64,000 nucleotides of DNA from Candidatus Krumholzibacteriota bacterium (GTDB taxonomy: Bacteria > Krumholzibacteriota > Krumholzibacteriia > JAJRXK01). The stretch is taken from the NCBI GenBank assembly GCA_024276305.1, contig JAJRXK010000090.1, forward strand, positions 42,794 to 106,793. The letters are read 5' to 3'. Made by a program: the position numbers and the translations under genes. The notes under the pieces were generated by a model that made no database searches, was not told where the DNA came from, and worked only from the letters and a program-made list of their open reading frames with translations. The number at the start of each line of letters is the position of its first letter. Positions within the stretch are counted from its first letter, which is position 1. Shown one piece after another: positions 1 through 64,000 of the stretch.

Positions 1-1075
1 CTTCCACAAGCGCCGGACGCTCTATGCGCTCCCCGAGGCTCGAGCCGAGTTGGTGCGCACACGTTCGGCCATTCTCGTCGAGGGCTACCTCGACGCGATC
101 GCACTCCATCAGGCGGGTTGGAAGAATACCATCGCTACTTGCGGCACGGCATTCAGCGCGGAACAAGCGCAGGTGTTGAGGCGTTATGTGGATCGGATGG
201 TCTTGGTCTTCGACGGGGATCGTGCGGGTCAGAAGGCGGCCTATCGTTCCGCAGATGTGGCCTTGGGGGTCGGCCTCGATGTTCGGATCGTCCGCCTCGA
301 TGGGGCGAAGGATCCGGCCGACTTGGTCCAATCCGGAGAAGAGGCCTATCTGCAAGGTGCCATCGAGCAGGCGCCGGGACTCGTGGTCTGCATGGCGCGC
401 GAAGTCGAGCAACGCGGCGGTGGTCGCGAGTTGAAGGAGAGGGCTCTGCAGCATCTCAAGTCTCTCATCGCCAAGGTGGAGGATCCCATTCGTGGCGAGT
501 TGCTCCTCCAGGAGGCGGCGGAGGTCTTCCAGGTGCCATCGCAGATCCTGCGGCCCGGCTCGGCGCAGCGGACGGGGGCCTCGGGGGCCAAGGGAGGGGG
601 AACACCCGCTCCGGTGACCTCCGAGTTGGAGAGTTCTTTGCTGAGGTCCGCCATGGCTTCGCGTACCGCGCGACGGTTGCTGATGGAGCGGATCGATTCG
701 ACAGCCTTCGGAGATCCTTCGGCGATCGAAGTCTTCGAATTACTACGAGACCTGAACGAGGAGAGAGAATCCATCGAGATCGCGGACTTCGAATCGGCTT
801 CGGCCGGGGCCCAGAGTCTGGCGGCGCGCCTCCTGCGCGAGCGGCCAGGGGAGGGCTTCGATGCGGTGGCCGAGATCCAGACCCGTCTGCGGGGCTGGGA
901 AGCTCAGCGAGAGAAAGACCAGCGACAGGCCCAGACCCAGGAACTCGACCTTCGATACGCCTCCGGAGACCAGTCATGGAGGGAAGAATTGCGAAGGAAG
1001 GCCGAGCAACTGAAGCGGGAAGACCACCCCACGGATTCTGATCACACGGCCCAGCGGGGGGACGAACCTCAGTGA
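1..1075 (+). CDS. dnaG: DNA primase DnaG, C-terminal part; the 5' end lies upstream of the window
   Basis: Frame is open from nt 2 to TGA 1073-1075. Toprim-like motifs [13 protein letters not shown]...[14 protein letters not shown]. Stop overlaps the rpoD start (GTGA), as in the conserved dnaG-rpoD operon. Confidence 0.8.
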
Positions 1076-2826
1076 AGAAAAAGGAATTCGACGGACTCAT
1101 TTCGCAGCTCGCCAAATTGGCGAAGCGGCGGGGTGGATACGTCCTCAACGACGAGATCAACGAGCTCTTGGTCGACGACTTCGACTTTTCCGAGCTCGAC
1201 AGGATCTATGACCGGCTGACCGAAAAGAAGATCGAGTACTTCGACGACGAAGACACGGCCAAGGTGAAGATGGAGCTCAAGGAGCGCCGTCGTCTCAAGA
1301 AGCTCCAGGCCGAGAAGAAGCTCTCCAAGGGGAACGTCAAGTATGACGATCCCGTGCGCATGTACCTCCGCGAGATGGGCAAGGTCCCCCTCCTCGACCG
1401 GCAGGGCGAGGTGCGTTTGGCCAAGCGCATGGAAGACGGTCAGCTGCGGGTGATCGGCGCCATTCTCCAGAGCGAGCGCACCTACGCGGAGTTGCGGTCC
1501 ATCGCGGATCGACTCGGGCGTGACGTGCTCACCGTCGACGAGGTCATCCAGACCGATGCGAGCACCTGGAACAGCAATACCACCTCTCGCAAGGAAGCCC
1601 AGCGCTTCGAGCGCGGACTCGACAAGATCCAGAAGATGCGGGAGGAGATTCAGGCGGCGGAGCAGGAGCTCCGGTCGAAGCCGAAGGATCACCGTCGCAA
1701 GGTGCTGGAGAAGATGATCGAGGGTCGCCACGCCAAGATCCTCGAGGAGTTTCTCAATCTGAAGCTCAACATTCGGCAGATCGAAGCCATCAGCAATTCC
1801 CTGCGGGTGGTGTTGCAGAAGATCGACAACACCCGGCAGCAGATCCAGCAGTGCGAAGACTTCGTGGGTATGGATTCCAAGCAGTTGGCCGATGCGGTCA
1901 AAGAGCTGCAGAAGTCCAAGAAGAAGGTCCACGTGGTGGAGGGCAAGGGAGAGTTCGAGGTCAAGGACCTCGTCGACATCCAGAACAAGATCCGGTCGCT
2001 TCGGGCACGGATCAGCAGTGTGGAGGGTGAAATCGGCCTTCCCACCGAAGTCCTGGAAACGCTGGTGGCCGAGATCGACGCTGGAGAGCGTCAGCTGCAG
2101 CAGGCCGTGAAGCAAATGATCGAGGCCAACGTGCGCTTGGTGATTTCCATTGCGAAGCGATATACCAACCGCGGTTTGGAATTCTTGGACCTGATCCAAG
2201 AGGGCAATAGCGGGTTGATGCGTGCGGTCGAGAAGTTCGACTACCGCAAGGGTTACAAGTTTTCGACTTATGCCACCTGGTGGATCCGCCAGGCCATTAC
2301 TCGGGCCATCGCGGATCAGGCTCGGACCATTCGCGTGCCCGTGCACATGATCGAGGCGATCAACAAGGTCAATCGGGTGAGTCGGCAGCTGCTGCAGGAA
2401 CTCGGACGCGATCCCACCGCGGGAGAGATGGCCAAACTCCTGGACATGCCCGAGGACAAGGTCAAGCAGGTCATGAAGGCGAGCCTGGAACCGGTCTCCC
2501 TCGATCGCCCCATCGGTGAGGACGAGGACAGCAACCTCGGGGACTTCATCGAGGACGAGTCGGCGCCGAGCCCGGCCAAGCAGGCGGCGCACTCCATGCT
2601 CGAGGATCGGATGGGGAAGGTGCTGTCGACCCTGACCCGTCGCGAGGAGAAGGTCATTCGTCTGCGTTTCGGACTCGGGGATGGCACTCCGCGCACTCTC
2701 GAAGAGGTGGGAACGATCTTCAAAGTGACTCGCGAGCGGGTGCGCCAGATCGAGGCCAAGGCCTTGCGCAAGCTCCGGCACCCCAGCCGCAGTCGCAAGC
2801 TCAAGGGCTACAGCGAGATCATCTGA
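1072..2826 (+). CDS. rpoD: RNA polymerase primary sigma factor (sigma-70 family)
   Basis: 584-aa ORF with acidic N-terminal region and conserved sigma regions 2-4 (…[54 protein letters not shown]…, [27 protein letters not shown]). Lies immediately after dnaG. Confidence 0.93.
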
Positions 2827-2910
2827 TGACCGGAGGAGGTGGCCGGAGGGCCGGCCACCGTCTCTTGACCGCAATGGGGTCCGGTGTTAGTTTGTCGGGC
2901 CTGTTCTCTG

Positions 2911-2982
2911 GGGCCCATAGCTCAGCGGTAGAGCAAGCGGCTCATAACCGTAAGGTCCCAGGTTCGAATCCTGGTGGGCCCA
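2911..2982 (+). tRNA. tRNA with CAU anticodon (elongator Met or Ile2/lysidine type; not initiator-like, as G1-C71 are paired)
   Basis: Cloverleaf read directly: acceptor GGGCCCA/TGGGCCC, D stem GCTC/GAGC, anticodon loop CTCATAA, T arm CCAGG-TTCGAAT-CCTGG, discriminator A. Confidence 0.85.
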
Positions 2983-2991
2983 GATTCGGGT

Positions 2992-3068
2992 GGGCGATTA
3001 GCTCAGCTGGCTAGAGCGCTCGCCTCACACGCGAGAGGTCACTGGTTCAAGTCCAGTATCGCCCACCA
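2992..3068 (+). tRNA. tRNA-Val (anticodon CAC), CCA encoded
   Basis: Acceptor GGGCGAT/ATCGCCC, D stem GCTC/GAGC, anticodon stem CTCGC/GCGAG with loop CTCACAC, T arm ACTGG-TTCAAGT-CCAGT, followed by ACCA. Confidence 0.85.
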
Positions 3069-3255
3069 TCACGCTTCGTGGTTCGGGCTGCGGAGCGTGG
3101 GCGGAATCTGGGCCCACACGATGCCATGCATGATGGCTCCGGCCGGATGGCCCGAGCCCTGGAGAGTGATCGCCACGACCGCGGCCCTGAAGAACGAAAG
3201 TCATCGGTCCCAGCCGTGCCTGCGGCTCGGGGCCGATCTCTGGCCAGATTGCACA

Positions 3256-3291
3256 GGAGGGGTGAGCCAACGGCGACCCCTCCTTTTCTTT
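3256..3291 (+). terminator. Rho-independent terminator downstream of the tRNA pair
   Basis: 8-bp GC-rich stem GGAGGGGT / ACCCCTCC with a 12-nt loop, followed by the T-tract TTTTCTTT. Confidence 0.6.
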
Positions 3292-3374
3292 GGTGGGTGG
3301 TTTCGGGCCGCCGGCCTTCCCTCCTCTGTCTGCCTCGATCCGACGCGTCCGACCCGCCACCTAGGAGCCCGCCC

Positions 3375-4103
3375 TTGAACAGCAGCGTTGATCCCCGAGT
3401 TCTCAGCAACCTCGCCTCCTTCGATCACGACGTCACCGAGCATCGGGTGGCCATCGGCAGCGGGCGGCAGCGTGAGAAGTTGCTTGAGCAGACCAAGATC
3501 GAGCTCGCTGCCCAGAGCGAGGAACGGCGCCACGAAGTGGAGGAGCTGCGTTCGACCAACCGCAAGCTGGAAGCCGAGATCGAGGACCTCAAGTCGCAGG
3601 CGAAGCTCCACCACGGGCGCCTCAACGAGATTCAGGACACCCGAGAGTACCGTGCCTTGAACGAGGAAGTGCGCTATCTGAGGCAGCAGGCCGAGAACAA
3701 GGAGGAGCAGGTTCTGGCGAATCTGGAAGTCATCGAGGCGGCCGAAGACGAGTGGCAGAAGGCCAAGGTCGCCCTGGAGTCCAAATTGGCCGAAACCGAG
3801 GCCGAAATGGAGCGAATCGTGAGGGAGCGCACCGAGCACGAAGCGGAACTGCAACGGGCCGAAAGCGCCCTCGAGCAGTACTTGACCCAGGTCGACGAGG
3901 CCACGGTGCGATTCTACCGTCGTCGGGTTGCCCGCCAGCAGCAGCCGGTGGTGTGGATGGACAAGGGAGCTTGCGGTAGCTGTCACACCAAGCTCACGGC
4001 CCAGGGCCGGATCGAAGTGCTCAATGCCAAGAAGCTGGTGATCTGTGGGACCTGTGGCCGAGTGGTGGTGGCCCCGTTGGTCCAAGACAGCGAGGTCCAC
4101 TGA
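3375..4103 (+). CDS. COG1579-type coiled-coil protein with C-terminal C4 zinc-ribbon domain
   Basis: Long coiled-coil heptads followed by CGSCHTKL...CGTCGRVVV (two CxxC pairs). The track ORF (3078..4103) would overlap tRNA-Val, so the start is trimmed to the in-frame TTG at 3375, giving about 243 aa, typical for the family. Start is uncertain. Confidence 0.6.
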   Translation: MNSSVDPRVLSNLASFDHDVTEHRVAIGSGRQREKLLEQTKIELAAQSEERRHEVEELRSTNRKLEAEIEDLKSQAKLHHGRLNEIQDTREYRALNEEVRYLRQQAENKEEQVLANLEVIEAAEDEWQKAKVALESKLAETEAEMERIVRERTEHEAELQRAESALEQYLTQVDEATVRFYRRRVARQQQPVVWMDKGACGSCHTKLTAQGRIEVLNAKKLVICGTCGRVVVAPLVQDSEVH

Positions 4104-4107
4104 TCTC

Positions 4108-4746
4108 GTGACCAAGTCCGATGACCTCGCCCTCGCATTCCTGAAGGCGCTCGCGGAGGGATCCGCCTGGGAAGAAGCTCTCCGAGACACCGGACTCGAC
4201 GATTCCTCGGCTCGGTCCTTGCTCTCCCAAGTCGTCTCTAGGGTGTCCACCCCATCGGGGCGGTCCTCTCGTCGCCGAACTCGGCAAAGTGCTCCTCTTC
4301 TGCCCGCTCCTCCGAAGGAGTGCCCCTTTCCGCCTTCGGCCACGGTGGTGGCCCATGCGGATGGGGCCAGCCGGGGCAATCCCGGCCCGGCCTCCTACGG
4401 TTGCGTCTACCTCGACGAGGAAGGACATCCGGCCTGGGGAGAGGCGAAGTCCATCGGGGTGGCCACCAACAACGTCGCGGAATACCGGGGGTGCTTGGCG
4501 GCCCTCGAACGCTTGGTGCAGTGGGGGGTGCGGCGGGCGGTGGTGCGTCTGGACAGTCAGCTGGTGGTGCGCCAATTGAGTGGGCAGTACCGGGTCAAGG
4601 ACGCGACCCTCAAGGGTTGGTACGACAAAGTCCGGGCCGTGGCGGCGAGACTCGAGCAGGTGCGTTTCGAGCACGTGCCCCGCAAGGACAATGCGGAGGC
4701 GGATCGAATGGCGAACTCGGCCCTCGATGCTCCGGCTTCCGGCTGA
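4108..4746 (+). CDS. RNase H-like (RNase HI/reverse-transcriptase-like fold) protein
   Basis: C-terminal domain ADGASRGNPGPASYG...GVATNNVAEYRGCLAALERL...VRLDSQLVVRQLSGQYRV...FEHVPRKDNAEADRMAN matches the RNase H catalytic-core pattern. GTG start at 4108, 5 nt after the zinc-ribbon gene stop. The zinc-ribbon/RNase H pairing is a known conserved arrangement. Confidence 0.65.
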   Translation: MTKSDDLALAFLKALAEGSAWEEALRDTGLDDSSARSLLSQVVSRVSTPSGRSSRRRTRQSAPLLPAPPKECPFPPSATVVAHADGASRGNPGPASYGCVYLDEEGHPAWGEAKSIGVATNNVAEYRGCLAALERLVQWGVRRAVVRLDSQLVVRQLSGQYRVKDATLKGWYDKVRAVAARLEQVRFEHVPRKDNAEADRMANSALDAPASG

Positions 4747-4799
4747 TCTTTGCGCGACGCTGGTCATGCCGGTCGCGACCCGCTAGATTCTACCCTCCA

Positions 4800-5190
4800 T
4801 GCGAGTGGGAATCGGACAGGTGGCCGCGGGCTCCGCTTCGGAGCGCGAGGAAAGTCCGAGCACCAAAGGGCAGGATGCTGGGGAAATCCCAGGGGGAGCA
4901 ATCCCACGGAAAGTGCCACAGAGAAGAGACCGCCTAAGGAAGCCTCGGCTTCCCGGCAAGGGTGAAACGGTGGGGTAAGAGCCCACCGCCTCTCCGGTGA
5001 CGGAGAGGGCACGGTAAACCCCATCTGGTGCAAGACCGAATAGGGGGGGAGAGGCGGCCCGCCTCGTTGGACTCCCGGGTAGGTCGCTGGAGCGGAGGGG
5101 GAACCCTTCGCCTAGAGAAATGGTCGCCGCCCCGAGATTCGTGAGAAGCTCGGGGGACAGAACTCGGCTTATGACCGGTTCCCACTCGCT
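4800..5190 (+). ncRNA. rnpB: RNase P RNA (bacterial type A)
   Basis: Universal RNase P RNA blocks read directly: GGAAAGTCCGAGC (P4 5' strand), GGGTGAAACGGTGGGGTAAGAGCCCACC (P10-P12 region), ACAGAACTCGGCTTA (P4 3' strand). A P1 helix pairs GCGAGTGGGAATCGG (about 4801) with CCGGTTCCCACTCGC (about 5176-5189). Ends are approximate to within about 5 nt. Confidence 0.88.
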
Positions 5191-5217
5191 AGAACCTTCT
5201 CCGCTTCTCCCCACGGA

Positions 5218-6945
5218 GTGCCGATGCCCGACGGTGCCTGGCAACTTCCCGACTTCGAGGATGCCGAAGAACTCTCGGCTCTGCACCCGCACTGCGGATT
5301 GTCGCCGGTCGCGCTGCGGATACTGGCTGGGCGGGGAATGCTCGATCAGCTCGAGGATTCGCGGTGGGACGGAGCCCACGAGGCCTTCGTGGATCCCTTC
5401 GATCTCCCGGACATGGAGCGGGCGGCCGAGCGCATCTCTCGGGCGGTGGACCGCGGCGAACGGGTGGTGGTCCACGGTGACTACGATGTCGATGGCATCA
5501 GTGGTACGGCACTGCTCACCGGTGGCTTGAGACGACTGGGAGCGGTGGTCCAGCCCTTCGTTCCGGATCGGATCAAGGACGGCTATGGAGTTGCGGATCG
5601 CTTGGTGGAGCGTGCGGGCGAAGCCGGGGTGAAGGTTCTGATCACCGTGGATACCGGAAGCAGCGCGCGCACGGCCCTGGGACGGGCGCGGGAGCTGGGC
5701 ATCGATGTCGTGGTCTGCGATCATCACCTCCTCGAGCCCGATCCTCCCGCGGCCTTTGCCCTCATCAATCCCCACCGGAGTGGCCACTCCTATCCTCACA
5801 CCGATCTCTGCGGCTGTGCCGTCGCGTGGAAGCTCCTCGGCGCGGTGCATCAACTGCGGAATCTGGATCAACCCCTGCGCGAACTCGATCTGGTGGCATT
5901 AGCGACGGTCGCGGATCAGGTTCCTCTCCGCGGGGAGAATCGGGCCCTGGTCCGGGCCGGGCTCGAGATCCTCCGGGAGAGGCCTCGTCCCGGCCTCGGC
6001 GCCCTCCTCGAAGTGAGCCGACTTTCGGGAGTGGAATTCGACGAGTCGTACCTGGCCTTTCAGCTCGCACCGCGGATCAACGCCACCGGGCGGATCGAGA
6101 CGCCTCGCACCGCCTTGGCCCTCCTGTTGGCCGAGGACGGGGGAGAGGCTCGACGCTTGGCCGCGCGGACCGACGACCTGAATCGTCAGCGGCGCTCCGT
6201 GCAGCAGCGGGTCAGTGCGGCGGCGAAAGAACTGGCGCAGCGGCGGCTGCTTCGGGGAGAGAGCTCTGCTCTGGTCCTGGCCGATCCCGCCTGGCATTTC
6301 GGAGTGGTGGGAATCAGCGCGGCCCAGGTGGCCGGAGATTTCGATCGCCCCACCGTTCTCCTCGCAGTGGATGGGTCGGTGGCCCGGGGGAGCGCGCGCA
6401 GTGCGAGGGGCGTCGACCTCAAGGCCGCCCTCGATGGATGCTCCGACCTTCTCCTCCGTCACGGAGGGCACGCGGCGGCGGCCGGCCTGCAGATCGACAC
6501 TTCGAAGATCGACGCCTTTGCCACCCGATTCGAGGAAGTGGTCGCGCAAATGCCTCAGGACCTCGGCCACCGGGGACCACGCGTCGATGCGGTGGCCCGG
6601 CTGGGGGAGATCGATCGGGATTTCGTGGACTTCCAACGCCGTCTGGGCCCCTTCGGGAATTCGAATCCCGAACCCCGCCTGCTTTCCCGCGATCTCCGCA
6701 TCGTCTCGGCGAGGACGGTGGGCGCCGATCACCTTCGGCTGCAACTCTCCGATGGCAGCGATTGCCGGGACTTCATCGGCTTCTCCATGGCCGAACGGTG
6801 GTCTTCGGAATTGCGCGGCGCCTCGGGGCTCGATGTGATCTATAGTGTGCGCTATCGGGAGGGGAGCCCTTTCGATCCCTGGCAGTTGCAGGTGCACGCA
6901 CTGCGTGCTTCGACGTCGAAGCTTCGGACGGGGGAAGCAGGATGA
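5218..6945 (+). CDS. recJ: Single-stranded-DNA-specific exonuclease RecJ (DHH/DHHA1 family)
   Basis: DHH motifs VVVHGDYDVDGISGTALL, ITVDTGS, VVVCDHH. Length 575 aa. Confidence 0.88.
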   Translation: MPMPDGAWQLPDFEDAEELSALHPHCGLSPVALRILAGRGMLDQLEDSRWDGAHEAFVDPFDLPDMERAAERISRAVDRGERVVVHGDYDVDGISGTALLTGGLRRLGAVVQPFVPDRIKDGYGVADRLVERAGEAGVKVLITVDTGSSARTALGRARELGIDVVVCDHHLLEPDPPAAFALINPHRSGHSYPHTDLCGCAVAWKLLGAVHQLRNLDQPLRELDLVALATVADQVPLRGENRALVRAGLEILRERPRPGLGALLEVSRLSGVEFDESYLAFQLAPRINATGRIETPRTALALLLAEDGGEARRLAARTDDLNRQRRSVQQRVSAAAKELAQRRLLRGESSALVLADPAWHFGVVGISAAQVAGDFDRPTVLLAVDGSVARGSARSARGVDLKAALDGCSDLLLRHGGHAAAAGLQIDTSKIDAFATRFEEVVAQMPQDLGHRGPRVDAVARLGEIDRDFVDFQRRLGPFGNSNPEPRLLSRDLRIVSARTVGADHLRLQLSDGSDCRDFIGFSMAERWSSELRGASGLDVIYSVRYREGSPFDPWQLQVHALRASTSKLRTGEAG

Positions 6946-9176
6946 TCGCCGGTTTCGGTGGCGGAAGCGACGAGCTCGACTTCGAGGGGCGCATGCGTGC
7001 TCTGGTCGAACGCGTCCGCGGCTATCACGCAGAAGCGGACTTCGAGAAGCTCTGGCGGGGCTTCCATCGGGCGGTGGACGCCCACGAGGGTCAGAAGCGC
7101 AAGAGCGGCGAACCCTACTTCACCCACGTGCTCTCGGTGGCGGAGATTCTGGGCTCCCTGCGCATGGACGTGGATACCATCGTCGCTGGTCTGTTGCACG
7201 ATGTGGTCGAAGACACTGCGGTGGGCCTGGACGATCTGCGGGAGTCCTTCGGAGAGGACGTGGCCCTGCTCGTGGACGGGGTCACGAAGATCAACGAGAT
7301 CCGCTACGAGAATCCCGAAGCCCAGCAGGCGGAGAACTATCGCAAGATGCTCCTGACCATGGCCAGGGATGTTCGGGTCATCCTGATCAAGCTCGCAGAT
7401 CGTCTGCACAACATGCGCACGATCTCGTCCTTGCGCCCCGATCGGCAGGCGGCCATCGCCCAGGAGACCCTCACCGTCTACGCGCCCTTGGCCCATCGTT
7501 TCGGCATCGCCCGGATCAAGTGGGAACTCGAAGACCTCGCCTTCAAGGCCCTCCACCCCGAAGAATATCAAGTCGTACTCGAGGGGATCGCGCAGCGGAG
7601 GGGTGAGCGCGAGAGCGTGATCGAGCGGTTCCAGACCAAACTTCGAGGCCATCTCGCCAATGCGAAGATCGAGGCGGAGATCCAGGGTCGGGCCAAGCAC
7701 TTCTATTCCATCTGGCAGAAGATGGTGAGGAGGAATGTCCCCATCGAACAGGTCTTCGACCTGCTGGCGATCCGGGTGGTGGTGGAGGAAGTGGAGTCCT
7801 GCTACCACACTCTGGGAATCGTGCACGCTCATTGGCGACCGCTGCAGGACCGGCTCAAGGACTACATCGCCACTCCCAAGAGCAACATGTACCAATCCCT
7901 TCACACCACGGTCCAAACCGCGGGTGGCCACCTCATGGAAGTGCAGATTCGCACCCAAGAGATGCACCGGCGAGCAGACTACGGCATCGCGGCACATTGG
8001 TTGTACAAGGAAGGAGGTCAGAGCGGGGACAGCGACCGGCTCGACGAGCAGATGCGATGGTTCCGTGAGGTGCTCGAGTTGCAGCAGGACGTGAACGATC
8101 CGCGAGAGTTCATGGAGGCCCTGCGCATCGACCTGTTCCAGGACGAGGTCTTCGTCTTCAGTCCGGCCGGCGATGTGTTCAAGATGCCGCAGGGGTCGAC
8201 CCCTCTCGACTTCGCCTTTCATGTGCACAGCCAGGTGGGTCTTCGGTGCACCGGAGCTCGGATCGACGGGAAGCTGGTCTCGTTGCGCCACGTATTGCAG
8301 AGCGGAGAGACCGTCGAGATCTTGACGCAGAAGAATGCCTCTCCCAGCCCCGGTTGGCTGGAGATCGTGCGCACGAGCAAGGCCAAGCATCACATCCGTC
8401 ATTGGCTCAAGGCGACCCAAGTCGACGAGTCCATCAAACTCGGGCGTGAGATGCTCGAGCGCGAACTCAAGAAGAAGAGGGCCAAGGTCAAGCTCGACAC
8501 GGCCCTGGTGGAGGTGGCGCAGGATCTCGGCCACACCGATCCCGATCGTCTGTTGGCGGGGATCGGATCGGGCAGCGTTCCGCTCACCAAGGTCGTCCAC
8601 AAACTGCTCCCCGAGGAGAAGGCCAAGCCCAAGGTCCACATCGCCCTGCCCGCGCGGTTGCGGCAGGCTCTCAACCGGCGCAACGAGAGCGTGGTGCGGA
8701 TTCAGGGTTTGGGGAATCTGATGATTCGATTCGCCAAGTGCTGTCAGCCCGTTCCCGGCGATCCCATTCGGGGGATCGTCACCGTGGGTCGTGGGGTGAG
8801 CGTGCACCGACAGGATTGTGAGAATCTCGGACCGGGGCGAGTCGATCCGGACCGCCTACTCGATGTGAGTTGGGACGTGGGCGAGGGTACGACCTTTCCG
8901 GTGCAGTTGGTGGTCGCAGGTCACGATCGTCTGAACTTGCTGGCGGACATCTCCCGGGTGATCTCCGAACTCGGGTGCAACATCCAAGCGGGAAGCTTTT
9001 CCGGAGAACACGAATATGCCTATTGCACATTTCTGGTGGAGGTCCGCAACCTCAGCCATCTCGGCCAGATCCTCAAAGCCATTCGCAAGTTGCCTGGAGT
9101 GACGCGCGTGGAGCGGGCCGCGATCACTCTCGAACCCGATGGAAATGGCCCCGCTCCGGAGGAGACGCAGCATTGA
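6942..9176 (+). CDS. relA: Bifunctional (p)ppGpp synthetase/hydrolase (RelA/SpoT homolog)
   Basis: HD hydrolase motif YFTHVLSVAEILGSLRMDVDTIVAGLLHDVVEDT, synthetase domain, TGS and ACT-like C-terminus. 744 aa. ATGA overlap with the recJ stop. Confidence 0.92.
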   Translation: MIAGFGGGSDELDFEGRMRALVERVRGYHAEADFEKLWRGFHRAVDAHEGQKRKSGEPYFTHVLSVAEILGSLRMDVDTIVAGLLHDVVEDTAVGLDDLRESFGEDVALLVDGVTKINEIRYENPEAQQAENYRKMLLTMARDVRVILIKLADRLHNMRTISSLRPDRQAAIAQETLTVYAPLAHRFGIARIKWELEDLAFKALHPEEYQVVLEGIAQRRGERESVIERFQTKLRGHLANAKIEAEIQGRAKHFYSIWQKMVRRNVPIEQVFDLLAIRVVVEEVESCYHTLGIVHAHWRPLQDRLKDYIATPKSNMYQSLHTTVQTAGGHLMEVQIRTQEMHRRADYGIAAHWLYKEGGQSGDSDRLDEQMRWFREVLELQQDVNDPREFMEALRIDLFQDEVFVFSPAGDVFKMPQGSTPLDFAFHVHSQVGLRCTGARIDGKLVSLRHVLQSGETVEILTQKNASPSPGWLEIVRTSKAKHHIRHWLKATQVDESIKLGREMLERELKKKRAKVKLDTALVEVAQDLGHTDPDRLLAGIGSGSVPLTKVVHKLLPEEKAKPKVHIALPARLRQALNRRNESVVRIQGLGNLMIRFAKCCQPVPGDPIRGIVTVGRGVSVHRQDCENLGPGRVDPDRLLDVSWDVGEGTTFPVQLVVAGHDRLNLLADISRVISELGCNIQAGSFSGEHEYAYCTFLVEVRNLSHLGQILKAIRKLPGVTRVERAAITLEPDGNGPAPEETQH

Positions 9177-9625
9177 GGGTTGTGCTCCAACGAGTGACCG
9201 AGGCATCGGTGAGGGTCGAGGGGAGCGTTCGGGGTAGGATTGGACCGGGGCTTCTCCTGTTGGTGGCTTTCCGCGCGGACGACGACGACCAAGTACTGCG
9301 GTGGATGGCTCGCAAGTGCGCCGATCTGCGGGTGTTCGGTGATGAGGCCGGGAAGATGAATCGCAGCCTGCGAGAGGTCGAAGGCGCGCTGCTGGTCGTG
9401 AGTCAGTTCACCCTCTACGGAGACGCACGCAAGGGACGGCGTCCGAGCTTCGTGCAGTCGGCTCCCGGCGAACAGGCCCAGAAGCTCTACGAACGATTCC
9501 TGCAGTGCTGCCGCGACGAAGACCTGGTGGTCGAAGCGGGGGTATTCGGGGCGCAGATGGATGTCCAGCTCCACAACCATGGGCCGGTGACCCTCATTCT
9601 CGATCGGGAGGCGACATCGGCATGA
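9173..9625 (+). CDS. dtd: D-aminoacyl-tRNA deacylase
   Basis: MRVVLQRVTEASV...SQFTLYGDARKGRRPSF is the Dtd signature (SQFTL, GxRPSF). TTG start overlaps the relA stop (TTGA). Confidence 0.85.
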   Translation: MRVVLQRVTEASVRVEGSVRGRIGPGLLLLVAFRADDDDQVLRWMARKCADLRVFGDEAGKMNRSLREVEGALLVVSQFTLYGDARKGRRPSFVQSAPGEQAQKLYERFLQCCRDEDLVVEAGVFGAQMDVQLHNHGPVTLILDREATSA

Positions 9626-10227
9626 GCCATCCCTTTCTTCCCGAACTCCATCGACCGCTGATCCTGGCCAGCCAGAGCCCGAGGCGTCGTCAGCTCCTCG
9701 AAATGCAGGGCTTGGACTTCGAGGTGCATGTGTCGGAGGTGGTCGAGGCCCCGGAGGTCGGCGAACGGCCGGTGGCCCACGCCCTTCGCCTGGCTTCCGC
9801 CAAAGCGCGGGTGGTCTCCGACCAATATCCCGAACATGTGGTCCTCGGGGGGGACACCATCGTGGTGGTCGAAGATCGGATCCTGGGCAAGCCCGCCGAT
9901 GAGGAGGAGGCGGCCGAGATGCTGCGCCAGCTCGGGGGACGGGACCACGAGGTCATCAGCGCAGTGGCTCTGCACTGCGGGGCCGCATCATTCTGGCGCA
10001 CGGACTTCGACCGGACTTCGGTGCGCTTCCGTTCGCTCGAGGAGGAGGAGATCCTCGCCTACGCCTCGTGCGGAGAAGCTCTCGACAAGGCCGGGGCCTA
10101 CGGCATTCAGGGGGTGGGCGCGCTGATGGTGGCTTCGATCGAAGGCTGCTACTTCAATGTGATGGGCTTGCCGTTGCAGTGCCTGCGGCGGTTGTTCTGG
10201 GGATTCGTGAAGGAGAGTTCGCCATGA
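9622..10227 (+). CDS. maf: Maf-like nucleoside triphosphate pyrophosphatase (septum formation protein Maf)
   Basis: LILASQSPRRRQLL...GGDTIVVV...YGIQG matches Maf family motifs. ATGA overlap with dtd. Confidence 0.85.
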   Translation: MSHPFLPELHRPLILASQSPRRRQLLEMQGLDFEVHVSEVVEAPEVGERPVAHALRLASAKARVVSDQYPEHVVLGGDTIVVVEDRILGKPADEEEAAEMLRQLGGRDHEVISAVALHCGAASFWRTDFDRTSVRFRSLEEEEILAYASCGEALDKAGAYGIQGVGALMVASIEGCYFNVMGLPLQCLRRLFWGFVKESSP

Positions 10228-11258
10228 GGCAGAGGCCGCAGATTCCGACCGTGGAGTATCGACCCGGAGTCGTGCGATTGCTCGACCAGACCCGCTTGCC
10301 CCTCGAAGAGGTCGTTCACGAGTCCCGGGATCTGGACACCCTCATCGATGCCATTCGCCGGCTGGTGGTGAGGGGTGCCCCGGCGATCGGGGTGGCGGCC
10401 GCCCACGGGGCGGTCCTGGCCTTGGAGCGGAGACTGGACCGAGGAGAGACCGGAGATCTTCTGGACCAGGGGCTGCGGAAGGATCTCTCGGCGCTGCGGG
10501 CGGCCCGACCCACGGCGGTGAATCTGATGTGGGCCGTCGACCGCATGAGCTCACTCATGGACCGGACGCAGGCCGAAGAATTGGTCCAGGCTTGGCGGGA
10601 AGAGGCCGCGCGGATCCAGGCCGAAGATGTCGAGCTCTGCCGCCGGATGGGTGAGCACGGGGCCGCATTGCTTCCGGATCCGTCGGTGATTCTCACGCAT
10701 TGCAATACCGGGGCGTTGGCCACGGCGGGGATCGGCACCGCCCTGGGGGTGGTCCGGGCCGCCGTCGACGCGGGCAAGAGGGTGCGAGCCTACGCCGACG
10801 AGACGCGACCTCTGCTGCAGGGGGCGCGTCTGACCGCGTGGGAGCTGCAGCGAATGGGGGTGGAGGTGGAGGTGCTGGCGGATTCTGCAGCCGCCTCGCT
10901 CCTGCGCGACAAGAAGATCGATGCCGTTCTCGTGGGGTCGGATCGCATCGCCGCCAACGGAGATGTGGCCAACAAGATCGGGACCTACCCCCTCGCGGTG
11001 ATGGCCCGACGCCACGGAGTTCCCTTCTACGTGGTGGCTCCCACGAGCACTGTGGATCTCCAGGTCGCCAACGGCGATGCCATCGCGATCGAATCCCGGG
11101 ATCCCTCGGAGATCCACAGCCTGGGTGGAGTCCGGACCACGCCGGAAGGGGTGGGCGCCTACAATCCCGCCTTCGACCTGACTCCGGCGGAACTCGTCGA
11201 TGCCATCATCACCGAGACCGGAGTCCTGCGCCCTCCCTACGCCTCCGCGCTGGCCTAA
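10224..11258 (+). CDS. mtnA: S-methyl-5-thioribose-1-phosphate isomerase (eIF2B-like family)
   Basis: Methionine-salvage isomerase / eIF2B alpha-beta-delta fold (…LVVRGAPAIGVAAA…HCNTGALATAGIGTALGVV…VGSDRIAANGDVANKIGTY…). ATGA overlap with maf. The choice between MtnA and a generic eIF2B-like protein is by similarity only. Confidence 0.75.
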   Translation: MRQRPQIPTVEYRPGVVRLLDQTRLPLEEVVHESRDLDTLIDAIRRLVVRGAPAIGVAAAHGAVLALERRLDRGETGDLLDQGLRKDLSALRAARPTAVNLMWAVDRMSSLMDRTQAEELVQAWREEAARIQAEDVELCRRMGEHGAALLPDPSVILTHCNTGALATAGIGTALGVVRAAVDAGKRVRAYADETRPLLQGARLTAWELQRMGVEVEVLADSAAASLLRDKKIDAVLVGSDRIAANGDVANKIGTYPLAVMARRHGVPFYVVAPTSTVDLQVANGDAIAIESRDPSEIHSLGGVRTTPEGVGAYNPAFDLTPAELVDAIITETGVLRPPYASALA

Positions 11259-11361
11259 TCGGTGGCGTTGGGGCGGGGAGACTGAGAGGGATCGGAGGCC
11301 GCGATCGAGTTTGCGCTTTTTGTACGCATCCTCGGCAGAGCCTCGCGAATCCGCGCCTCTC

Positions 11362-11390
11362 TTGACACTTCGTGGCCTCGTTGGTAGATT
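11362..11390 (+). promoter_or_regulatory. Candidate sigma-70 promoter for the rplM-rpsI operon
   Basis: TTGACA (11362-11367), a 17-nt spacer, then TAGATT (11385-11390). About 185 nt upstream of the rplM start, leaving a long 5' leader. Confidence 0.45.
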
Positions 11391-11575
11391 CGCTAGCCTT
11401 GTCGGGCTCTGCGGACGCATTTCGCGGGCTCGAAATGTGTTGGTGGCTCAATCTCTGAGTCATGTCGTTCGATCATCTTTGGTTCGAAGATGTTGTCGGC
11501 CGTCGATTGCCGCGTGACTGCACGCCGCGCGCGCCGTACGGCAATGCCACAGAAGCGTCTGACGGGAGTCCTGTC

Positions 11576-12019
11576 GTGAAGACTTACAGTGCGAAGGCCG
11601 CGGACATCGAGCGGCGTTGGTGGATCGTGGACGCCTCGGCGGCACCTCTCGGACGTCTGGCGTCGGAGATCGCGTGCATCCTGCGAGGAAAGAACAAACC
11701 CATCTACACTCCGCATATCGATACCGGCGACCATGTCATCGTGATCAATTGCGAGAAGCTGGTGTTCACCGGTCGCAAGCTCGATGGCAAGATCTATGAT
11801 CGCTACTCGGGCTATCACGGGGGACGCAAGGAAGTCACCGCTCGCGAGCGGGTGGCCAACGAGCCTGAAGAAGTCGTACGCGACGCGGTTCGTGGAATGC
11901 TTCCGAAGAACCGTTTGGGTCGTCAGATGCTGACCAAACTGAAGGTATACGCAGGCTGCGACCATCCTCATGAGGCACAGCAGCCAGAGGCACTCACCTT
12001 GTCGGTGGCTGATCGCTGA
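11576..12019 (+). CDS. rplM: 50S ribosomal protein L13
   Basis: KTYSAKAADIERRWWIVDA...LGRLASEIACILRGKNKPIYTPHIDTGDHVIVINCEKL is L13. The track ORF has an implausible N-extension, so the GTG at 11576 is used (147 aa). Confidence 0.88.
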   Translation: MKTYSAKAADIERRWWIVDASAAPLGRLASEIACILRGKNKPIYTPHIDTGDHVIVINCEKLVFTGRKLDGKIYDRYSGYHGGRKEVTARERVANEPEEVVRDAVRGMLPKNRLGRQMLTKLKVYAGCDHPHEAQQPEALTLSVADR

Positions 12020-12070
12020 GTCGACCGGTCCCCTTTCGTTTGTGTGGGGCGTGGCCCCATGGAGGAATGA

Positions 12071-12463
12071 ATGAGCGAGAATCGCTTTTACGCCACGGGC
12101 CGTCGAAAGAGCGCCGTGGCCCGGGTATGGATTCAGCCGGGAACGGGGAAGTTCACCGTCAACGGGCGTGACTTCGAAAACTACTTCCCGACTCCCACCC
12201 GGCGCATGGTGATCGAAGCTCCGATGACGATTCTCGAGCGTCAGGGTGAGTACGACATCATGTGCACGGTCAAGGGTGGGGGAGTCAGTGGACAGGCGGG
12301 CGCGGTTCGCCATGCGCTGGCTCGGGCCCTGGTGGCCGGCGACGAGGAACTTCGCGTGGTGTTGAGGAAGAATGGTTTCCTCACGCGCGACGCGCGGAAG
12401 GTCGAGCGGAAGAAGTACGGTCAGCCGGGCGCCCGCAAGAAGTTCCAGTTCAGCAAGCGCTGA
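12071..12463 (+). CDS. rpsI: 30S ribosomal protein S9
   Basis: [15 protein letters not shown]...[12 protein letters not shown] is the S9 signature including the C-terminal KR. Confidence 0.93.
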
Positions 12464-12645
12464 TTCGAGCGCGGCGGAGGGATCGGGATCTGCCATGGTG
12501 GCAATCTCGAAATTCAGCCTCGTCAGGAGCGAGTTCCGCAGGTGCGCTGCGGCGTTCGGAATTCGCTGAGAGTGGCGGGGGGGGAAACAACCTGTGAGGC
12601 GATTTGCGGCCCCGAGGCCATGCGATCGCAGAGGAGACGAAGGCC

Positions 12646-13434
12646 ATGGCCGCAGAGGTCACACTCAAGGACTTGCTCGAGGCAGGCGTCCACTTCGGAC
12701 ACCAAACTCGCAAGTGGAACCCGCAGATGCGCGATTACATCTTCATCGCGCGTGGTGGGATTCACATCATTGATCTGCAGAAGACGCTCAAGAGTCTTCA
12801 CACTGCCTACGATGTTCTCTCCAAGGTCGCTGCGTCCGGAGGAAAGGTTCTCTTCGTCGCGACCAAGAAGCAAGCGCGTCAACCGGTTCAGGAGGCAGCG
12901 GAATCCGTCGGCATGCCCTATGTGACGGAGCGGTGGCTGGGAGGGATGCTCACCAACTTTCAGACGGTTGGCAAGAGCATCCAGAAACTCGAGGAGATCG
13001 AGGCGAAGCTGAATGATGCTTCGGCCGAGAGGCTCTCCAAGAAAGAGAACCTCGAGCTGACGCGTCAACGCGACCGGCTGCAGAAGAACCTCGGGGGCAT
13101 CCGGAAGATGAAGGGCTTGCCCAAGGCGGTGTTCGTGATCGACACCCAGGAAGAGGAGACCGCGGTTCGGGAGGCTCGCAAGCTCGGGATCCCCGTCATC
13201 GGCATCGTCGACACCAATGCGGACCCCAACGTCATCGACTATCCGGTACCGGGAAACGACGACGCGATCCGCGCCATCCAGCTCTTCACACGAGTGGCGC
13301 GGGATGCGATAGCGGTGGGTCTGTCGCTCTCCAAAGAGGGGGCGGCCGAAGTTCAGGTCGAAGAGTCTGTTCCCGCTGCCACCGAAGCAGAGACCGTTGC
13401 CGCAGAGGCATCGACCCGGGCCGCTGGCCAGTAG
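12646..13434 (+). CDS. rpsB: 30S ribosomal protein S2
   Basis: VTLKDLLEAGVHFGHQTRKWNPQM...IHIIDLQKT is S2. ATG at 12646 is preceded by GGAGACGAAGG. Confidence 0.92.
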   Translation: MAAEVTLKDLLEAGVHFGHQTRKWNPQMRDYIFIARGGIHIIDLQKTLKSLHTAYDVLSKVAASGGKVLFVATKKQARQPVQEAAESVGMPYVTERWLGGMLTNFQTVGKSIQKLEEIEAKLNDASAERLSKKENLELTRQRDRLQKNLGGIRKMKGLPKAVFVIDTQEEETAVREARKLGIPVIGIVDTNADPNVIDYPVPGNDDAIRAIQLFTRVARDAIAVGLSLSKEGAAEVQVEESVPAATEAETVAAEASTRAAGQ

Positions 13435-13476
13435 ATTCGATCACCCCAGAACGCTTATGCAAAGGACGATGAGGCG

Positions 13477-14070
13477 ATGACTATCAGCGCGTCGTTGGTG
13501 AAGGAGCTCCGCGAACGGACCGGAGCCGGCATGATGGACTGCAAGAGGGCGCTCCAGGAGAACACCGGAGACCTGGAGAAGTCCATCGAGTATCTCCGCA
13601 AGAAGGGGGTCGCCAAGGCGGCCAAGAAGGCGGGACGAGAAACGCGAGAGGGCCTCGTGGAGGCCTACATCCACCCCGGTGGAGGCGTCGGGGTATTGAT
13701 CGAGGTGAATTGCGAGACGGACTTCGTGGCTCGGACTCCCGAGTTCCAGAGCTTCGTCCGCGACATCGCCATGCACATCGCGGCGACCAATCCTCTCGCT
13801 CTAAGCGCAGACGATCTCGATCCCGAAATCCTCGAGAAGGAGAAAGAGATCTACGTGGGGCAGGCCATGGAAGAGGGCAAGCCCGAAGAGATCGCGCAGA
13901 AGATCGTCGTGGGACGTCTGCGGAAGTTTCGGCAGGAGAATGCCCTGCTCGAACAGCCTTTCGTCAAGAATCCCGACCAGACCGTGGGCGAATACGTCCA
14001 GGCGACGATTGGCAAGCTCGGAGAGAATATGCAGGTGAGGCGTTTCGCGCGCTTCCAGATCGGTTCCTGA
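13477..14070 (+). CDS. tsf: Elongation factor Ts (short, about 197-aa form)
   Basis: ISASLVKELRERTGAGMMDCKRAL (UBA-like N-terminus) and the conserved core. Follows rpsB as in the canonical operon. Confidence 0.9.
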   Translation: MTISASLVKELRERTGAGMMDCKRALQENTGDLEKSIEYLRKKGVAKAAKKAGRETREGLVEAYIHPGGGVGVLIEVNCETDFVARTPEFQSFVRDIAMHIAATNPLALSADDLDPEILEKEKEIYVGQAMEEGKPEEIAQKIVVGRLRKFRQENALLEQPFVKNPDQTVGEYVQATIGKLGENMQVRRFARFQIGS

Positions 14071-14132
14071 ACGTCCGGTCTCCTGTTCCCGCGCCCGCCA
14101 CTCCTGTGGCGGGCGTTCTCGTGAGGAGCATC

Positions 14133-14843
14133 ATGGTGGCGAAGTACCAGCGAATCCTGCTCAAGCTCAGCGGTGAAATCCTGCGCGAGGGAGAGGACGC
14201 CTTTCACCGGCCTCATCTCGCGGCGGTGGCCGAATCGATCGCCGAAGTCCGACGGGCCGGAGTCGAGGTTGCGGTGGTGGTCGGCGGAGGAAACCTTCTC
14301 CGGGGACGAGACCATTCTGCGGGGCGGGTGCAGGCCGATGTCGACCAGATCGGGATGTTGGCCACGGTGTTGAATGTGGGAATGCTGTGCTTCGCCTTGG
14401 AAGAAGCCGGGCTCGGGGTTCAGGTCTACTCGCCGCGGGCCATCGCTCCCGTGACCCGCTCCTTCGATCGGCGAGAGGCGGTGGCGGCCCTCGATCGAGG
14501 CGAGATCGTGCTGCTGGGAGGGGGAACCGGAAATCCCTTTTTCTCGACGGACTCCGCGGCCGCACTTCGCGCCATTGAACTCGAGTGCAGTGCCGTGCTA
14601 AAAGGGACCATGGTCGATGGGGTCTACGACAAGGATCCCCACCAGCACCCCGATGCCCAGCGCTTCGACCGCCTGAGTTTCGACGAGGTCCTGCGACGCG
14701 ACCTGCGGGTCATGGATCAGACCGCGTTCGCACTCTGCCGCGACCACGACATGACGGTGGTGGTCTTCGACTATCGGGATCCGTCGGCCTTGGTCGCCGT
14801 GGTGGAAGGCCGGCTTTCGGGTACGGTGGTGTCGGCGGGGTGA
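14133..14843 (+). CDS. pyrH: UMP kinase
   Basis: YQRILLKLSGE...VVVGGGN..RG motifs of the UMP kinase/aspartokinase fold. The track ORF's N-extension (13710) is a read-through of tsf in another frame, so the ATG at 14133 is used. Confidence 0.9.
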   Translation: MVAKYQRILLKLSGEILREGEDAFHRPHLAAVAESIAEVRRAGVEVAVVVGGGNLLRGRDHSAGRVQADVDQIGMLATVLNVGMLCFALEEAGLGVQVYSPRAIAPVTRSFDRREAVAALDRGEIVLLGGGTGNPFFSTDSAAALRAIELECSAVLKGTMVDGVYDKDPHQHPDAQRFDRLSFDEVLRRDLRVMDQTAFALCRDHDMTVVVFDYRDPSALVAVVEGRLSGTVVSAG

Positions 14844-14864
14844 GCTCGGGCTCGATACGAAAGG

Positions 14865-15428
14865 ATGGCCATGCTCGACACGATCTACGATGAGGCCCAA
14901 ACCCACATGAAGCGGTGCATCGAGCACCTGCAGAAGGACCTCTCGACTCTCCGCACGGGAAAGGCGACTCCCGCTCTGCTCGACGGGATTCTCGTCGAGG
15001 CCTACGGGTCGAAGATGCCTCTCAATCAGGTCGCGACCCTGGCGTCGCCTGAGCCTCGTCTGCTGACCGTGGCTCCCTTCGACGCATCCCAGATCGGCGC
15101 GATCGAGAAGGCCCTGCTCGCGAGTGACCTCGGGATCACTCCCAACAACGACGGTCACATCATTCGTCTTCCGATCCCACCTCTGAACGAAGAACGCCGC
15201 AAGGAATTCGCGAAGATGGCCCGTCAGAAGGGCGAGGACGCCAAGGTGGCGATTCGGGGTGTGCGTCGGGATGCGAACGAGGGCCTCAAGAAGGCCCAGA
15301 GCGCTTCGGAGATCACCGAAGACGATCTGCATCGGGGACAGGACCGGATCCAAAAACTCACCGACGAGTACACCGCGCAGGTGGACAAGATTCTCGAGGC
15401 CAAGGAAAAAGACATCCTCGAGGTCTGA
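14865..15428 (+). CDS. frr: Ribosome recycling factor
   Basis: 187 aa; ...LRTGKATPALLDGILVEAYGSKMPLNQVA...IRLPIPPLNEERRKE is RRF. Confidence 0.93.
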   Translation: MAMLDTIYDEAQTHMKRCIEHLQKDLSTLRTGKATPALLDGILVEAYGSKMPLNQVATLASPEPRLLTVAPFDASQIGAIEKALLASDLGITPNNDGHIIRLPIPPLNEERRKEFAKMARQKGEDAKVAIRGVRRDANEGLKKAQSASEITEDDLHRGQDRIQKLTDEYTAQVDKILEAKEKDILEV

Positions 15429-15440
15429 CTCCGAACCGCC

Positions 15441-16748
15441 TCAGGACTCTTCGATCTCTTCGCGGATTCCGTAGCCTTCGAGGTCGGTGAGCACCACGTC
15501 GTAGATCTCCCGGTGCACGGGGATGCAGACTCCTCGTCGAGTGATGCTTCCGTCGAGAATCCGCCGGGCTGCGCAGGCTGCGGGCAGTCCCACGGTTCGG
15601 GCCATGGCGCTGTCGCCGTGGGAAATGCCATATTCCACCATCAGCGATCGAATCTGGTGCGGCGCCTGGCCGGCGTCCACATAGTCGACCTCGGTGTAGA
15701 GGATCAGCATGTCCCTCTGCCCTTCCTCGAAGCGCAGGCGACGGTCCATTCTCTGCACGAGTAGGTCGAGACGGGTGGGAGTCTCGAGTCCCACTTCCTC
15801 TTCGTCGAAGAGGCCCAGCCACTGGAGGCGGTCGAGGAGCGGGTGCTCCGGCTCGAGGCCGAGAAAGGCCGCGGTCGCATCGCGCGGAGAGTCCCCGCCG
15901 GCGGCCCCTGCGAGTTCTCGGGCGAGGTCTGCGTAGGTCCTGGCGCCGGTCCCGAGGTCTTCGACATAGCCCAGTCGAGCCAGCGCGGCCCAGGTCTCGC
16001 ACCACCCCGAGAAGCGGAGCGAACCGCGAAACATGCGATCGAGGTCGCGCAATCCGTATTCTTCGACGAATCGGAGGGAATCGCCGTTGGGATAGGATTC
16101 GAAATCGCCGAGGCCATCGAGGTGAAGGGCGCGGGGAGATTGGAAGATCTCGAAAGGTCCTGCCACCACGACCTGTCCGTCGCGGAGGAACTGGGCCGGA
16201 CGTCGTCCGGCCAAGGCCACGCCTCGGGTGCTCCAAGAGATCTTGTATCCCAGGGGGTTGTCATTGGCCTCGGGAGCGGGGAGGCCACCACACACCGAAT
16301 ACACTCCGGTGACCCGTCCGCCCGCGTCGCGGACGGAGTCGATGATGCGCATGGCCTGCATGTGGTCGATTCCGGGATCGGCACCTACCTCGTTGAGGAA
16401 GGTCAGGCCCTGGGCCTCGGCTTTCAGGTGGAGGGCGCGCATCTCGTCACTGACATAGGACGTGGTCACGAAATGGATCCCACGCCGGAGGCAGGCGGTG
16501 GCGACCCGCAGGTGGAAGCTCACGGGGAGCAGGCTGATGGCCAGGTCCGCTCCCTCGAGACGCGAATGCACCGAGTCGAGATCGGTGGCGTCGACGTCGA
16601 TCACTCGACCATGAGGGTGACCGTCCAGCATGGCTCGACCGACTTCCGGCTGATCGGTGGCGACGAGAAGGTCGTGTCCACTCTCGAGGAGAGCACGGAT
16701 GGCCGGACGGGCCACATGGCCCGAACCGAAGACGACCACTTTCTTCAC
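15441..16748 (-). CDS. Saccharopine dehydrogenase (NADP-binding, AASS C-terminal-domain-like)
   Basis: Rossmann N-terminus KKVVVFGSGHVARP and the Sacchrp_dh-family body. GTG start at 16748 overlaps the upstream LKR gene stop (GTGA). Convergent with frr, with only a 12-nt gap. Confidence 0.8.
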   Translation of the reverse strand: MKKVVVFGSGHVARPAIRALLESGHDLLVATDQPEVGRAMLDGHPHGRVIDVDATDLDSVHSRLEGADLAISLLPVSFHLRVATACLRRGIHFVTTSYVSDEMRALHLKAEAQGLTFLNEVGADPGIDHMQAMRIIDSVRDAGGRVTGVYSVCGGLPAPEANDNPLGYKISWSTRGVALAGRRPAQFLRDGQVVVAGPFEIFQSPRALHLDGLGDFESYPNGDSLRFVEEYGLRDLDRMFRGSLRFSGWCETWAALARLGYVEDLGTGARTYADLARELAGAAGGDSPRDATAAFLGLEPEHPLLDRLQWLGLFDEEEVGLETPTRLDLLVQRMDRRLRFEEGQRDMLILYTEVDYVDAGQAPHQIRSLMVEYGISHGDSAMARTVGLPAACAARRILDGSITRRGVCIPVHREIYDVVLTDLEGYGIREEIEES

Positions 16749-18097
16749 GATGGGCCTCGCTGCAGGTCGGAGGGATGAGCATGACGGGCGAGCGCCGCGC
16801 CGAGGGCTTCTTGCCACTGAGGGAGAAGTTGGCCTTGGACTGCAATATAGGCTCCTCCCAGCGCGGCGGGGAAGTCGGGATCCTCGGGGCGAAGAGCGAT
16901 GTCATCACGGGCCAGAGCGGGCAGGAGGGGAGAGAGAACTTCACTGAAGTGCCGGGACGCGTCGACCGGAATCTCGGCGGGCAGGATGTCGACGGCCCAG
17001 ATTGCGATGCCTTCGCCGGATAGCCCGTCTTCGATGGTCTCGCGCACCGGATTCCAGACATAGGAGGGATTGCCCGGCTCGGTGGTCTTCACCAAGACTT
17101 CGTTGGATCCGTCGGGATCGCAGGTGATGTCGGTGATCACCTTCAGGCGGGTTCTTCCCGGCCCATTCCACACCGTCCGCAAGTCTTCGCGCAGAATGAA
17201 CTTGGGGTAGCCCTCGGACCACAGGATTCCGTAGACCACGGCGCTGAGGAATTCCAACTGCCGGCCGAATCGGCTGCGGTAGAGTTCGGGATGGGCGAGA
17301 TAGTCTTGGAAGTCATAGACATGATCGTGGTCCCGGGCCTCCACTAGATCTCGCGGATCGTAGCTCACGAACCAGAGGGCGTGGGTTCTGCCCTCGTGGG
17401 AGGCGACCTTCGCAGCCAGATCCTCGGCCTCGACTTCCTCCGCCCCCGCGGCGCGGAGCACTTCCATGGCCCCACTCCAGACTTTGCCTCCCTCGCCGGT
17501 GACTCCGATCACCAGGGGAGAGATCTCCGCCGGCAGTCCTTCGTCGGCGATGCGGCGGGCGGCCGCCTCGATGGCTTCGAGGGCCGCGGCGACGTCGCCG
17601 TAGTCTCGGGCGGGAAGGAGCTCCGCCAAGGGGCTTCGGTGACCCTCTTCCAGGAGTCGTTGACCGAGGGCGTGCAGGGTGTCGATGGTCCCCGCGAGGC
17701 CCGCGTGGCGACCGAAGGCCACGGTGCGAATTCCCCGCTCGTCGGTGATGAGTTCGTAGTCGAGAAGGGTGCAGCCCTGGTCCAAGATGCGTTGGAGAAG
17801 GGGCATGTTGTAGGGCTGCCTCTTGATGGTGTGGGAGAAGAAGAGGTAGGTGCGATGGGGGAGGATGTCTCCGACCGGCACCTCTTTCACCCCCAGGATT
17901 ACGTCGGCGTCTCGGAGATCGTCCACCAATTCCGCGCCGGCCGCTTCGAAGGCCGCGTCCTCGATGCAACGGCGGGGCGAGCGCTGGACGAGGAAGTGCA
18001 GCCCCTGTTGACGGAGGCGGGCGAGGTCCTCGGGCACGATCGGCACGCGCCTCTCCCAGACGGATTTGTCCTCGCGGCGGATTCCGATGGCGGCCAT
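16745..18097 (-). CDS. Lysine-ketoglutarate reductase / saccharopine dehydrogenase (NAD+, L-lysine-forming), AlaDH/PNT fold
   Basis: IGIRREDKSVWERRVPIVP...TYLFFSHTIKRQPYNMPLLQRILDQGCTLLDYE...RGIRTVAFGRHAGLAGTIDTLHALGQRLL resembles the LKR domain of eukaryotic AASS. ATG at 18097 is preceded by AAAGGA; the track ORF's 81-aa N-extension is rejected. Confidence 0.78.
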   Translation of the reverse strand: MAAIGIRREDKSVWERRVPIVPEDLARLRQQGLHFLVQRSPRRCIEDAAFEAAGAELVDDLRDADVILGVKEVPVGDILPHRTYLFFSHTIKRQPYNMPLLQRILDQGCTLLDYELITDERGIRTVAFGRHAGLAGTIDTLHALGQRLLEEGHRSPLAELLPARDYGDVAAALEAIEAAARRIADEGLPAEISPLVIGVTGEGGKVWSGAMEVLRAAGAEEVEAEDLAAKVASHEGRTHALWFVSYDPRDLVEARDHDHVYDFQDYLAHPELYRSRFGRQLEFLSAVVYGILWSEGYPKFILREDLRTVWNGPGRTRLKVITDITCDPDGSNEVLVKTTEPGNPSYVWNPVRETIEDGLSGEGIAIWAVDILPAEIPVDASRHFSEVLSPLLPALARDDIALRPEDPDFPAALGGAYIAVQGQLLPQWQEALGAALARHAHPSDLQRGPS

Positions 18098-18338
18098 GGG
18101 CGTCCTTTCTCGGCACAGAGCAGCAGGGGGGTCCGTCCGGCCCGGATCGCCGAGGCGGGAATCCTGGCATCCTAGTCTCGTCTGACTCCGAGCGCAATGT
18201 GGGCATGGTGAGGCTTCTTGTTGCGTCACGGACCCATTTTGAGCACTATCATCTTCTCGCGAGCCATTTGATCTCGAGCCGCCGCCCGTGCGGGCGTTGC
18301 GCCCCCTCGACCTGAAGAGAATCCCGTAGGCTGCACCC

Positions 18339-19088
18339 ATGAGTACCCACGTCGCCGAAGCTGAACTCGACCGGGAGATCCGTCAGCGGGGGAACCTCCC
18401 CGCTCACATCGCGGTGATCATGGACGGCAATGGGAGATGGGCGCGCCGGCGGGTGATGCCGCGGATCGCGGGCCATCGGGCGGGCCGTCACGCGGTGCGA
18501 GAGACGGTGCGGACCTGTGCTCAGCTGGGTGTGGAGGCGCTGACCCTCTACACCTTCAGTCGTGAGAATTGGAAGCGCCCCAGTTATGAGGTGCGCGCAC
18601 TGTGGGCGTTCCTGGAGGAGGTGTTGCGGACCGAGTTCCTCGAGCTCGACGAGAACAATGTCCAGCTCATGGCCAGTGGGGATCTCTCTGCGATTCCCGC
18701 ATCCACGCGTCGTGCGCTGTCGGAGGCGAGTTCGCGACTAGAGAAGAACGACGGGATGGTCCTCAACCTCGCCCTGAACTACGGCGGACGCGACGAGATC
18801 GTCCACGTCACTCGTCGCTTCGCGGAGGATGTGAGAGCGGGACGGATGCAGGTCGAGGACATGACGGAGTCCCTCTTCCAGACCTATCTCTTCGCGCCGG
18901 AACTTTCGGATCCCGATCTTCTGATCCGCACCAGTGGAGAGTTGCGTCTCAGCAACTTTCTGCTCTGGCAGGCCGCTTACTCGGAGATCTACGTGACCAA
19001 AGTCCTGTGGCCGGATTTCCGGCGCCGAGACCTACTGGAAGCGATCGCCGAATACCAACGACGTCATCGCCGTTTTGGTGGAGTCTGA
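18339..19088 (+). CDS. uppS: Di-trans,poly-cis-undecaprenyl-diphosphate synthase
   Basis: HIAVIMDGNGRWA...LTLYTFSRENWKRP...LIRTSGELRLSNFLLWQAAYSE are the UPP synthase motifs. Confidence 0.92.
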   Translation: MSTHVAEAELDREIRQRGNLPAHIAVIMDGNGRWARRRVMPRIAGHRAGRHAVRETVRTCAQLGVEALTLYTFSRENWKRPSYEVRALWAFLEEVLRTEFLELDENNVQLMASGDLSAIPASTRRALSEASSRLEKNDGMVLNLALNYGGRDEIVHVTRRFAEDVRAGRMQVEDMTESLFQTYLFAPELSDPDLLIRTSGELRLSNFLLWQAAYSEIYVTKVLWPDFRRRDLLEAIAEYQRRHRRFGGV

Positions 19089-19974
19089 TTCGGTGGCCAC
19101 GATGGTCGGGTCGACCCCGCCGGCGGACGGCACTCCGGCCCGGAGCTCGTCCAACCTCCTCACCCGGGTCCTCGTCAGCGTACTCTTCATTCCCTGCTTC
19201 ATTCTGATCACTCTCCGGGGGGATCTCCACTATCTGTTTCTGATGGATCTGGTCATCTTCACCGGTTTGGTCGAGTTCTACGCTCTGATGTCGGGCCGCG
19301 GATTCCGGCCGGCGCGGGTGGTGGGGATCGGCTGTGGATTGGCGCTCTCGTGGTATGCCTACTTTCGCACCGGAGTGTACGGAAATTTCTTCTTGGCCCT
19401 GGCGCTGCTCCTGTTGATGACCGTGGAGTTGACCCGCAGAAGTGTGGAGGAGGCGGTCACCCGCATTGCGACGACCATCTTCGGAGTGCTCTATGTGGGG
19501 TGGCTGGGGAGCCACTTCATTCTGTTGCGGGAGCTTCCGCGGGTGGTCGGACTCGACTACGGACTCGGCGCGGACTTCGTCTTCGTGACGGTGCTGCTCA
19601 CCTGGGGCTGCGATACCGGTGCCTACGTGGTGGGTCGAAGCCTGGGCAAGCATCCCCTCTATCCACGGGTGAGTCCCAAGAAGAGCCGCGAGGGGGCTCT
19701 CGGGGGGGTGCTCTTCGCTCTCCTGGCCGGGCTCTTGGCCCAGAAGACCTTCGCGTCGGAGTGGCTCGAGCCTTCCACCGCGGTGATTCTGGCCCTGGTG
19801 GCCGCAATCGCGGGCCAAACCGGGGATTTGGTGGAATCCTTGATCAAACGAGGTTGTCAGGTCAAGGACAGCGCTTCGATCATTCCCGGGCACGGGGGCA
19901 CTCTCGATCGATTCGACAGCCTTTTCTTTTCGGCGCCCCTTCTCTACTATGCGCTGAAGTTCTTCGTTCTCTAG
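19075..19974 (+). CDS. cdsA: Phosphatidate cytidylyltransferase
   Basis: Multi-TM protein with the C-terminal CDS signature GDLVESLIKRGCQVKDSASIIPGHGGTLDRFDS. Start is uncertain; an alternative ATG lies at 19102. Confidence 0.88.
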   Translation: MVESDSVATMVGSTPPADGTPARSSSNLLTRVLVSVLFIPCFILITLRGDLHYLFLMDLVIFTGLVEFYALMSGRGFRPARVVGIGCGLALSWYAYFRTGVYGNFFLALALLLLMTVELTRRSVEEAVTRIATTIFGVLYVGWLGSHFILLRELPRVVGLDYGLGADFVFVTVLLTWGCDTGAYVVGRSLGKHPLYPRVSPKKSREGALGGVLFALLAGLLAQKTFASEWLEPSTAVILALVAAIAGQTGDLVESLIKRGCQVKDSASIIPGHGGTLDRFDSLFFSAPLLYYALKFFVL

Positions 19975-20020
19975 CCTCGCGTCCCCGCTTCTCTTCCCTT
20001 CCGGCGGCGCCCATGGACTC

Positions 20021-21205
20021 ATGACCCGACCTTCCCAAGAGATTCTGTTGCTCGGAGCCACGGGGTCGATCGGCGCGAGCACCGCGGAGTTGCTGCGTCA
20101 GCCGGACTGTCCGTTTCGGCTGGTCGGCGCGACGGCGTGGCGCAGCGGGGATGCCCTGGCCGTTCTGGCCCGGGAGTTCGGGGTGGAGGCTCTGAGTCTG
20201 GGCGATGCCGAAGCCCACGCGCAGATGCTCGACGACCATCCAGATCTTGGCGACCGTATGGTGAGTGGGGGAGTGGAGGGAGAAGTCGAGCTGCTGGAGC
20301 GCTTCCCCGAGGCGATGGTGGTCAATGGCATCGTGGGAGCCGCTGGACTGCGTCCCACTATTGCGGCGCTCGAGCGGGGAATGGACGTTGCGCTGGCCAA
20401 CAAGGAGGCCCTGGTGGTCGGGGGCGACTTGGTCCTGGCCGCCGCCGAGCGCAGTGGGGCGCGGCTGTGGCCGGTGGACAGCGAGCACTCCGCGATTGCG
20501 CAGTGCCTCCGGGGGAGCGGGCGGGAGGAAGTGGGACGCCTGTGGTTGACGGCTTCGGGTGGTCCCTTCCGGGATCGGGAGCCCGGGGACTTGGCGGGAG
20601 TGGGACTCGAGGAAGTGTTGATGCATCCCACCTGGGACATGGGTCCGAAGATCACCGTGGACTCTGCGACGATGATGAACAAGGGGCTGGAGGTGATCGA
20701 AGCGCACTTCCTCTTCCATGTCGCCTACTCCGACATCGAGGTCGTGATTCACCGGGAGTCCATCGTGCACAGCATGGTGGAATTCGTCGATGGGGCCTTC
20801 GTGGCCCAGCTCGGAGCTCCGGACATGAGGCTTCCGATCCTCTTCGCCCTCAGTCGAGGCCGGCACCGTCCCTGTCGACTCGCGCCCTGGTCGCCTCTGG
20901 ACTCTCCGTCCCTGCACTTCGAGGCGCCCTCGGCCGAGCGCTATCCCTGCCTGGGCATTGCCCGGGCGGCGGCAGAGGCCGGAGGGGCGGCTCCGATCGT
21001 GCTCAATGCGGCCAATGAGGAGGCCGTGGCGGGATTGTTGCGGGGTGAACTCCGCTTTGGCGATTTGCCCCTGATTATCGAGGGTGCTCTCGAGCGGATT
21101 CCGCTCGATGGTGTAGACTCGGTGGAGGCGGCTCTCGACCGGGACGCCGAGACCCGGCGGCTCTGCCGGGAACTCGTGCCCCAGGGCTCACGTAGACCCT
21201 CCTAA
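20021..21205 (+). CDS. dxr: 1-deoxy-D-xylulose 5-phosphate reductoisomerase
   Basis: LLLGATGSIGASTAEL, ANKEALV, PVDSEHSAIAQCL, ASGGPFR are the Dxr motifs. Confidence 0.92.
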   Translation: MTRPSQEILLLGATGSIGASTAELLRQPDCPFRLVGATAWRSGDALAVLAREFGVEALSLGDAEAHAQMLDDHPDLGDRMVSGGVEGEVELLERFPEAMVVNGIVGAAGLRPTIAALERGMDVALANKEALVVGGDLVLAAAERSGARLWPVDSEHSAIAQCLRGSGREEVGRLWLTASGGPFRDREPGDLAGVGLEEVLMHPTWDMGPKITVDSATMMNKGLEVIEAHFLFHVAYSDIEVVIHRESIVHSMVEFVDGAFVAQLGAPDMRLPILFALSRGRHRPCRLAPWSPLDSPSLHFEAPSAERYPCLGIARAAAEAGGAAPIVLNAANEEAVAGLLRGELRFGDLPLIIEGALERIPLDGVDSVEAALDRDAETRRLCRELVPQGSRRPS

Positions 21206-21286
21206 CGGGGCGATTTTTGCTGAGGCCGTCGGGGGACGGCAACTCCGGGCCCGTGGCTGGGCTCGACCCTTCGACCAAGGAACACG

Positions 21287-22657
21287 ATGGATTTTCTCCA
21301 GACTCTTCTCGCCTTCTTCTTCGTCCTCGGGGCTGTCGTGGTGCTTCACGAAATGGGGCACTTCCTGGTGGCCAAGTCCGTGGGCATCTACTGCAAGACC
21401 TTTTCGGTGGGTTTCGGTCCCCGGATCTTCCGACGCCAGTGGGGAGAGACCGAGTATCAGATCGCGGCGATTCCCTTCGGGGGCTTCGTCAAGATGGCGG
21501 GGGAAGGGGCGTTGGAAGAGCTTCAGGACGTGGGCAGCTCCGGCAGCGGCCTCGACATCGCGCCCGATGGCCAGCCCATCCCTCCCGATCGCTACTTCCT
21601 GAACAAGACTCCCTGGCAGCGTCTCGCGGTGATCGTGGCCGGGCCACTCATGAATCTGGTCCTGGCGTTGGTGGTGCTGGTCGGGCTCTACGTGGTGCAG
21701 GGCGTCGAGGACATCCCGGCCAACCGGGTCGGGACTGTGGTGGAAGGCAGCGCCGCGGATCGAGCCGGCATCGAAGTCGGCGATCGTTTGGTGGAAATCG
21801 GCGGAGAGACTTTCGACTACTGGTATTCGGGTCTGCAGACCCTCGTCGAGGACTACGAGAGTCGTGGCGCGCCGGTGCCCATCACTCTCGAACGCAGTGG
21901 GGAAATGCTGCGGGTCGATCTCGAGCCCGAACGGATCGAGGGGCGTTGGTCGGTCGGCATGCGCTACCAGGCGGATCCTCGGGTGGGTAATGTGAAGCAG
22001 GGTGGGCCGGCCTGGAAGGCGGGGCTCCGGCGTGGCGATGTCATCCTGGCCATCGATGGAGAGCCCATCACCACCTATTCGCAGATCGTCGAGAAGGTGC
22101 ACGCGAGCATCGACACTCCTCTCGAGTTCAGATGGTTGCACGAGGGCGAGGAGCGGAGCGCGGCGGTCACTCCGCAGAAGGCGACGGTTCCGGTTTCGCT
22201 CGCGGAAACCGAGGTCGTGGGACGGGTCTATTTCGAGGAGTATCGGGAATCGATTTCTCTGCCCTTCACCACCGCGGTGGCGATGGGGACCCGGACCACC
22301 TGGGGGATGGTGGAGCAAACCGCTTCGTTCCTGAAGACCCTGGTGACGAAAGGAGCGTCCAAGGATTCCGTGAGCGGCCCTCTGCGGATCGCGCAATTCT
22401 CGGGAGAGATGTCGCGCTGGGGATTCGATTACCTGCTGCGCTTCCTCGCTCTCTTCAGCGTGAATCTCTTCCTGCTCAACCTCCTGCCCGTGCCCGTCCT
22501 CGACGGGGGGCATGCCGTATTCATCATTTATGAACTCGTTCTGCGGCGCCCAGCCAACCAGCGCGTGCAGGCAACCGCAACCCAGGTCGGCTTCGTGGCG
22601 CTCATGCTCTTGATGGCGTGGGTGGTGACCATGGACTTGATCAGCGTGGTGAGCTAG
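21287..22657 (+). CDS. rseP: RIP zinc metalloprotease RseP (site-2 protease) with PDZ domains
   Basis: HEMGHFLVAK (HExxH in TM1), PDZ segments, and a C-terminal LDGG motif. Confidence 0.9.
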   Translation: MDFLQTLLAFFFVLGAVVVLHEMGHFLVAKSVGIYCKTFSVGFGPRIFRRQWGETEYQIAAIPFGGFVKMAGEGALEELQDVGSSGSGLDIAPDGQPIPPDRYFLNKTPWQRLAVIVAGPLMNLVLALVVLVGLYVVQGVEDIPANRVGTVVEGSAADRAGIEVGDRLVEIGGETFDYWYSGLQTLVEDYESRGAPVPITLERSGEMLRVDLEPERIEGRWSVGMRYQADPRVGNVKQGGPAWKAGLRRGDVILAIDGEPITTYSQIVEKVHASIDTPLEFRWLHEGEERSAAVTPQKATVPVSLAETEVVGRVYFEEYRESISLPFTTAVAMGTRTTWGMVEQTASFLKTLVTKGASKDSVSGPLRIAQFSGEMSRWGFDYLLRFLALFSVNLFLLNLLPVPVLDGGHAVFIIYELVLRRPANQRVQATATQVGFVALMLLMAWVVTMDLISVVS

Positions 22658-22687
22658 TCCTCTCCCGGGGGGCGTGCTCGCGCGCCC

Positions 22688-23104
22688 TCAGTCCGGAGAG
22701 GCATCCCCTGAAGATTCCGAGAAAGTCTGGGGAGTTCCGGGCGGGAAGATCCGATCCCGCAGGGCTTCCAGGCTGTCGTGGATTGCGGCCAGGACGGCGG
22801 CGCCCCTCGGCGTGTCTTCGGCCAGTCGATCGAGGAGTGCTTCTCTCTGCGCTTCGTCGTAGAGTGAGGGCAGAGCGGCAAGGAGAGAATCCGCAAGCTG
22901 CGGATCCCGGGTGCGTTCCACTCGGATTCGAGCCAGTTCGACCGTCTCGTTCACGAGGCGTTGTTCTGCGGTGTCGAGCTTCACGGTCCGTTCGCGAGGA
23001 GATTCGCAGGCCACGAGGGCCAGGAGGGCCAGGAGGGTCCAGGCAACGAGGAAGGGGTCGCGGGCGGTTCCTTTCGGTGGGCAGGGATGGACATAGCGGA
23101 ACAT
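22688..23104 (-). CDS. Hypothetical small lipoprotein, about 138 aa
   Basis: Minus-strand ORF with N-terminal signal MFRYVHPCPPKGTARDPFLVAWTLLALLALVAC (lipobox LVAC). Helical, balanced composition with GC3-biased codons. No plausible plus-strand ORF fills the 445-nt rseP-bamA gap. The ATG chosen is the internal Met of track ORF 22688..23269. Confidence 0.45.
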   Translation of the reverse strand: MFRYVHPCPPKGTARDPFLVAWTLLALLALVACESPRERTVKLDTAEQRLVNETVELARIRVERTRDPQLADSLLAALPSLYDEAQREALLDRLAEDTPRGAAVLAAIHDSLEALRDRIFPPGTPQTFSESSGDASPD

Positions 23105-25205
23105 GCAGCACCAACTCGGCAGACACGTGGCAATGGCGAACACCTCGGAGCTTAAGCCCGTCCCGAGATCGTGTCGAGGGGCCGCTCGACGCGGCGCTCG
23201 GCGGAAGAGCTGGAGACTGCTCGGGTTCCTGACGATCCTGCTGACCGCCGGTCCCTTTGCCACCGCCAATGCCGACGAAGAACTCGATTGGGGCTTCGAT
23301 CAACGGGCATTGGACCGGATCGAATTCGAGGGCAATGAGGCTTTCTCGGACCCTCAACTGCGGAAGTTCTTTCTCGTGGACCACGCTCCCTGGTACGACA
23401 TCTTCGGTCGGGATCGCTACCGGACGGACCAGCTGCGTCAGGGCGTCGAAACCCTGCGAAACTTCTATCGCAGCCAGGGATTCCACCGCGCCGAAGTGAG
23501 TCTCGATCACATCGACGAGAGAGATGTTGGCGGCGATGTGGTCGTGGTTCGAGTGGTGGAAGGTCCTCAGACTCGGGTCGAGAGCGTCGACTTCGTCCAC
23601 CCGGATCCGCTCACCGCCGAGGAACTCGGCGCCCGGGTGAAGATTCACCCCGGGGGGCCGGCGCCCGCCGGTCGGGCCGGATTGGGAGGGGACCTCTACC
23701 GCATTCTCGACGCCTATCTCGTCCGGGGGCATCTCGGCGCGAGGGTGCAGGACGAGATCACCTTGGGGGATTCCACGGCCACGATCGTCTACACCATTCG
23801 TGCGGGGCCGGTCTATCAGGTGCGGCAGGTTCTCGTCGAGGGACAGAGAAAGACACGGCGGGAGCACATCGAGCGAGAGCTGAAGATCCACGCGGGGGAT
23901 CCCTTCGATGCCACGAAGATCGCGAGGACCGAAGCGGAGCTCCTGGACTTGGGATTGTTCCGCGACGTCAGCTTCCGGCCTGCGAACTTGGACAGCGCGG
24001 CGGCCCAAGCGGATCTGGTGGTGACGGTCGTCGAAAGAGAGACCGGATTCTACGAGCTCGGCCTGGGGACCGGTGACGAGGAGAGGGTGCGGCTCAGCGC
24101 AGCCTGGGGAGATCGGAATGTCCGAAGGAGTGGACGATCGATCACTGTGCGGGGACGGCTGGCTCTGGTGGGAGAGAATCGTTTCGACAATGTTCGCAGC
24201 GACGAATACAACCTCGACCATCGCGAGGAGATTCTCTACCGCAGTCCGCGTTTTCTGGGGACGCGCTTCGATCTCAATCTCAACACCTTCTTCCGCAAGG
24301 AGTCGAGACCTCGGTCGGGAGTGGAACTCCAACGCTGGGGATTGCTCGCGAACACCGTTCTGTACTCGCGTCCTTCGACCTCGATTGCTCTCGAAGGGGG
24401 CGTCGAGAACGTGCTTCGTCTGCCCCTGGGAAATGTCGCCAGCGCCAGCGACTTCTTTCCCAACCGTCGTGCGCAGACCCGGGCGGTGAGCCTGGTGATC
24501 ACCAGCGACAGCCGGGACGACTTCTTCGACCCCCGCAAGGGCAGCGAGCGACAGTTGCTGTTGCAGCTGGCAGGGGGGCCGTGGTTCGGTGGCGACAACA
24601 CCTTCAACAAGGCTCTCGCGAGCTGGACTCGCTTCGTCCCTCTTCCGAGGGGAGTGACCCTGGGTCTGCGGGCCCAGATGGGATGGGCGGAGGCCTGGTG
24701 GAGTTCGAAGAGCGACGGAGTTCCCTTCGAGGACCGTTTCTTCGCGGGGGGCAACCGCAGTGTGAGGGGATACCAGGAGAATTCCCTGGGCCCGAGAGCG
24801 ACGGTTCAGGATATCCAGGATGTGGCCGACGAGACCTTCTTGGCCAATCGTCCGACCGCGGGAGGGGGTGCGCTTCTGCTCAGCAATGCCGAACTGCGCT
24901 TCCCCGTCCCCCTCTTCGGACGATGGGGGTTTTCGGCGGCGATTTTTCTCGACGGGGGCAATGTCTGGGAGAATTGGGGAAAGGTGTCGCTCCGTCAGTT
25001 CAGCCTGTCGAAGTCGAGGGAAGAGACCACGGTGCGGGACTACCGTTTGAGCTACGGCCTCGGCGTGCTCTACAATACTCTGGTCGGGCCCTTGCGTCTC
25101 GACTACGGCGTGCCACTGCATCGGGCCTCCTTCGAGGATGTCGAGGGCAATCGCGAAGTCGACCCATCCCACCTCTGGCATTTCTCTCTGGGACACGCGT
25201 TCTAG
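23103..25205 (+). CDS. bamA: Outer membrane protein assembly factor BamA (Omp85)
   Basis: Signal peptide ...WRLLGFLTILLTAGPFATANA, POTRA-like repeats, barrel motifs FFAGGNRSVRGYQENSLGP and AIFLDGGNVWE, C-terminal ...HFSLGHAF. Start is uncertain (ATG 23103 or ATG 23133). Confidence 0.85.
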   Translation: MQHQLGRHVAMANTSELKPVPRSCRGAARRGARRKSWRLLGFLTILLTAGPFATANADEELDWGFDQRALDRIEFEGNEAFSDPQLRKFFLVDHAPWYDIFGRDRYRTDQLRQGVETLRNFYRSQGFHRAEVSLDHIDERDVGGDVVVVRVVEGPQTRVESVDFVHPDPLTAEELGARVKIHPGGPAPAGRAGLGGDLYRILDAYLVRGHLGARVQDEITLGDSTATIVYTIRAGPVYQVRQVLVEGQRKTRREHIERELKIHAGDPFDATKIARTEAELLDLGLFRDVSFRPANLDSAAAQADLVVTVVERETGFYELGLGTGDEERVRLSAAWGDRNVRRSGRSITVRGRLALVGENRFDNVRSDEYNLDHREEILYRSPRFLGTRFDLNLNTFFRKESRPRSGVELQRWGLLANTVLYSRPSTSIALEGGVENVLRLPLGNVASASDFFPNRRAQTRAVSLVITSDSRDDFFDPRKGSERQLLLQLAGGPWFGGDNTFNKALASWTRFVPLPRGVTLGLRAQMGWAEAWWSSKSDGVPFEDRFFAGGNRSVRGYQENSLGPRATVQDIQDVADETFLANRPTAGGGALLLSNAELRFPVPLFGRWGFSAAIFLDGGNVWENWGKVSLRQFSLSKSREETTVRDYRLSYGLGVLYNTLVGPLRLDYGVPLHRASFEDVEGNREVDPSHLWHFSLGHAF

Positions 25206-28200
25206 ATGGCATGGATCCGTCGCACCCGGGTGACTCTCCTCGTGGGCCTGCTTCTGGCGCTCGCGACTCTGGCGTGGCTGGTGGCGCATCCGTCCATCTA
25301 CTCCGGACAACTCGGTCGGATCATCACTGACAATCTGCTCCGCAAGTCCGGAGCAGCTCTGACCTTCGAGAGTCTCGACGGGAATCCTCTCCGAAATCTG
25401 ACCTTTCACACCGTCTCGTTGACCCGTTCGTCCGAGGATGGGAGCTTCGTCTATCTCACTGCGGACAGCCTGTCCATCGACTATGACCTGCGATCCTTCT
25501 TCACTCCCTCCCCTCATCTACGCTCCTTGGTTCTGGGCCCGGCCCAACTCCTGGTGCGTCGGCCCGCCGGAGACGATCCGGTACGCGAGGCGTCGGGTGT
25601 CCGCCTCTTCGATGCTTCGGTCCAAGTGGACTATGCCCGTCTCGATCACCTCGAGGTCTCGGTGACCGAATCTTCCGGCGATCAGCTCGACGGCTGGGAG
25701 GACATCCAGTGGGTGGGGTCCGTGCGGACGGGGCTGGATCACAGCGTCCAGATCCACACCGCTCGTCTGGCGGGACGATGGGGAAGAAGGGATCTCACCC
25801 TGCACCGCGCCAGTTTCGACGCGGTGATCCGCGGGCGTGAGGTGCAGGTGAAGACGGCGGCGGTGCGGCTCGACAGCACGCTGGTCGACTTCGATCTGGA
25901 CCTCACCCGGTCGGTGGGCGGGGGCGTGGACCGTTTCGTCCTCGAGGCAAGGGCGGAGGCTTTCTCCCTCAACGAGATCCTCCGGCTGTTGGGGAAGGAT
26001 CCCGGTCCGCGTCTGAGCCTGCAGGGGAAGGCGCGGCTCGACTATTCGAATCGGGTCCTGCGCCTCGGAGGAGCGGTGGAAGGATGGTTGGGAAGCTATC
26101 CCCTCTCGGCGAGGTCCTTCGAGGCCTCGGTGGATTCCACCGGGCTGCACCTCGCCAGGGCGGAGGGGACCTTCCTCTCCGCGGTGGGGGAGGTCCGCGG
26201 GGACCTGGACCTGCAATCGGGACTTCTGAGTCTGGAGGGGGGCTTCTCGGGGGCGGATCTCTCCGATCCCTGGGTCCCGACGGGCCGCCGTTGGCCCGCC
26301 TGTCGCCTCGGTGGCCGGGTGAAGATGGAGCTCAATGCCCGTCCTCCTCTGAGGCTGGACCTCGAGTTGTCCCGGCTTCGCGGTGACATCGTGGGGTTGC
26401 CCGTGGACTCCGCCCGCACCCGACTCCGTTTCCGGGAGGGAGAGGGTCTGGAGATCCTCTCCGGCCGCGCTCGGATTCTGGGCACCGGCTTCGCGATCAC
26501 CGGCTCCGTGGATGCCCTCGACCGCGCCGAAATGGCCATCACCCTCGAGGGATCGGATTCGAAGCCCTGGCAGGATCGCTTCGACTTGCCTCTTCGGGCC
26601 GAGGACTACACCGCGGTGGCTCGCATTTCGGGGGTCGTCGATTCCCTTGCCCTGAGGGTGGGTGGGGTTGCGGCACGTTTGAACGGTCCCTCGGTCCGAA
26701 GCGAGGACAATGCCTTCGTGGTCGACTTGCCGCGGGTCGCCGATCTCAGCCGGGCCCGAGGGCAGTTGCGGGCGGGGCGATCCCGGATCCGGGGCTTCGA
26801 CGGTGGAGAAGTTCGGATCGATTTCGAGAGAGAGGGTGATCGGCTGCGGGTCGAGCCCATGCAGCTCTCCCTGTCGGACTCCGTCCTGCGATGGACGGGA
26901 GCGGTGGATTGGTCGCGGGGCACGCCCACGGTAGAGCTCGACTCCCTCGAATTCAGGACTTCCGCTCAGCACTGGTGGTTGGAGGAGGCATCTCGGGTCG
27001 ATCTCTTTGCCGATGGATTGCGCACCGAGGGTCTTCGGTTGCGCAGCGAGGCGGGCCGGCTGCAGATGGTGGGAAGCGCCCGGATAGATGCGAATCTCAG
27101 CCTCCGTCTCGGCGTCGAAGATGGCGACCTGGCTTCTCTCCACCGCCTGGGACTCCTCACCACCGCCGCTTCGGGCCATTTCGACGCGGATCTGGAATTC
27201 GGGGGGAGCCTGGACCGGCTCCTGGCTCGGGTCCGCGTCGAGGTGGCGGACGCGGAGGTCGGAGGTCGGTCCCTGGGACAGGGTCGCTTCGAGGCCCGCG
27301 TCGAGGGACGAGAGGTGTTTCTGGACCGGGTATCGGTGCGAGGCGGATTGGGGGGACTGGAGGTCGCGGGAAGAGTGACGACCCCGGCGGACGATTGGCC
27401 TCGGACCCTGGTGAACACTCCGCAGGCCTTGGGCGACCTCTGGAAACAGTCCGTGCTGGACCTCAGCGTGGTGACCGACACCCTGGCCACGGCTCCACTC
27501 CTCGACCCCGCGGCGGCGCGGCGGCGATTCGGCCTGGTCTCCTCGGACCTTCAGCTGCGGGGGACTCCGCTGCACCCTCGCCTGGTCGGCGACTTGGACA
27601 TCCGGAGGATCGAGACCTCCGCCCTGGTGGTGCCTCGTCTGCGCGCGCGCATCGAGAGCGACGAGCGGGGAGTTCATGTGGGACAGGGCAGCCTGGGAGT
27701 GGAGAAGCCCTGGCTGGAGGTGGCGGGCTACTTGCCCCTCGACCTCTCGCTGGCGGGCGCGCCGCACTGGAATGCCGCCGACGGCCTGCAGTTGCGGATC
27801 TGGTCGCCGTCGGAGGTCGACTTGGCTCCCCTGATGGATTTCTGGCCTCTGGCGAGAGCCGTCCGTGGTCGCGGCGACTTCGAATTCGTCGCGGTGGGCG
27901 ATCCCAGCGCTCCGCAGCTCTCGGGCACCATCGAATTGCACGATGTGGAGCTGGGTCTGCGGGGTTGGTCGGAGAGCCTGCGCGAGGGTCAGCTGGAAGC
28001 CCATTTCGAAGGCAATCGACTGGTGATCGATCGCCTCGAAGCCCGGGAGGGCGCAAAGGGGAGAGTGCAGGCCCACGGTGAAGTGATTTTTCGGGGGTTG
28101 TTGCCCGATGATGTCTGGGCCGATTTCCGCCTCCACCGGGTGCTCCTGGCCAGCGTCCCCTATTTGCGAGCGGTGGGGAGCAGTGACGGCCTGCGTCTGC

Positions 28201-29096
28201 GTCTCGCACGTCCGAGCCCCGACGCACCTCGAGCTCCTCACCTCACGGGGACGGTGCAGGTGGACAAAGCCATCTACACCGGCGAATTCGCTTCTGGAGG
28301 CGGGGCGGAGTTCTTCGGACCGAATCTGACGCCGCAGTGGACCGCAGATCTGGCCATCCACGCCCGTGAGCAGGTGCGAATCAGCAACCAGAGCGCCGAG
28401 TTGCGGGTGCTCGGAGATGTGGACCTCATTCGCGACACCGCGGGTTTGCGATTCCGGGGAACGGCCGAAATCCCGCGGGGCCAGGTGCCTCTCTTCAACA
28501 ATGATTTCAACATTCTCTCCGGAACCCTCGATTTCAGCCGTCGTCCGGTCGAACCCGAAGTCGACATCACCGCCGAAACCGAGGTTCCGATTTACGATCC
28601 GGGGGAAGGGGGAGGTCGCCAGCTCGAGCGGATCACCATCCATCTCACGGGAACCTTCGCTCAGCCCACGGTGACCTTCACCAGCGAGAATGGCCTGGAC
28701 GAGAACAGCATTCTGCGCTTGCTCGCCGGTTTTGGAGGGCCCAGCGAATCCACCACCGTTTCCTCGGGGGTCTCCGATGTGGGACTGCGCGCGGGATTGA
28801 ACTTTCTCGAGCGGGCTCTGGCGCAGAGAGTGCGAGGGGTGGACACCATCGACATCGAGACCGAAGAAGTCGGAGTGTCCCAAATGCAGTCCACGCGCAT
28901 CGCGGTGGGGAAATACCTGTCGGAGAGCCTCTACCTTCGGTTGAGTCAGGGACTGTCGATCACCGAGCGGGACCTCTTCCTCGAATACCAGATTTCTCGC
29001 CGGCTCCTGTTCACGAGTGAATTGAGGCGCAGACTCCGGGAGAATGGGGCCGAGAACCAATTCAATGTGGACATGAAGTTCCGGGTGAAGTACTGA
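25206..29096 (+). CDS. tamB: TamB / AsmA-like translocation and assembly module protein (DUF490 C-terminus)
   Basis: 1,296 aa. N-terminal TM anchor LLVGLLLALATLAWLV, long beta-rich repetitive body, and DUF490-like C-terminus ...ERDLFLEYQISRRLLFTSEL...FNVDMKFRVKY. ATG directly abuts the bamA stop (TAGATG). Confidence 0.8.
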   Translation: MAWIRRTRVTLLVGLLLALATLAWLVAHPSIYSGQLGRIITDNLLRKSGAALTFESLDGNPLRNLTFHTVSLTRSSEDGSFVYLTADSLSIDYDLRSFFTPSPHLRSLVLGPAQLLVRRPAGDDPVREASGVRLFDASVQVDYARLDHLEVSVTESSGDQLDGWEDIQWVGSVRTGLDHSVQIHTARLAGRWGRRDLTLHRASFDAVIRGREVQVKTAAVRLDSTLVDFDLDLTRSVGGGVDRFVLEARAEAFSLNEILRLLGKDPGPRLSLQGKARLDYSNRVLRLGGAVEGWLGSYPLSARSFEASVDSTGLHLARAEGTFLSAVGEVRGDLDLQSGLLSLEGGFSGADLSDPWVPTGRRWPACRLGGRVKMELNARPPLRLDLELSRLRGDIVGLPVDSARTRLRFREGEGLEILSGRARILGTGFAITGSVDALDRAEMAITLEGSDSKPWQDRFDLPLRAEDYTAVARISGVVDSLALRVGGVAARLNGPSVRSEDNAFVVDLPRVADLSRARGQLRAGRSRIRGFDGGEVRIDFEREGDRLRVEPMQLSLSDSVLRWTGAVDWSRGTPTVELDSLEFRTSAQHWWLEEASRVDLFADGLRTEGLRLRSEAGRLQMVGSARIDANLSLRLGVEDGDLASLHRLGLLTTAASGHFDADLEFGGSLDRLLARVRVEVADAEVGGRSLGQGRFEARVEGREVFLDRVSVRGGLGGLEVAGRVTTPADDWPRTLVNTPQALGDLWKQSVLDLSVVTDTLATAPLLDPAAARRRFGLVSSDLQLRGTPLHPRLVGDLDIRRIETSALVVPRLRARIESDERGVHVGQGSLGVEKPWLEVAGYLPLDLSLAGAPHWNAADGLQLRIWSPSEVDLAPLMDFWPLARAVRGRGDFEFVAVGDPSAPQLSGTIELHDVELGLRGWSESLREGQLEAHFEGNRLVIDRLEAREGAKGRVQAHGEVIFRGLLPDDVWADFRLHRVLLASVPYLRAVGSSDGLRLRLARPSPDAPRAPHLTGTVQVDKAIYTGEFASGGGAEFFGPNLTPQWTADLAIHAREQVRISNQSAELRVLGDVDLIRDTAGLRFRGTAEIPRGQVPLFNNDFNILSGTLDFSRRPVEPEVDITAETEVPIYDPGEGGGRQLERITIHLTGTFAQPTVTFTSENGLDENSILRLLAGFGGPSESTTVSSGVSDVGLRAGLNFLERALAQRVRGVDTIDIETEEVGVSQMQSTRIAVGKYLSESLYLRLSQGLSITERDLFLEYQISRRLLFTSELRRRLRENGAENQFNVDMKFRVKY

Positions 29097-29262
29097 CCCT
29101 CCCCGATGCGGAGGGGTGGAGAGCGACGCGGCATGTGAACAAGAGACCGGAGATTTGACCGGCCCCGGCCGAGTCCAGTATCCTTGTTGCAGATACGGAC
29201 GCTTCCCATCCTCGCCGCTTTCGCGCCCGGTTGCCTGCATCGCCCCCGAGACAGGACTCGTG

Positions 29263-32200
29263 ATGCTCTCGATCCTTTCCGTGCGTTTGCGCCCTGCCGC
29301 TGTGATTGGCGCTCTCTTCGTGCTGGTGTCGATCATGGGCTCGGTCGGCTCCGCCACCGCGCAGTTCTTCGGACGCAACAAGGTCCAGTACGAGAATTTC
29401 GATTGGAAGATTCTCAACACTCCCCACTTCGAGATCTTCTTCTATCCCCAGGAAGAGCAACTCGCGGCAAGGGCGGGAGTGATCGCCGAGGATGCCTATG
29501 CGCGGTTGAGCGGGATTTTCGACCACGATCTGAGCAAGCGGATCCCCTTCGTGCTCTACGCTTCGCCCAACGACTTTCAGCAGACCAACATCAGTGATGG
29601 GCTGATCGGCGAGGGGACCGGCGGGTTCTCCGAGCCCATGCGCAATCGAATGGTACTTCCCTATCCGGGTGACAACGCTGGATTCGTCCACGTGATCAAT
29701 CATGAACTCGTCCATGTCTTCATGTTCGACATCGTTTTCGGGAGCACCCAGTCCGGAGGTGCCCGGGACCGATGGTTCCAGGTTCCGCTGTGGTTCGCGG
29801 AGGGGATGGCCGAATGGTTCAGCAGCGGTTGGGACGATCAGGCCGACATGTGGATGCGCGATGCCACGATCTACGACTGGGTGGTACCCCTGCACCGCAT
29901 CTACGGGGGGTTCCAAGTCTACAAGGAAGGTCAAGCGGCACTCCACTATGTGGCCCAGACCTACGGCGAGCCCAAAGTCGTCGAGGTGTTCAAGGCCCTC
30001 GGACGGACTCGGGACGCGGATCGCGCCGTGGAGCAGACCATCGGTCTGAATACCGAAGAGCTCTCCGAAGCCTGGATGAAGTCACTGAAGCAGGGCTATT
30101 GGCCTCTCTATGGGAACAAGCAGGAGCCCGAAGATCTGGGTCGTCGTCTCACCGACCACTGGAAAGAGGGAGCCTACTTCTTCCAGCAGCCCGCGTTGTC
30201 GCCCGATGGACGCTACATTGCGATGTTCAGCGACTACGACGGATTGGTGAATCTCTACCTGATGGACGCGATCGAGGGAAGAGTGCTCCGCAAGTTGGTG
30301 ACCGGCTATCGGAGCAATCAATTCCTGACTTTTCACAGCTTCGAGAGTTCGATCAGCTTCTCTCCGGACAGCGAGGCGGTGGCGTTCATCGCGAAGAGTG
30401 GGCGAGACGAGCACCTGTTCGTGATCGATGTCGAGTCGGGGAAGGTGCTCCGGGACATCGGGCTGCAGATGGACATCGCGCGAAGCCCGGCCTGGTCTCC
30501 GCAGGATGGGCAGGTGGTCCTGAGTGGAACGCGGAGAGGACAGACCGACCTCTACCTCGTCGACCTCGATCTCGGCGAAGTGAGAGCTCTCACCGATGAC
30601 ACCATCGACGAGCATTCCCCCGCCTGGTATCCCGATGGACGTCGGATTCTCTACAGCGCTCATCCCGCGACCACCGAGGACTTGTCCTTCATTCGCGACG
30701 AGGACGGCACCGTACGCATCGAAGGAGATCCCCTGCGCAAACCGACGCTGATCGAGGCGGATTCCGGATTCGATCTCTATCGTCTGGCGCTGTCCACCGG
30801 AGAAACGGAGATCGCGGTCTCGACTTCGGGAGACGACACCGACCCCTTCGTGGTGAACGACAGCACCATCGTCTTCATTTCGAATACCACCGGAGTTTCG
30901 AATCTGTGCAGCTTCGACGAGAGTTCGGAGCAGGTCCGTCGCCTTTCCGATGTGCTGGGAGGGGTGTTCCAGCCCAGTATGAGCCGCGAGACCGACCGCT
31001 TGGCCTTCACCGTGTTCAACCACGCGGGCTTCGACATCTTTCTGCGCGAGAATTTCACCGAGTTGCTCTCCGCGGAGGGTTTTCCGCTGGAAGCAGAGAC
31101 CGAATTGGTCCAGGCCCCACCGAGGCCCGACCCGGTGGAGGGGTCCGGCGAGGGGACGGCCGGTGAGGCCGGCGCGGTCACTACGGAGCTCGAACCCCTC
31201 GGGAAGCGGGTGGTGGCGGAGGTTGCGCGGGCGGATACCCATCGATCGACCGGAGGGGGCGTGGTGACCGTGGCCACGATGCCGGCCGCCCCCGACTCGG
31301 CTGCCGCCGATTCAGTCCTTGCCCCCAGCCCGGAGGAGTCCGAGGCTCCGGATATGGAAGAGTTGGTCGCCGCGGCGGTGGCGGTCGCGGACAGCGGCGG
31401 AGCCGGAGATCCTTCGATCGGAACCGTCGAACCCTACCGACTGCGCTTCTCGCTCGACCCCTACAGCGCAACCGGCGGGGGTGGGGTCTTCTACGCTCAG
31501 GGCCTGGGTTTCGGCGCGGCTCAGCGGATTTCGCTCAGCGACCTCCTCGGCAACCACCGAATGAGCTTCTTGATCAACTTCTACGGTTCGATCAAGAACA
31601 GTGATCTGGCGGCCAGCTATACCTACCTGAAGCGGCGCGTGAACGTCTCGGGGGGAGTGTTTCACTACCGGAACATCCTCAACAGCAACTTCACCAGCAT
31701 CGGCGAGGTCTTCGACAACAATCGCCTGTTCACCGAACGCAACTACGGGTTGTTCGGCCTCGCGAGCTATCCCTTCTCGCAGTTCAATCGACTCGATTTC
31801 GAGCTTCAGGCCTTCGTGAGCGACAAGAGCTTCTTCGAATACAATCGCTTCACCGGCTTCTACGAGCAGGTGGGGGAACGGCAGAGAGATACGCTGGTCC
31901 AGCCCTCCTTGACCTATGTCCACGATTCCACTTTCTACGGGCAGTACGGTCCAGTGACCGGCAGCCGGTGGCAAGTTTCCTTCTCGCCCGCCATCCCGGT
32001 CGGCGGCGAGCAGGGTGTCGATCGCACTACGAGCTATGTGGACTACCGGCGCTACTTCCGGCTCTGGGACCGCAATGGCTTGGCGCTTCGGTTCATCGGG
32101 GCGCAGAGCGTGGGCGGTCAACCCCGCAAGTTCGTCATCGGAGGAGCCCAGACCCTTCGGGGTTGGGATATCTTCGACTTCGAGCGAGTGAATGCCGACG

Positions 32201-32553
32201 GTAGTCCACGCCACCCCAATCTGGTGGGGAGCAAGATGTTCATGTTGAATCTGGAATACCGTTTTCCCTTCGTGGACGCGCTCATTCTGGGATGGCCGGG
32301 GCGTTTCGGGATTGGAGGGATTTCGGGCGCGGTTTTCATGGACACCGGGGCAGCCTACGACGGGGCCTTCCGATTCTTCAGTCGGACCGAGAGCGGGACG
32401 CGGCGACTCCAGGACTTGAATGCGGATTTCGGCTTTGGTATAAGGGCGAATGTCGGTTGGTTGCCACTTCGCTTCGATTGGGCGTGGAAGACCGATCTCG
32501 CCGAGACCAGCAACGATATTCGCTATTCCTTTTCGATCGGCCCGTCCTTCTAG
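29263..32553 (+). CDS. Multidomain outer-membrane protein: signal peptide, HExxH gluzincin-like metallopeptidase-like domain, TolB-like PD40 beta-propeller, long low-complexity linker, Omp85-family (bacterial surface antigen) beta-barrel
   Basis: Signal MLSILSVRLRPAAVIGALFVLVSIMGSVGSATAQ. HINHELVHVFMFD followed by LWFAEGMAEWF (HExxH with a downstream Glu). PD40 repeats (SPDGRYIAMFSDYDGLVNLYLMD, SPDSEAVAFIAKSGRDEHLFVID, SPAWSPQDGQVVLSG...TDLYLVDL, SPAWYPDGRRILYSA). Gly/Ala/Pro/Glu-rich linker. C-terminal barrel with GGAQTLRGWDIFDF, GAVFMDTGAAYD, terminal ...RYSFSIGPSF. The track start (29116) is trimmed to the Met that begins the signal peptide. Confidence 0.8.
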   Translation: MLSILSVRLRPAAVIGALFVLVSIMGSVGSATAQFFGRNKVQYENFDWKILNTPHFEIFFYPQEEQLAARAGVIAEDAYARLSGIFDHDLSKRIPFVLYASPNDFQQTNISDGLIGEGTGGFSEPMRNRMVLPYPGDNAGFVHVINHELVHVFMFDIVFGSTQSGGARDRWFQVPLWFAEGMAEWFSSGWDDQADMWMRDATIYDWVVPLHRIYGGFQVYKEGQAALHYVAQTYGEPKVVEVFKALGRTRDADRAVEQTIGLNTEELSEAWMKSLKQGYWPLYGNKQEPEDLGRRLTDHWKEGAYFFQQPALSPDGRYIAMFSDYDGLVNLYLMDAIEGRVLRKLVTGYRSNQFLTFHSFESSISFSPDSEAVAFIAKSGRDEHLFVIDVESGKVLRDIGLQMDIARSPAWSPQDGQVVLSGTRRGQTDLYLVDLDLGEVRALTDDTIDEHSPAWYPDGRRILYSAHPATTEDLSFIRDEDGTVRIEGDPLRKPTLIEADSGFDLYRLALSTGETEIAVSTSGDDTDPFVVNDSTIVFISNTTGVSNLCSFDESSEQVRRLSDVLGGVFQPSMSRETDRLAFTVFNHAGFDIFLRENFTELLSAEGFPLEAETELVQAPPRPDPVEGSGEGTAGEAGAVTTELEPLGKRVVAEVARADTHRSTGGGVVTVATMPAAPDSAAADSVLAPSPEESEAPDMEELVAAAVAVADSGGAGDPSIGTVEPYRLRFSLDPYSATGGGGVFYAQGLGFGAAQRISLSDLLGNHRMSFLINFYGSIKNSDLAASYTYLKRRVNVSGGVFHYRNILNSNFTSIGEVFDNNRLFTERNYGLFGLASYPFSQFNRLDFELQAFVSDKSFFEYNRFTGFYEQVGERQRDTLVQPSLTYVHDSTFYGQYGPVTGSRWQVSFSPAIPVGGEQGVDRTTSYVDYRRYFRLWDRNGLALRFIGAQSVGGQPRKFVIGGAQTLRGWDIFDFERVNADGSPRHPNLVGSKMFMLNLEYRFPFVDALILGWPGRFGIGGISGAVFMDTGAAYDGAFRFFSRTESGTRRLQDLNADFGFGIRANVGWLPLRFDWAWKTDLAETSNDIRYSFSIGPSF

Positions 32554-32606
32554 CTTCTCTTCGGATTCGGTGAGAGCTCGATTGCGCTGGGGCCTGGGGA
32601 GTCTTC

Positions 32607-34943
32607 ATGCTCGAGGGCCTCAATTCACCACAGCGCCAGGCCGTCTCCCATCCCGGCGGACCGCTCCTGGTGATCGCCGGCGCGGGCAGCGGCAAGACCC
32701 GCGTTCTCACCACCAGAATCGCGTGGTTGATTCGGGAGTGCGGCGTCGCACCGGAAAGCATTCTCGCCTTCACCTTCACGAACAAGGCCGCTCGAGAGAT
32801 GCGGCAACGCGTCGATCAGATGGTACCCGAGGCCCAGGGGAGATGTTGGATCGGCACCTTCCACTCTACCGGGGTCCGAATTCTGCGCAGCGAGGGACAT
32901 CGTCTGGGCTACGATCGCTTCTTCACGATCTACGATGCCGACGATTCGCGGGCCCTGCTCAAGAAGATCGTGCAGGACCTCGAACTCGACACCAAACAGT
33001 ATTCGCCTCGCCAGCTCGGATCGGAGATCAGCGGGCACAAGAACCACTTTCGATCTCCCGAACAGGTCATGGCGACATCGATCACTCCTCGGGATCAGAA
33101 GGTGGCCGAGGTCTACGCCGAATACGGTCGCCGGCTGCGCGAGAATGGCGCGATGGACTTCGACGATCTCATCGCCAAGACGGTCGAACTCTTCGAGGAC
33201 CATCGAGAGGTGCAGGAGCGTTACAGCCAGCGTTTCGAGCACGTGCTCGTGGACGAGTTCCAGGATACCAATCCCTTGCAGCTGGTCATGGTGCGAGCGC
33301 TGAGCGCGCGCCACGGAAATCTGTGTGCGGTGGGCGATGACGATCAGTCGATCTACTCGTGGCGGGGCGCGACGGTGGAGAACATGCTGGGATTCGAGGA
33401 ATACTTTCCCGGATCCACCTTGGTTCGACTGGAACAGAATTACCGCTCCACCTCCCTCATTCTCGAAGCGGCGAATGCCGTCATCGCTCACAATCGTCGA
33501 CGCAAGGGCAAGACTCTCTGGAGTGACCGCTCGGGGGGGGCGCCCATCGAGCTGTGGTGGGCCGAAGACGAGCACGAAGAGGGACGCAAGATTCGGGATC
33601 GGATTGGACGACTCCTCGCCGAGACCGACGCGCGACGCAGGGACATCGTGGTTCTCTATCGCACCAACGCTCAGAGCCGTGCGGTCGAAGATGCCCTGCG
33701 GCGAGAATCGATTCCCTATCAGATCGTGGGAGGCACTCGCTTCTACGAGCGGCGCGAGGTCCGGGATCTGTTGGCCTACCTCAAGTGTGTACAGAATCCG
33801 GCCGACAGTGTCAGCTTCGCCCGGATTCTGAACGTTCCCAAGCGGGGCATCGGCAAGACCAGTGCTTCGCGCTTCTTCGAATTGGCGCAGCGGATGGGCA
33901 CGGTGTCGGATGCCCTCTCCGACCGGGGGCGTCTGCTGAGTTCCTGTGGCAAAGCGGCGGCCGGCCGATTGGCGGCCTTCGGACAGTTGCTTCAGTCCTT
34001 GCGGCGTCTGGCCGAGAACGCCGATGCCGCCGCGGTATTGCGGCAGGTGATCGAGGCGACGAAGTACGAGAACTACCTGCGGGAAGACGATCCCACGACC
34101 GCCGACGACCGCCTCGAGAATGTCTACGAGCTCGTGAATGCGGCCGAGGAGTTCTCGGTCGAGAGCGATGAGCCGGGGCTCGGTCCCTTTCTCGAGAGCG
34201 TGGCGCTCCTGGCCGAAGTGGACAAGATGAGTGACGAGACGGACCAGGTGACTCTGATGACCGTCCACAATGCCAAGGGTCTCGAGTTCCCCTACGTTTT
34301 CATCGCGGGCTGCGAGGAGGGACTGCTTCCCCACGCCTCGTCCCTCGAGGACGATGATCAGCTGGAGGAAGAGCGGCGCTTGTTCTACGTTGCCCTCACC
34401 CGGGCCGAGGAAGCGGTATTTCTGACCGCTTCTGCCATGCGCCGCCGCTTTGGTAGTAGTGAGCCGGCGGCGGCCAGTCGTTTCGTGGGCGAGATTCCCG
34501 AAGAGCTCGTGGCCGAGATGGGGGGGCTGGCTTTCGGATCGCGATTCCAAGCGCCTCGAAGTCTCGGAGAGCGTCGGTGGAATTCGATCTCTACCTCTGC
34601 CCCGGCCAAGAGGCCGCGGAGATCGCGGGATCAGGGGGTATCGGCGGACGCCCTCGCCGACGCTCAGGCTTTCCTCCGGAGCCGGGCGCGATCCAAGGCT
34701 CGGGCTCGAAAGGAAGTTGCGGACCACGGCTTCGAAGACCACGATCTGACTCAGGAGGAACTCTGCTATCGGGTGGGGGCCAGGGTGGAGCACGAGCTGC
34801 TGGGGGAGGGGGTGATCGAGGAGATCGAGGGCGTTGGAGATCTCTTGCGTCTCACCGTGAGTTTCGGTGAACGTGGGCGGAAGCGGATTCTTGCCCGCTA
34901 CGCTCGTCTGCGCCTCCTCGACACGGAAGCTGGAGCTCAGTAG
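32607..34943 (+). CDS. pcrA: ATP-dependent DNA helicase, UvrD/PcrA/Rep family
   Basis: Walker A AGAGSGKTRVLTTRIAWL and helicase motifs (FTNKAAREM, VLVDEFQDTN, VGDDDQSIYSWRGA, ...VHNAKGLEF). 778 aa. Assignment between pcrA and uvrD cannot be made from sequence alone. Confidence 0.88.
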   Translation: MLEGLNSPQRQAVSHPGGPLLVIAGAGSGKTRVLTTRIAWLIRECGVAPESILAFTFTNKAAREMRQRVDQMVPEAQGRCWIGTFHSTGVRILRSEGHRLGYDRFFTIYDADDSRALLKKIVQDLELDTKQYSPRQLGSEISGHKNHFRSPEQVMATSITPRDQKVAEVYAEYGRRLRENGAMDFDDLIAKTVELFEDHREVQERYSQRFEHVLVDEFQDTNPLQLVMVRALSARHGNLCAVGDDDQSIYSWRGATVENMLGFEEYFPGSTLVRLEQNYRSTSLILEAANAVIAHNRRRKGKTLWSDRSGGAPIELWWAEDEHEEGRKIRDRIGRLLAETDARRRDIVVLYRTNAQSRAVEDALRRESIPYQIVGGTRFYERREVRDLLAYLKCVQNPADSVSFARILNVPKRGIGKTSASRFFELAQRMGTVSDALSDRGRLLSSCGKAAAGRLAAFGQLLQSLRRLAENADAAAVLRQVIEATKYENYLREDDPTTADDRLENVYELVNAAEEFSVESDEPGLGPFLESVALLAEVDKMSDETDQVTLMTVHNAKGLEFPYVFIAGCEEGLLPHASSLEDDDQLEEERRLFYVALTRAEEAVFLTASAMRRRFGSSEPAAASRFVGEIPEELVAEMGGLAFGSRFQAPRSLGERRWNSISTSAPAKRPRRSRDQGVSADALADAQAFLRSRARSKARARKEVADHGFEDHDLTQEELCYRVGARVEHELLGEGVIEEIEGVGDLLRLTVSFGERGRKRILARYARLRLLDTEAGAQ

Positions 34944-34963
34944 CCTCAACCAGGAGCGAAGCC

Positions 34964-35539
34964 ATGGAAACGGTTCGACCCCCTTGCCGCCATCGATCCG
35001 GAGGACCCGAGGTGGTCGGTCGATGGTGCTGCGTGGTCGTCGTCGTGGTTTCGGTCCTGGCGATGGTGGGGCCGGCATGGCCCGCTACCTCTCGCCCAGG
35101 CTCGCCTCCCGAGGGCGGGCGCTTCCTGAGCCAGCAGGACAGCCTGGGTTACGACGACTATCGCGAACTCGATCACGACACCCAGCTCGAACGACGCGAG
35201 TCGGCGAAGCGCTGGGCCAAACGGGTTCGCGAGACCCGACGCCGCGCTGCGCAACAGGTGGAGAGCTCGGCTGCGGTTCGGATCTATCGCCAAGCCCTCG
35301 ACGAGGCGGCGACGGTGGTCGGACTCTGTCCCTATTTCCCCGAGGGTTGGCTCCTCTACGCCGACGTCCTCAACCACCTGGGATACTATGTCTCGGCCGA
35401 ACTCTGCCTCGACCACGCGGAGAGCACTCTGGCCTATGAACGCAACTCCAAGCATCGACGTCAGCTCGTGGGAGATCTGCACGGACAGCGTGCGGTGATC
35501 GCTTACAACCGTGGCGATTGGGCGACGAGTGCGGCGTAA
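34964..35539 (+). CDS. TPR-repeat protein, N-terminal segment (membrane-anchored); terminates at an in-frame TAA that interrupts a TPR motif
   Basis: N-terminal hydrophobic anchor CCVVVVVVSVLAMVGPAWPA and TPR-like helices. Same reading frame as ORF 35591..36577, which resumes 17 codons later. See findings. Confidence 0.55.
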   Translation: METVRPPCRHRSGGPEVVGRWCCVVVVVVSVLAMVGPAWPATSRPGSPPEGGRFLSQQDSLGYDDYRELDHDTQLERRESAKRWAKRVRETRRRAAQQVESSAAVRIYRQALDEAATVVGLCPYFPEGWLLYADVLNHLGYYVSAELCLDHAESTLAYERNSKHRRQLVGDLHGQRAVIAYNRGDWATSAA

Positions 35540-35590
35540 TCCGAGCAGGCGCAGGAGGCGCGGCCCAACGACTCGAAGTGGACGCTGCTC

Positions 35591-36577
35591 TTGGCCCGGT
35601 CGCTGAATGCTCTGGGCCGCTACGACGAGGCCCGCAAGATCCTCGATGAGATCGATCCGGACCGCCCGGCCAAGGCCACCGCGCTCAGCGTGTTGGGTCT
35701 GATCGAGATGTCCGCGGGAGACCTGGATGCGGCCCAGAAAGCCTTCGACGCGGCCGCGAGACGAGGTATGCGGAGTGCGGTGTTCCACAATGATCGGGGG
35801 CGTCTGGCCCTCCTCCGCGAGGACTACGATCGAGCGGAGGAAGAATTCGAGAAGGCCATCGCGATGGCTCCTTCCTTCATCGAGGCTCGCAGCAATCTGG
35901 CGGTGGCTCATCGGCGGGCGGGTCGGCTCGACGAGGCTCAGGAGGTGTTGGAATCGCTCATCGACAATCGGCCGAACTACGGTGCGGCCCATTTCAATCT
36001 GGCCGAGGTGTTGCGAGAGGAATTGACCGATCTCGATGCACCCGCACGCGAGGCGAAGGCCCGCATGGCTCTGAACCACTATTCCCGGGCATTGGAGCTG
36101 GGGTTCTCCCCCGAGCAGGTGATCGAACGCCGAGCGAGTCTCGCGGCGGCGGTGGACGATCTGGACCTCGCGGAGGAGGACTTTCTCAAGATGGCCGAGG
36201 ATCCGGAAATCAGCGGCGATGTGCTCCATCGTTTGGGTCGAGTGAAGCGGGATCAGGGACGGCCGGATATCGCGCAGAAGCTCTTCGAGATGGCGATCGA
36301 ACGCGGAGCCGACGGGGCCGTGCTCTACAGCGATTACGGCGGGATTCTGCTCGCGGACTCGGATTTCGAAGGAGCACGTCGGGCCTTCGAGGCAGCCCTC
36401 GAACGAAATCCCGACCTGTTGATCACCCGGGTGAATCTGAGCATCGCATGGATGGAGTTGGGAGACGACCTTCGGGCGGCCAAGGTTCTGCGGCCGGCAT
36501 TGCGGGTTGCTCCCGACCATCCGGTCGTACGCGCGCAGCGCATTCAGCTCGAGAAGTTGGGGCAGAGTTTTGACTGA
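35591..36577 (+). CDS. TPR-repeat protein, C-terminal segment (probably the same gene as 34964..35539)
   Basis: Multiple TPRs (ALGRYDEARKIL, AAHFNLAEVL, ...). The listed TTG start gives an atypical N-terminus. The frame is open back to the TAA at 35537-35539. Confidence 0.55.
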   Translation: MARSLNALGRYDEARKILDEIDPDRPAKATALSVLGLIEMSAGDLDAAQKAFDAAARRGMRSAVFHNDRGRLALLREDYDRAEEEFEKAIAMAPSFIEARSNLAVAHRRAGRLDEAQEVLESLIDNRPNYGAAHFNLAEVLREELTDLDAPAREAKARMALNHYSRALELGFSPEQVIERRASLAAAVDDLDLAEEDFLKMAEDPEISGDVLHRLGRVKRDQGRPDIAQKLFEMAIERGADGAVLYSDYGGILLADSDFEGARRAFEAALERNPDLLITRVNLSIAWMELGDDLRAAKVLRPALRVAPDHPVVRAQRIQLEKLGQSFD

Positions 36578-36890
36578 ATCCTCCGAGGCCCTTCTCCAAG
36601 AAGCCCGTCGCCTCTGCGCGCTGGCGGGCTTGCGCGGTGACCCCCAGGAACTCCGCCTCGCCATGGAAGAGACCGAGCGGGTCGAGGAGATCGGGGAGGT
36701 CCTGGAGCGGTGTCTTTCGGAGGGCGAGGACTGCGATGGGGATGAGGTGGAGGCCGACTGCGGGCCGATGCCCCTCGCGGACGACTCTCCCGGGGAGGGG
36801 GCTGCGGGCAATGATGACTGGGTCGAGACGCAGGCCCGAGCATCCCTGAATCCCCTCCGAGTTCCCACGGTCGAATTCCGAAGTGAGTGA
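36570..36890 (+). CDS. gatC: Aspartyl/glutamyl-tRNA(Asn/Gln) amidotransferase subunit C (probable)
   Basis: Small acidic helical protein immediately upstream of gatA and overlapping its GTG start, as expected for gatCAB. Start is uncertain (TTG 36570, or ATG 36507 overlapping the TPR gene). Similarity is weak; the call rests mainly on synteny. Confidence 0.5.
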   Translation: MTESSEALLQEARRLCALAGLRGDPQELRLAMEETERVEEIGEVLERCLSEGEDCDGDEVEADCGPMPLADDSPGEGAAGNDDWVETQARASLNPLRVPTVEFRSE

Positions 36891-38271
36891 GCTGAACTCG
36901 ATCTCGCTCTCCGAGCTCTGTCGTCTGCGCGACGAGGGGGTGGTGAGGGATGAGGAGATTCTCGATTCCTTCGAATCCCGATATCGCCAACACGAGCCGC
37001 GGCTCCACGCTTTCGTCCATCGCTACCGCAGTGGAAGTGCGGAGGGAGGAATCCTCCGGTCGATTCCCTATGCCACCAAGGCCAACCTCGCGGTCCGAGG
37101 ACAGCCGCAGGACTGCGCGAGTCGGTTGCTTCGGGGCTACCGTGCGCCCTACGACGCGACGGTGACCCGCCGGCTGCGAGAGGCGGGTGCGGTGGTGGTC
37201 GGTTCCACGAATATGGACGAGTTCGGGATGGGCAGCACCACCGAGTATTCCTGCTACGGTCCCACCCGGCATCCCTTGGATCCGGAGCGAAGCCCCGGCG
37301 GATCTTCGGGGGGCGCGGCGGCGGCGGTGGCCACGGGAATGGTCGCCTTTGCCCTGGGAACCGACACTGGGGGCTCAGTGCGCCAACCGGCCGCGCACTG
37401 TGGAGTGTTCGGGCTGCGACCGACCTGGGGAAGGATCTCTCGGTGGGGACTGACCGCCTTTGCGAGCAGTATGGACCAGGTGGGGATTCTGACCCGGAGG
37501 GCGGAGGACCTTCCCGTGGTCCTGGGCCTCCTGACGGGGCGGGATGCCTTCGATGCGACCACCCACCAAGTTCCGACCCGAGAGGTGGGAAGGGGGGATC
37601 TTCGGGGGCTGAGGGTCGCCTTCGATCCCGCCGGCTTGGGTTTCGCGGAGGCAGAAGTGGCGGTGGCTTTCGAGGGATTCGTCGCCGACCTTCGGAGCGC
37701 GGGAGCGGAGGTCCGAGAATTGAGCCTGCCGGCCAGCACCGCGGCCCTGGAGTGCTACCTGCTCCTGAGCTCGGTCGAGGCCGCGAGCAATCTGGCCCGC
37801 TTCGACGGGACGGTCTACGGTCGGCGCCGAGGCGGCGATCACTACGAGGAGATGGTTCGGAGGACTCGAAGCGCTGGATTCGGAGAGGAGGTGAAGCGTC
37901 GGATTCTGCGGGGCACGCTGGTCTTGGCGGCCGGAGAGTCGGGAGCGGAGCTCGGGCGAGCGCGGCGGTTGCGCGCGCGGATTCGCCGAGAACAGATCGA
38001 CGCCCTCCGCGGACACGATGCGCTCCTGATGCCCACCACTCCCGCCGGGCCTCCTCGGATCGGAGCGCCACGAGGAGAGTCGAAGCAGACCACCGATCCG
38101 GATCGTTTCACGGCACCGGCCAGTCTGGCGGGACTGCCAGCCCTCGCGGCGCCGGCGGGGCGGGCCAGGAACGGATTGCCGTGGTCGGTGCAGTGGGTGG
38201 GCGCGCCGGATGCCGACGAGACCCTGATCGCCATCGCCATGGCCTGCGAAGCCGAAGGGTTGGGAAGGTGA
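36883..38271 (+). CDS. gatA: Glutamyl-tRNA(Gln) amidotransferase subunit A (amidase signature family)
   Basis: Amidase signature GGSSGGAAAAVATGMVAFALGTDTGGSVRQPAAHCGVFGLRPTWGRISRWG; 462 aa. Confidence 0.9.
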   Translation: MSELNSISLSELCRLRDEGVVRDEEILDSFESRYRQHEPRLHAFVHRYRSGSAEGGILRSIPYATKANLAVRGQPQDCASRLLRGYRAPYDATVTRRLREAGAVVVGSTNMDEFGMGSTTEYSCYGPTRHPLDPERSPGGSSGGAAAAVATGMVAFALGTDTGGSVRQPAAHCGVFGLRPTWGRISRWGLTAFASSMDQVGILTRRAEDLPVVLGLLTGRDAFDATTHQVPTREVGRGDLRGLRVAFDPAGLGFAEAEVAVAFEGFVADLRSAGAEVRELSLPASTAALECYLLLSSVEAASNLARFDGTVYGRRRGGDHYEEMVRRTRSAGFGEEVKRRILRGTLVLAAGESGAELGRARRLRARIRREQIDALRGHDALLMPTTPAGPPRIGAPRGESKQTTDPDRFTAPASLAGLPALAAPAGRARNGLPWSVQWVGAPDADETLIAIAMACEAEGLGR

Positions 38272-39683
38272 ATTCGCCTCCACTGGTGATCGGACTCGAA
38301 GTCCACGTCCAACTTCGGACCCAGACCAAGCTCTTCTCTCGGTCGCTGCACTGCTACGGCGCGCCGAGGAACACTCTCGTCGACCCTCATTGCCTGGGTT
38401 TGCCGGGCACTCTTCCGATTCTCCAGGAGCGGGCCGTAGAGCTCGCGCTGCGCCTGGCCGCCGCCCTCGGGATGGAGATCTCGGAGTGCTCCCGCTTCGA
38501 TCGCAAGCACTACTTCTATCCGGATCTCCCCAAGAACTACCAGATCACGCAGCAGAGCCATCCGCTGGCCCGAGGTGGAGCGCTGCGGCTCTCGGTCGAC
38601 CAGGGCTCCTCTGCGGTTGCGATCCAGCAGCTCCATTTGGAGGAAGATGCCGCACGCTGTCTGCATCAGGAGCAGGAGACTCTCTTGGACTTCAACCGGG
38701 CGGGGGCCCCGCTGGTCGAAGTGGTCACCGATCCGGTGATCACCGATGCACTCCAGGCGGGAGAGTTTCTCCGGGAGATGCGCCGTCTGGTGCGGTGGAT
38801 CGGGGTCAGCGATGGCAACATGAACGAGGGGAGCCTGCGCTGCGACGCCAACATCTCTTTGGACGCCGAGGGCTTTCGAGGAGTGGTGGTGGAGGTCAAG
38901 AACCTCAACTCCATCGCGCAGGTGGTGGAGGCTCTGGACTTCGAGGCGGCGCGATTGCGGCGGGCTCACCGGGAGGGGCGGTGTCCACGGGCTCAGACGC
39001 GGTTCTGGTCGCCCTCCTCTCGATCCACGGGGGTTCTGCGGGAGAAGGAGTCGAGGGCGGATTACCGATACTTGCCCGATCCGGACCTTCCCCCGCTGCG
39101 GATCTCGCCCGCCCGCATCGGTCGGGCGGTGGCGGCCATCGGCGAGTTGCCCCTCGATTGCTGCCTCCGCTTCCAGGACCAGTTCGGGATCTCGGAGGAG
39201 CATGCGGTGCAGCTCACCCAGAACCGGATGGAGGCCGAGTACTTCGAACAGGTCGCAAGAAGGGTGGGAGGTCCGCTGGCGGCGTCCTGGATCCTGTCGG
39301 AGTTGCGATACCACCTGCATCGGACGGATTGTACGATCTCCGACTCGCCGGTCTCCGCCGAGGACTTGGCGCAGCTCCTCTCGGCGGCAGAGAAAGTCTC
39401 GGCGCCTCGGTCCTTGATCCGTGGGCAGCTGAGCCGCATCTTCGATGGGGAGTCGACGGTCGCAGGCTTCGGGGCCCACTGTCGCCGACATCGGCGGCCG
39501 GAAGAGGAGGTTCGGGAGACTCTCGATCGGATTCTGAAGGAGAATGCGGCCCTGGTGGTGGACTACCGAAGGGGCAAGCACGGGGTACTCGACCATCTGA
39601 TGGGGCTTGCGTTCCGCGATCTGGGAGACGGTGTGGACGCCCGGCAATTGCGGCAATGGTGCCAGGAGGAGTTGGAAGGATGA
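38268..39683 (+). CDS. gatB: Aspartyl/glutamyl-tRNA(Asn/Gln) amidotransferase subunit B
   Basis: LVIGLEVHVQL..TKLFS, KHYFYPDLPKNYQITQ, YRYLPDPDLPP are GatB motifs. GTG start overlaps the gatA stop (GTGA); the track N-extension is rejected. Confidence 0.9.
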   Translation: MNSPPLVIGLEVHVQLRTQTKLFSRSLHCYGAPRNTLVDPHCLGLPGTLPILQERAVELALRLAAALGMEISECSRFDRKHYFYPDLPKNYQITQQSHPLARGGALRLSVDQGSSAVAIQQLHLEEDAARCLHQEQETLLDFNRAGAPLVEVVTDPVITDALQAGEFLREMRRLVRWIGVSDGNMNEGSLRCDANISLDAEGFRGVVVEVKNLNSIAQVVEALDFEAARLRRAHREGRCPRAQTRFWSPSSRSTGVLREKESRADYRYLPDPDLPPLRISPARIGRAVAAIGELPLDCCLRFQDQFGISEEHAVQLTQNRMEAEYFEQVARRVGGPLAASWILSELRYHLHRTDCTISDSPVSAEDLAQLLSAAEKVSAPRSLIRGQLSRIFDGESTVAGFGAHCRRHRRPEEEVRETLDRILKENAALVVDYRRGKHGVLDHLMGLAFRDLGDGVDARQLRQWCQEELEG

Positions 39684-40123
39684 GAACTCCGATGGCGTGG
39701 CGAGTCCTGTCCGGGATGGCCCTGGTCCTGTCCGGGATGGCTTCGGTGGTCGAGGCGGGGGAGGCGCAGCCCTCGCCCCGGGTGGAGCCCTACCATCCGG
39801 CGTGGAAGGTTGCGGCGCGGAGTCTGGTGTTGCCCGGGTGGGGGCAGTTCCACTTGGGAGAACCAGGCCCGGGACAGGCCTACCTCGCCGGGGCGGTGTT
39901 GGGGGGAATCCTGGCCTTCGAAGTCGTGAGCTTCGCCGAAAGCGACAACAGCCGTCAGGCCATGAAGGCGGCCGGTTGGGGAATCTACGGGGTGAGCACA
40001 CTGCTCAGTGTCAGTGCGGCGTGGCAGAGCGCCGAACGGCGCAATCGCGAGAACGGTTGGGAGCTCGGCCTACTCTCTCTGCCGGCGGGCGGGACGGCCC
40101 TCGGAATTCGGGCCTCCTTCTGA
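39680..40123 (+). CDS. Hypothetical small secreted/membrane protein, about 147 aa
   Basis: ATG overlaps the gatB stop (ATGA). N-terminal signal MRTPMAWRVLSGMALVLSGMASVVEA, then LPGWGQFHLGEPGPGQAYLAGAVLGGILAF hydrophobic segments; C-terminal F. No recognisable family. Confidence 0.5.
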   Translation: MRTPMAWRVLSGMALVLSGMASVVEAGEAQPSPRVEPYHPAWKVAARSLVLPGWGQFHLGEPGPGQAYLAGAVLGGILAFEVVSFAESDNSRQAMKAAGWGIYGVSTLLSVSAAWQSAERRNRENGWELGLLSLPAGGTALGIRASF

Positions 40124-40276
40124 GCATCGGGCTCGGACTTCGAATGCGGATCGAGGCTCTTGACATTCGCGACCGAGTTGCGATACACCTGCCTTTCGCC
40201 TCCCTCCCTCGCGGACGGGAGGCATTGTTGTCTTCGATCCGCGCTTTCTGCCTCCCGCAGGAAGGGATCGAATTCC

Positions 40277-40933
40277 ATGACCGAAACACGCACTTCACTC
40301 CTCGCCGGATTCATCGCGCTGAGCCTGGCGTGGGGCCTGGTGATCGCCGCGGCCGGCCCGGCCCAGGCAGCTCTGCGCATCAGCGAGATCCTCTCGGCTC
40401 CCGCCTCGGACTGGGACGGCAATGGCAGCGTCGAGTTCAAGGGAGACGAGTGGGTGGAGATTCTCAATACCGGACCCAATCCCGAGGTCCTCGACGGTGT
40501 CTACCTGAAGGATGGGACCGGCGATGCCTATCACTACGGTTTCAGTGGAACCCTGGCTCCCGGTGAGGTCTTGGTGGTCTACGGATCGCAGGCGATGGTC
40601 TGGCAAGCTGCGAACGGAGCCGGGACCAGTGGCCTGAGCCTAAACAACGGAGGAGACCGGGTGGAGCTCTGGCGGGACACCGACTCCCCCCGGATCTTCC
40701 AGGCCCTCGATGTGGTTCCGGTGCCCGCCCATGCCGCGGGGGCCGAACGCTCCTTGGGTTGGTCGGAGACCAGTTCGAAGTGGTTGCTCCACGACGGGGC
40801 CAATCCCTACACGGGGTCGGCGCTGCCCGCTGGAACCGGGTGTGCACCCAGCCCCGGGGTCCGGAATTCCTGTGATGGGTTGGTGCCCGTCGAGACCACG
40901 GACTGGAGCACTCTGAAGTCTCTCTACCGCTAG
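40277..40933 (+). CDS. Secreted lamin-tail-domain (LTD) protein
   Basis: Signal MTETRTSLLAGFIALSLAWGLVIAAAGPAQA. LTD-like core ISEIL...EWVEILNTGPNPEVLDGVYLKD...Y.F.GTLAPGEVLVV. ATG at 40277 is preceded by GAAGGGA. Confidence 0.65.
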   Translation: MTETRTSLLAGFIALSLAWGLVIAAAGPAQAALRISEILSAPASDWDGNGSVEFKGDEWVEILNTGPNPEVLDGVYLKDGTGDAYHYGFSGTLAPGEVLVVYGSQAMVWQAANGAGTSGLSLNNGGDRVELWRDTDSPRIFQALDVVPVPAHAAGAERSLGWSETSSKWLLHDGANPYTGSALPAGTGCAPSPGVRNSCDGLVPVETTDWSTLKSLYR

Positions 40934-40958
40934 GCAGAGCGACGTTCGATTTCTCCAT

Positions 40959-41975
40959 TTGGGGAATTGGTGGGGGGAGGACTATGATCCCCCCACCATG
41001 ACCTCAACCCAGATGCAGGCGATGTGGAATGCGGCGAGCGGGGGCGATGCTTCGGCCCTCGACGAGATCTTTGCGAGTCTCCAGCGGGGACTGCGTGGCG
41101 ACACCGTTCTCTTCGGGGAGCTCTGGTCGGCGCGGCCGACCCCCGAATTGCGAGCCCATCGCATCGGATTGGTCGGACCGCCGGGCACCGGCAAGAGTAC
41201 GGTCCTCGGTCACCTCGCCGCTCGGCATCCCGAAGCCGAAAAAGTCGGGGTGGTCTCGGTCGACGCCACCGGCCATTGTGGCCAAGGCCACCGTCTCGGC
41301 GATCGGCTGCGGATGAATGCCCTCGACCTCGCGCCCAACTTGTGTGTGCGGACCCTCGACGTGCGGCCGGGCGACCCCGCGCCGGGCCTCTTCGCCAGTT
41401 TGAGCGCGGATATCTTCGACGCCCTGGGCTGTGACCCCATTTTCCTCGAGTCGGTGGGAATGGCCCGAGCTCAGGTGGAGATCGTGCGCCGGGTTCACAC
41501 CGTGGTCTTGCTCGTCCCGCCATCGGTGGAGGACCCCGACCAGCTCGTCGCCTCCGGTTTGCTGGATTTGGCCGATCTGGTGGTGCTCAATAAATGTGAT
41601 CTCGAGGGGGCGGAGGCCGTGGCCGCCACTCTGGATCGCGCGCTGGCGAGCCGGTCGGGCGAAGACGATCCGCGACCGGATCGCGTCTTTCGCACCACCG
41701 CCCTCCGAGACGAAGGGCTCGACGAGCTCTTTCAGGGCATCCGGACCCACGCGTCCGCCTTGCGCGCAGATGGCGTGTTTGCAAGTCGTTCCAGGGCCCA
41801 GGTCGCGGAGCAGTTGAAATACCTGGTCTTCGAGATGTTGCGGGCACGGTGGCAGGGCGATGTGGGTCTGCGTGCATTGCTCGACGAATGTGCGCGGGGA
41901 GTCCTCGAAGGGGATCGCAATCTCGTCGATACGGCCGACGAGGTCGCTGCCATGGTCACGCCTCCGCGCCCCTGA
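40959..41975 (+). CDS. meaB: MeaB/ArgK-type G3E-family GTPase (methylmalonyl-CoA-mutase-associated chaperone)
   Basis: P-loop GPPGTGKST, ...DPIFLESVG, NKCD motif (VLNKCDL). An alternative ATG start lies at 40998. Confidence 0.78.
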   Translation: MGNWWGEDYDPPTMTSTQMQAMWNAASGGDASALDEIFASLQRGLRGDTVLFGELWSARPTPELRAHRIGLVGPPGTGKSTVLGHLAARHPEAEKVGVVSVDATGHCGQGHRLGDRLRMNALDLAPNLCVRTLDVRPGDPAPGLFASLSADIFDALGCDPIFLESVGMARAQVEIVRRVHTVVLLVPPSVEDPDQLVASGLLDLADLVVLNKCDLEGAEAVAATLDRALASRSGEDDPRPDRVFRTTALRDEGLDELFQGIRTHASALRADGVFASRSRAQVAEQLKYLVFEMLRARWQGDVGLRALLDECARGVLEGDRNLVDTADEVAAMVTPPRP

Positions 41976-41997
41976 GCGTCTTTCCAAATCCCCGACC

Positions 41998-42010
41998 CAC
42001 GATTATCGTG
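41998..42010. promoter_or_regulatory. Perfect 13-bp palindrome CACGAT-T-ATCGTG, a candidate operator upstream of the acyl-CoA dehydrogenase cluster
   Basis: Read directly. Lies about 95 nt upstream of the first ACAD start (42105), in the meaB-ACAD intergenic region. Confidence 0.3.
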
Positions 42011-42104
42011 TACCGGTCCCGCGTGTCTTGCCCCGGGGACCGCCGATTCCAGGACGCCTCGCGCGTCTTGTCGCCGTTGTCATTCACGGTTTCAGGAGCC
42101 ATCC

Positions 42105-43244
42105 ATGCAGCTCAACGAGAACCAGGTCCTCGTGCGCGAGTCCGCACGCCGTTTTGCCGAAGAACGCATTGCCCCCATTGCGGCCGAGATCGACGAAGAA
42201 GGTCGCTTTCCGGTCGATCTGATGAAGGAACTCGGGGAGATCGGGTTCTTGGGGATCACCGTCCCCGAGCAATGGGGAGGTGCGGGTCTCGATACGGTGA
42301 GCTATGCGCTGATCATCGAGGAGATCGCGAAGGTCTGTGGATCGACGGCCCTCGGTGTGGCGGCCCACAACAGTCTCGGATGCATGCCTCTGCTCCTCTT
42401 CGGAAGCGAGGAGCAGAAAAAAGAGTGGCTGCCCAAGGCGGCCTCGGGGGAGCTCTTGGTGAGCTACGGTCTGACCGAGCCGGAAGCCGGCAGTGATGCC
42501 GGCGGCACCAAGACCACGGCCGTCCTCGACGGGGACCAGTGGGTCATCAACGGTACCAAGAGCTGGATCACCAACTCCAATCATGCCGGGCTCTATGTCC
42601 TCACCGCCCTCACCGATCCGGAGAAGAAGACGAGGGGAGGGATCACCGCATTCCTCGTGCCGCGAGGAACTCCGGGATTCGAGGTCGGGAAGAAGGAAGA
42701 CAAGATGGGAATGCGCGGAAGCGACACCGCGCAATTGCTGATGACCGACGTTCGAGTGCCCAAGGAGAACATTCTGGGCACCGTGGGCGACGGCTTTCGA
42801 CAGTTCATGAAGATTCTCGACGGCGGTCGCATCTCCATCGCGGCTCTGGCTCTGGGCCTCGCTCAGGGAGCCCACGACTACAGCGTGAACTACGCGAAGG
42901 AGCGCGAGGCCTTCGGCAAGCCCATCTCCGGCTTTCAGGCGATTCAATGGATGATCGCCGACGCCGAAACTCAGATTCATGCGGCCCGGGAGTTGATTCT
43001 GGAGTCCGCTCGGCTCAAGGACGCCCAGGAGCCCTACGGTCATGTCTCCGCCATGGCCAAACTCTTCGCGAGCGAAATTGCCATGAAAGTCACGAACAAC
43101 GCCATTCAGGTATTGGGTGGCTATGGCTACTGCAGGGACTATCCGGTGGAGAGGATGTATCGCGATGCGAAGCTGTGCACCATCGGCGAAGGCACCAGTG
43201 AGATCCAACGGATCGTGATCAGTCGTCACGTTCTCGATCAGTAG
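42105..43244 (+). CDS. Acyl-CoA dehydrogenase (short-chain/butyryl-CoA type)
   Basis: 379 aa; ACAD motifs [56 protein letters not shown]. Confidence 0.88.
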
Positions 43245-43284
43245 ACCGAGTTTCTCCCAAGGTCTTGTCGAAAGGGATGAGGGG

Positions 43285-44472
43285 ATGACCAAGAAAGTGG
43301 TGATTGCATCTGCCGCCCGTACGGCGATCGGAGGGTTCCAAGGCGGATTGGCTCCGGTCAAGGCCACGGACCTCGGTGCGGCGGCCATTGCAGAAGCCGT
43401 GCGACGAGCCGGAGTCGATGGCGAGCAGGTCGACGAAGTGGTGATGGGCTGTGTGCTTCCCGCGGGCTTGGGTCAGAATCCGGCGCGGCAGGCCACCATT
43501 GCCAGCGGGCTGCCCGACCGCGTGAGCGCGATGACCATCAACAAGGTCTGCGGAAGCGGCTTGCGTGCGGTGGCCCTCGGAGCCCAGGCGATCAAGGCGG
43601 GCGACGTGGGCCTGGTGATCGCAGGGGGCTTCGAGTCGATGTCCAATGTGCCCTACGCTCTGCCCAAGGCCCGTACTGGCTATCGAATGGGGCACCAGCA
43701 GGCCATCGACCTCATGATCCAGGACGGGCTCTGGGACGCGTACAACGACTTCCACATGGGGATGACCGCCGAACTAGTGGCGAAGGAATACTCGATCAGT
43801 CGCGAAGAGCAGGACGCTTACGCGGTGGAGAGCCACGCCAGGGCGATCGCCGCGCAACAGGCTGGCCGTTTCGATTCGGAAATCGTCGGAGTCGAGGTGA
43901 AGACGCGCAAGTCGACCCAGGTCGTGGATCGCGACGAGGGTCCCCGCGCGGATTGTTCCATGGAGACGCTGGCGCGCCTGCGTCCCGCGTTCCAACGCGA
44001 AGGCGGGACCGTGACTGCGGGCAACGCCCCCAGCGTGAACGACGGCGCTGCGGCGGTGGTGGTGGTCGATGCCGATCGTGTGGACGACTACGGCATCAAG
44101 GGATGGTTCGAGATCGAGGCTTATGCGACGGGACCTCGGGAGCCCGAGTGGGTGATGATGGCTCCGGTGAAGGCGGTTCGGACACTGCTCGAGAAGACGG
44201 GGAGCGCGATCGAGGACTTCGATCTGATCGAGTTGAACGAGGCTTTCTCCGTGCAGGCCATCGCGGTCATGCGCGAATTGGACTGCGATTCGTCCAAGGT
44301 CAATGTCAATGGAGGAGCGGTGGCCCTCGGACACCCGATCGGGGCGAGTGGCGCGCGCATTCTCACCACCCTGCTCTACGCCATGGAGGACCGCGGCGCG
44401 GAGCGCGGACTCGCCGCGCTGTGCCTCGGTGGCGGCGATGCGGTGGCCATGAGTGTTCGACGAGTGAGTTGA
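43285..44472 (+). CDS. Acetyl-CoA C-acetyltransferase (thiolase II)
   Basis: [27 protein letters not shown] (active-site Cys), C-terminal [20 protein letters not shown] and [10 protein letters not shown]. Confidence 0.9.
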
Positions 44473-44506
44473 GTCTTCGTCCGAGTGACGGGTAGGAGGA
44501 ATCGAA

Positions 44507-45358
44507 ATGGGAGCGAATAGAGTAGGAGTCGTCGGTGGGGGGACCATGGGCAATGGGATTGCTCATGTCTTTGCGCAGCACGGCAACGACACGGTGTTGC
44601 TCGACGTCGACGACGACGCGCTCGGACGGGCGCGAAGCACGATCGAAGGGAATCTCGCCCGCCAGGTGAAGAAGGAAAAGATCAGTTCGGAGGAAGCGGC
44701 GGCCGCTCTCGAGCGGATCGACTTCACCACCGATCCTTCGGCCATGAAGGGCAGTAGCTTGGTGGTCGAAGCGATCTTCGAGAACTACGAAGCCAAGACT
44801 CGAGTCTACGATGCGATTCTCCCGCACCTCGGAGATGAGTGCATTCTGGCTTCGAATACATCGAGCATTTCCATCACCCAGCTGGCTTCGGCGAGCCGAC
44901 GCGCAGATCGCTTCATCGGAATGCACTTCATGAATCCGGTGCCGATGATGAAGCTCGTGGAGGTCATTCGAGGTCATGCCACTTCCGACGCCACGGCGTC
45001 CAAGGTCGTGGAAATCGCGAAGAGCCTGGGCAAGACTCCTGTGGAGTGTAACGACTATCCGGGCTTCGTGAGCAACCGTATTCTGATGCCCATGATCAAC
45101 GAGGCGATCTTCGCGTTGCACGAGGGCGTGGCCACGGCGGAGTCCATCGACCAGATCATGAAATTGGGAATGGCCCATCCCATGGGTCCTCTCACTCTGG
45201 CCGACTTCATCGGCCTCGACATTTGCCTCGACATCATGGAAGTGCTCTACCAGGGCTTCGCCGACTCGAAGTACCGCCCCTGCCCCCTTCTGAAGAAGAT
45301 GGTGGCAGCCGGATACTTGGGCCGGAAGAGCGGTCGAGGATTCTACGACTACAGTTGA
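44507..45358 (+). CDS. hbd: 3-hydroxybutyryl-CoA dehydrogenase (3-hydroxyacyl-CoA dehydrogenase family)
   Basis: [17 protein letters not shown]-binding motif and 3HCDH N/C domains ([19 protein letters not shown]). Confidence 0.88.
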
Positions 45359-45385
45359 TGTTCCACCCGAGCCGGGAGACCGACG

Positions 45386-46525
45386 GTGAAGTTCGAGCTG
45401 ACCAGCGAGCAAGAGCTCATCCGCAAGACAGCGCGTGAGTTCGCCCAGAATGAGATCGCCCCCCACTCCGCGGAGTGGGACCGGGAATCGCGTTTCCCGG
45501 CCGAGGTGGTCTCCAAGATGGCCGAGTTGGGGTTCATGGGAATGAACGTGGATCCCAAATGGGGGGGGGCGGGGATGGATGCTCTCTGCTACACCCTCGC
45601 GGTCGAAGAATTGAGCCGTGCCGATGCCGGGGTGGGCGTGATCATGTCCGTGAACAACAGCCTCACCTGTTGGCCCATCGAGACCTACGGTACGGACGAA
45701 CAGAAGGAGCGCTGGCTCACCCCCATGGCCAAGGGAGAGACCCTCGGGGCCTATTGTTTGAGTGAGCCCCAGGCCGGGACCGATGCCGCTGCACAGAAGA
45801 CGGTGGCCGTTCGCAGCGACGACGGCTATGTGCTCAACGGTACGAAGAACTTCATCACCAACGGCGCGCATGCGGACACTCTGGTGGTCATTGCCATGAC
45901 CGACATCGAAGCCGGCCACCACGGAATCTCGGCCTTCATCGTCGATGCTCACGATCCCGGGGTGCAGGTGGCCCACACCGAACACAAGATGGGAATTCGG
46001 AGCAGTGATACCGCGCAGATCGTGCTGGATGAGGTACGCGTTCGCCGGGATCAGTTGCTCGGTGAGGAGGGCAAGGGTTTCAAGGTCGCGATGACCACCC
46101 TCGATGGCGGACGTATCGGGATTGCGGCCCAGGCTCTGGGCATCGCGCAGGCCTCGCTGGACCATGCGATCGCCTATTCCAAAGAGCGTCAGCAATTCGG
46201 ACGCCCACTGGCGAAGTTCCAGGCCATCCAGTTCAAGATCGCCGAAATGCAGGCCCGTACCGAAGCTGCACGGCTCTTGACCTACCGAGCCTCCGACTAC
46301 AAGGAGCGAGGGCTGAACTACAACTCGGAAGCGGCCATGGCCAAGTGGATGGCGTCGAACAATGCGGTCTACTGTGCGGAAGAAGCGGTGCAGATCTTCG
46401 GAGGAAACGGATACTCCAAGGAATATCCGGTGGAGAAGCTCATGCGCGACGCCAAGATCTGCGACATCTACGAGGGCACGACCGAAGTGCAGAAGATGGT
46501 CGTCGCGGCGAAGGTCCTCGCCTGA
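45386..46525 (+). CDS. Acyl-CoA dehydrogenase (second paralog)
   Basis: GTG start; YCLSEPQAGTDAA, GTKNFITNG, QIFGGNGYSKEYPVEKLMRDAKICDIYEGTTEVQ. Confidence 0.88.
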   Translation: MKFELTSEQELIRKTAREFAQNEIAPHSAEWDRESRFPAEVVSKMAELGFMGMNVDPKWGGAGMDALCYTLAVEELSRADAGVGVIMSVNNSLTCWPIETYGTDEQKERWLTPMAKGETLGAYCLSEPQAGTDAAAQKTVAVRSDDGYVLNGTKNFITNGAHADTLVVIAMTDIEAGHHGISAFIVDAHDPGVQVAHTEHKMGIRSSDTAQIVLDEVRVRRDQLLGEEGKGFKVAMTTLDGGRIGIAAQALGIAQASLDHAIAYSKERQQFGRPLAKFQAIQFKIAEMQARTEAARLLTYRASDYKERGLNYNSEAAMAKWMASNNAVYCAEEAVQIFGGNGYSKEYPVEKLMRDAKICDIYEGTTEVQKMVVAAKVLA

Positions 46526-46569
46526 TCTCGACCCGAGAGCGGCCGGCTCTGCCGGTCGGGAGGACAGGG

Positions 46570-47715
46570 ATGGATTTCGATCTGAGCGAGGAACAGGAAC
46601 TCTTCGTCAAGGGAGTCCGCGACTTTGCGCGCGGCGAGATCGCGCCTCTCTGCGCGCAGATGGATCGAGAGGGGATCGTCGACGCCAGCCTCCTCGACAA
46701 GATCAAGGCCCAGGGCTTCTTCGGGCTCACCTTCCCCGAGCGCTACGGTGGAGTGGGTTTGGGAGCTCATACTTATGGGCTGGTGATTCGAGAGCTGGCT
46801 CGGGTCGACGCGGGAATCGCGATCATGATTGCGGTCCACAACAGCGTGGGGAGCTTTCCGCTTCTGCAGTACGGCAGCGAAGAACTCAAGGAGTCCACTA
46901 TTCCTCGGATGGCCCAGGGCCACTTGGCCAGCTTCTGTGTCACCGAGCCGGGCGCGGGCAGTGACGCGGCGGGGTTGACCACTCGCGCGGAGCGCACCGA
47001 TGCTGGCTACCGCATCACCGGCGAGAAGATCTGGGTGACCAATGGCTACCTGGCGCAGTACTTCGTGGTCACCGCCCGGACCGGCGAAGCGGGACCGCGG
47101 GGGATTTCGGCCTTTCTGGTGGACCGGGACACTCCCGGGCTGCAGATCGGGGCCAAGGAACAGAAAATGGGCTTGCGCAGCAGCGATGCCGTCTCTCTGG
47201 TCCTCGATGGGGCTGAAGTGCCGGCGTCGCGGCTCATCGGAAGTGAGGGAGAGGGATTTCGCATCGCCATGAGCTCCCTGGATGGGGGGCGGATCGGAGT
47301 GGCCTATCAGGGCCTGGGGATCGCCCAGGCTTGCTTGGACTCCGCGGCCCGTTATGCCCTGGAGCGCGAACAATTCGGCGCTCGGATCGCCAAGCTTCAG
47401 GCGATTCAGTGGATGTTGGCAGAATCTGCCGCGGAACTCGAGTCGGCCTCTCTCCTGGCCGACAAAGCGGCTTGGTTGAAGGACCGGGGCCGCCCTTTCG
47501 GCAAGGAGGCGGCAATGGCCAAGCTGGTGTGCTCCGAGACCGCCGGCAGGATTGCCGATCGCGCCCTTCAGATTCATGGTGGCTACGGCTACAGCAAGGA
47601 CTACGACATCGAGCGCTACTACCGCGATGTGCGGGTGTTGCGGATCTACGAGGGGACCAGTGAGATCCAGAAGCTGGTCATCGCGCGGAAGCTCCTCGAC
47701 GAGTATGGGGGTTGA
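46570..47715 (+). CDS. Acyl-CoA dehydrogenase (third paralog)
   Basis: The internal ATG at 46570 begins MDFDLSEEQELF...; the N-extension is in a different context. FCVTEPGAGSDAAG, GEKIWVTNG, QIHGGYGYSKDYDIERYYRDVRVLRIYEGTSEIQ. Confidence 0.85.
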   Translation: MDFDLSEEQELFVKGVRDFARGEIAPLCAQMDREGIVDASLLDKIKAQGFFGLTFPERYGGVGLGAHTYGLVIRELARVDAGIAIMIAVHNSVGSFPLLQYGSEELKESTIPRMAQGHLASFCVTEPGAGSDAAGLTTRAERTDAGYRITGEKIWVTNGYLAQYFVVTARTGEAGPRGISAFLVDRDTPGLQIGAKEQKMGLRSSDAVSLVLDGAEVPASRLIGSEGEGFRIAMSSLDGGRIGVAYQGLGIAQACLDSAARYALEREQFGARIAKLQAIQWMLAESAAELESASLLADKAAWLKDRGRPFGKEAAMAKLVCSETAGRIADRALQIHGGYGYSKDYDIERYYRDVRVLRIYEGTSEIQKLVIARKLLDEYGG

Positions 47716-47783
47716 GGTCCGCTGCGGCGCAGGATAGACTCGTCGCAACCATGACCATCGGTCGCATCCCCCGCCGGGGCTCC

Positions 47784-48740
47784 ATGAACCATTCCTTCGA
47801 AGTTCTTCTCGTTCAGCCTCGCGGATTCTGTGCCGGGGTCGAGCGGGCCATCGAGATCGTGGATCTGGCCCTGGAGATCTACGGAGCTCCGGTCTATGTG
47901 CGCCGGGAGATCGTGCACAACCAGGCCGTGGTCCAGCGGTTCCGCGATCGCGGAGTGGTGTTCGTCGAAGAATTGGAAGAGGTGCCCACCGGTGCGACCT
48001 GCGTGTTCAGCGCCCACGGAGTTTCTCCGCGGGTCTACGAGGAAGCCCGCGAACGCGGAATCGAATTCGTCGATGCAACCTGTCCTCTGGTGACCAAGGT
48101 CCACCTCGAGGTGCGTCGCAGCATCCGGGAGGGTCGGCGCGTCGTACTCATCGGCCACGCAGGGCACGACGAAGTGCTGGGAACCATGGGCCAAGCTCCC
48201 GACCGAGTCCTGTTGGTGCAGAGCGAAGAGGATGTCGCAGCTCTGCCGGTGTCCGCGGAAGAAGAACTCTACTTCGTGACCCAGACCACGCTCTCGGTCG
48301 ACGAGACCCAGGACATCGTGGCCGCCCTGAGGGCGAGGTTCCCTCGGATTCAAGGGCCGGCGAAGGCGGACATCTGCTATGCAACGCAGAATCGCCAGGA
48401 TGCGGTGAAAGAGCTCATCGAGGTGGGGATGGACTTGTTGTTGGTGGTGGGCTCTCAAAACAGTTCCAATAGCCGACGGTTGGTAGAGGTCGCGCAGGAG
48501 CAGGGTGTGGAGTCCCACCTCGTCGACGGTCCGGAGGATCTCGATCTGAATTGGGTCGAGGGACGCGCGCGGGTAGGGCTGACCGCGGGTGCGAGCGCCC
48601 CCGAAGATCTCGTGCAGTCGGTGACCCGTCGGCTCTGTGAAGCGGGGGGTGTGGTCCGCGATCATGTGGTGATCGCCGAAGACGTGCGCTTTCCCCTTCC
48701 CGCTTCGCTGGCTTCCGCTCGGGCCGATGCCCATGAGTGA
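47784..48740 (+). CDS. ispH: 4-hydroxy-3-methylbut-2-enyl diphosphate reductase
   Basis: LVQPRGFCAGVERAI, ...HNQAVV..., ...CPLVTKVH, GHAGHDEV, ICYATQNRQ, SNSRRL are IspH/LytB motifs. Start is uncertain (also 47712 or 47751). Confidence 0.85.
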   Translation: MNHSFEVLLVQPRGFCAGVERAIEIVDLALEIYGAPVYVRREIVHNQAVVQRFRDRGVVFVEELEEVPTGATCVFSAHGVSPRVYEEARERGIEFVDATCPLVTKVHLEVRRSIREGRRVVLIGHAGHDEVLGTMGQAPDRVLLVQSEEDVAALPVSAEEELYFVTQTTLSVDETQDIVAALRARFPRIQGPAKADICYATQNRQDAVKELIEVGMDLLLVVGSQNSSNSRRLVEVAQEQGVESHLVDGPEDLDLNWVEGRARVGLTAGASAPEDLVQSVTRRLCEAGGVVRDHVVIAEDVRFPLPASLASARADAHE

Positions 48741-49776
48741 TCGCGATACCTCGGCCCGCAAGCGGAGCCACCTTCAACTCAGCCTCCACGAGGATGTGGG
48801 ATTCCTCCAGCGCACCAACGGCTTGGGACGCTTCTCCTTCGTGCACGACGCTCTGCCGGAATTGCATCCCGAAGAGATCGACCTCTCCGCCGAATTCCTG
48901 GGATTCGACCTCGACCTGCCGATTCTGATCTCGTCGATGACTGGCGGGACCGAAGAAGCCACCGTGCTCAATGCACGCTTGGCGAAGGTGGCGGCAGAGG
49001 TGGGCTGCGCCATGGCGGTGGGGAGCCAGCGGGCGGCCTTGGAATCGCCGGAGGTCGAAGAGACCTACCGAATCCGGGATCTGGCCCCCGAGATCCCTCT
49101 CTTCGCCAATCTGGGCGCGGTGCAGCTGAACTATGGTTACGGAGTGGACCAGTGTCTGCGGGCGGTCGAGATGATCGAAGCGGATGGGATCTTCCTTCAC
49201 CTCAATTCGCTGCAGGAGGTCCTGCAGCCGGAGGGGAACGTGGATTTCCGGAATCTCCGGGAGCAGATCCTCGCCCTCTGCCACGACCTCCCCTGTCCCC
49301 TGCTCCTGAAGACCACCGGCAACGGCATCTCGCGACGCACTGCCCGCAAATTGGTCGGCCTCCCGCTGGCCGGCCTCGAGGCCAGCGGCGCCGGGGGGAC
49401 GAGTTGGGCCCGCATCGAGAGCATGCGGGGGGAGAGGGATCATTATCGGGCGCGATTCGCAGACTGGGGTGAGAGCACCGCGGAGAGCGTGCAGGCCGTG
49501 CGATCGGTGCTCCCCGATCTCCCCCTCGTCGCGAGCGGGGGAATTGCCCACGGCGACGAGGTGGCCAAGGTCCTGGCCCTGGGGGCGGACCTGGCCGGAA
49601 TCGCCCGGCCCCTCCTCCAGGCGGCTCATCGTGGCGAGGACGAAGTCCGGGAGGCCTTCCGGATCCTCACCGACGAGCTCAGAATCAGCTGCTTCTACTG
49701 TGGCCGAGGCTGGGTCGGCGACCTGGTCGTCGAAGATCTGCGTGAGGGCGGGAACTCCGCTTCGACGGCCGAGTAG
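48727..49776 (+). CDS. fni: Isopentenyl-diphosphate delta-isomerase, type 2 (FMN-dependent)
   Basis: TIM-barrel IDI-2 pattern: ...LPILISSMTGGT..., ...LKTTGNGIS..., ...ASGGIAHGDEVAKVLALGADLAGIARP. Overlaps the ispH end by 14 nt. Confidence 0.8.
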   Translation: MPMSDRDTSARKRSHLQLSLHEDVGFLQRTNGLGRFSFVHDALPELHPEEIDLSAEFLGFDLDLPILISSMTGGTEEATVLNARLAKVAAEVGCAMAVGSQRAALESPEVEETYRIRDLAPEIPLFANLGAVQLNYGYGVDQCLRAVEMIEADGIFLHLNSLQEVLQPEGNVDFRNLREQILALCHDLPCPLLLKTTGNGISRRTARKLVGLPLAGLEASGAGGTSWARIESMRGERDHYRARFADWGESTAESVQAVRSVLPDLPLVASGGIAHGDEVAKVLALGADLAGIARPLLQAAHRGEDEVREAFRILTDELRISCFYCGRGWVGDLVVEDLREGGNSASTAE

Positions 49777-49937
49777 AAGCCCATTGGTGCGCTTCGTCTC
49801 GCCTCCGGAGCTTCTGGACGCTCGGTGGTCTCTTGCCTATACTGGCCCGCCGCTGGTCACAGCCTCTACGGGGGAAGCCCTGCCGCCGCTCGAAACCTGT
49901 CACTCACCCTTCCTTCTTCGCGGAGGAGCTGAATCCA

Positions 49938-50888
49938 ATGATTCATGTAGAAGCCCTGTCGAAGGATTACGGACCGGTCCGTGCCCTCGACGCGGTGTCC
50001 TTCGAAGTCGAGAAGAATCAGATTCTCGGCTTCCTCGGACCGAACGGTGCGGGGAAGAGCACCGCAATGAAGATCATTACCACCTTCCTTGCGCCGACCG
50101 AGGGACGCGTCCTCGTCGACGGGATCAGCGTTGCCGAGGACCCCATCGAGGTGCGACGCCGCATCGGCTATCTCCCGGAGTCCAACCCGCTCTATGTCGA
50201 CATGCGCGTGGACGACTACCTTCGGTTCTGCGGGAAGGCCCGGGGCCTCGGTGGCCGGGATCTGGAGCAGCGTCTCCGCTATGTCGTGGATGCGGCGGGA
50301 CTCGGTCGGGTCCTCAAGAAGGAGATCAGTGAACTCTCCAAAGGTTTCAAACAGCGAACGGGACTGGCGCAGGCTCTCATTCACGACCCCGCCATTCTGA
50401 TTCTGGACGAACCCACGACCGGCCTGGATCCGCTGCAGATCATCGAAATCCGGCGTCTGATCCAGGAGCTGGCCCGAGAGAAAACCATCATTTTCAGCAC
50501 CCATATTCTGCAGGAAGTCAGTTCCACGACCGACCGGGTGGTGATCATCAACCGGGGACGGATCATCGCTGACGGTTCGGTGAGTGAGCTCCAGAGGGAG
50601 CACCGCGACGGCAGTCCGGTTCGCGCGAGTTTCGTGGCGGACCGAGAAGAAGTGGAGAACGAGCTGAGTTCGGTGCCCGGATTGCGGGAGTGCCGGGTGC
50701 TCGGAGAGAGCGATGGTGTGGTCAGTGTGAACCTCCGTGGCAATGGAGGGGATTTCTCGCGGCGCGTGGCCGAAGTGGCGAGGGATCGGCGCTGGACGGT
50801 GTTGGAACTCGCGCATCACGAGTCCACGCTCGAGGACATCTTCATCCGACTGGTCGAGAAGAGTGGAGAGGAGGCGGCCCATGCATAA
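49938..50888 (+). CDS. ABC transporter ATP-binding protein (ABC-2 / GldA-like)
   Basis: Walker A GPNGAGKST, signature LSKGFKQR, Walker B ILILDEPTTGLD, H-loop. ATG is preceded by GGAGGAG. Extended C-terminal domain. Confidence 0.88.
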   Translation: MIHVEALSKDYGPVRALDAVSFEVEKNQILGFLGPNGAGKSTAMKIITTFLAPTEGRVLVDGISVAEDPIEVRRRIGYLPESNPLYVDMRVDDYLRFCGKARGLGGRDLEQRLRYVVDAAGLGRVLKKEISELSKGFKQRTGLAQALIHDPAILILDEPTTGLDPLQIIEIRRLIQELAREKTIIFSTHILQEVSSTTDRVVIINRGRIIADGSVSELQREHRDGSPVRASFVADREEVENELSSVPGLRECRVLGESDGVVSVNLRGNGGDFSRRVAEVARDRRWTVLELAHHESTLEDIFIRLVEKSGEEAAHA

Positions 50889-51606
50889 CATCGGCACGAT
50901 CTTTCGGCGGGAGTTTCGGGCGTATTTCGACAGTTCGATCGCCTACATCTTCATGATCGTCTTCCTCTTCCTCACCGCAGGTCTGTACATGACGACCTTC
51001 TTCCTGGCGGGAGTGGCCGACATGCGGGGTTTCTTCGGGAATCTGCCGCTCTTCAACCTCTTCTTCCTGCCGGCGGTGACGATGCGTCTGTGGGCGGAGG
51101 AAAAGAGGGTGGGGACCATGGAACTCTTGATGACCCTACCCATGCAGGCGCGAGAGATCGTGCTCGGAAAGTACTTGGCGGCACTCGCCTTCTACGCGAT
51201 CGCCCTCGCGGGGACTCTGACCATCCCTCTTACATTGATGATGGTGGGTGATCCCGATGTCGGAGCGATGGTTGCCGGCTACTTCGGGAGTCTTCTCCTG
51301 GGTGCCTTTTACCTGGCGGTCGGGATCTTCGTCAGCGGGATGTTCAAGGACCAGATCGCGGCCTTCGTGGTGGGCCTGATGTTCTGCCTGTTCTTCTTCT
51401 TCGCGGGCACCCAGGTCGTGGTGGCGACTACCGATGGATGGTTGCCAGGCCTGGGTTCCTTCCTCGAGAGCTACGTTGGCATCAGTTCGCACTTCCAGGA
51501 CATCCAGCGTGGAGTTCTGGATCTGCACAATGTGATCTACTTCGTCTCGATGTCGGTGCTCTTCCTCTCACTCAACACGCTTTCGCTCGATGGGAGGCGG
51601 CACTGA
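50881..51606 (+). CDS. ABC-2 family transporter permease (GldF-like)
   Basis: About 241 aa, six predicted TM helices. ATG overlaps the ATPase gene end by 8 nt. Confidence 0.75.
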   Translation: MHNIGTIFRREFRAYFDSSIAYIFMIVFLFLTAGLYMTTFFLAGVADMRGFFGNLPLFNLFFLPAVTMRLWAEEKRVGTMELLMTLPMQAREIVLGKYLAALAFYAIALAGTLTIPLTLMMVGDPDVGAMVAGYFGSLLLGAFYLAVGIFVSGMFKDQIAAFVVGLMFCLFFFFAGTQVVVATTDGWLPGLGSFLESYVGISSHFQDIQRGVLDLHNVIYFVSMSVLFLSLNTLSLDGRRH

Positions 51607-53333
51607 TGGCTACGACTCGGACCCGGTTTCAACTTCGATTCGGCCTGACGGCGGCCATTCTCTTCGCGATCGTCGTCCTCTTCAACGCGGTTCTCTCGTC
51701 GATGGACGTGGGCCGATTCGACCTGACCGACGCCGGAATCTACACCATCAGTCCGGCCGCCAAGCGAGTGCTCTCCGAGCTGAAAGTTCCGGTGGAGGTG
51801 AAGCTCTACATTACCGCCAAGGAAGAAATGCCCTCTGGTCTGCAGACCATCGAGAGAGATGTGGTCGACAAGCTCAGCGAGTTCAACGTGGTCTCGGGGG
51901 GGAATCTGCGCTTCCGCGTGGTGGATCCCTCGGATGACGAGGATCTCAAGAACAAGGTGGCGGCCAAGGGCATTCGCCCCTTCCAGGTCCAGTCGATCGA
52001 GAAGGATGCCATGGGCATCAAGCTCGTCTATTCGGCCATGGAGATCGCTTACAAGGAGAAGGAACCGGAGATCATTCCCCAGATCCTTCCCGAGAGCCTG
52101 GCCACCCTCGAGTACGACGTGTGTTCGGCGATCACTCGGTTGACCCGCGACCGGGACCCACTGGTCGCGGTCTACGCGAGTCGACAGGGAGTGGACCCGC
52201 AGCTCATGCAGATGTACTTGCAGATGGGACAGCAGCCGCCCGAACCGCAGGAAGTGTTCGAGCAGGCTCAACAGATCCTGCGGGGCGAAAGCTACGAAGT
52301 CCGGAGGGTGGAGATCACCAAGGACTCGCCCATTCCCGAGGACGCCACGACGCTATTGGTCTTGGCGCCCAAGAATCTCGAAGAGCGGCAACTCTACGAG
52401 ATCAATCGATTCGTGCAGCAGGGGGGGCGTCTCATCGTTGCCTCGCAGCGCTTCGACTACAACTATTCGCCCGGACGCCAGGGCGGCTTCAACATCTCTT
52501 CGCAAGAAGTGAATTCGGGAATCGATCCTCTGCTCACGAAGTGGGGGATCTCGATCAGCGACCGCCCCCTCATGGATGCCAACAACGAAGTGCTGGCCAT
52601 TCCCAGCACCCGAAACTTCGGTGGGATGCGGCTGCAGGTGAGCGAGCCGGTTCAGGCTCCCATTCAGATCAAGGTGACCACGGATCAGCTCAACGACGGG
52701 ATCTCGATCGCCAATGGGGTGAGCGACATGCTCTACCTCTGGGGATCGAGGCTCGAGGTCGACCAGTCCTTCATGGACGAACATGAGCTTCAGGCAACCC
52801 CCGTCTTTCGCAGCTCGTCCTCGGTGTGGGAAATCGAGGCTTCGCCCGGGCCCTTGTCGCCCTCGGCCTTCGTTCCTGATCCGGATTCGGAGCTCTCGGA
52901 AGAGCCCTTGGCGGTGCTCATCCGGGGCAAGCTTCCCAATGCCTTTGCCGAGGGCACGATCCCGGCCTGGGCCGACACTCCGGACAGCGCGCGTACGGAA
53001 GAGCCGGTCGAGACCTTCGAGCCGGTGGAGACGAGCGTTCTCGTGGTGGGGTGTTCGAAGATGTTCGATGATTCACTGCTGCAGGGAATCCAGGGCAATG
53101 GGCTCATGCTGCTCAATGCGGTCGATGCCTTGACCTTGGGCGGGGACCTCATCGAGATCCGCGCCAAAGCCACCGCAACTCGGGCCATCGGTCCAGTCAG
53201 TGACGGACAGAAGCTCTTCTACCGCTTCTTGACCATCGGGCTCATGCCGCTGCTGATCGCGGCTTTCGGAGCGTTTCGGATGATGCGGCGTCGGCGCGAG
53301 GAAGCCGACTTCCTCGCAGCACAGGGAGGTTGA
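51606..53333 (+). CDS. GldG-like ABC-transporter auxiliary protein (ABC_transp_aux family)
   Basis: N-terminal TM (FGLTAAILFAIVVLFNAVL), large extracytoplasmic domain, C-terminal TM (FLTIGLMPLLIAAFGAF). Follows the ABC-2 ATPase/permease pair as in GldA/F/G loci. TGATG overlap with the permease gene. Confidence 0.65.
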   Translation: MATTRTRFQLRFGLTAAILFAIVVLFNAVLSSMDVGRFDLTDAGIYTISPAAKRVLSELKVPVEVKLYITAKEEMPSGLQTIERDVVDKLSEFNVVSGGNLRFRVVDPSDDEDLKNKVAAKGIRPFQVQSIEKDAMGIKLVYSAMEIAYKEKEPEIIPQILPESLATLEYDVCSAITRLTRDRDPLVAVYASRQGVDPQLMQMYLQMGQQPPEPQEVFEQAQQILRGESYEVRRVEITKDSPIPEDATTLLVLAPKNLEERQLYEINRFVQQGGRLIVASQRFDYNYSPGRQGGFNISSQEVNSGIDPLLTKWGISISDRPLMDANNEVLAIPSTRNFGGMRLQVSEPVQAPIQIKVTTDQLNDGISIANGVSDMLYLWGSRLEVDQSFMDEHELQATPVFRSSSSVWEIEASPGPLSPSAFVPDPDSELSEEPLAVLIRGKLPNAFAEGTIPAWADTPDSARTEEPVETFEPVETSVLVVGCSKMFDDSLLQGIQGNGLMLLNAVDALTLGGDLIEIRAKATATRAIGPVSDGQKLFYRFLTIGLMPLLIAAFGAFRMMRRRREEADFLAAQGG

Positions 53334-54337
53334 GCGTGGGAAACAATCGCAATCTCATCATTCTGGCTGCCGTCCTGGTGGCGCTCGGATGTCTCTACGT
53401 CTTCAACAGTGGCCGTCGATCTCACATCGATCGCAGCGGCGGATTCGTGGACCTCGTCGAAGGGCAATTGTCGACCGATGAGGTCTTCGGGTTGACCGTG
53501 GCCAAAGGTGAAGAAGTATTGGAAGTGGTGCGGCGCGGAGATGACTGGGTGGTCACTTCTCGCTTCGACGCTCCGGCCAATCTCAACAAGCTGCGAAGCC
53601 TGCTGGGTGCGCTCGAGGATGTGGAGGGCGAATTCCGCAGCGATGACGAATCGGTGCTGCCGGACTATGCCCTCGACGATTCGACGGCCTATCATCTGAC
53701 TCTTCGCGATGAGTCGGGGTCTGCAATGGTAGAGCTCCTGCTCGGTCAGCGAAGTGGGAACGGATGCTTCGTTCGGCGGCCGGGGCAGACGAAGGTCTAT
53801 CTCGCAGACCACAATTTCCTGAGTGACTTCGGGATCTGGGGAGATGAACGCAAGCCTGTGGATCCCAAGTCCTGGGTGGATCTGCAGGCCTTCACCCTGA
53901 AGGGGGACGACGTACGTCGCATCGAGATCGATGGATCCACGAAACTGACCATGGAGAAGGAGTTCGCAGAGGCCGCGGCCGATTCCGCGGCTCCGCCCTC
54001 GCCGCAGACCTACGAGTGGAGGGTCACTCGTCCGGCCAACTTCCTCGCGACCCGCACCAAGGCGGAGAGCATCCTGAGCAGTCTCAGCTCCATGCGGGCC
54101 ACCGATGTCGTTGCTCGAGGTGAGATCCCCGAGGGCGCAGGTCTGGGCGATGAGGCCGACGTGGTACGCATCTACGGTGAGGAAGGGATCCTGGCCACGC
54201 TGCGAATCGGATCGAAGGTCGCGGACAATACCGCCGCTCGCTACTTCCAGGTGGAGGGAGAGGACTTGGTGTGGGCGCTGCCCGAGTACATCGCCAAGAA
54301 CATCCTCAAGTCTGCAGACGACCTCCGGCCGGAATAG
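53330..54337 (+). CDS. DUF4340-like protein (single N-terminal TM, periplasmic)
   Basis: GTG start overlaps the GldG-like gene stop (GTGA). N-terminal anchor LIILAAVLVALGCLYVF. This family typically trails GldG-like auxiliary genes. Confidence 0.55.
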   Translation: MSVGNNRNLIILAAVLVALGCLYVFNSGRRSHIDRSGGFVDLVEGQLSTDEVFGLTVAKGEEVLEVVRRGDDWVVTSRFDAPANLNKLRSLLGALEDVEGEFRSDDESVLPDYALDDSTAYHLTLRDESGSAMVELLLGQRSGNGCFVRRPGQTKVYLADHNFLSDFGIWGDERKPVDPKSWVDLQAFTLKGDDVRRIEIDGSTKLTMEKEFAEAAADSAAPPSPQTYEWRVTRPANFLATRTKAESILSSLSSMRATDVVARGEIPEGAGLGDEADVVRIYGEEGILATLRIGSKVADNTAARYFQVEGEDLVWALPEYIAKNILKSADDLRPE

Positions 54338-54346
54338 CGGCCGGAG

Positions 54347-55513
54347 ATGGATCCTCCCGCCCCGGGCATCTACCTCGACCACCATGCGACGACCCCCGCA
54401 GATCCGCGGGTGGTCGAGGCCATGGTGCCCTGGTTTGGCTCCCAAGGAGGGAATGCTGGGAGTCATCATCTCTTCGGATGGGAGGCCGCCGAGGCGGTCG
54501 ACCAATCCCGGCAGAGGGTGGCCGCGTTGGTGGGGGTCTCGCCCAAGGAGATCCTCTTCACCGCCGGAGCCACGGAGTCCAACAACATCGCGCTTCGAGG
54601 GGTCTTGGCGGCCGCGGGTCCCGGACATCACGTGGCGATCTCCCAGATCGAGCACCCTTCGGTCGAAGAAGTCGCTCGTGCCCTCGAAAGAGGTGGAGTT
54701 GCGGTCACCCGCATCAAGACCCCGCCGAATGGAGTGGTGACGGTCGATGAGGTCGAAGGCTCGCTCCGCGAGAACACCATCCTCTGTTCGGTGATGTGGG
54801 TGAACAACGAGATCGGGACGATCCAGCCAGTGGCCGAGATCGCAGAACTCTGCGCCGAACGGGGCATCTGCTTCCACACGGATGCGGCCCAAGCGGTGGG
54901 GCGCGTCAGCGTGGACATCGGCTCGACCCGAGTGGGCATGCTCTCTGCGAGCGCGCACAAGTTCTACGGGCCGACGGGGATCGGTTTCCTCGTGCTCCGC
55001 CGACGCCGGGTTCCGCCGATCGAAGCCCTCATGCTCGGCGGTGGGCAGGAGCAGGGGCTGAGGCCGGGCACGTTGCCGGTGGCGCTGATCGTCGGGTTGG
55101 GTCGAGCCGCGGAACTCGTTCTCGAAGAACGAGAGTCCGACGAGTCTCGTATCCGTCGTCTCCGCGCCCTCTTCCTCTCCCAATTGGACGGTCTGGAGGG
55201 AGTCCGGCTCCACGGAGATCCGCAGCTGCGGGTTCCTGGCAACTTGAGCCTTGCCTTCGATGGGGTCGAGGCATCGACCCTGGTGCTGGAGCTGAAGAAC
55301 GTGGGGCTGAGCACCGGGTCGGCATGCAAGTCCTCGAGCCATCTCCCGAGCGCGGTGCTCACCGCGATTGGAGTGGATCGAGAGACGGCGCAGTGCACGC
55401 TGCGGGTGGGGATCGGCCGCCCCAATACCGAAGAGGAAGTCCTCGAGGTCGGCGCGAGGATCCGCCGTTGCGTGACGGAGTTTCGGCGGGAGATGCCGAG
55501 GTATCGAGGTTGA
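54347..55513 (+). CDS. iscS: Cysteine desulfurase (class V aminotransferase; IscS/NifS-like)
   Basis: ...IYLDHHATTP..., PLP-lysine region SASAHKFYGPTGIGFLVLRR, active-site loop STGSACKS. Confidence 0.85.
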   Translation: MDPPAPGIYLDHHATTPADPRVVEAMVPWFGSQGGNAGSHHLFGWEAAEAVDQSRQRVAALVGVSPKEILFTAGATESNNIALRGVLAAAGPGHHVAISQIEHPSVEEVARALERGGVAVTRIKTPPNGVVTVDEVEGSLRENTILCSVMWVNNEIGTIQPVAEIAELCAERGICFHTDAAQAVGRVSVDIGSTRVGMLSASAHKFYGPTGIGFLVLRRRRVPPIEALMLGGGQEQGLRPGTLPVALIVGLGRAAELVLEERESDESRIRRLRALFLSQLDGLEGVRLHGDPQLRVPGNLSLAFDGVEASTLVLELKNVGLSTGSACKSSSHLPSAVLTAIGVDRETAQCTLRVGIGRPNTEEEVLEVGARIRRCVTEFRREMPRYRG

Positions 55514-55615
55514 ACTCGGCCTGGTGTCGATCGGATTGACAGTTGCCGATTCGACCTTCCGGTGGAACAATGACCCACTCCCTTGAAATTGGATTCAACC
55601 CAGGAGTCGAAGTTC

Positions 55616-57121
55616 ATGCGATTTGCAGCCAAGGAAGAGGCACTCGTCAACGCCAAGACGGATGTCCTCGTGGTCGGAATCTTCTCTGGTCCGAAGGGAA
55701 TGGACGCCAGCGCGAAGGCGGTCGATCGCAAGCTGAAGGGCGCGCTCAAGGACGCGACTTCGTTTGCAGACTTCGATGGTGGGTTGGGCAAGACCCTCTT
55801 CGTCCCCGCGACCGGTCTCGCGGCCCGGCGGGTCCTCGCGGTCGGCCTGGGTGACCCAGCCGAATTCGATGCCCAAGCTGCGCTTCGGGCCGGAGCCTGC
55901 GCGGCCAAGGAGTGCAGTTCGGCTCGACTGTCGAGCATGGCTCTGATTCCCTTCCGCGCCCGTCGCATGAACGTTCGCGACGCCGCCGCCGCCACCGCCG
56001 AGGGAATCGGACGGGCGTGCTACGACCCCGGAATCCATCACACCCAGGGCAAGGCGAAGCGACCGAAATTCGTGAGCCGGATTCAATTCTGCGCCAAGTC
56101 GGCCTCGGAACTGTCCTTGGTGCGGGAGGGAGCCCGTCGGGGAGAGGCTCTGGCCGAAGGAGTGAATTTCACTCGGGATCTCATCAATGAGCCCTCCAAC
56201 GAGCTGACTCCTCGGATTCTGGCCCGCAAGGCCAAAGCACTGGCCAAGAGCAGTCCTCTGCTCAGTTGTCGAGTCTGGGGAGAGAAGGAGATTCTGCGTC
56301 GCGAGATGGGGGGGCTCTACGGCGTGGGCAAGGGGAGTGACGAGCCGAGCCAGTTCATCCACCTCGAGTACCGTCCCCGGGGTTCCCAACGAGGGGTGAA
56401 GACCATCGCTCTCGTGGGCAAGGGGATCACCTTCGACACCGGTGGCATCTCGATCAAACCTTCGGCCAACATGGAGCTCATGAAATTCGACATGGGTGGG
56501 GCGGCCGCAGTTCTGGGAGCCTTCCACCTCCTGGCCGCGCTGAAGCCCCGGATTCGAGTGCTGGGTTATGTTGCGGCGGCCGAGAACATGCCCAGCGGCA
56601 AAGCTCTCAAGCCCGGCGACCTCCTCCGGATGATGAATGGGATGACGGTGGAGGTGAACAACACCGATGCCGAAGGCCGGTTGGTATTGGCCGATGCGAT
56701 TCACTACGCAAAGTCCCAGAAGCCCGAGTTCATCGTCGATGCAGCCACGCTCACCGGGGCCTGCATGATCGCTCTCGGGGATGTGGCTTGTGGCCTGATG
56801 ACCGAGGACGACGATCTGGCGAAGCTGATTCTCGATGCGGGAAAGTCCAGTGGCGATCCGGCCTGGCGACTCCCTCTTCAGGACGCGCATCGCGAGCAGA
56901 TGAAGGGCCACGTGGCCGATCTGATCAACACCGGCCCTCGGGAGGGCGGAGCCCTCAACGCCGCAGGTTTTCTGAGTTACTTCGCCAAGGGTGTGCGCTG
57001 GGCTCACTTGGACATCGCCGGAACGGTGTGGGCCGATCGCGCCAAGGATGACAATCCCAAGGGAGGCACGGGCTTCGGTGCTCGGCTGTTCTACTCGATC
57101 GCGGAGAAGGCGAGCGGCTGA
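55616..57121 (+). CDS. pepA: Leucyl aminopeptidase (M17 family)
   Basis: VGKGITFDTGGISIKPSANMELMKFDMGGAAAVLG and NTDAEGRLVLADAIHYA are M17 signatures. ATG at 55616 is preceded by AGGAGTCGAAG. Confidence 0.9.
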   Translation: MRFAAKEEALVNAKTDVLVVGIFSGPKGMDASAKAVDRKLKGALKDATSFADFDGGLGKTLFVPATGLAARRVLAVGLGDPAEFDAQAALRAGACAAKECSSARLSSMALIPFRARRMNVRDAAAATAEGIGRACYDPGIHHTQGKAKRPKFVSRIQFCAKSASELSLVREGARRGEALAEGVNFTRDLINEPSNELTPRILARKAKALAKSSPLLSCRVWGEKEILRREMGGLYGVGKGSDEPSQFIHLEYRPRGSQRGVKTIALVGKGITFDTGGISIKPSANMELMKFDMGGAAAVLGAFHLLAALKPRIRVLGYVAAAENMPSGKALKPGDLLRMMNGMTVEVNNTDAEGRLVLADAIHYAKSQKPEFIVDAATLTGACMIALGDVACGLMTEDDDLAKLILDAGKSSGDPAWRLPLQDAHREQMKGHVADLINTGPREGGALNAAGFLSYFAKGVRWAHLDIAGTVWADRAKDDNPKGGTGFGARLFYSIAEKASG

Positions 57122-57178
57122 GCTGCCTCCCGTCCCCGGCTGAGTCGGCCCTCGCTGCACACGCAGTGGGGGCCGGCT

Positions 57179-58042
57179 TCATTTGGATTGCTGAGGGTCG
57201 AATGCGTCACGGAGGGCGTCGCCGACGAAGTTCAAGGCCAGAAGGGTCAGGGAGAGAAAGAGGCCGGGGAAGAGGATGAGCCACCACGAACTCTGCACCG
57301 CGTTGATCGCCGAGGCCCCCTCGTTGGCGAGAGATCCCCAACTGGCCATCGGGGGTTGAACTCCCAGTCCCAGGAAACTCAAGAAGGCCTCCTCGAGCAT
57401 CACTGCCGGCACCGTGAGAGTGGCGTAGACCAGGATGGGCCCGAGCATGTTGGGCAGAAGGTGGCGGAGCATGAGACTGGTGCGGCCCACTCCCAGAGCC
57501 TGGGCGGCCTGCACGAACTCCGCATTCTTCAGGCGGCGCATCTCTCCGCGCACGATGCGACTCATGGTCAGCCATTGGACCGCGCCGAGGGCAGCGAAGA
57601 GAAGGAGGAGGCTGCGACCGAACCACGCCACCAGCAGGATCACGAAGAACATGAAGGGCAGGCTGTAGAGCATGTCGACGATGCGCATCATCAGGTCGTC
57701 CACCGCGCCTCCCTTCCATCCCGCGATCATTCCCCAGCTGATCCCGATCAGCAGGCTGACCAGAGTGGCGACCACGCCCACCGCAAGGCTGATTCTTCCC
57801 CCGTGCAGCACCCGGGCGAAGAGGTCGCGGCCCAGAGCATCGGTCCCGAAGGGGTGCGACCAGGTGGGAGGCGAATAGGCCAGCTCGAGTTCCTGGACCG
57901 CGGGATCGCGGGGGGCGATCCAGCCGGCGCCGAGGCAGGACCCCACGATCAGGAAGAGAAGAGCCGTGGCCACCGTCCCTCCCCGGTGGGCTCGAAATCT
58001 GCGCCACCCCCGTCTCCAGGGTCCCTGGGTCGATCGGCTCAT
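57179..58042 (-). CDS. oppC: Oligopeptide/dipeptide ABC transporter permease (OppC/DppC type)
   Basis: About 287 aa, binding-protein-dependent permease fold (…AAQALGVGRTSLMLRHLLPNMLGPILV…). Start is the internal Met MSRSTQ...; the long N-extension in the track ORF is rejected because the oppB stop lies at 58039. Confidence 0.8.
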   Translation of the reverse strand: MSRSTQGPWRRGWRRFRAHRGGTVATALLFLIVGSCLGAGWIAPRDPAVQELELAYSPPTWSHPFGTDALGRDLFARVLHGGRISLAVGVVATLVSLLIGISWGMIAGWKGGAVDDLMMRIVDMLYSLPFMFFVILLVAWFGRSLLLLFAALGAVQWLTMSRIVRGEMRRLKNAEFVQAAQALGVGRTSLMLRHLLPNMLGPILVYATLTVPAVMLEEAFLSFLGLGVQPPMASWGSLANEGASAINAVQSSWWLILFPGLFLSLTLLALNFVGDALRDAFDPQQSK

Positions 58043-58956
58043 CCCAACTCCTGCCTGGGGTCGAGGAGATGGTGGAGGATGTCGACGAGGATGTTCAGCG
58101 AGATGAGCAGAGTGCTGTAGAGGAGGACCGTCCCCATGGCCAGGGTGTAATCGCGGTTGAGAGCGGCGTTGACGAAGAAGGTGCCGAGGCCGGGAATGGC
58201 GAAGATCTTCTCGACCACCACACTCCCCACCAGGATGGATGCGGTCGCCGGTCCCAGGTAGGTGACCACCGGTAGAAGGGCGAGGCGCAGAGTATGACGC
58301 AAGAGGACCCGCCGCTCGGCGAGTCCCTTGGCGCGAGCGGTGCGAACGAAGTCCAAGTCGACGACTTCGAGGGTCCCCGCCCGGGCCAGGCGGGCGATGT
58401 AGGCCGCGCGCACTGCGCCCAGGGTGATGGCGGGGAGGATCAGCTGAGACAGGCTGCCCCAGCCACCGAGGGGCAGGAGATGCAATCCGAAGACGAAGAC
58501 CAGAATCAGCAGAGGCCCCAGCACGAAGTTGGGAACACAGATCCCGAAGAGGCTGAGTCCGGTGGCCACCAAGTCCGGCCATCGACGGTGATAGAGGGCG
58601 CCGATTACCCCGAGAGGAATTCCCGTCACCATCGCCAGTAGCAGAGCCACCATGCCCAGGGTCAGCGAGACGGGCAGGGCCTGGGAGAGGATCTCTCGGA
58701 CGGTCCATCCGCTGTACTTGAAGGAGGGCCCGAGGTCTCCCCGGCTCAGTCCGGCGACGTAGAGCCACAGCTGTTCGGGCAGGCCTCGGTCGAGTCCGTA
58801 GCGCGCTTCGAGATTCGCCCGGACCTGCGGATCGAGGCTTCGTTCATCGTCGAAGGGGCCACCGGGGGCCATGCGCATGAAGAAGAAGGAGGCCACGAGA
58901 ATCGCAGCCAGGAGGGGAATGGTGCCCAGAAGGCGTCGCAGGACGAATCGGATCAT
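58039..58956 (-). CDS. oppB: Oligopeptide/dipeptide ABC transporter permease (OppB/DppB type)
   Basis: MIRFVLRRLLGTIPLLAAILVASFF N-terminus typical of OppB/DppB; EAA-like region ...ARAKGLAERRVLLRHTLRLAL. About 305 aa, overlapping oppA and oppC by 4 nt. Confidence 0.82.
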   Translation of the reverse strand: MIRFVLRRLLGTIPLLAAILVASFFFMRMAPGGPFDDERSLDPQVRANLEARYGLDRGLPEQLWLYVAGLSRGDLGPSFKYSGWTVREILSQALPVSLTLGMVALLLAMVTGIPLGVIGALYHRRWPDLVATGLSLFGICVPNFVLGPLLILVFVFGLHLLPLGGWGSLSQLILPAITLGAVRAAYIARLARAGTLEVVDLDFVRTARAKGLAERRVLLRHTLRLALLPVVTYLGPATASILVGSVVVEKIFAIPGLGTFFVNAALNRDYTLAMGTVLLYSTLLISLNILVDILHHLLDPRQELG

Positions 58957-60542
58957 CGCTCCCCCTCCATCGATCGACGTCTCAGTTGCCCGAGGTGGAG
59001 GGTGTTGAGGAGGGTGGGCTCCAGTCCCTCCCATTTGCTGGCGTCGTAGAGGTTGGTGACCACGTAGGTGTAGATCGGAAGAATGATGCACTCTTGGACG
59101 GTGACGATCGATTCCAGCTGATGAAGCTGGCGCATGCGTTCGGCCGGATCGACGGTGGTCGCCGCTTCTTGCAACAAGCTGTCGTAGACGCTGCTGCGAA
59201 AGCCCGTCCGATTGTTCCCGCTCCCGGACTCCCAGATGTCGAGGAAGGTGCTGGGATCGAGGTAGTCGCCGATCCATCCGCCGCGTGCGATTTGGTAGTC
59301 CCCCCTTTGGACCGTCGCCTGAAACACCTTCCACTCCATGTTGCGGAGTTCCACTCGGGCCCCCAGGATTTCTCTCCATTGTTGTTGGAGAACTTCTGCG
59401 ATCTGGCGGTGTGACTCGCTGGTATTGAAGAGGAGTTCGATCTTGGGCAAGCCCTCGCCGTCGGGATAGCCCGCCTCCGCGAGGAGGCGACGAGCACGGT
59501 CAGGGTCGTAGCCCTCGAGGTGGACCTCCTGGTATCCGGGCAGCCCCGGCGGAACCAGGCTGTGGGCCACGAGTTGCCCGCCTCGCAGGACATTGGTGCA
59601 GATGCTCTGGGCGTCCACCGCGAAGTAGAAGGCCTGACGCACGCGGCGGTCGTCGAAGGGTGGGCGTCGCAGGTTGAATCGATAGAAGTAGGTAGAGAGA
59701 TAGGGAGCGGTGTGCCAATCCGGGCGGCGGGAGAGCCGGTCCACCAGGGCCGCGGGGACGCCGTCGGAATCGACCCAATCCAGGCCCCCGCTGGCATAAC
59801 GGTTGAAATTCGTATTCGCATGATCCCCCGCGATCGCGTCGACGATCTCCAGCGTCACCGCATCGGCATTCCAGTACCGAGGATTGCGGCGCATGCGGAT
59901 GCGCCGGTGGAGCAGCCATTGATCCAAGACGAAGGGCCCGTTGCTGACGATGAACTCGGGCCGGATCCAGAGGTCGGGGTGGGCTTCGACCACGTGTTTG
60001 GGAACCGGCAGGAGGGAGTAGAATGCGCAGAGATCCAAGAAGTAGGGAACCGGGTGCTCGAGTTCGACCACGAAGGTTCGGGGGTCGGGACACCGGAGGC
60101 CGAGACGGGAAGGATCGGTGAATTCGCCCCGGTTGAAAGCGCGCGCGCCCTTCACCGCGAAGAGAAGGTTGGCGTAGCGGGCGGCGGTCTTCGGGGCGAG
60201 CAGTCGGGTCCACGCGAAGCGAAAGTCCTCGCTGCTGAGCGGCCGCCCGTCGCTCCACACCGTGTCTCTCAGGTGGAAGGTCCAGACCCTTCCATCGGGG
60301 GTCGTTTCGATGGTTTCGGCGACCGCCGGAATGGCCTGGAGGTCGGGATGACGGCGGACGCAGAGTCCTTCGAAGAGGGCGGAGGCGATGCGACCTCCCG
60401 CCTGACCACTGACCCGACCGGGGTCGATGGTCTCCGGCTCCGGGTTGAGGAAGCGGAAGTCGGCGGGTTCTTCGTCGAAGCCACATCCCGCCAGCAGCAG
60501 AACCGCCAGGACCATCCAGCGCAGGCGGACCGAGCCCCGCAT
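58953..60542 (-). CDS. oppA: Peptide ABC transporter substrate-binding lipoprotein (SBP family 5, OppA/DppA-like)
   Basis: Signal plus lipobox MRGSVRLRWMVLAVLLLAGC, about 529 aa, family-5 SBP pattern. Start is set at the Met beginning the signal peptide (60542); the track ORF's N-extension is rejected. Confidence 0.8.
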   Translation of the reverse strand: MRGSVRLRWMVLAVLLLAGCGFDEEPADFRFLNPEPETIDPGRVSGQAGGRIASALFEGLCVRRHPDLQAIPAVAETIETTPDGRVWTFHLRDTVWSDGRPLSSEDFRFAWTRLLAPKTAARYANLLFAVKGARAFNRGEFTDPSRLGLRCPDPRTFVVELEHPVPYFLDLCAFYSLLPVPKHVVEAHPDLWIRPEFIVSNGPFVLDQWLLHRRIRMRRNPRYWNADAVTLEIVDAIAGDHANTNFNRYASGGLDWVDSDGVPAALVDRLSRRPDWHTAPYLSTYFYRFNLRRPPFDDRRVRQAFYFAVDAQSICTNVLRGGQLVAHSLVPPGLPGYQEVHLEGYDPDRARRLLAEAGYPDGEGLPKIELLFNTSESHRQIAEVLQQQWREILGARVELRNMEWKVFQATVQRGDYQIARGGWIGDYLDPSTFLDIWESGSGNNRTGFRSSVYDSLLQEAATTVDPAERMRQLHQLESIVTVQECIILPIYTYVVTNLYDASKWEGLEPTLLNTLHLGQLRRRSMEGER

Positions 60543-60737
60543 CGAAGGGGGATCGGAGAACCAAGGGCGGTGAAGGGAGGAGGGCATCCGATCTCGTGTC
60601 GCGGCTGCGAGTCCAGGGCGGGGGCGGAGCGCAGCATAGCATGCACCGAGGATCGAGGCACTCTTTGGTCCGAGGCTCGAATTCCGGTCTACCCGACCGC
60701 CAGAAGCGTGTATAACAGGAATCGAATTCCTCCACGG

Positions 60738-62315
60738 ATGGGATCGATGACCGACTACGGACCACTCTTTCGAAGCGCGGAGGCCTCGCCGTCTGCGGCG
60801 GAGGCGACTCTCGGAGTCCTCGAACTCAACGAGGCCATCGATGCGGCTCTGCGACGGGGCTTTCCCCGGGAGATCTGGGTTCGAGGAGAGATCCAGGGTC
60901 TGGCCCGGACCCGGATGCGTCGTCATTGGTATTTCGAGTTGGTGGAGAAGGATCCCCGGAGCGATCAGGTTCTCGCCAAGGTCAGCATCGCACTTCTGCA
61001 GTGGAACCGATCCGGAGTCGACCGGGAGCTGAAGGCCGCGCCCGGCTTCGAACTCGAGGACGACCTGGAAGTCAGAATCCGCTGCGAAGTGAGCTACTAC
61101 GCTCCTTTCGGAAAACTCCAACTCGTGATGAAGGGAATCGATCCGGCCTTCACTCTGGGCCAGATGGCAGTGAATCGGGACCGGATCCTGCGTCAGCTCG
61201 GCGCCGAAGGGTTGCTCGACCGCAATGCCGCCCGACCTCTGCCGCTGGTGCCCGGTCGGATCGGAGTGGTGACGAGCATCGGGAGTGCCGCCTACAACGA
61301 CTTCGTCCACGAGATCGAGAGGTCGGGTCTGGGACTGCGGATTCTGGCCTGTGATGCGAGGGTTCAGGGAGCGCAGACCGAGTCGACGGTGATCTCGGCC
61401 CTGCGAAGCCTCGAAGCGCGGGGCTGCGATCTTCTGGTCCTCATCCGGGGAGGGGGATCCCGCAGCGATCTCGCGGGTTTCGACTCCGAGACCATCGCTC
61501 GCGCCATCGCTTCGGCCTCGGTGCCAGTGTGGACGGGAATCGGTCACGAGATCGACCACAGCGTCGCCGACGTCGTGGCCCACCGTGCCTTCAAGACTCC
61601 CACTGCGGTGGCGGCGGCGATCGTCGAGTGCGGGGAGGGCTTTCTTTCTGCGGTGGAATCGCGGTGGGGAGAGATTCGGGCTCTGGCCCAACGACGTCTC
61701 GTGGAGGATTCCTCGCGTCTGACGCGACTGGCGACTGCGCTGTCCTCTTCTGCTTTGGGCCGGACGGAGATGGAGACGATGAGACTGGGCCATTGGGCTT
61801 CCCGTCTGCGTCGGGAGGCGGCCCATGCCAACGATCGCGCGGTCTCCAGACTCCAGCGTCGGAGCCGGGAGGTCGTCCATCTGGCGCGGGTGAGGCTGGT
61901 CGGAGCGGAGGCGCAGATTCGATCGAGGGCCTTGGTGTTGTCGCCGGCGAGGTTGGTGCAGCTCCTCTCCCGTCGAGAGGCTCAACTCCAGGGGTGGCGT
62001 CTGCGACTGATTCGGGCCGCAGGAAGGAATCTCCGTCTGCGCCAGGACCGGCTCGACGCCGTCGCCCTGCGGGTGCGGGCCGCAGATCCGCAGCTCTTGT
62101 TGCGGCGGGGTTACTCACTGACCTACACCCGAGAAGGGACCCTGGTCCGAGAGGTCGGACGACTGCGGCCGGGGACGGAATTGCGAACCCGCCTCGCCGC
62201 CGGTGAGGTGCTCAGCCGCGTGGAGTCGGTGGACCCAGGACGGAATTGCGGCGAGGGTCGCAACGTGGAACGCGATGATTCGAGAACGCACGACCGAGAG
62301 GAAGACGACCGGTGA
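60738..62315 (+). CDS. xseA: Exodeoxyribonuclease VII large subunit
   Basis: OB-fold N-terminus (...IWVRGEIQGLARTRMRRHWYFELVEKD...), catalytic core ...IGVVTSIGSAAYNDFVHEIERSGLGLRILACDARVQGAQ...LLVLIRGGGSRSDLAGFDSETIARAIA, C-terminal coiled coil. The track ORF's N-extension is trimmed to the ATG at 60738. Confidence 0.88.
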   Translation: MGSMTDYGPLFRSAEASPSAAEATLGVLELNEAIDAALRRGFPREIWVRGEIQGLARTRMRRHWYFELVEKDPRSDQVLAKVSIALLQWNRSGVDRELKAAPGFELEDDLEVRIRCEVSYYAPFGKLQLVMKGIDPAFTLGQMAVNRDRILRQLGAEGLLDRNAARPLPLVPGRIGVVTSIGSAAYNDFVHEIERSGLGLRILACDARVQGAQTESTVISALRSLEARGCDLLVLIRGGGSRSDLAGFDSETIARAIASASVPVWTGIGHEIDHSVADVVAHRAFKTPTAVAAAIVECGEGFLSAVESRWGEIRALAQRRLVEDSSRLTRLATALSSSALGRTEMETMRLGHWASRLRREAAHANDRAVSRLQRRSREVVHLARVRLVGAEAQIRSRALVLSPARLVQLLSRREAQLQGWRLRLIRAAGRNLRLRQDRLDAVALRVRAADPQLLLRRGYSLTYTREGTLVREVGRLRPGTELRTRLAAGEVLSRVESVDPGRNCGEGRNVERDDSRTHDREEDDR

Positions 62316-62605
62316 ATGCCAAGAAACGCTCCGCCCAGGCCGATCAGGGTCCATCTCCCGCCGAGATGAAGTATTCCGAGGCCATGGAGGAGTTGGAACA
62401 GATCTTGGAAGAACTCGAGGCCGACGAAATCGACGTGGACGAGCTCTCCCGACGGGTGGGTCGTGCGAGTGAGTTGGTCCGCCTGTGTCGGCAGCGATTG
62501 CAGCACTCCAAGACCGAGATCGAAGAGGTCGTGGCCGATCTCGAGGCCCTCGATGCTTCCAACCAAGAAGGCGACGTTGCCCGAGACGCAGACCAGCCCA
62601 CCTGA
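62312..62605 (+). CDS. xseB: Exodeoxyribonuclease VII small subunit
   Basis: ...YSEAMEELEQILEELEADEIDVDELSRRVGRASELVRLCRQRLQHSKTEIEEV is the XseB helical hairpin. Overlaps the xseA stop. Start is uncertain (possibly the downstream ATG at about 62366). Confidence 0.8.
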   Translation: MNAKKRSAQADQGPSPAEMKYSEAMEELEQILEELEADEIDVDELSRRVGRASELVRLCRQRLQHSKTEIEEVVADLEALDASNQEGDVARDADQPT

Positions 62606-64000
62606 GTCGCCGGAAGCGCGATGGCGCCGCGATGTCTACGTCGACGGCTGCGTGCAGTTGACCTGGCGCGCGGTCCTCACCGGTGCGCTCATCGGGGGCG
62701 TGCTCGGGATCAGCAATCTCTACGTGGGCTTGAAGGCCGGATGGGCGATGGGAGTCGCGATCACTGCTTGCGTCTTGAGCACGGCACTCTGGCGTGCCTT
62801 CGCAAGATGGGGAGTGTCGCGGTCCCCGATGCGCTTGCTCGAACAGAATTGCATGCAGTCGACGGCGTCGGCCGCCGGTTATCCCACCGGTGCGATCCTG
62901 GTCACGGCGGTGCCCGCCTGGGCCATGATCAGCGGTCAGGAACCCAGTCCGTGGTGGCTGGCCGCCTGGACCATCCTCCTCTCCACGCTGGGACTTCTTC
63001 TGGCGCTCACTTTCTGGAGGCCGTTGCTCCACCGCGAGAATCTGCCCTGGCCGAGTTCGGTGGCCGCGGCCCAGACTCTACGCACTCTGCATGCGGAGGG
63101 GTCCCGTGCGGTTCGTCAGGCGCGGCAGCTCTTCGGAGCTGCGCTGATCTCCGGGGCAGTACGATGGTGCATGGGGGCTTCCTTCTCCTGGTGGAGAGTG
63201 CCGCCATTGGTCGAGGTCCTCGGGGGAGGAGGGCGACTGGCGGGAGTGCCGTCTTCGCAGTGGACGGTGGGCATCGACATCGGACCGGTGATCGTTGGGG
63301 CGGGCGCTCTTCTCGGACTGCGTACGGGCATCTCCCTGGTCCTGGGTTCGGCGGCGGCCTTCCTCGTGGTCGGTCCCTGGATGCACGCCTTGGGTCTGCT
63401 CCAGGAAGTGGGATTTCGCGAGGTTCTGATGTCCTTCGCTCTGTGGGGAGGAGCGGCCCTCATGCTCACCACCAGTGTGGCCTCGCTTCTGCTGCAGTGG
63501 CGGGTGCTGTGGAGGGGGGCGCAAGGCCTGCGCGCCCTCCGATCCCAGGGTTCCGGCGGGACCGATCCTCTGAACGGCCTCGAGGTCCCCGGGCGCTGGA
63601 TCGCGGTGGGCATTCTCGGTCTGGGGATTCTGGTGGCCTGGGCGGGTGAGGTGGGCCTCGGCATGGCGTGGTGGGTTTCGGTCATCGCGGTGGCCATGGC
63701 CTTGGTGGCGACGTTGGTCGCGGCCCGAGCGACGGCAGAGACCGATATCACTCCGATTGGTTCCCTGGGCAAGGTCACCCAACTCGGATTGGGGGCCCTC
63801 CAACCCGCCGACGCCGGCGTGAATCTCCTGGGGACCTCCATCGTCACCACCAGCGCGATTTCCGGAGCAGACCTGCTCAGCAACCTCGAGTGCGGGCGAC
63901 GCTTGGGAGCTCACCCGCGGCACCAGACCTTGGCCCAATTCCTGGGCATCGTGGCCGGAACGGCAGTGGTGGTTCCGGTCTATCGCCTCCTCGTTCCCAC
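62553..64000 (+). CDS. OPT-family oligopeptide transporter, N-terminal about 480 aa; continues past the window end
   Basis: Absent from the ORF track because there is no stop before nt 64000. Frame from ATG 62553: MLPTKKATLPETQTSPPESPEARWRRDVYVDGCVQLTWRAVLTGALIGGVLGISNLYVGLKAGWAMGVAI..., polytopic, with OPT-like motifs (NLYVGLKAGW, ...DITPIGSLGKVTQL...). Overlaps the xseB 3' end by about 50 nt. Confidence 0.7.
   Translation, partial: MLPTKKATLPETQTSPPESPEARWRRDVYVDGCVQLTWRAVLTGALIGGVLGISNLYVGLKAGWAMGVAITACVLSTALWRAFARWGVSRSPMRLLEQNCMQSTASAAGYPTGAILVTAVPAWAMISGQEPSPWWLAAWTILLSTLGLLLALTFWRPLLHRENLPWPSSVAAAQTLRTLHAEGSRAVRQARQLFGAALISGAVRWCMGASFSWWRVPPLVEVLGGGGRLAGVPSSQWTVGIDIGPVIVGAGALLGLRTGISLVLGSAAAFLVVGPWMHALGLLQEVGFREVLMSFALWGGAALMLTTSVASLLLQWRVLWRGAQGLRALRSQGSGGTDPLNGLEVPGRWIAVGILGLGILVAWAGEVGLGMAWWVSVIAVAMALVATLVAARATAETDITPIGSLGKVTQLGLGALQPADAGVNLLGTSIVTTSAISGADLLSNLECGRRLGAHPRHQTLAQFLGIVAGTAVVVPVYRLLVP

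Follow-up and report, generated by a model that had tools for sequence, protein, structure and literature searches.

Two later papers (PMC4334477 and PMC7253579, each of which cites Neshich et al., 2013, ISME J) state that the bacterial saccharopine pathway was confirmed by experiment in Ruegeria pomeroyi, and a third (PMC9490328) cites an article on bacterial lkr and sdh genes (Serrano et al., 2012, FEBS Lett). Descriptions of such genes in bacteria go back to 2012-2013. In the 2012 work, the lkr and sdh genes of Silicibacter are said to be contiguous. We have analysed a 64-kb stretch of DNA (the window) in which two adjacent genes are likely to form an operon for lysine catabolism, coding for a monofunctional lysine-2-oxoglutarate reductase (LKR, or LOR) and then a glutamate-forming saccharopine dehydrogenase (SDH), with both the activities and the catabolic direction predicted from sequence comparisons. 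LKR would convert L-lysine and 2-oxoglutarate to saccharopine, and SDH would convert saccharopine to 2-aminoadipate-6-semialdehyde and glutamate; the net effect of these first two steps of saccharopine lysine catabolism would be to move the lysine epsilon-amino group to 2-oxoglutarate.

The lkr gene (18097..16745 on the (-) strand; ATG start, TGA stop) codes for a 450-aa protein which its domain, end-to-end alignment and catalytic residues together predict to be a monofunctional, saccharopine-forming lysine-2-oxoglutarate reductase (EC 1.5.1.8) of the AASS-LOR type. The sole Pfam match is to the N-terminal domain AlaDh_PNT_N (PF05222, 1e-24). In a PDB search, however, LKR aligns over residues 2-425 with human AASS LOR (8E8U, residues 6-438; E 3e-70, 34% identity), and a second structure of the human enzyme, 8DDA, is also matched full-length at about 3e-70; both peptide strings which the initial annotation had quoted as marks of an LKR are present in the translation. 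In the same search, yeast Lys1-type proteins give a distant match confined to the N-terminal half (E 2e-13), and alanine dehydrogenase/transhydrogenase (AlaDH/PNT) proteins match over short stretches at about 1e-3 (7e-4, against 3e-70 for LOR). TIGR00518, the equivalog for alanine dehydrogenase, scores 27.5 bits against a cut-off of 391.85. The possibility that AlaDH/PNT enzymes are the best homologues, raised in the initial annotation as a check, is thus decided in favour of LKR, and alanine dehydrogenase is ruled out as the identity of the protein. Moreover, residues K71, H89, R17 and R124, invariant across 43 bacterial LKR homologues, align with K77, H96, R18 and R131 of yeast Lys1, the last two of which we take to be the arginines that bind the substrate carboxylates. 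K77 and H96 are the acid-base catalytic Lys/His pair of the yeast enzyme (Kumar et al., 2012, cited in PMC9490328). The ATG start is backed by homologues that begin with MxxxGIRREDK; the open reading frame extends 5' to position 18340, but relatives differ from it there by indels of 9, 41 and 7 nt, so the extension is not a conserved coding sequence.

The second gene, sdh (16748..15441, (-) strand; GTG start, TGA stop), codes for a protein of 435 aa, predicted on its architecture and full-length alignment to be a glutamate-forming saccharopine dehydrogenase/reductase (EC 1.5.1.9/10) of the Lys9/AASS-SDH type. Two Pfam domains are found, Sacchrp_dh_NADP (PF03435, 2e-16) and Sacchrp_dh_C (PF16653, 1e-65), and over about residues 2-429 the protein aligns with the saccharopine reductase of Magnaporthe (1E5L; 1e-80, 36% identity), with 2AXQ (1e-71) and with human AASS-SDH (5L76; about 2e-65). 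These matches bear out the proposal that the product belongs to the Sacchrp_dh family and resembles the C-terminal half of AASS, and in the PDB search they place it slightly nearer to the biosynthetic fungal Lys9 than to AASS-SDH. Alignments to the solved enzymes show that the motifs GSGxVxRP, DPGIDH, CGGLPAPE..DNPLGYKxSWSxRGV and YPNxDS are kept. Homologues starting with MKKV.V.G.G back the GTG start, and further support for the lkr and sdh starts comes from the Shine-Dalgarno-like motifs AAGGA and GAGG 5' of them. An antisense shadow ORF (15843-16778) overlies sdh.

We considered whether the two proteins might act on other substrates, as opine-type or other amino-acid dehydrogenases within the superfamilies AlaDH/PNT and Sacchrp_dh do, for instance on ornithine-derived or polyamine-related compounds. 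That Pfam detects just the N-terminal domain of LKR would fit such a role, as would the absence of any NCBIfam equivalog matching either protein when both were scanned, and an aminotransferase-like ORF beside the pair in seven loci (ornithine-aminotransferase-like, as judged on its N-terminal sequence alone). However, each protein can be aligned over its whole length with a genuine LKR or SDH structure (34-36% identity), the residues that serve catalysis and 2-oxoglutarate binding in the Lys1/LOR family show no variation, and the strict pairing of lkr with sdh mirrors the AASS fusion, all of which make a different substrate improbable.

Lysine-2-oxoglutarate reductase and saccharopine dehydrogenase thus remain the preferred assignments, and the pairing of their genes extends well outside the window. 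As the initial annotation had stated, the two genes overlap by GTGA; read in the sequence (...ggc cca tcG TGA aga aag tgg...), the TGA stop of lkr and the GTG start of sdh share 4 nt at 16745..16748 on the (-) strand, and on this ground the pair is probably translationally coupled. Of 122 pairs measured, 15 have this 4-nt overlap, those of the nearest clade (L003, L005, L006 and L086) among them, and the median lkr-sdh spacer across the 122 is 34 nt. In 129 of the 162 loci fetched, sdh lies immediately 3' of lkr on the same strand. LKR is present in at least 578 GTDB species representatives from more than 15 phyla, in a genome scan that used an alignment as the query, and on at least 566 metagenome contigs. 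The lkr-then-sdh pair is therefore a conserved prokaryotic two-gene module, and as an unfused operon in the order of the AASS fusion it is phylogenetically far broader in uncultivated bacteria than is suggested by the remark "rare in prokaryotes" in the literature (PMC9084900). When flanking ORFs were clustered for 80 loci, no conserved third gene was found beside the pair; besides antisense shadow ORFs, the clusters comprised generic ABC ATPases (nine loci) and the aminotransferase-like ORF already mentioned.

The description of the pair as "eukaryote-type" found no support. The nearest relatives of LKR are hundreds of unfused proteins of about 430-450 aa from prokaryotic genomes and metagenomes, 40-73% identical to it as against 34% for the human enzyme, with Gemmatimonadota-labelled homologues at 53-54%; fusions make up 51 of the 150 top cluster representatives. 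In both the LKR tree and the SDH tree (neighbour-joining, midpoint-rooted and drawn without support values), the window protein falls in a clade of 63 sequences, none of them fused. Moreover, the loci closest to the window are the same in both trees, and identities to its LKR and SDH are correlated (r = 0.84).

The placement of the pair is as first described, antisense between frr and uppS, both of which are on the (+) strand. On one side, frr (14865..15428) is the last gene of rpsB-tsf-pyrH-frr, matches the Pfam RRF family and has an exact counterpart in the protein database; a spacer of 12 bp (15429..15440), in which no terminator-like hairpin was found, separates its stop codon from the convergent stop codon of sdh. 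On the other side, uppS (18339..19088) opens the uppS-cdsA-dxr-rseP-bamA block and is 86% identical (tblastn) to the Prenyltransf gene of a related lineage, L001. Between uppS and lkr lies a divergent intergenic region (18098..18338), presumed to be a promoter or operator region, with conserved non-coding blocks at 18235-18252, 18212-18227, 18193-18198 and 18168-18175 that are invariant in comparison with L001 and a second related lineage, L084; the indels between the blocks are not multiples of 3. No sigma-70 consensus was found in this region, and an Rfam search of 15300-18500 returned no RNA family at E<=1, lysine riboswitch included.

Two core operons running in the same direction, with an antisense pair between them, could suggest a cassette of eukaryotic or otherwise distant origin recently inserted between frr and uppS, and the initial annotation had proposed an insertion into a highly conserved frr-uppS cluster, possibly by lateral acquisition. 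The junctions argue otherwise. The divergent uppS/lkr junction is common to L001 and L084, and since the junction and the intergenic blocks are shared by lineages whose LKRs are merely 63-73% identical to that of the window, this placement is old. As to frr, the rpsB-tsf-pyrH block 5' of it is conserved in three of its relatives (L168, L170 and L171), but uppS is the next gene in none of four; in L169 and L171 there is no uppS within about 7 kb after frr, and the L170 contig stops about 3 kb after it. Because uppS is never the gene directly after frr in these four relatives, this boundary varies in the clade: the slot after frr is variable, and the frr-uppS junction is not a fixed one. One frr relative, at 68% frr identity, is labelled Thermoanaerobaculia.

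Two observations would nevertheless be expected of a mobile pair. L168 has the same frr...uppS frame with the slot filled by two unrelated antisense genes (Rce1-like and DUF389), and other close LKR homologues (57-64% identity) lie in a different context, SOD-DUF179-LKR-SDH-Mrp, so the pair has moved at some time within the group. Against a recent arrival, however, the composition of both genes is that of their neighbours, a comparison that the initial annotation had itself suggested. GC3 is 0.761 for lkr and 0.780 for sdh, with a window mean of 0.763 (z of -0.04 and +0.57); the codon-usage log-likelihood gives z of +0.40 and +0.56, respectively; and the dinucleotide signature is average, with a delta* exceeded by 42% of sliding windows. 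The flanking repeats found are all short and at chance level, no tRNA lies beside the pair (the nearest are at 2911-3065), neither product matches an integrase or transposase, and the flanking genes are core genes as judged by relatives. In composition, repeats, tRNA and mobility genes, the pair does not have the features of a recently acquired genomic island. Together with the unfused, prokaryotic nature of the closest homologues, these data leave a recent insertion very hard to credit, and ordinary composition along with a pair that is largely an ancestral fixture in relatives, the outcome named at the outset as telling against foreign origin, is broadly what we find. The lkr-sdh pair is a widespread bacterial operon. 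This lineage has probably inherited it in the normal way and together with its neighbour uppS, rather than gained it in a recent eukaryote-like insertion, and the pair sits where two core operons meet, at a boundary that varies among relatives.

The reactions of LKR and SDH are reversible, and their direction is not fixed by sequence. The catabolic reading is favoured because LKR is much closer to the catabolic AASS-LOR (3e-70) than to the biosynthetic yeast Lys1 (2e-13). In the opposite direction, as in fungi with Lys9 and Lys1, the pair would carry aminoadipate semialdehyde through saccharopine to lysine. In addition to the reversible chemistry, this direction would suit an SDH whose best solved match is the biosynthetic Magnaporthe enzyme, a pair to which no aldehyde dehydrogenase is linked, and a distribution over many uncultivated lineages with a lysine metabolism yet to be described. 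However, a Lys2-type aminoadipate reductase (AMP-binding/PCP) is absent from the window ORFs scanned and from the conserved neighbours in the 80 loci, and the sole bacterial system cited as tested (PMC4334477) is catabolic. Taken with the affinity of LKR for AASS-LOR, this makes the biosynthetic direction unlikely.

Lysine catabolism, the direction we favour, would call on further enzymes, such as an ALDH7-type aminoadipate-semialdehyde dehydrogenase. Against it, the 35 ORFs scanned beyond the pair, in a 64-kb window that is part of a genome, showed neither an Aldedh domain nor any other gene for a lysine pathway. A cluster at 41-47.7 kb with genes for acyl-CoA dehydrogenases, thiolase and 3-hydroxyacyl-CoA dehydrogenase was considered as the lower lysine pathway, but two of its acyl-CoA dehydrogenases, compared with solved structures, best match short-chain/butyryl-CoA dehydrogenases and not glutaryl-CoA dehydrogenase, and we draw no link to the pair. 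Possibly, a module with no linked aldehyde dehydrogenase serves something other than classical lysine catabolism, either saccharopine-dependent lysine synthesis in reverse or a supply of pipecolate or osmolytes, with its expression tied to the uppS-cdsA-dxr envelope/isoprenoid operon through its position between frr and uppS and the conserved intergenic blocks; we regard this as a long shot. For annotation, the genes are best named lysine-2-oxoglutarate reductase and saccharopine dehydrogenase, and not "alanine dehydrogenase" or "hypothetical protein", the names carried by some homologues in the databases; beyond annotation, the significance of the locus is small.

Among known systems, that of Ruegeria (Silicibacter) pomeroyi, where lkr is SPO3307, can be likened to the window pair from descriptions in the literature: LKR and SDH are coded for by separate and, in R. 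pomeroyi, reportedly contiguous genes, the predicted route from lysine through saccharopine to aminoadipate semialdehyde is the same, and neither has the interdomain of the plant enzyme. Unlike the R. pomeroyi genes, those of the window belong to an uncultivated lineage that is not alphaproteobacterial, overlap by 4 nt and lie between frr and uppS. Alanine dehydrogenase and the transhydrogenase alpha subunit have the AlaDh_PNT_N fold in common with LKR and otherwise match it at only about 1e-3. In fungal Lys9 (1E5L, 2AXQ) and Lys1 (2Q99, 3UGK), the chemistry and folds are those of the window pair, and K77 and H96 of Lys1 are conserved in the window LKR, but the fungal enzymes work in the biosynthetic direction, their genes are unlinked and Lys1 is distant. 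Eukaryotic AASS (human 8E8U and 5L76; plant LKR/SDH) contains the same two modules, each half being homologous over its full length to one of the window proteins, and their N-to-C order is the order of the window genes. In contrast to AASS, the window pair would yield two polypeptides with no linker, its LKR is 34% identical to human LOR, and both proteins fall in clades free of the fused, presumably eukaryotic, forms.

The initial annotation read a gene pair on the minus strand as encoding a lysine-2-oxoglutarate reductase (LKR) and a saccharopine dehydrogenase (SDH), and this identification is correct. lkr extends from an ATG at 18097 to a TGA at 16745 (450 aa) and sdh from a GTG at 16748 to a TGA at 15441 (435 aa). 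The GTGA shared by the lkr stop and the sdh start, the antisense position of the pair between the plus-strand genes frr (14865-15428) and uppS (18339-19088), and the two peptide blocks quoted for LKR are all read directly in the window or its translation. The frr and sdh stops are convergent, with 12 bp between them, and the gene order is relA-(dtd)-maf-mtnA-like-rplM-rpsI-rpsB-tsf-pyrH-frr / sdh, lkr / uppS-cdsA-dxr-rseP-bamA. A longer lkr ORF, starting at 18340, was rejected as not being a real gene, because the homologues all start MxxxGIRREDK and the extension is interrupted by indels of 9, 41 and 7 nt in the alignment with two related loci. Antisense within sdh lies a 311-aa shadow ORF (15843-16778, plus strand) with a coding-like GC3 of 0.73, which misled a simple GC3-based gene caller; this is usual for GC-rich genomes and does not indicate a gene.

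LKR has the Pfam domain AlaDh_PNT_N and aligns end to end with the reductase domain of AASS, the bifunctional human enzyme (8E8U/8DDA; E about 3e-70), while yeast Lys1 is matched at 2e-13. That the protein is instead an alanine dehydrogenase is ruled out: alanine dehydrogenase/transhydrogenase is matched at only about 1e-3, and with the alanine dehydrogenase equivalog model the protein reaches 27.5 bits, far short of the 391.85 required. Moreover, K71 and H89 align with the catalytic K77 and H96 of Lys1, and R17 and R124 with its R18 and R131; all four are invariant across 43 bacterial homologues. SDH carries Sacchrp_dh_NADP and Sacchrp_dh_C, and is aligned over its full length with Magnaporthe saccharopine reductase (1e-80), yeast Lys9 (1e-71) and the SDH domain of human AASS (2e-65).

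The pair is probably neither eukaryote-type nor laterally acquired, as distribution and phylogeny, composition and synteny indicate. A search of 5.8 billion proteins with LKR gave 878 matches at E<=1e-10. Prokaryotic genomes or metagenomes are the source of all of the best 120, whose identity to the window protein is 40-73%, as against 34% for the human AASS domain; most are unfused proteins of about 430-450 aa, a few being shorter and partial. In a pattern scan that took a single genome for each GTDB species, LKR has at least 578 carriers, which include Chloroflexota, Acidobacteriota, Planctomycetota, Gemmatimonadota, Bipolaricaulota, WOR-3, Myxococcota, Zixibacteria, Calditrichia, Ignavibacteria, Spirochaetes, Bacteroidales, Eisenbacteria and Krumholzibacteriia and, among those listed, one Thermoplasmatales archaeon; a metagenome scan added at least 566. 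An SDH homologue lies directly 3' of lkr, on the same strand, in 129 of 162 loci (median spacer 34 nt; a 4-nt overlap as in the window in 15 pairs), and the identities of LKR and SDH to the window proteins co-vary (r = 0.84). A Thermoleophilia MAG (L059, 8296-10955) has two SDH paralogues in tandem after lkr, with 36% and 45% identity to that of the window. When 50%-identity cluster representatives were searched exhaustively with HMMER (E<=1e-30), 560 clusters were returned; the best 150 include 51 LKR-SDH fusions, 760-1400 aa long and presumably eukaryotic. Among these representatives (P0256-P0383), the fusions show two architectures, one direct (about 850-980 aa) and one of about 1020-1400 aa with an interdomain spacer of about 100-300 aa; several representatives of 500-700 aa consist of LKR and an extension with no assigned domain. 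In neighbor-joining trees of each domain the window protein falls within a 63-member clade lacking any fused sequence, all fusions lying on the opposite side. These trees argue against a recent eukaryotic origin; being midpoint-rooted and without resampling support, they do not settle the deep history.

Composition is ordinary. GC3 is 0.761 for sdh and 0.780 for lkr (0.763 +/- 0.031 for 38 window genes), synonymous-codon log-likelihood gives z scores of +0.40 and +0.56, and 42% of equal-size sliding windows surpass the dinucleotide signature distance of the pair region. Flanking repeats do not exceed chance, and the pair has neither a tRNA nor a mobility gene nearby.

The initial annotation also suggested an insertion into a conserved frr-uppS cluster, a view that synteny does not bear out. 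In model bacteria such as Bacillus subtilis, frr and uppS are adjacent. Four relatives (L168-L171; frr 70-77% identical) keep the whole block relA-dtd-maf-mtnA-rplM-rpsI-rpsB-tsf-pyrH-frr, and in none is uppS immediately 3' of frr. In L168 the slot occupied by sdh-lkr in the window is filled by two unrelated antisense genes, encoding a Rce1-like CPBP protease and a DUF389 protein (7559-10041), ahead of uppS-cdsA-dxr-rseP. In L169, L170 and L171 FlgD_ig-domain or kinase/ECF-sigma genes follow frr, and uppS was not found within about 7 kb (L169, L171) or 3 kb (L170) downstream. The frr/uppS boundary is thus a variable slot in this clade, with lkr-sdh as one occupant. The other junction is shared: the locus with the closest LKR (L001; LKR 73%, uppS, cdsA and dxr 81-86% identical) has uppS divergent from lkr-sdh, with an FG-GAP/ASPIC gene, not frr, after sdh, and uppS is also divergent from lkr in L084 (LKR 63%). 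Within the 241-bp intergenic region (18098-18338), four blocks are invariant in the three-lineage alignment, read on the minus strand: ATGATAGTGCTCAA (18235-18252), GCGCAA.AAGAAGCC (18212-18227), ATTGCG (18193-18198) and CTAGGATG (18168-18175). Since blocks and arrangement are common to three lineages whose LKRs are 63-73% identical, the lkr-uppS junction is old. The blocks are non-coding and may act as promoter or operator elements; searches of the region gave no Rfam family, riboswitch or sigma-70 consensus promoter. LKRs at 57-64% identity occur in a different context, SOD-DUF179-lkr-sdh-Mrp/ParA, and therefore the module has relocated at least once within the group. In these loci (L003, L004, L164, L165, L166) the genes encode a TPR protein, Fe/Mn superoxide dismutase, DUF179, LKR, SDH, two Mrp/ParA-type ATPases and an Iron_traffic protein; L166 lacks sdh, a Metallophos/FlgD_ig gene being next after lkr.

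Transcription of the pair probably starts in the divergent region, where the conserved blocks would serve as promoter or operator elements, and a single mRNA would carry both genes, with translation reinitiating at the GTGA overlap. From established family chemistry, LKR would condense lysine with 2-oxoglutarate and reduce the imine to saccharopine, which SDH would oxidize on the other side of the nitrogen, yielding glutamate and 2-aminoadipate semialdehyde/P6C. We infer the direction of lysine breakdown because LKR is of the AASS type, not the Lys1 type, and because the bacterial system cited as tested, that of Ruegeria pomeroyi, is catabolic, according to passages in PMC4334477 and PMC7253579. 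No aldehyde dehydrogenase was found among the 35 ORFs of the 64-kb window scanned beyond the pair, nor a conserved third gene beside the pair in 80 loci. At 40959-47715 (plus strand) lie genes for a MeaB-type GTPase, three short-chain-type acyl-CoA dehydrogenases (42105, 45386, 46345), a thiolase and a 3-hydroxyacyl-CoA dehydrogenase. Of the three dehydrogenases, 42105 and 46345 were compared with solved structures, and both best match butyryl/short-chain enzymes, not glutaryl-CoA dehydrogenase; the cluster (41-47.7 kb) thus resembles a generic short-chain beta-oxidation set rather than one for glutaryl-CoA metabolism.

Elsewhere in the window, gatB and the MeaB gene are separated by an ORF of 257 aa (40160-40933, plus strand) that carries a lamin-tail domain (LTD, 8e-13). 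ispH (LytB) and an overlapping FMN_dh-family gene (47712-49776, plus strand), the latter possibly encoding a type 2 isopentenyl-diphosphate isomerase, share the strand of the dxr-containing operon about 27 kb upstream. Downstream of dnaG-rpoD are two neighbouring tRNA genes (2911-2982, 2992-3065) and a bacterial class A RNase P RNA (4808-5186; 297 bits), all on the plus strand. A 1300-aa ORF with no Pfam match (25518-29420, minus strand) shares about 300 nt with an 1145-aa ORF of unusual architecture (29116-32553, plus strand), in which Peptidase_MA_2 and PD40 beta-propeller repeats are combined with a C-terminal Omp85 barrel; one of the two starts is therefore probably wrong.

The phylogenetic breadth of the lkr-sdh operon in uncultivated phyla, the recurrence of the 4-nt overlap in the clade and the variable frr/uppS slot are mildly new, and leave the understanding of the saccharopine pathway unchanged. 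Separate bacterial LKR and SDH genes and a functional bacterial saccharopine pathway have already been described (Serrano et al., 2012, by its title as cited in PMC9490328; Neshich et al., 2013, as cited in PMC7253579, PMC4334477 and PMC9084900), and the locus described here belongs to this known kind.

Follow-up and report, generated by a model that had tools for sequence, protein, structure and literature searches.

A 64-kb stretch of genome (the window) from an uncultured Krumholzibacteriota-type bacterium, which we take to belong to the same FCB superphylum as Bacteroidota/Chlorobi, encodes a short BamA-type Omp85 protein directly upstream of a TamB-family protein. The two genes are best explained, and with good probability, as a two-gene outer-membrane biogenesis operon that pairs a BamA orthologue carrying three POTRA domains with TamB. 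The pair is a known arrangement in a new lineage: TamA-less BamA-TamB operons and three-POTRA BamA proteins (in cyanobacteria) have both been published, so it is the lineage and not the arrangement that is new. Coordinates of all features are collected in Table 1.

Table 1 Features of the bamA-tamB locus, in window coordinates
Feature	Residues	Position (nt)	Strand	Remarks
uppS		from 18339		upstream of rseP, in the order uppS-cdsA-dxr-rseP-bamA
cdsA		from 19075		between uppS and dxr
dxr		from 20021		between cdsA and rseP
rseP		21287..22657	+	PDZ-containing M50 site-2 protease; gene canonically found upstream of bamA
Small conserved lipoprotein-like ORF		22688..23104	-	138 aa; lies between rseP and bamA; lipobox L-V-A-C
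bamA-type Omp85 gene		23133..25205 (23103..25205 from first ATG)	+	profiles, fold, synteny; stop codon TAG, 25203-25205
BamA signal peptide	~1-47			
BamA POTRA-A	~57-143	23301-23561		
BamA POTRA-B	~147-224	23571-23804		
BamA POTRA-C	~228-302	23814-24038		
BamA 16-strand barrel	305-690	24045-25202		
TAGATG junction		25203..25208	+	bamA stop abuts tamB start, zero nt between
tamB gene		25206..29096	+	1296 aa, ATG 25206-25208; identical to NCBI-called P0094
TamB N-terminal signal anchor	~9-27	25230-25286		
TamB DUF490 domain	943-1296	28032-29093		
6-bp GC hairpin CCCTCC-N7-GGAGGG		29097..29115	+	7-nt loop, no U-tract; after tamB stop
Sigma-70-like promoter motif TTGACC-N18-TATCCT		29155..29184	+	in tamB-fusion spacer
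Omp85 fusion gene		29263..32553	+	1096 aa; MA-clan peptidase-like (HELVH), TolB/PD40-type beta-propeller, POTRA-less Omp85 barrel

The Omp85 open reading frame encodes 700 aa from the ATG at 23103 and 690 aa from the ATG at 23133, the start called by NCBI (P0001). Pfam searches recovered the Omp85 domain PF01103 (143.7 bits) together with a POTRA match, and an AF2 model of the protein (pLDDT 81) contains three beta-alpha-alpha-beta-beta POTRA units and 16 barrel strands. When this model was compared with the PDB using Foldseek, the top 50 matches were all BamA (50/50). The barrel contains the sequences VRGYQENSLGP and IFLDGGNVW, representing the loop-6 VRGY/F and FxDxG-type motifs, and the family alignment shows no variation at residues V544, R545, G546, Y547, F605, G609, and W612; both motifs are common to TamA and do not discriminate between BamA and TamA. 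The protein ends in SLGHAF, and a C-terminal phenylalanine was found in 55/55 relatives examined. The original prediction described a comparatively short BamA (~690 aa) with fewer than five POTRA domains; structure prediction counts exactly three in place of the canonical five, and these align with POTRA3-5 of BamA in both profile and phmmer comparisons. The window Omp85 is confirmed as a BamA-type protein of short form, whose POTRA domains number exactly three and correspond to POTRA3-5.

On the NCBIfam BamA model TIGR03303, the alignment of the window protein begins at profile position 152 and its score of 252.1 bits is below the curated cut-off of 297.15, a shortfall that corresponds to the ~150 missing profile positions. 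Other clade members score 271-358 bits on the same model, with L039 above the cut-off. In phmmer searches of the PDB, BamA chains are matched at 110-118 bits, and the POTRA stretch matches residues 177-460 of the top chain (5or1_A) at 81.5 bits, while E. coli TamA (4c00_A) reaches 45 bits over the barrel only and the sole TamA POTRA match is 8us1_A, at 26 bits. By sequence, the protein fits neither TamA nor TamL: the TamA model NF047950 gives 78.6 bits against a cut-off of 625, and the TamL model NF052279 gives 102.4 bits against a cut-off of 400, with a signal peptide (...LLTAGPFATANA/DEE) that contains no Cys and hence no lipobox Cys. The architecture of TamA, three POTRA domains and an Omp85 barrel directly upstream of tamB, is found here. 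The gene occupies the canonical bamA slot downstream of rseP within the order rpsB-tsf-frr...uppS-cdsA-dxr-rseP-bamA, which is the same in relatives; gammaproteobacterial five-POTRA BamA loci from the same scan share an rseP-type context too. The proposed absence of tamA holds for the scope examined, namely the window plus the flanking sequence in relatives.

The large reading frame downstream is confirmed as a true TamB-family protein of the AsmA-like superfamily, as first proposed. Its N-terminus (MAWIRRTR-VTLLVGLLLALATLAWLVA) is read directly off the sequence as a signal-anchor helix, and the Pfam domain PF04357 is matched over profile positions 2-381 of 381 (124.8 bits, E = 6.5e-36). E. 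coli TamB is the only PDB sequence match. An AF2 model of residues 97-1296 (pLDDT 84) is nearly all beta, and its best Foldseek matches in the PDB are the TamB subunit of TamAB (9xdc_B, E = 2.5e-13; 9xdd_B) and the beta-taco fragment 5vtg. The score on the NCBIfam proteobacterial TamB equivalog NF047952 (26.5 bits, cut-off 825) indicates that the protein and proteobacterial TamB are not closely orthologous, which the distance between the phyla would lead one to expect. The C-terminus (...NVDMKFRVKY) is a strand resembling a beta-signal, and its last residue is Tyr; Y or F is the last residue in 47/47 C-termini examined, and the strand N-x-D-x-K-x-R-x-E-Y is conserved. A beta-signal-like TamB C-terminal strand ending in F/Y is described in PMC4494059.

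The predicted abutment of the bamA stop and the tamB start checks at every coordinate. The two genes share one reading frame with the TAG alone between them, a coincidence given that the gaps in relatives are -4, -1, +2, +5, +9 nt, and so on. The order rseP-bamA-tamB was found in ~50 species-level genomes comprising Krumholzibacteriota, some Latescibacterota-labelled MAGs, and related MAGs, across which BamA identity is 27-52%, and the adjacency is far beyond chance. Across 41 genomes the bamA-tamB distance ranges from -4 to +55 nt; in 34 of these it falls within -4 to +20 nt, and ten of the 41 have a 1-nt overlap. This conserved tight spacing supports co-transcription of bamA and tamB, which we infer, and suggests the translational coupling that the junction was originally taken to imply; no Shine-Dalgarno sequence is present at -5 to -12, leaving tamB without a well-placed one. 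Two other MAGs (L060 and L063) encode a three-POTRA BamA-like Omp85 adjoining tamB outside the rseP context, indicating that such a pair can exist apart from the canonical locus, and no DUF490 is recognisable in the gene that follows bamA in the Latescibacterota chromosomes L033 and L035, which counts against the favoured reading. A direct TamB-Omp85 partnership is supported by loci of Bdellovibrionota and Vicinamibacterales in which TamB, POTRA, and Omp85 are naturally fused in a single chain.

In the explanation that we favour, the gene at the ancestral rseP-bamA position would be the BamA orthologue of this lineage, reduced to the equivalents of POTRA3-5 of E. coli BamA, and TamB (~1300 aa) would be anchored in the inner membrane, with an almost all-beta body spanning the periplasm and a DUF490 domain ending in the beta-signal-like strand. 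Ribosomes terminating at the bamA UAG could restart on the adjacent AUG and translate tamB, and the output of TamB would thereby be linked to that of BamA. If E. coli TamAB and Borrelia BamA-TamB are a guide, TamB may dock through its C-terminus on the POTRA domains and lateral gate of BamA, and the pair may act as a trans-envelope bridge, bringing phospholipid to the outer membrane and helping beta-barrel proteins to assemble, with the window BamA additionally taking on the job that TamA performs in Proteobacteria. The propeller-Omp85 fusion would be an associated but separable third gene, with its own promoter in the window's clade.

The original prediction placed this locus with lineages in which TamB partners BamA itself, and published operons (PMC4494059, PMC5582053, and PMC11361582) do combine BamA with TamB where both TamA and TamL are absent. 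As in the window, tamB adjoins bamA and TamA is absent in Borrelia (Borreliella) burgdorferi (PMC5582053, PMC11361582), where the TamB DUF490 domain binds BamA POTRA2/3 (PMC11361582). Borrelia differs in its phylum, in a BamA with the canonical five POTRA domains, in the lack of a downstream propeller-Omp85 gene, and, according to Heinz 2015 (PMC4494059), in its reversed order of tamB then bamA. In the same paper, Acidobacteria and other phyla without TamA or TamL have bamA then tamB, like the window; their TamB proteins share its signal anchor, DUF490, and terminal aromatic residue, and the pair is read as the ancestral BamA+TamB configuration. The TamB-linked gene of Acidobacteria is described there as a BamA duplicate carrying as many as seven POTRA domains, whereas the window gene lies at the canonical rseP locus and has three. 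The passages searched in that paper do not name Krumholzibacteriota or Latescibacterota, and its main text returned no match for Fibrobacter or Gemmatimonad.

Proteobacterial TAM (TamA-TamB), for which a hybrid barrel and phospholipid transport are reported (PMC12800296), likewise has a three-POTRA Omp85 directly upstream of tamB. Its TamB has the same fold and C-terminal strand as that of the window, which makes the same docking mode and lipid-transport role likely. Unlike TamA, the window Omp85 is BamA-type in sequence, has POTRA3-5-like domains, and is encoded in the bamA locus. The BamA-class insertase of cyanobacteria, an unrelated lineage, likewise has no more than three POTRA domains (BamA/Omp85; PMC2878562, PMC4104836). 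The TamL-TamB systems of Bacteroidota/Chlorobi, as outlined in PMC4494059 and PMC12045153, encode a three-POTRA Omp85 partner with TamB as well, although TamL is a lipoprotein and the window BamA has an ordinary signal peptide.

It is unlikely that the window Omp85 is a functional TamA analogue in the rseP-adjacent slot, with a canonical five-POTRA BamA encoded elsewhere. Such a reading would fit the TamA-like combination of three POTRA domains with a position directly upstream of tamB, the TIGR03303 score under the BamA cut-off (252 vs 297 bits), the L060 and L063 pairs outside the rseP context, and the tracing of TamA to a duplicated BamA in an operon with TamB by Heinz 2015 (PMC4494059). 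It is opposed by the post-rseP position of bamA, conserved in ~50 genomes, by the POTRA stretch, which scores 81.5 bits to BamA POTRA3-5 and at best 26 bits to TamA POTRA (8us1_A), and by the TamA equivalog model, which gives 79 bits of the 625 required; moreover, a motif-limited scan found no second locus in any Krumholzibacteriota-like genome, and no further POTRA-bearing Omp85 was found across the 64-kb window.

The AsmA-family paralogues YhdP and YdbH function without an Omp85 partner in E. coli. TamB could similarly bridge lipid in the manner of AsmA, terminating at the membrane or on a different partner and not docked on BamA, the two genes being only co-regulated; this alternative is raised explicitly in Heinz 2015 (PMC4494059), and PMC11126948 bears on the partner-free paralogues. 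We regard it as improbable in view of the strict conservation of DUF490 and the beta-signal-like strand (the Omp85-docking element in TamAB), the binding of BamA by the DUF490 domains of Borrelia and Salmonella TamB, the existence of single-chain TamB-Omp85 fusions, and the conserved bamA-tamB spacing of -4 to +20 nt. A role for the downstream propeller-Omp85 fusion as the outer-membrane partner of TamB, in place of BamA, is very improbable: several relatives that keep bamA-tamB lack the fusion (L012, L025, L028, and L051-L053), the fusion has no POTRA domains, at which TamB makes contact with TamA and with BamA, and in the window's clade it stands 166-291 nt away behind its own conserved promoter-like motif, even though it does have an Omp85 barrel and comes after tamB in the majority of relatives, frequently at a distance of just 8-33 nt.

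Under the favoured pairing of BamA with TamB, the fusion gene would be a separable neighbour. Its ATG at 29263 agrees with the 166-nt gap first noted, and a WD40-Omp85 subfamily has been described (PMC4104836). The hairpin reported after the tamB stop is present, and it is at chance level and without evidential weight: a perfect 6-bp hairpin occurs in 27% of spacer shuffles, such hairpins number 0.54 per 166 nt on average over the window, the spacer is no more stably folded than its shuffles (z = -0.05 for the whole spacer and +0.9 for its first 60 nt), and a terminator scan reported nothing at this spacer. Separate transcription of the fusion, previously considered probable, is supported in the window's clade by a TTGACC-N18-TATCCT-type motif in 4/4 near-clade spacers (the window and three near relatives) that are otherwise unalignable. 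The tamB-to-fusion distance is 166-291 nt in this clade and 8-33 nt in many related clades, where the fusion is thus probably in the same operon.

The small lipoprotein-like ORF upstream of bamA is divergent from it, and its ATG overlaps the ATG at 23103 (CATG). A Pfam search of this ORF returned no family. Minus-strand genes of 109-121 aa occupy the same position in relatives, and the ORF matches its L002 counterpart by tblastn at E = 8e-13.

The bamA product carries an Omp85 barrel (143.7 bits) and POTRA repeats in Pfam searches, and matches the NCBIfam BamA profile TIGR03303 at 252 bits in a single stretch beginning at profile position 152 of 741; the NCBIfam models for TamA and TamL score 79 bits (cut-off 625) and 102 bits (cut-off 400), respectively. 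Among PDB sequences, BamA chains match this protein at 110–118 bits, while E. coli TamA reaches 45 bits, in the barrel only. Residues 60–341 align with residues 177–460 of the top chain, 5or1_A (81.5 bits), a stretch that we read as POTRA3–5. An AlphaFold model built from an alignment of 23 family members (pLDDT 81) contains exactly three beta-alpha-alpha-beta-beta POTRA units (about residues 57–143, 147–224, and 228–302) followed by 16 barrel strands, and its best 50 Foldseek matches in the PDB are all BamA. A TamL-like identity is ruled out because no lipobox cysteine was found in the signal peptide.

The tamB product matches the full PF04357 (TamB/DUF490) model at 124.8 bits over residues 943–1296, and its N-terminus is a signal anchor consisting of RRTR followed by 19 hydrophobic residues. 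Its only sequence matches in the PDB are to E. coli TamB. The word-indexed protein search gave four proteins only, and the TamB alignment was built from an exhaustive HMMER search of representatives, which recovered 1038 homologues; among the best 150 of these listed, many are approximately 1280–1330 aa long. The AlphaFold model of residues 97–1296 (pLDDT 84) consists of long beta strands with hardly a break between them; its top fold matches are TamB in cryo-EM structures of TamAB and the beta-taco fragment of TamB. The protein ends in KFRVKY, and all 47 relatives examined have Y or F as their last residue, in a conserved strand, in agreement with the beta-signal-like terminus that passages of PMC4494059 describe for the TamB family.

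The genes upstream of bamA (rpsB, tsf, frr, uppS, cdsA, dxr, and rseP) form its classical neighbourhood. In Proteobacteria, bamA is followed by skp, lpxD, fabZ, and lpxA; these are absent among the genes annotated between 25206 and 36577 (34944–35590 is not fully annotated), where tamB, the Omp85 fusion, uvrD, and a TPR protein are found. The rseP-bamA interval hides no further POTRA coding sequence, since it is occupied by a small conserved minus-strand ORF whose stop lies near that of rseP and whose ATG overlaps the ATG at 23103. Pfam has no family for its product, which may be a so far unrecognised lipoprotein of the envelope or one associated with BAM. Because of the overlapping ATG, bamA more probably starts at 23133, which is also where the NCBI gene call on the source contig places it (P0001, 690 aa); the call for tamB (P0094, 1296 aa) is identical to the window product. 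As bamA has almost no intergenic DNA upstream, its promoter must lie within the small ORF; alignment of the regions upstream of bamA revealed no conserved promoter. Every coordinate in the original prediction, including the ORFs, the TAGATG junction, the hairpin, and the 166-nt gap, proved correct on rechecking.

Features of the window (G+C content 63.7%), in window coordinates
Feature	Position	Strand	Remarks
tRNA-Met(CAT)	2911-2982	+	adjacent to tRNA-Val
tRNA-Val(CAC)	2992-3068	+	adjacent to tRNA-Met
Bacterial RNase P RNA class A	4808-5186	+	297 bits
Small conserved lipoprotein-like ORF	22688-23104	-	138 aa; lipobox LVAC; between rseP and bamA
bamA ORF	ATG 23103 to TAG 25203-25205	+	second in-frame ATG 23133
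tamB ORF	ATG 25206-25208, end 29096	+	1296 codons; directly abuts bamA TAG
Hairpin CCCTCC-N7-GGAGGG	29097-29115		directly 3' of tamB
Sigma-70-like motif TTGACC-N18-TATCCT	29155-29184	+	in tamB-fusion spacer
Omp85 fusion	29263-32553 (ATG 29263)	+	1096 aa; MA-clan peptidase-like domain (intact HELVH), TolB/PD40-type beta-propeller, POTRA-less Omp85 barrel; 166-nt spacer after tamB
Putative 577-aa ORF	38390-40123	+	no Pfam match at E <= 1e-3

A motif-limited genome scan with the BamA-family alignment recovered about 60 loci, one per genome, from metagenome-assembled genomes (MAGs) labelled Candidatus Krumholzibacteriota or Krumholzibacteriia, Latescibacterota, Chitinivibrionia, and UBP1, along with some labelled Fibrobacteraceae, Gemmatimonas, or just "bacterium". 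The closest BamA among them shares 52% identity with that of the window. By tblastn, the order uppS-cdsA-dxr-rseP-bamA-tamB-(Omp85 fusion)-uvrD is retained in essentially all sufficiently long loci, and the bamA genes of these relatives encode about 650–720 aa, with three POTRA domains in those examined. In gammaproteobacterial loci from the same scan, rseP is followed by a gene for a genuine BamA with five POTRA domains, and tamB is missing. In two complete Latescibacterota chromosomes, a shorter gene follows the three-POTRA bamA (L033:11943-13535, 530 aa; L035:11834-14299, 821 aa); neither product has the Pfam TamB domain, and that of L035 keeps weak similarity to mid-TamB, so loss or replacement of the DUF490 end is possible. 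MAGs labelled Ignavibacteria and Zixibacteria (L060:8130-11800 and L063:3306-6961) have the two genes in reverse, with tamB first; their Omp85 proteins are 635 aa long, have three POTRA domains, and score 309–311 bits, above the BamA cut-off. Apparent single ORFs of 1896–2202 aa that run from TamB (DUF490) through POTRA to an Omp85 barrel occur in MAGs of Bdellovibrionota and Vicinamibacterales (L077:5645-11368, L081:6065-11755, and L083:5048-11656), and the protein P0062 is built in the same way.

In the 41 non-redundant genomes for which the spacing between the bamA stop and the tamB start could be resolved, it is −4 to +55 nt; in 34 it lies between −4 and +20 nt, and in ten the genes overlap by 1 nt. 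Other genes of the window are preceded by a Shine-Dalgarno sequence, but none was found at the usual distance before tamB. Since the junction is tight in most of the 41 genomes and tamB has no such sequence, co-transcription with termination-reinitiation coupling is well supported as an inference, in line with the original prediction of translational coupling. Rfam matches nothing in or around the operon. The common reading frame of bamA and tamB in the window is incidental. A read-through BamA-TamB fusion, at which it hints, is rejected, as BamA has a proper C-terminal Phe, TamB has a membrane anchor at its N-terminus, relatives differ in the frame relation, and TamB precedes Omp85 in natural fusions.

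Almost every double-membraned bacterium has TamB, but TamA is nearly confined to Proteobacteria (PMC11361582), which raises the question of what TamB docks onto elsewhere. According to passages of PMC4494059, TamB is far more widespread than TamA, and operons that pair bamA with tamB but lack tamA and tamL are frequent. The DUF490 domain of Borrelia TamB binds POTRA2 and POTRA3 of BamA (PMC11361582), and in the TamAB complex of E. coli the final strand of TamB pairs with the opening strand of the TamA barrel, with phospholipid carried outward by the TamB cavity (PMC12800296). In the mode of these complexes, the window BamA and TamB would together span the envelope. All sequence elements needed for TamB docking are present and conserved in the pair, and the single-chain TamB-POTRA-Omp85 polypeptides are an independent argument for direct partnership; for both reasons we consider a trans-envelope complex probable, and the likeliest function of the pair. 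Alternatively, the three-POTRA protein could be a dedicated TamA analogue, with a five-POTRA BamA encoded elsewhere. In its favour, L060 and L063 have a similar BamA-like gene, also with three POTRA domains, that adjoins tamB away from rseP; the window gene, by contrast, follows rseP, and we regard this explanation as unlikely.

We tentatively propose that the three-POTRA Omp85 may be the sole POTRA-bearing insertase in Krumholzibacteriota and allied FCB candidate lineages, serving as BAM core and as outer-membrane anchor of TamB at once. Such a pair would be a surviving "BamA+TamB" machine in minimal form, TamA-like in its architecture and near the ancestral state proposed by Heinz et al. for the origin of TAM, with the propeller-peptidase-Omp85 protein as a lineage-specific third component. 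If it is the sole BamA of its genome, it would also provide a compact natural system for studying which POTRA domains are enough for protein insertion plus TamB docking, and how TamA could arise from BamA.

The Omp85 fusion follows tamB in most relatives. The hairpin after tamB is present as predicted, without a U-tract, but is indistinguishable from chance: a perfect 6-bp hairpin appears in 27% of shuffled 166-nt spacers, the folding energy matches that of shuffled sequence, with z = −0.05 over the whole spacer and +0.9 over the first 60 nt, and the terminator scan reports none. It is therefore rejected as a terminator. The sigma-70-like motif recurs in the spacers of the near relatives L001 and L005, and as TTGACC-N18-TAGACT in L002, 78–146 nt upstream of the fusion start in all four. 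Because it is kept in spacers that are otherwise unalignable, the fusion is very likely served by a promoter of its own in this clade, which upholds the predicted separate transcription there. In many other clades the fusion lies 8–33 nt after tamB, and some lack it. The protein fits the "WD40-Omp85" subfamily of Heinz & Lithgow 2014 (PMC4104836), in which propeller-Omp85 proteins were already described; the word "peptidase" does not appear in the main text of that paper, so the peptidase domain may be an addition that the paper does not treat.

Three-POTRA BamA is known from cyanobacteria (PMC4104836, PMC2878562), and BamA-TamB operons and propeller-Omp85 proteins have also been described before. 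In itself, the locus bears out a pattern already in the literature and points to no new mechanism. The literature searched contained no paper linking Krumholzibacteriota with BamA or TamB, or reporting this combination in Krumholzibacteriota and allies. The locus adds a whole uncultured clade in which a canonical-locus BamA is cut to a TamA-like three POTRA domains and probably translationally tied to TamB. Elsewhere in the window, the RNase P RNA and tRNA region is ordinary housekeeping context, given the nearby rpoD, recJ, and relA/spoT.

Follow-up and report, generated by a model that had tools for sequence, protein, structure and literature searches.

What might an outer-membrane barrel of the Omp85 superfamily do when POTRA domains give way to a predicted metallopeptidase and a β-propeller, and when its gene directly follows bamA and tamB? 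The question is raised by a gene, here called X, on contig JAJRXK010000090.1 of a Candidatus Krumholzibacteriota bacterium, of which we analysed a stretch of 64,000 nucleotides (the window). The genes and sites around X are:

18339..22657, + strand: uppS, cdsA, dxr and rseP, upstream envelope biogenesis genes on the same strand as X
23103..25205, + strand: bamA, the second gene upstream of X, 700 aa with POTRA repeats and an Omp85 barrel
25206..29096, + strand: tamB, 1,296 aa, directly upstream of X, its first base immediately following the bamA stop
29155..29184, + strand: sigma-70-like promoter, TTGACC-N18-TATCCT, within the 166 nt that separate tamB from X, a consensus match only
29263..32553, + strand: gene X, a WD40-like Omp85 protein of 1,096 aa with peptidase, propeller, linker and barrel
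32607..34943, + strand: pcrA/uvrD helicase gene, 53 nt downstream of X (TIGR01073, 821 bits)

Profile matches identify the window's BamA (Omp85, E=1e-41; POTRA, E=2.5e-22; TIGR03303, 252 bits) and its TamB (PF04357, E=6.5e-36). The 500-nt region that was scanned contains this one promoter-like site, where shuffled sequences would lead one to expect 0.1; the initial annotation had already proposed it, and the site stands with its coordinates shifted by two bases. Such a site permits independent transcription of X. The scan of the window returned no terminator-like site between tamB and X.

Architecture and conserved residues

The reading frame of X is intact and gives a stop-free translation. 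A longer alternative frame begins at GTG 29116, but ATG 29263 appears to be the better start, because the N-terminus that follows it resembles a signal peptide (MLSILSVRLRPAAVIGALFVLVSIMGSVGSATA, with QFFGRNK after the predicted cleavage site) and because this start and the conserved mature N-terminus are common to the homologues. The same layout of a signal peptide followed by a conserved FGRNKVQ recurs in 120 homologues of X. The parts of the protein are:

29263..29361, + strand: putative signal peptide, aa 1-33; the predicted cleavage site, read from the sequence, lies between A-T-A and Q
29362..30150, + strand: gluzincin-fold metallopeptidase domain, aa 34-296
29368..29400, + strand: mature N-terminal peptide FGRNKVQYENF, aa 36-46, near-invariant and predicted to be unstructured
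29701..29715, + strand: HELVH, aa 147-151, predicted zinc-binding and catalytic motif (H147, E148, H151)
29797..29817, + strand: AEGMAEW helix, aa 179-185, with E180 and E184, both invariant in our alignment A1
30151..31074, + strand: six-bladed TolB/PD40-type β-propeller, aa 297-604, from the AF2 model and from profile and fold matches
31075..31422, + strand: disordered linker rich in A/E/G/V/P, aa 605-720, with an expansion in this lineage
31423..32550, + strand: Omp85-type barrel of ~16 strands, aa 721-1096, of which aa 721-745 form a short conserved pre-barrel element
32155..32166, + strand: loop-6 LRGW, aa 965-968, within GGAQTLRGW, the equivalent of BamA VRGF/Y; R966 is invariant
32335..32349, + strand: FMDTG (FxDxG), aa 1025-1029, with invariant D1027 and G1029; in BamA-type barrels this motif pairs with loop 6
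32524..32550, + strand: C-terminal β-signal YSFSIGPSF, aa 1088-1096, ending in Phe; F1090 and F1096 are invariant

In A1 the FGRNKVQYENF peptide has invariant N39 and K40 and at least 90% conservation of G37 and Q42, and in the AF2 model of X (pLDDT 81.9, pTM 0.79) it has low pLDDT and no secondary structure.

No other region of X is as strongly conserved as the peptidase domain, which has a thermolysin-like catalytic fold. It matches Peptidase_MA_2 (PF13485) with E=7.8e-7 and 29.5 bits, below the Pfam gathering score of 32.4, and the same profile is matched at E<=1e-3 by 42 of 46 relatives, the best of them at E=3.7e-12. A profile search of the PDB returned no solved peptidase that matches the domain at the sequence level. 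The HExxH motif is followed by a downstream glutamate, as in the gluzincins of clan MA(E); from the xEGxA pattern of the M1 and M9 families we take E180 to be the likely third zinc ligand. H147, E148, H151, E180, E184 and Y220 are all invariant in 46 relatives with identities down to 39%, and all of 120 homologues have HExxH, which is also invariant in A1. Together with the top conservation of the domain, these invariant catalytic residues argue for an active enzyme. Nearly all occurrences of the domain are N-terminal, in proteins of about 920-1,130 aa, which indicates that the three parts work as one unit.

In the AF2 model the propeller comprises 24 strands in six blades with pLDDT >90. It is matched by PD40 (Pfam, E=8e-15) and by TolB, the latter in NCBIfam (E=1e-26), in the PDB profile search (E=6e-22) and in Foldseek (E=1e-12). 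The linker that follows consists of 54% G/A/P/E, compared with 28% across the whole of X, and its core (aa 627-712) is disordered in the model (pLDDT <50). About 60% of this region is gaps in the relatives, whose linkers fall into two length classes, 51-53 aa and 79-169 aa.

The C-terminal barrel is matched by PF01103 (E=1.3e-13) over aa 750-1096 and positions 3-325 of the 325 in the model, and AF2 gives it about 16 strands (aa 741-1092). Foldseek relates it to the TamA barrel 8us4 (E=3e-11, target TM 0.71) and also to BamA structures (TamA/BamA E about 1e-10 to 1e-11), and from loop 6 to strand 16 X is 27% identical to the window's own BamA (E=4e-6). The characteristic elements of the Omp85 superfamily are all present, and each has a counterpart in that BamA: 1) the loop-6 motif, which is VRGY there; 2) FxDxG, which lies in VFMDTGAAYD of X (aa 1024-1033) and is FLDGG there; and 3) the C-terminal aromatic β-signal, the BamA ending in HFSLGHAF. 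The POTRA domain that canonical BamA, TamA and TamL carry, at least once, N-terminal to the barrel is absent from X: Pfam gives no PF07244 match and the AF2 model contains none, whereas the neighbouring BamA is readily matched.

These results agree closely with the initial annotation, every quoted motif of which is located in X at the residues given. Profile, fold and invariant residues bear out its HExxH...E gluzincin domain, Pfam recovers all three domain types that it had named (the peptidase below the gathering score), the Gly/Ala/Pro/Glu-rich linker is present, as is the barrel of about 16 strands with BamA-like motifs (PF01103, AF2 and Foldseek), and the peptidase and propeller do take the place of POTRA domains. 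The propeller, to which it had given four or more blades, has six in the model. The possibility it had raised of a mis-assembled join of separate genes is excluded, given the collinear architecture of more than 1,800 homologues and the end-to-end alignment of X with an Ignavibacteria relative (30% identity, E=1e-162).

Affinities of X among Omp85 proteins

Relatives of X are numerous, with more than 1,800 close homologues and 497 species genomes, and the peptidase domain alone has 3,887 cluster representatives. X carries a PD40/WD40-like propeller N-terminal to the barrel, with TolB as its best template, and its N-terminal part matches gluzincin aminopeptidase and collagenase structures. Judged by this architecture against the published tables (S2 and S3, below), and by its Ignavibacteria relative, X belongs to the WD40-like (TolB-like) Omp85 subfamily. 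The subfamily list (UniProt entries such as C1A6X2, I0AKC8 and D0MEQ5) presumably includes entries from Ignavibacterium album.

The architecture is thus not new, having been catalogued in 2014, when WD40-like Omp85 was named as one of ten Omp85 subfamilies (Heinz & Lithgow 2014, Front Microbiol 5:370, PMC4104836). In Table S3 of that study nearly every listed WD40-like member has a BamA/TamA barrel, TolB and a gluzincin "aminopeptidase" match, with tricorn factor F3, aminopeptidase N, ERAP1 or collagenase G as gluzincin templates. The main text, which presents the subfamily as a BamA-BamB-like fusion, takes up neither the peptidase domain and how well its catalytic residues are conserved nor the bamA-tamB gene context (PMC4104836). 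Fusions termed "OMP-TolB-like" or "FhaC-TolB-like" have since been reported (Mol Biol Evol 2025, PMC12204202). They share with X an outer-membrane barrel and a six-bladed TolB-like propeller, described there as periplasmic and proposed to be so in X, and like the relatives of X they are widespread proteins often auto-annotated as TolB; they differ in having a Rossmann-like domain beside the propeller where X has a gluzincin peptidase, and the barrel features of X are BamA-type, not FhaC-type. The initial annotation had taken the architecture to be unknown, which fails in view of Table S3 and the 2025 fusions, whereas its statement that no such protein is characterized holds: the literature searched yielded no functionally characterised WD40-like Omp85 member, and the subfamily was still counted among the poorly characterised ones in 2024 (Hanson et al. 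2024, PMC11116518). Apparently new is the conserved gene order dxr-rseP-bamA-tamB-X-pcrA.

Conservation of the gene neighbourhood

We compared 60 related loci from several candidate phyla, each with at least 4.2 kb of upstream sequence and with X identities of 34-62%. The end of tamB lies 0-600 nt before X in 49 of the 60 and slightly overlaps the estimated start of X in five more, the median gap being 83 nt; bamA is found upstream in 49 of 53 loci and pcrA downstream in 54 of 57. The block dxr-rseP-bamA-tamB-X-pcrA is kept in Krumholzibacteriota, Latescibacterota, Eisenbacteria and Fibrobacterota-type genomes, and X is probably co-expressed with BamA and TamB in this clade. The association with bamA and tamB proposed in the initial annotation thus proves stronger than could be known from one stretch of DNA. 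It is conserved but clade-specific. In three Eisenbacteria-type loci (L041, L043, L049) X follows rseP directly, with no bamA or tamB between them, and in the Ignavibacteria branch neither gene occurs near X in any of the four loci examined. There X stands alone, in three of the four beside a divergently oriented block of M16 peptidase genes and a MoxR gene, and retains its full architecture.

The downstream pcrA is a conserved neighbour of X without an envelope function. As it lies inside the conserved block, a shared neighbourhood need not imply a shared function; against a functional link stand both this unrelated gene and the clade-specific nature of the synteny.

Alternative explanations

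X could be a periplasmic degrader of peptides for nutrition, unrelated to BAM or TAM, in which the propeller would gate oligopeptides in the style of Tricorn, DPP-IV or acylaminoacyl-peptidase, the barrel would serve only for anchoring, and bamA and tamB would be neighbours by historical accident, as parts of a conserved genome block. We regard this as unlikely. It accords with the DPPIV_N match among the Pfam matches of the propeller, with the precomputed Tricorn_N and Tricorn_2nd matches on the propellers of relatives, with a peptidase fold that lies near M1 aminopeptidases and tricorn factor F3 in the fold search, with the M16 genes adjoining X in Ignavibacteria and with the equally conserved pcrA. 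However, it gives no reason for keeping an Omp85 barrel, BamA-type motifs intact, in place of a lipid anchor, and the tight same-strand adjacency of tamB persists at 34-40% X identity across candidate phyla.

The best matches of the propeller being to TolB, X might instead be a tether or organiser whose propeller binds a Pal-like lipoprotein or another peptidoglycan-associated partner and so joins the outer membrane to the wall, as a relic of or alternative to Tol-Pal, with a peptidase fold that is mainly binding or regulatory. The OMP-TolB-like fusions have been cast as TolB relatives or ancestors, possibly in septal wall remodelling (PMC12204202), and the invariant unstructured N-terminal peptide of X resembles the N-terminal TolA box of TolB, by position only. 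Yet the N-terminal α/β domain of TolB, with its TolA-binding end, is missing, the NCBIfam TolB model scores 93.8 against a cut-off of 343 with only the propeller aligned (positions 197-296 of 418), and no tol-pal genes, the usual context of TolB, are among those annotated around X in the window. The invariant HExxH, Glu and Tyr in the most conserved domain point to catalysis, and we consider a tether rather improbable.

Less probable again is that X is the outer-membrane partner of TamB, substituting for TamA or TamL in a TAM-like system of lipid or protein transport to which the peptidase and propeller would be accessory. X has in common with BamA and TamA/TamL the ~16-strand barrel, loop-6 RG(F/Y/W), FxDxG, the C-terminal FxxxGxxF and the position in a tamB operon, with tamB directly upstream at very short distances in most related loci, and the barrel shows weak similarity to TamL (NCBIfam, E=1e-6) besides its fit to TamA. 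The POTRA domains, however, are where TamB docks on its partner, and these X lacks; its NCBIfam scores for BamA, TamA and TamL are far under the cut-offs (42 against 297; 27.5 against 400). Genes for TamB usually adjoin that of their Omp85 partner, but a BamA-TamB operon type is also known (PMC4494059), which fits the bamA that abuts tamB in the window, and the Borrelia TamB orthologue is described as interacting with BamA (PMC5582053). Moreover, X is complete in Ignavibacteria with no tamB nearby, and its invariant catalytic residues would be left unexplained.

The least probable alternative is a type V-like self-exported protease, whose barrel would move its own peptidase-propeller passenger to the cell surface, the linker threading the pore, there to digest external proteins for nutrition or remodel the surface; raised as one possibility for metalloprotease-type Omp85 proteins by analogy with PlpD (PMC4104836), it suits the secreted endopeptidases (M9 collagenases, M30 lugdulysin) among the closest structural relatives of the peptidase, the nearby M16 genes of Ignavibacteria and a linker in which even the shortest family members have at least ~35 unstructured residues, sufficient to reach across a barrel, but PlpD itself keeps its enzyme domain periplasmic (PMC11116518), export would require a folded six-bladed propeller and the 260-aa helical domain to unfold and pass through with nothing to supply the energy, X keeps the loop-6 RG(F/W) and FxDxG lock that fills the lumen of BamA and TamA, and it has no POTRA or TpsB-type features.

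A proposed role for X

We favour, with a probability of about one half, the reading of X as an outer-membrane-anchored, periplasm-facing zinc metallopeptidase, for which the linkage to BamA and TamB suggests a role in the quality control or processing of envelope proteins. A 16-strand Omp85 barrel has both its N- and its C-terminal end on the periplasmic side. X would be exported by Sec and its signal peptide cleaved, and BAM would insert the barrel through the C-terminal β-signal, with the peptidase-propeller module remaining periplasmic on a flexible tether. The TolB-like domain of the OMP-TolB-like fusions is likewise treated as periplasmic (PMC12204202). By analogy, the best experimental precedent for this topology would be PlpD, the patatin-like (type Vd) Omp85 protein of Pseudomonas aeruginosa, which like X joins an N-terminal hydrolase to an Omp85 barrel and whose patatin domain was shown experimentally to stay periplasmic (PMC11116518); in PlpD the enzyme is a lipase and is accompanied by a single POTRA domain, where X has no POTRA domain but a metallopeptidase, a propeller and a long disordered tether. 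Of the roles offered in the initial annotation (biogenesis, quality control or surface display), all of which we can only infer, surface display is the least likely.

In the proposed mechanism the propeller would select or hold a substrate or partner and the HExxH...E site, to judge from the conserved residues and the fold, would cleave. A comparable enzyme is BepA, the BAM-associated M48 zinc protease of E. coli, which is linked to BamA and to the removal of stalled outer-membrane proteins (PMC13067283). It is an HExxH zinc protease with a protein-interaction module, as predicted for X, and it is periplasmic, as proposed for X. It belongs to an unrelated family and fold class, combining M48 with TPR where X combines an M1/M9/M30-like gluzincin with a propeller, and it is soluble, whereas X is barrel-anchored; Pfam gives no M48 or TPR match in X, so that the likeness is a functional analogy only. 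As X shares a same-strand block with bamA and tamB in this clade, its substrates would most likely be envelope proteins in transit, for example unassembled or stalled outer-membrane proteins, or X may carry out a processing step. X would thus be a functional analogue of BepA built on an Omp85 scaffold.

Domain architecture and conserved active site of the fusion protein

The gene at 29263-32553 (+), here termed X, is an ORF without interruption encoding a protein of 1,096 aa. Its start codon is likely the ATG at 29263, because a signal-peptide-like N-terminus followed by FGRNKVQ ensues from it, a layout common to 120 homologues; a longer start at GTG 29116 was dropped, as both the signal peptide and conservation of the mature N-terminus favor the ATG. 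A mis-assembled or chimeric ORF is ruled out by more than 1,800 collinear homologues and by a distant relative that can be aligned end to end. The window contains no second copy of X. The motifs that the initial annotation had read from this ORF are all present, each at its expected position:

aa 147-151, HELVH
aa 179-185, AEGMAEW
aa 965-968, LRGW
aa 1024-1033, VFMDTGAAYD
C-terminus, YSFSIGPSF

Pfam searches with X recovered PD40 (8e-15), a full-length match to Omp85 (PF01103; aa 750-1096, 1.3e-13) and Peptidase_MA_2 (aa 75-276, 7.8e-7), the last at 29.5 bits, just under its gathering score of 32.4. The NCBIfam models for the TolB propeller (1e-26) and the BamA barrel (3.5e-11) also matched, both far below their equivalog cut-offs. 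When 46 relatives were scanned singly, PD40 was found in 46/46, Omp85 in 43/46 and Peptidase_MA_2 in 42/46 (best 3.7e-12). An AlphaFold2 model built on an alignment of these 46 sequences (mean pLDDT 81.9, pTM 0.79) predicts the following organization, in which both the C-terminal barrel and the propeller anticipated earlier are recovered:

aa 49-292, N-terminal domain, mainly helical
aa 307-596, six-bladed propeller with 24 strands
aa 627-712, disordered segment (pLDDT <50)
aa 721-745, short conserved element
extending to the C-terminus, barrel of about 16 strands

No POTRA domain is present in X. Foldseek comparison of the model with the PDB retrieved TolB (1e-12) together with the barrels of TamA and BamA, including the barrel-only TamA structure 8us4 (3e-11, target-normalized TM-score 0.71). 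Similar propellers occur in TolB, Tricorn and DPP-IV. Profile and single-sequence searches of the PDB found no solved peptidase matching the peptidase domain; its likeness to solved structures was recovered by fold comparison only, and as modeled this N-terminal domain is a gluzincin fold.

Scores of solved peptidase structures in the fold comparison with the peptidase domain of X
M9 collagenase, 16.3
M30 lugdulysin, 16.3
ERAP1, 15.5
Aminopeptidase N, 14.8
Tricorn factor F3, 14.2
LTA4 hydrolase, 13.8
M61 peptidase, 11.7
Thermolysin, 10.4

The HExxH motif occurs in 120/120 of the best homologues. In the alignment of 46 sequences, which are 39-75% identical to X, the peptidase domain is the best-conserved region and the linker the worst, with H143, H147, E148, H151, E180, E184 and Y220 of the former being invariant. 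By analogy with the M1 and M9 peptidases, we take H147, H151 and E180 to be the zinc ligands, E148 the general base and Y220 the stabilizer of the transition state. That this predicted catalytic set is strictly conserved argues that X is a genuine enzyme.

The mature N-terminus carries a further conserved element, FGRNKVQYENF (aa 36-46, window 29368-29400), which is almost invariant in relatives down to 39% identity, with N39 and K40 being strictly so across the 46 sequences. It is predicted, with low confidence, to be unstructured, and resembles a short linear motif, whether for binding a partner or for plugging the active site.

The linker between propeller and barrel (window 31075-31422) is bimodal in length, with 51-53 aa in 25/46 relatives and 79-169 aa in the others; that of X has 133 aa. 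The long form is a low-complexity insertion rich in A/E/G/V/P, and the linker of X is largely a lineage-specific insertion. Linker length was also considered as a test of topology and does not discriminate, as even the shortest linkers leave about 35 residues unstructured, which suits either one. In the barrel the invariant residues are R966 (loop 6), D1027 and G1029 (FxDxG), F1090 and F1096. These BamA-type motifs are shared with the BamA encoded in the window, which displays the same hallmarks (VRGY, FLDGG and ...HFSLGHAF) and is 27% identical to X from loop 6 to the C-terminus (E=4e-6).

Distribution and affinities of the family

At E<=1e-5 more than 1,800 homologues are found among the matches listed, nearly all of 1,000-1,130 aa, and 497 species-level genomes encode a relative. 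The best 80 of these 497 belong to Krumholzibacteriota, Latescibacterota, Eisenbacteria, Fibrobacteraceae/Fibrobacter and Chitinivibrionia, the Krumholzibacteriota relatives being closest among them (57-62% identity). Searches with the peptidase domain alone gave 3,887 cluster representatives (50% identity) at E<=1e-3; in the best 150 of these matches the domain is N-terminal, mostly in proteins of about 920-1,130 aa, and therefore travels with the propeller and barrel. A distant branch in Ignavibacteria, with more than 4,000 members at E<=1e-20, aligns with X end to end (30% identity, E=1e-162). Public names of the relatives follow whichever domain scores best, and include 'BamA/TamA family outer membrane protein', 'PD40 domain-containing protein', 'peptidase MA family metallohydrolase', 'biopolymer transporter Tol' and 'Protein TolB'.

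The fusion is real, and its architecture is that of a known, catalogued and uncharacterized subfamily, the WD40-like Omp85 proteins (Heinz & Lithgow 2014, PMC4104836). The earlier statement that no protein of this architecture had been characterized holds in that our literature searches found no characterized member of the subfamily; the architecture itself had already been catalogued. Hanson et al. 2024 (PMC11116518) describe three Omp85 subfamilies, the WD40-like, metalloprotease and patatin-like ones, as poorly characterized, and also report that the enzyme domain of PlpD is periplasmic and not secreted. 'OMP-TolB-like' fusions with a periplasmic TolB-like domain are widely distributed and have been proposed as relatives of the TolB ancestor (Mol Biol Evol 2025, PMC12204202). 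We rejected the idea that X belongs to the Bacteroidota BAM complexes whose structures were solved recently: a term search of both 2025 cryo-EM papers found no mention of TolB, a peptidase or TamB, the one propeller they describe is the separate lipoprotein BamI, and Omp85 occurs in a reference list only.

Gene neighborhoods

In several FCB-group phyla X is locked into the uppS-cdsA-dxr-rseP-bamA-tamB block, which in the window is arranged, together with pcrA, on the same strand as X:

18339-19088 (+), uppS
19075-19974 (+), cdsA
20021-21205 (+), dxr
21287-22657 (+), rseP
23103-25205 (+), bamA
25206-29096 (+), tamB
32607-34943 (+), pcrA/uvrD helicase, 53 nt downstream of X

The bamA stop codon is followed without a gap by the start codon of tamB (25205/25206), and 14 nt (19075-19088) are shared between uppS and cdsA; both arrangements suggest translational coupling within the block. 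No terminator-like site lies between the block genes in the window, and upstream of X there is a single weak promoter-like match (29155-29184). Operons of bamA and tamB were documented by Heinz et al. 2015 (PMC4494059), in which the term 'WD40' does not occur.

We compared the window proteins by tblastn with 80 related loci. In 49/60 loci with at least 4.2 kb upstream, tamB ends 0-600 nt before X on the same strand, and in five more (L010, L063, L072, L074 and L075) it slightly overlaps the estimated start of X; the median gap is 83 nt. In three further loci (L046, L073 and L080) a gap of about 4 kb comes after bamA, consistent with the presence of a divergent tamB. Upstream bamA is present in 49/53 loci and downstream pcrA in 54/57. 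In three loci of Eisenbacteria/Effluviviaceae type (L041, L043 and L049) X directly follows rseP with no bamA or tamB detectable between them; such loci suggest either insertion of the pair into an otherwise conserved dxr-rseP-X-pcrA block or its loss from one. One locus (L076) yielded none of rseP, bamA, tamB and pcrA in this survey.

The position of X right after bamA-tamB, to which the initial annotation had drawn attention, is hence strongly conserved across related loci and limited to one large clade. None of the four Ignavibacteria loci examined has bamA or tamB near the X homologue, which rules out family-wide synteny and makes the link clade-specific. In this branch the homologue stands alone and is monocistronic in three loci (L081 5844-9732, L082 7206-9806 and L084 2907-5557), where it adjoins a divergently oriented block that comprises two or three genes for M16 peptidases and one for a MoxR-type AAA ATPase, in a region between a ribosomal-protein cluster and rpsF-ssb-rplI; in the fourth (L083) it comes after T9SS-related genes instead. 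The helicase pcrA/uvrD is a conserved neighbor of X without an obvious envelope role. As it is equally conserved, conservation of neighborhood alone is no proof of shared function.

The gap between rseP and bamA (window 22658-23102) is unusually long at about 445 nt, and the distance between the two matches is similar, about 500 nt, in related loci. We rejected a frameshifted bamA N-terminus here, as the overlapping ORF 22618-23232 is Arg/Gly/Pro-rich and in our judgment looks non-coding. Rfam matches nothing in this gap, and across the window only RNase P RNA and two tRNAs reach the gathering score. Further features of the window include two very long antisense ORFs, probably spurious and owed to the 64% GC content:

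2911-3068, tandem tRNA-Met(CAT) and tRNA-Val(CAC), from Rfam
4808-5186, bacterial class-A RNase P RNA (297 bits)
5218-6945, recJ, after the RNase P RNA
6942-9176, relA/spoT, after recJ
25518-29420 (-), antisense ORF of 1,300 aa opposite tamB
34946-38071 (-), antisense ORF of 1,041 aa opposite TPR and amidase genes, no Pfam match
38390-40123 (+), ORF of 577 aa, no Pfam match at E<=1e-4

Functional implications

Omp85 proteins are the universal builders of outer membranes. To our knowledge all characterized members insert or translocate proteins, and only PlpD has been shown to put the scaffold to another use. The most economical reading of X is an outer-membrane-anchored, periplasm-facing zinc metallopeptidase, in which the barrel would be at least the anchor and the propeller would probably select or hold a substrate or partner. 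The way in which Omp85 barrels are known to be oriented, together with the finding for PlpD, would place the peptidase and propeller in the periplasm. Within the bamA-tamB-linked clade the most plausible substrates would be envelope proteins in transit, because the operon-like link to BamA and TamB is tight there; such a role might be BepA-like, on a different scaffold.

X could instead be a nutritional periplasmic peptidase whose bamA-tamB neighborhood is merely historical, a reading that the M16 peptidase neighbors in Ignavibacteria and the equally conserved pcrA would suit; set beside that tight link, we regard it as unlikely. A TolB-like tether, to which the propeller would lend itself, is rather improbable, and a POTRA-less partner for TamB, in keeping with the adjacent tamB, is doubtful to a slightly greater degree; the invariant active site speaks against both. 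A self-exported surface protease, for which the linker is long enough, is the least likely of these given the periplasmic enzyme domain of PlpD.

Returning to the anchored metallopeptidase, a more specific and decidedly speculative version, which we consider rather unlikely, is that X is a dedicated third component of the BamA-TamB envelope machine in Krumholzibacteriota, Latescibacterota, Eisenbacteria and Fibrobacterota. As a 'quality-control barrel' it would engage beta-barrel substrates that have stalled or misfolded, or else cargo of TamB, at the membrane via its BamA-like barrel and cut them with the tethered zinc peptidase, with FGRNKVQ serving as a docking or autoinhibitory switch. If so, X would be the first Omp85 protein with proteolysis, not insertion or translocation, as its job.

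The WD40-like subfamily is large and spans many phyla. To this the present analysis adds, for X, an invariant active site, a count of six blades, BamA-like barrel motifs and the family size, as well as a bamA-tamB-X-pcrA block whose conservation is restricted to one clade, and an invariant peptide at the N-terminus. Together these yield the testable hypothesis of a barrel-anchored periplasmic protease linked to outer-membrane biogenesis, for which the culturable genus Fibrobacter, found among the syntenic loci, is a possible test organism. If true, it would widen the known roles of the Omp85 scaffold and represent a form of quality control distinct from BepA and DegP.

Follow-up and report, generated by a model that had tools for sequence, protein, structure and literature searches.

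An in-frame TAA codon interrupts a conserved TPR-repeat gene between uvrD and gatCAB

Two neighboring open reading frames, 34964..35539 and 35591..36577, share one frame and are parted by a TAA at 35537-35539, which raises the question of whether they represent two genes or a single gene that carries a nonsense codon and, if the latter holds, how the codon is to be explained. The ORF listing of the window, i.e., the whole 64-kb stretch of DNA analyzed here, gives an upstream ORF of 191 aa that begins at ATG 34964 and closes at the TAA, and a downstream ORF of 328 aa that extends from TTG 35591 to TGA 36575-36577. Translation of all 537 codons from 34964 to 36577 runs through AYNRGDWATSAA up to the stop and continues with SEQAQEARPNDSKWTLLLARSL directly after it, and the TAA is the sole internal stop. 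Re-translation and the ORF listing thus reproduced exactly the same-frame ORFs, the TAA coordinates and the peptide quoted in the initial annotation of this locus. The features discussed below are collected in the table.

Features of the interrupted TPR gene and of its surroundings, in window coordinates
Feature	Coordinates	Strand	State or evidence
Other genes ending in TAA (IF-2B-like; dxr; ABC ATPase)	11258; 21205; 50888		Domain matches to profile ends
Omp85/POTRA gene	23103..25205		Intact
TamB-like gene	25206..29096		Intact
Peptidase_MA_2/PD40/Omp85 fusion gene	29116..32553		Intact
uvrD/pcrA-type helicase gene, directly upstream of the TPR gene	32607..34943	+	Intact; Pfam UvrD-helicase, UvrD_C and PcrA_UvrD tudor, full length
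Candidate translation starts of the TPR gene	34952..35014	+	AGGAG 34952-34956 with ATG 34964; GGAGGA 35000-35005 with GTG 35012 (motif scan)
Whole interrupted TPR gene	34964..36577	+	537 codons from ATG 34964, or 521 from GTG 35012; colinear orthologs, AlphaFold model
Hydrophobic N-terminal segment, residues 18-34	35015..35065	+	Low-confidence model helix; equivalent hydrophobic N-termini in orthologs
Premature in-frame TAA, codon 192, next base T (UAA-U)	35537..35539	+	Orthologous codon GAG (Glu) in L001 and L002
17 codons from the stop to the first in-frame start	35540..35590	+	Coding-like composition; length equal to orthologs, no indel
328-codon ORF, C-terminal ~21 solenoid helices	35591..36577	+	Separate protein in public gene calls
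Small gatC-like ORF, 106 aa, TTG start	36570..36890	+	Position and weak alignment; 8-nt overlap with the end of the TPR gene (TTGACTGA)
gatA (amidase subunit)	36883..38271	+	Intact; TIGR00132, E = 1.4e-125
gatB	38268..39683	+	Intact; full-length GatB_N and GatB_Yqey matches
Beyond gatB, all intact: small ORF, LTD-domain gene, meaB, beta-oxidation cluster	40160..40933 (ORF of the LTD-domain gene)		

One ancestral gene across the stop codon

The initial annotation had read the two ORFs as one TPR protein of about 537 aa with a nonsense codon. We searched the read-through product, with an X in place of the stop, against 5.8 billion proteins. The search yielded 18 proteins of 497-583 aa with 35-69% identity, plus the window's own 328-aa ORF, which is 100% identical to the NCBI protein P0002. 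Query coverage was 88-96% in 17 of the 18 orthologs, the remaining one being a fragment. In the resulting 19-sequence alignment, every ortholog crosses the stop column without interruption: none has a stop or an independent start there, and none is split, which leaves the window copy as the only one of 19 orthogroup members with an internal stop. Orthologs organized as two true genes, named beforehand as the observation that would speak against a single gene, were accordingly found in 0 of 18 cases.

The residues at the stop column of the 18 orthologs are E, E, A, S, S, E, S, S, H, S, S, S, H, S, P, S, E and A. The initial annotation had predicted that this codon would specify Gln, Glu or Lys, which holds in part: the two closest relatives, L001 and L002, carry Glu (GAG), whereas the more distant ones have Ser, Ala, His or Pro besides Glu. 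Converting the GAG of the nearest relatives into TAA takes two changes.

The domain content of the protein is likewise continuous across the stop. Profiles of TPR_19, TPR_2, TPR_16, TPR_14, TPR_1 and other families matched the read-through sequence above the curated Pfam cut-offs. Many TPR families matched the downstream part, none matched the 191-aa part alone, and two repeat matches cross the stop (ANAPC3, residues 177-229; TPR_CcmH_CycH, residues 180-264). For the read-through protein, AlphaFold2 with the 19-sequence alignment as input gave a mean pLDDT of 91.4 and a pTM of 0.76, with a pLDDT of 96 for residues 191-200. The model shows an unbroken solenoid of ~27 helices at residues ~63-531, with paired helices from ~100 to 531. 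Residue 192 sits between the modeled helical stretches 186-190 and 194-199, which together form helix B of one repeat. In the TPR register, G15-D16-Y17 ... A20 ... A27 ... P32 corresponds to G184-D185-W186 ... S189 ... A196 ... P201, which puts the stop at repeat position 23. Register reading and model therefore agree with the proposal that the TAA lies inside a canonical TPR helix pair. A product ending at residue 191 would, judging from the model, lose about two thirds of the solenoid.

The 18 uninterrupted colinear orthologs, the conserved gene order described below and the continuous modeled solenoid together establish that ORFs 34964..35539 and 35591..36577 are parts of a single ancestral TPR gene, ~520-537 codons long, with a nonsense codon in it. 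Its start may be GTG 35012 instead of ATG 34964; both are accompanied by a Shine-Dalgarno-like motif. Residues 18-34 probably form a Sec-type signal peptide or a signal anchor that would place the TPR array outside the cytoplasm, and the N-termini of the orthologs are short and close in A-x-A-like motifs. The protein also has a conserved non-TPR N-terminal motif, GRF...DSLGYD.YR...QL.RRE, to which no Pfam family matched.

Among solved structures, the TPR domain of OGT (PDB 1w3b) is the same kind of all-helical solenoid of 34-residue repeats (Foldseek E = 2.6e-12 to 1w3b_A), and a designed 8-repeat consensus TPR protein (PDB 8chy) gave a Foldseek TM-score of 0.84 normalized to the target. Identity to solved TPR structures is only ~20%. 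Unlike OGT and the consensus TPR, the protein encoded in the window lacks a catalytic domain and has an N-terminal hydrophobic segment together with the conserved non-TPR motif. Its closest counterparts are the members of the TPR orthogroup adjacent to uvrD and gatCAB, with which it is colinear at 35-69% identity, shares the neighborhood and has all 63 family-invariant residues in common; the internal stop is what sets the window copy apart. The orthogroup (P0001, P0003-P0019) is uncharacterized, and the ~19 members found here come from Krumholzibacteriia-like metagenome-assembled genomes.

Gene order and coupling to gatC

By its distribution and position, the TPR gene appears to be a lineage-specific gene of Krumholzibacteriia-like bacteria that lies between uvrD and gatCAB. 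The order uvrD - TPR - gatC - gatA - gatB recurs in four relatives (L001, L002, L042 and L043/L044), and uvrD occupies the same place in L001, L002, L042, L043 and L045. Because L045 has uvrD-TPR without gatCAB at that site, the link of the TPR gene to gatCAB is positional and not obligatory.

The 3' end of the TPR gene had been described as overlapping the probable gatC start. Indeed, TTG 36570 overlaps TGA 36575-36577 within TTGACTGA, and the arrangement in L001 is identical. No promoter-like or terminator-like sites were found between 32000 and 40200. This absence, the overlap and the gene order in the four relatives support the earlier proposal that the TPR gene is co-transcribed with gatCAB, and the transcript probably includes uvrD as well. 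A motif scan detected no Shine-Dalgarno-like motif before TTG 36570, which suggests that translation of the gatC-like ORF is coupled to that of the TPR gene.

We consider ORF 36570..36890 a putative GatC by its position and a weak alignment. It matched no Pfam or NCBIfam profile and had no BLASTP similarity to the same-position ORFs of L042 and L002. Of the ORFs at this position in the relatives, those of L042, L043 and L044 match Pfam GatC (PF02686) and that of L002 weakly matches TIGR00135 (1.7e-7); an alignment of five sequences revealed a weak shared pattern.

Conservation around the stop and the fate of the downstream frame

Apart from the stop itself, the TPR gene of the window bears the marks of an intact gene. 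The window copy has lost none of the 63 residues that the 18 orthologs share without exception, 13 of them before the stop and 50 after it, and a leave-one-out control showed this retention to be as good as that of any intact member. Nei-Gojobori dN/dS values against L001, at which dS is saturated, were 0.185 upstream and 0.161 downstream of the stop. Measured to the outgroup L002, dN was 0.388 in the window copy as against 0.362 in L001, implying that the window lineage has not been accelerated. We found no second stop, frameshift or indel in the gene relative to L001 or L002. In terms of what defines a pseudogene, there is a premature stop where 18 of 18 orthologs read through, and there is no sign of relaxed selection or further decay.

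The 17 codons that follow the stop have a GC content of 0.65/0.47/1.00 at the three codon positions, with G or C in 17 of 17 third positions. At the GC content of 0.63 of short intergenic stretches, this would arise by chance with P ~4e-4. Ribosomes have thus read this sequence in the same frame up to the very recent past, if not to the present, and a pseudogene, if this is one, would have to be very young.

Divergence from L001 peaks at the interruption. The ~20-residue stretch at the stop is 25-30% identical to L001, compared with 66% overall, and ranks first or second in divergence among 473 windows of that comparison; L001 and L002 are 60% identical across the same stretch. Family-wide, the helix at the stop is generally variable, and the window copy is third lowest of 19 (z = -1.6). 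A local compensated frameshift was rejected as the origin of the diverged residues after the stop, given that the in-frame codons of L001 and L002 are shared and of equal length and that the other frames do not fit.

The divergence at the stop is what one would look for if the gene had been split functionally, with termination at the TAA and re-initiation at TTG 35591 or nearby, so that an exported N-terminal piece and a 328-residue piece are both under selection. Bacterial ribosomes, on terminating, can re-initiate at nearby starts, as has reportedly been documented. The in-frame TTG lies 51 nt past the stop, and conservation of the 328 downstream codons is complete, with all 50 invariant positions retained and a dN/dS of 0.16. 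Against such a split stand the absence of split genes among the 18 orthologs and the family-wide variability of the helix, in which the window is no extreme case. About half of the inspected starts in the window have a Shine-Dalgarno-like motif, but none occurs in the 22 nt before TTG 35591; the AGGAGG at 35553-35558, 32 nt ahead of the TTG, is too distant to serve. In addition, the full coding periodicity and the lack of indels argue that the 51-nt spacer has not been non-coding for long, and the C-terminal piece would be left with a broken TPR helix and without the putative export signal. Overall, we regard a functional split as quite unlikely. Its older variant, an ancient fission with a neutrally drifting spacer, is ruled out by the GC3 of 17/17, the absence of an indel and the fact that the window is no outlier in the family.

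Programmed recoding, in which the TAA would be decoded through readthrough, a suppressor tRNA or a changed code to give the full-length protein, finds its sole support in the intact downstream reading frame. None of the 18 orthologs has a stop at this position, and interruption is confined to one of the ~50 genes in the window. Folding of the 136 nt that surround and follow the stop gave no stimulatory RNA structure (z = +1.49; 186 of 200 shuffled sequences were at least as stable). The window contains no suppressor tRNA: its only Rfam matches are the RNase P RNA and two tRNAs, tRNA-Met and tRNA-Val. The context UAA-U is reportedly the strongest for termination in E. coli. Reassignment of TAA by a change of the genetic code is ruled out by the three other complete genes that end in TAA, the domain matches of which reach the profile ends, and by stop usage in the window, which by a crude count is TGA 27, TAG 14 and TAA 4. 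Stop-codon readthrough, one of three options offered in the initial annotation, therefore emerged as the least likely of them, and we give recoding hardly any credence. The TAA appears to be an unprogrammed nonsense codon without recoding signals.

Even taken jointly, readthrough and a functional split seem unlikely to us. We assign a slightly smaller chance to the case in which the TAA is real and tolerated, with a functional protein still made through re-initiation at TTG 35591 or through low-level readthrough of the UAA. If re-initiation took place, the outcome would be a two-piece TPR protein, and ribosomes would stay on the mRNA, such that the coupling to gatC survives. In a tolerated state, the diverged helix at the stop would point to a domain boundary that is just emerging.

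A real allele or an error in the consensus

The explanation that we prefer, with confidence that is evenly poised, is that the TAA at codon 192 represents a real nonsense allele of very recent origin in the sampled population, whether as a newly formed pseudogene or as a loss-of-function variant that is still segregating. We infer from the sequence that the TAA is present in the cells and not just in the consensus. This is supported by the public gene calls, in which the 191-aa and the 328-aa ORFs are separate entries from the same 116,399-bp NCBI contig. The neighboring genes tested are full length and the other same-frame junctions tested separate complete genes, which argues against a systematic error.

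On the assumption of a real allele, codon 192, Glu (GAG) in the nearest relatives, would have mutated recently to TAA. Ribosomes would then release an N-terminal fragment of 191 (or 175) residues that comprises the signal or anchor segment and the first few helices, and translation would never reach the remaining ~345 residues of the solenoid. The gatC-like TTG overlaps the regular end of the TPR gene and has no Shine-Dalgarno motif of its own, so that a stop ~1 kb upstream would probably lower the coupled translation of gatC, a polarity that we deduce from the arrangement of the genes. The same arrangement makes a real allele somewhat less plausible beforehand, as a null would be costly if gatC needs coupling to the TPR gene and GatCAB is essential.

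The main alternative is that the gene is intact in the organism and that a single wrong base in the consensus (e.g., GAA, CAA, AAA, TCA or TAC read as TAA) made the stop, which could stem from low coverage or from a minor-variant path through the metagenome assembly. We consider this a substantial possibility, if a less probable one than the real allele. A lesion without accompanying decay is exactly how an error is expected to appear, and the flanking coding sequence is pristine, as seen from the 63 of 63 invariant positions, the dN/dS of ~0.17 and the GC3 of 17/17 after the stop. The tight operon upstream of gatCAB, with an overlapping gatC-like start that lacks a Shine-Dalgarno motif, points the same way, because a real null would probably be polar. 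Substitution errors are rare in short-read consensus sequences, which speaks against an error, and real young pseudogenes, reportedly common in bacteria, look the same as a single-stop error.

Many internal-stop 'pseudogenes' in public assemblies are errors (Cooley & Wright 2024, PMC11017572); such spurious stops are common in public genomes and are tied to generally poor assemblies and low coverage. In the window, no second lesion was seen in the other genes checked, so that nothing marks this assembly as error-prone. An error-riddled assembly was addressed by a scan for in-frame stops flanked by coding-like sequence, and the Pfam-tested junctions all separate complete, unrelated genes. A consensus rich in errors is disfavored, since further lesions would be expected among the ~50 genes of the window and none was present in those tested. 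We also looked for a second copy from the same species: none of the metagenome contigs matched a degenerate DNA pattern in which NNN replaced the stop codon, and a protein-guided scan of these contigs for a close relative returned only a 28% relative. To outcomes other than an allele, a consensus error, a split or readthrough we assign only a marginal probability.

Whether real or artefactual, the interruption is of the kind that annotation pipelines flag as internal-stop pseudogenes, with which it shares the single premature stop, the intact orthologs and the two adjacent same-frame ORFs. Within this class it is undistinguished and falls at the youngest end, showing neither a second lesion nor relaxed selection. 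The case is thus an everyday example of a conserved gene interrupted by an internal stop, a kind already known.

If the nonsense allele that we favor is real, it would provide a natural knockout of an uncharacterized, lineage-specific and putatively exported TPR protein. It would at the same time make it possible to test, in a natural setting, whether the gatC-like ORF, with its TTG start, its missing Shine-Dalgarno motif and its 8-nt overlap, needs coupling to the gene upstream. With regard to annotation, the two 'hypothetical' ORFs that public gene calls list separately should be annotated as a single, interrupted TPR gene, and the TAA at 35537-35539 offers a handy single-base check of consensus quality for this metagenome-assembled genome.

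Helix at the premature stop and N-terminal motif of the TPR protein

Measured against the closest relative, no other stretch of the gene has diverged as far as the helix that carries the premature TAA (residues about 187-211 of the read-through TPR protein): identity there is 25-30% as against 66% overall, while the loci of the two closest relatives, L001 and L002, share 60% identity with each other in this helix. Positions that are hydrophobic in the helix are occupied by E, Q, R and P in the window copy. Coding GC periodicity is retained across the region and, in a family-wide comparison, the helix of the window copy was only a mild outlier (z = -1.6). Ahead of the repeats, the TPR orthogroup conserves a non-TPR motif, GRF....DSLGYD.YR.L....QL.RRE.A.RW, which has no match in Pfam and is predicted by the AlphaFold2 model to form helices packed before the first TPR.

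Features in and around the TPR-gat region and elsewhere in the window
Feature	Position	Strand	Length	Remarks
tRNA-Met (CAU) and tRNA-Val (CAC)	2911-3068	+		10-nt gap between them
Class A bacterial RNase P RNA	4808-5186	+		full-length; 297 bits
Omp85/POTRA gene	within 23103-32553	+	700 aa	
TamB-like gene	within 23103-32553	+	1296 aa	
Fusion gene	within 23103-32553	+	1145 aa	Peptidase_MA_2, PD40 repeats, C-terminal Omp85 barrel
Antisense ORF	32625-35078	-	817 aa	
Antisense ORF	34946-38071	-	1041 aa	
N-terminal motif region	35105-35330			residues about 50-120
Stop-bearing helix	35520-35595			
ORF in gatC position	36570-36890	+		
Conserved ORF	39680-40123	+	147 aa	directly 3' of gatB, start overlapping
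Terminator-like hairpin	40203-40222			
ORF	57188-58120	+	310 aa	no Pfam match
ORF	58294-58641	+	115 aa	no Pfam match

The gatC position and the probable end of the operon

Divergence is extreme in the small ORF that occupies the gatC position. It matched nothing in Pfam or NCBIfam, BLASTP revealed no similarity between it and the GatC proteins encoded at the same position in relatives, and it contains an insert (SEGEDCDGDEVEADCG) that is acidic and includes Cys. Its start codon is a TTG that lacks a Shine-Dalgarno motif, and the ORF overlaps the TPR stop (TTGACTGA), as is also the case in L001. Downstream of gatB, the conserved 147-aa ORF has no Pfam match; the ORF at this position in the relative locus L043 gave a weak match to DUF5683. 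Just 3' of the 147-aa ORF lies the sole terminator-like hairpin within 32000-41000, which probably marks the end of the operon.

Neighboring genes and antisense ORFs

On the strand opposite uvrD, the TPR gene and gatA lie two very long ORFs with a GC-by-codon-position pattern unlike that of coding sequence. They appear to be side effects of the 64% GC content and could mislead gene callers. Upstream of uvrD stands a row of three large genes of the outer-membrane-biogenesis type. The TamB-like gene, also found in L002, has zero spacer between the preceding TAG and its own ATG, and the fusion gene, an unusual domain combination, is present in L002 and in the further relatives' loci L042 and L043/L044. 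Toward the other end of the window, 57188-58641 holds successive short same-frame ORFs that each end in TAG (58069..58275, 58294..58641).
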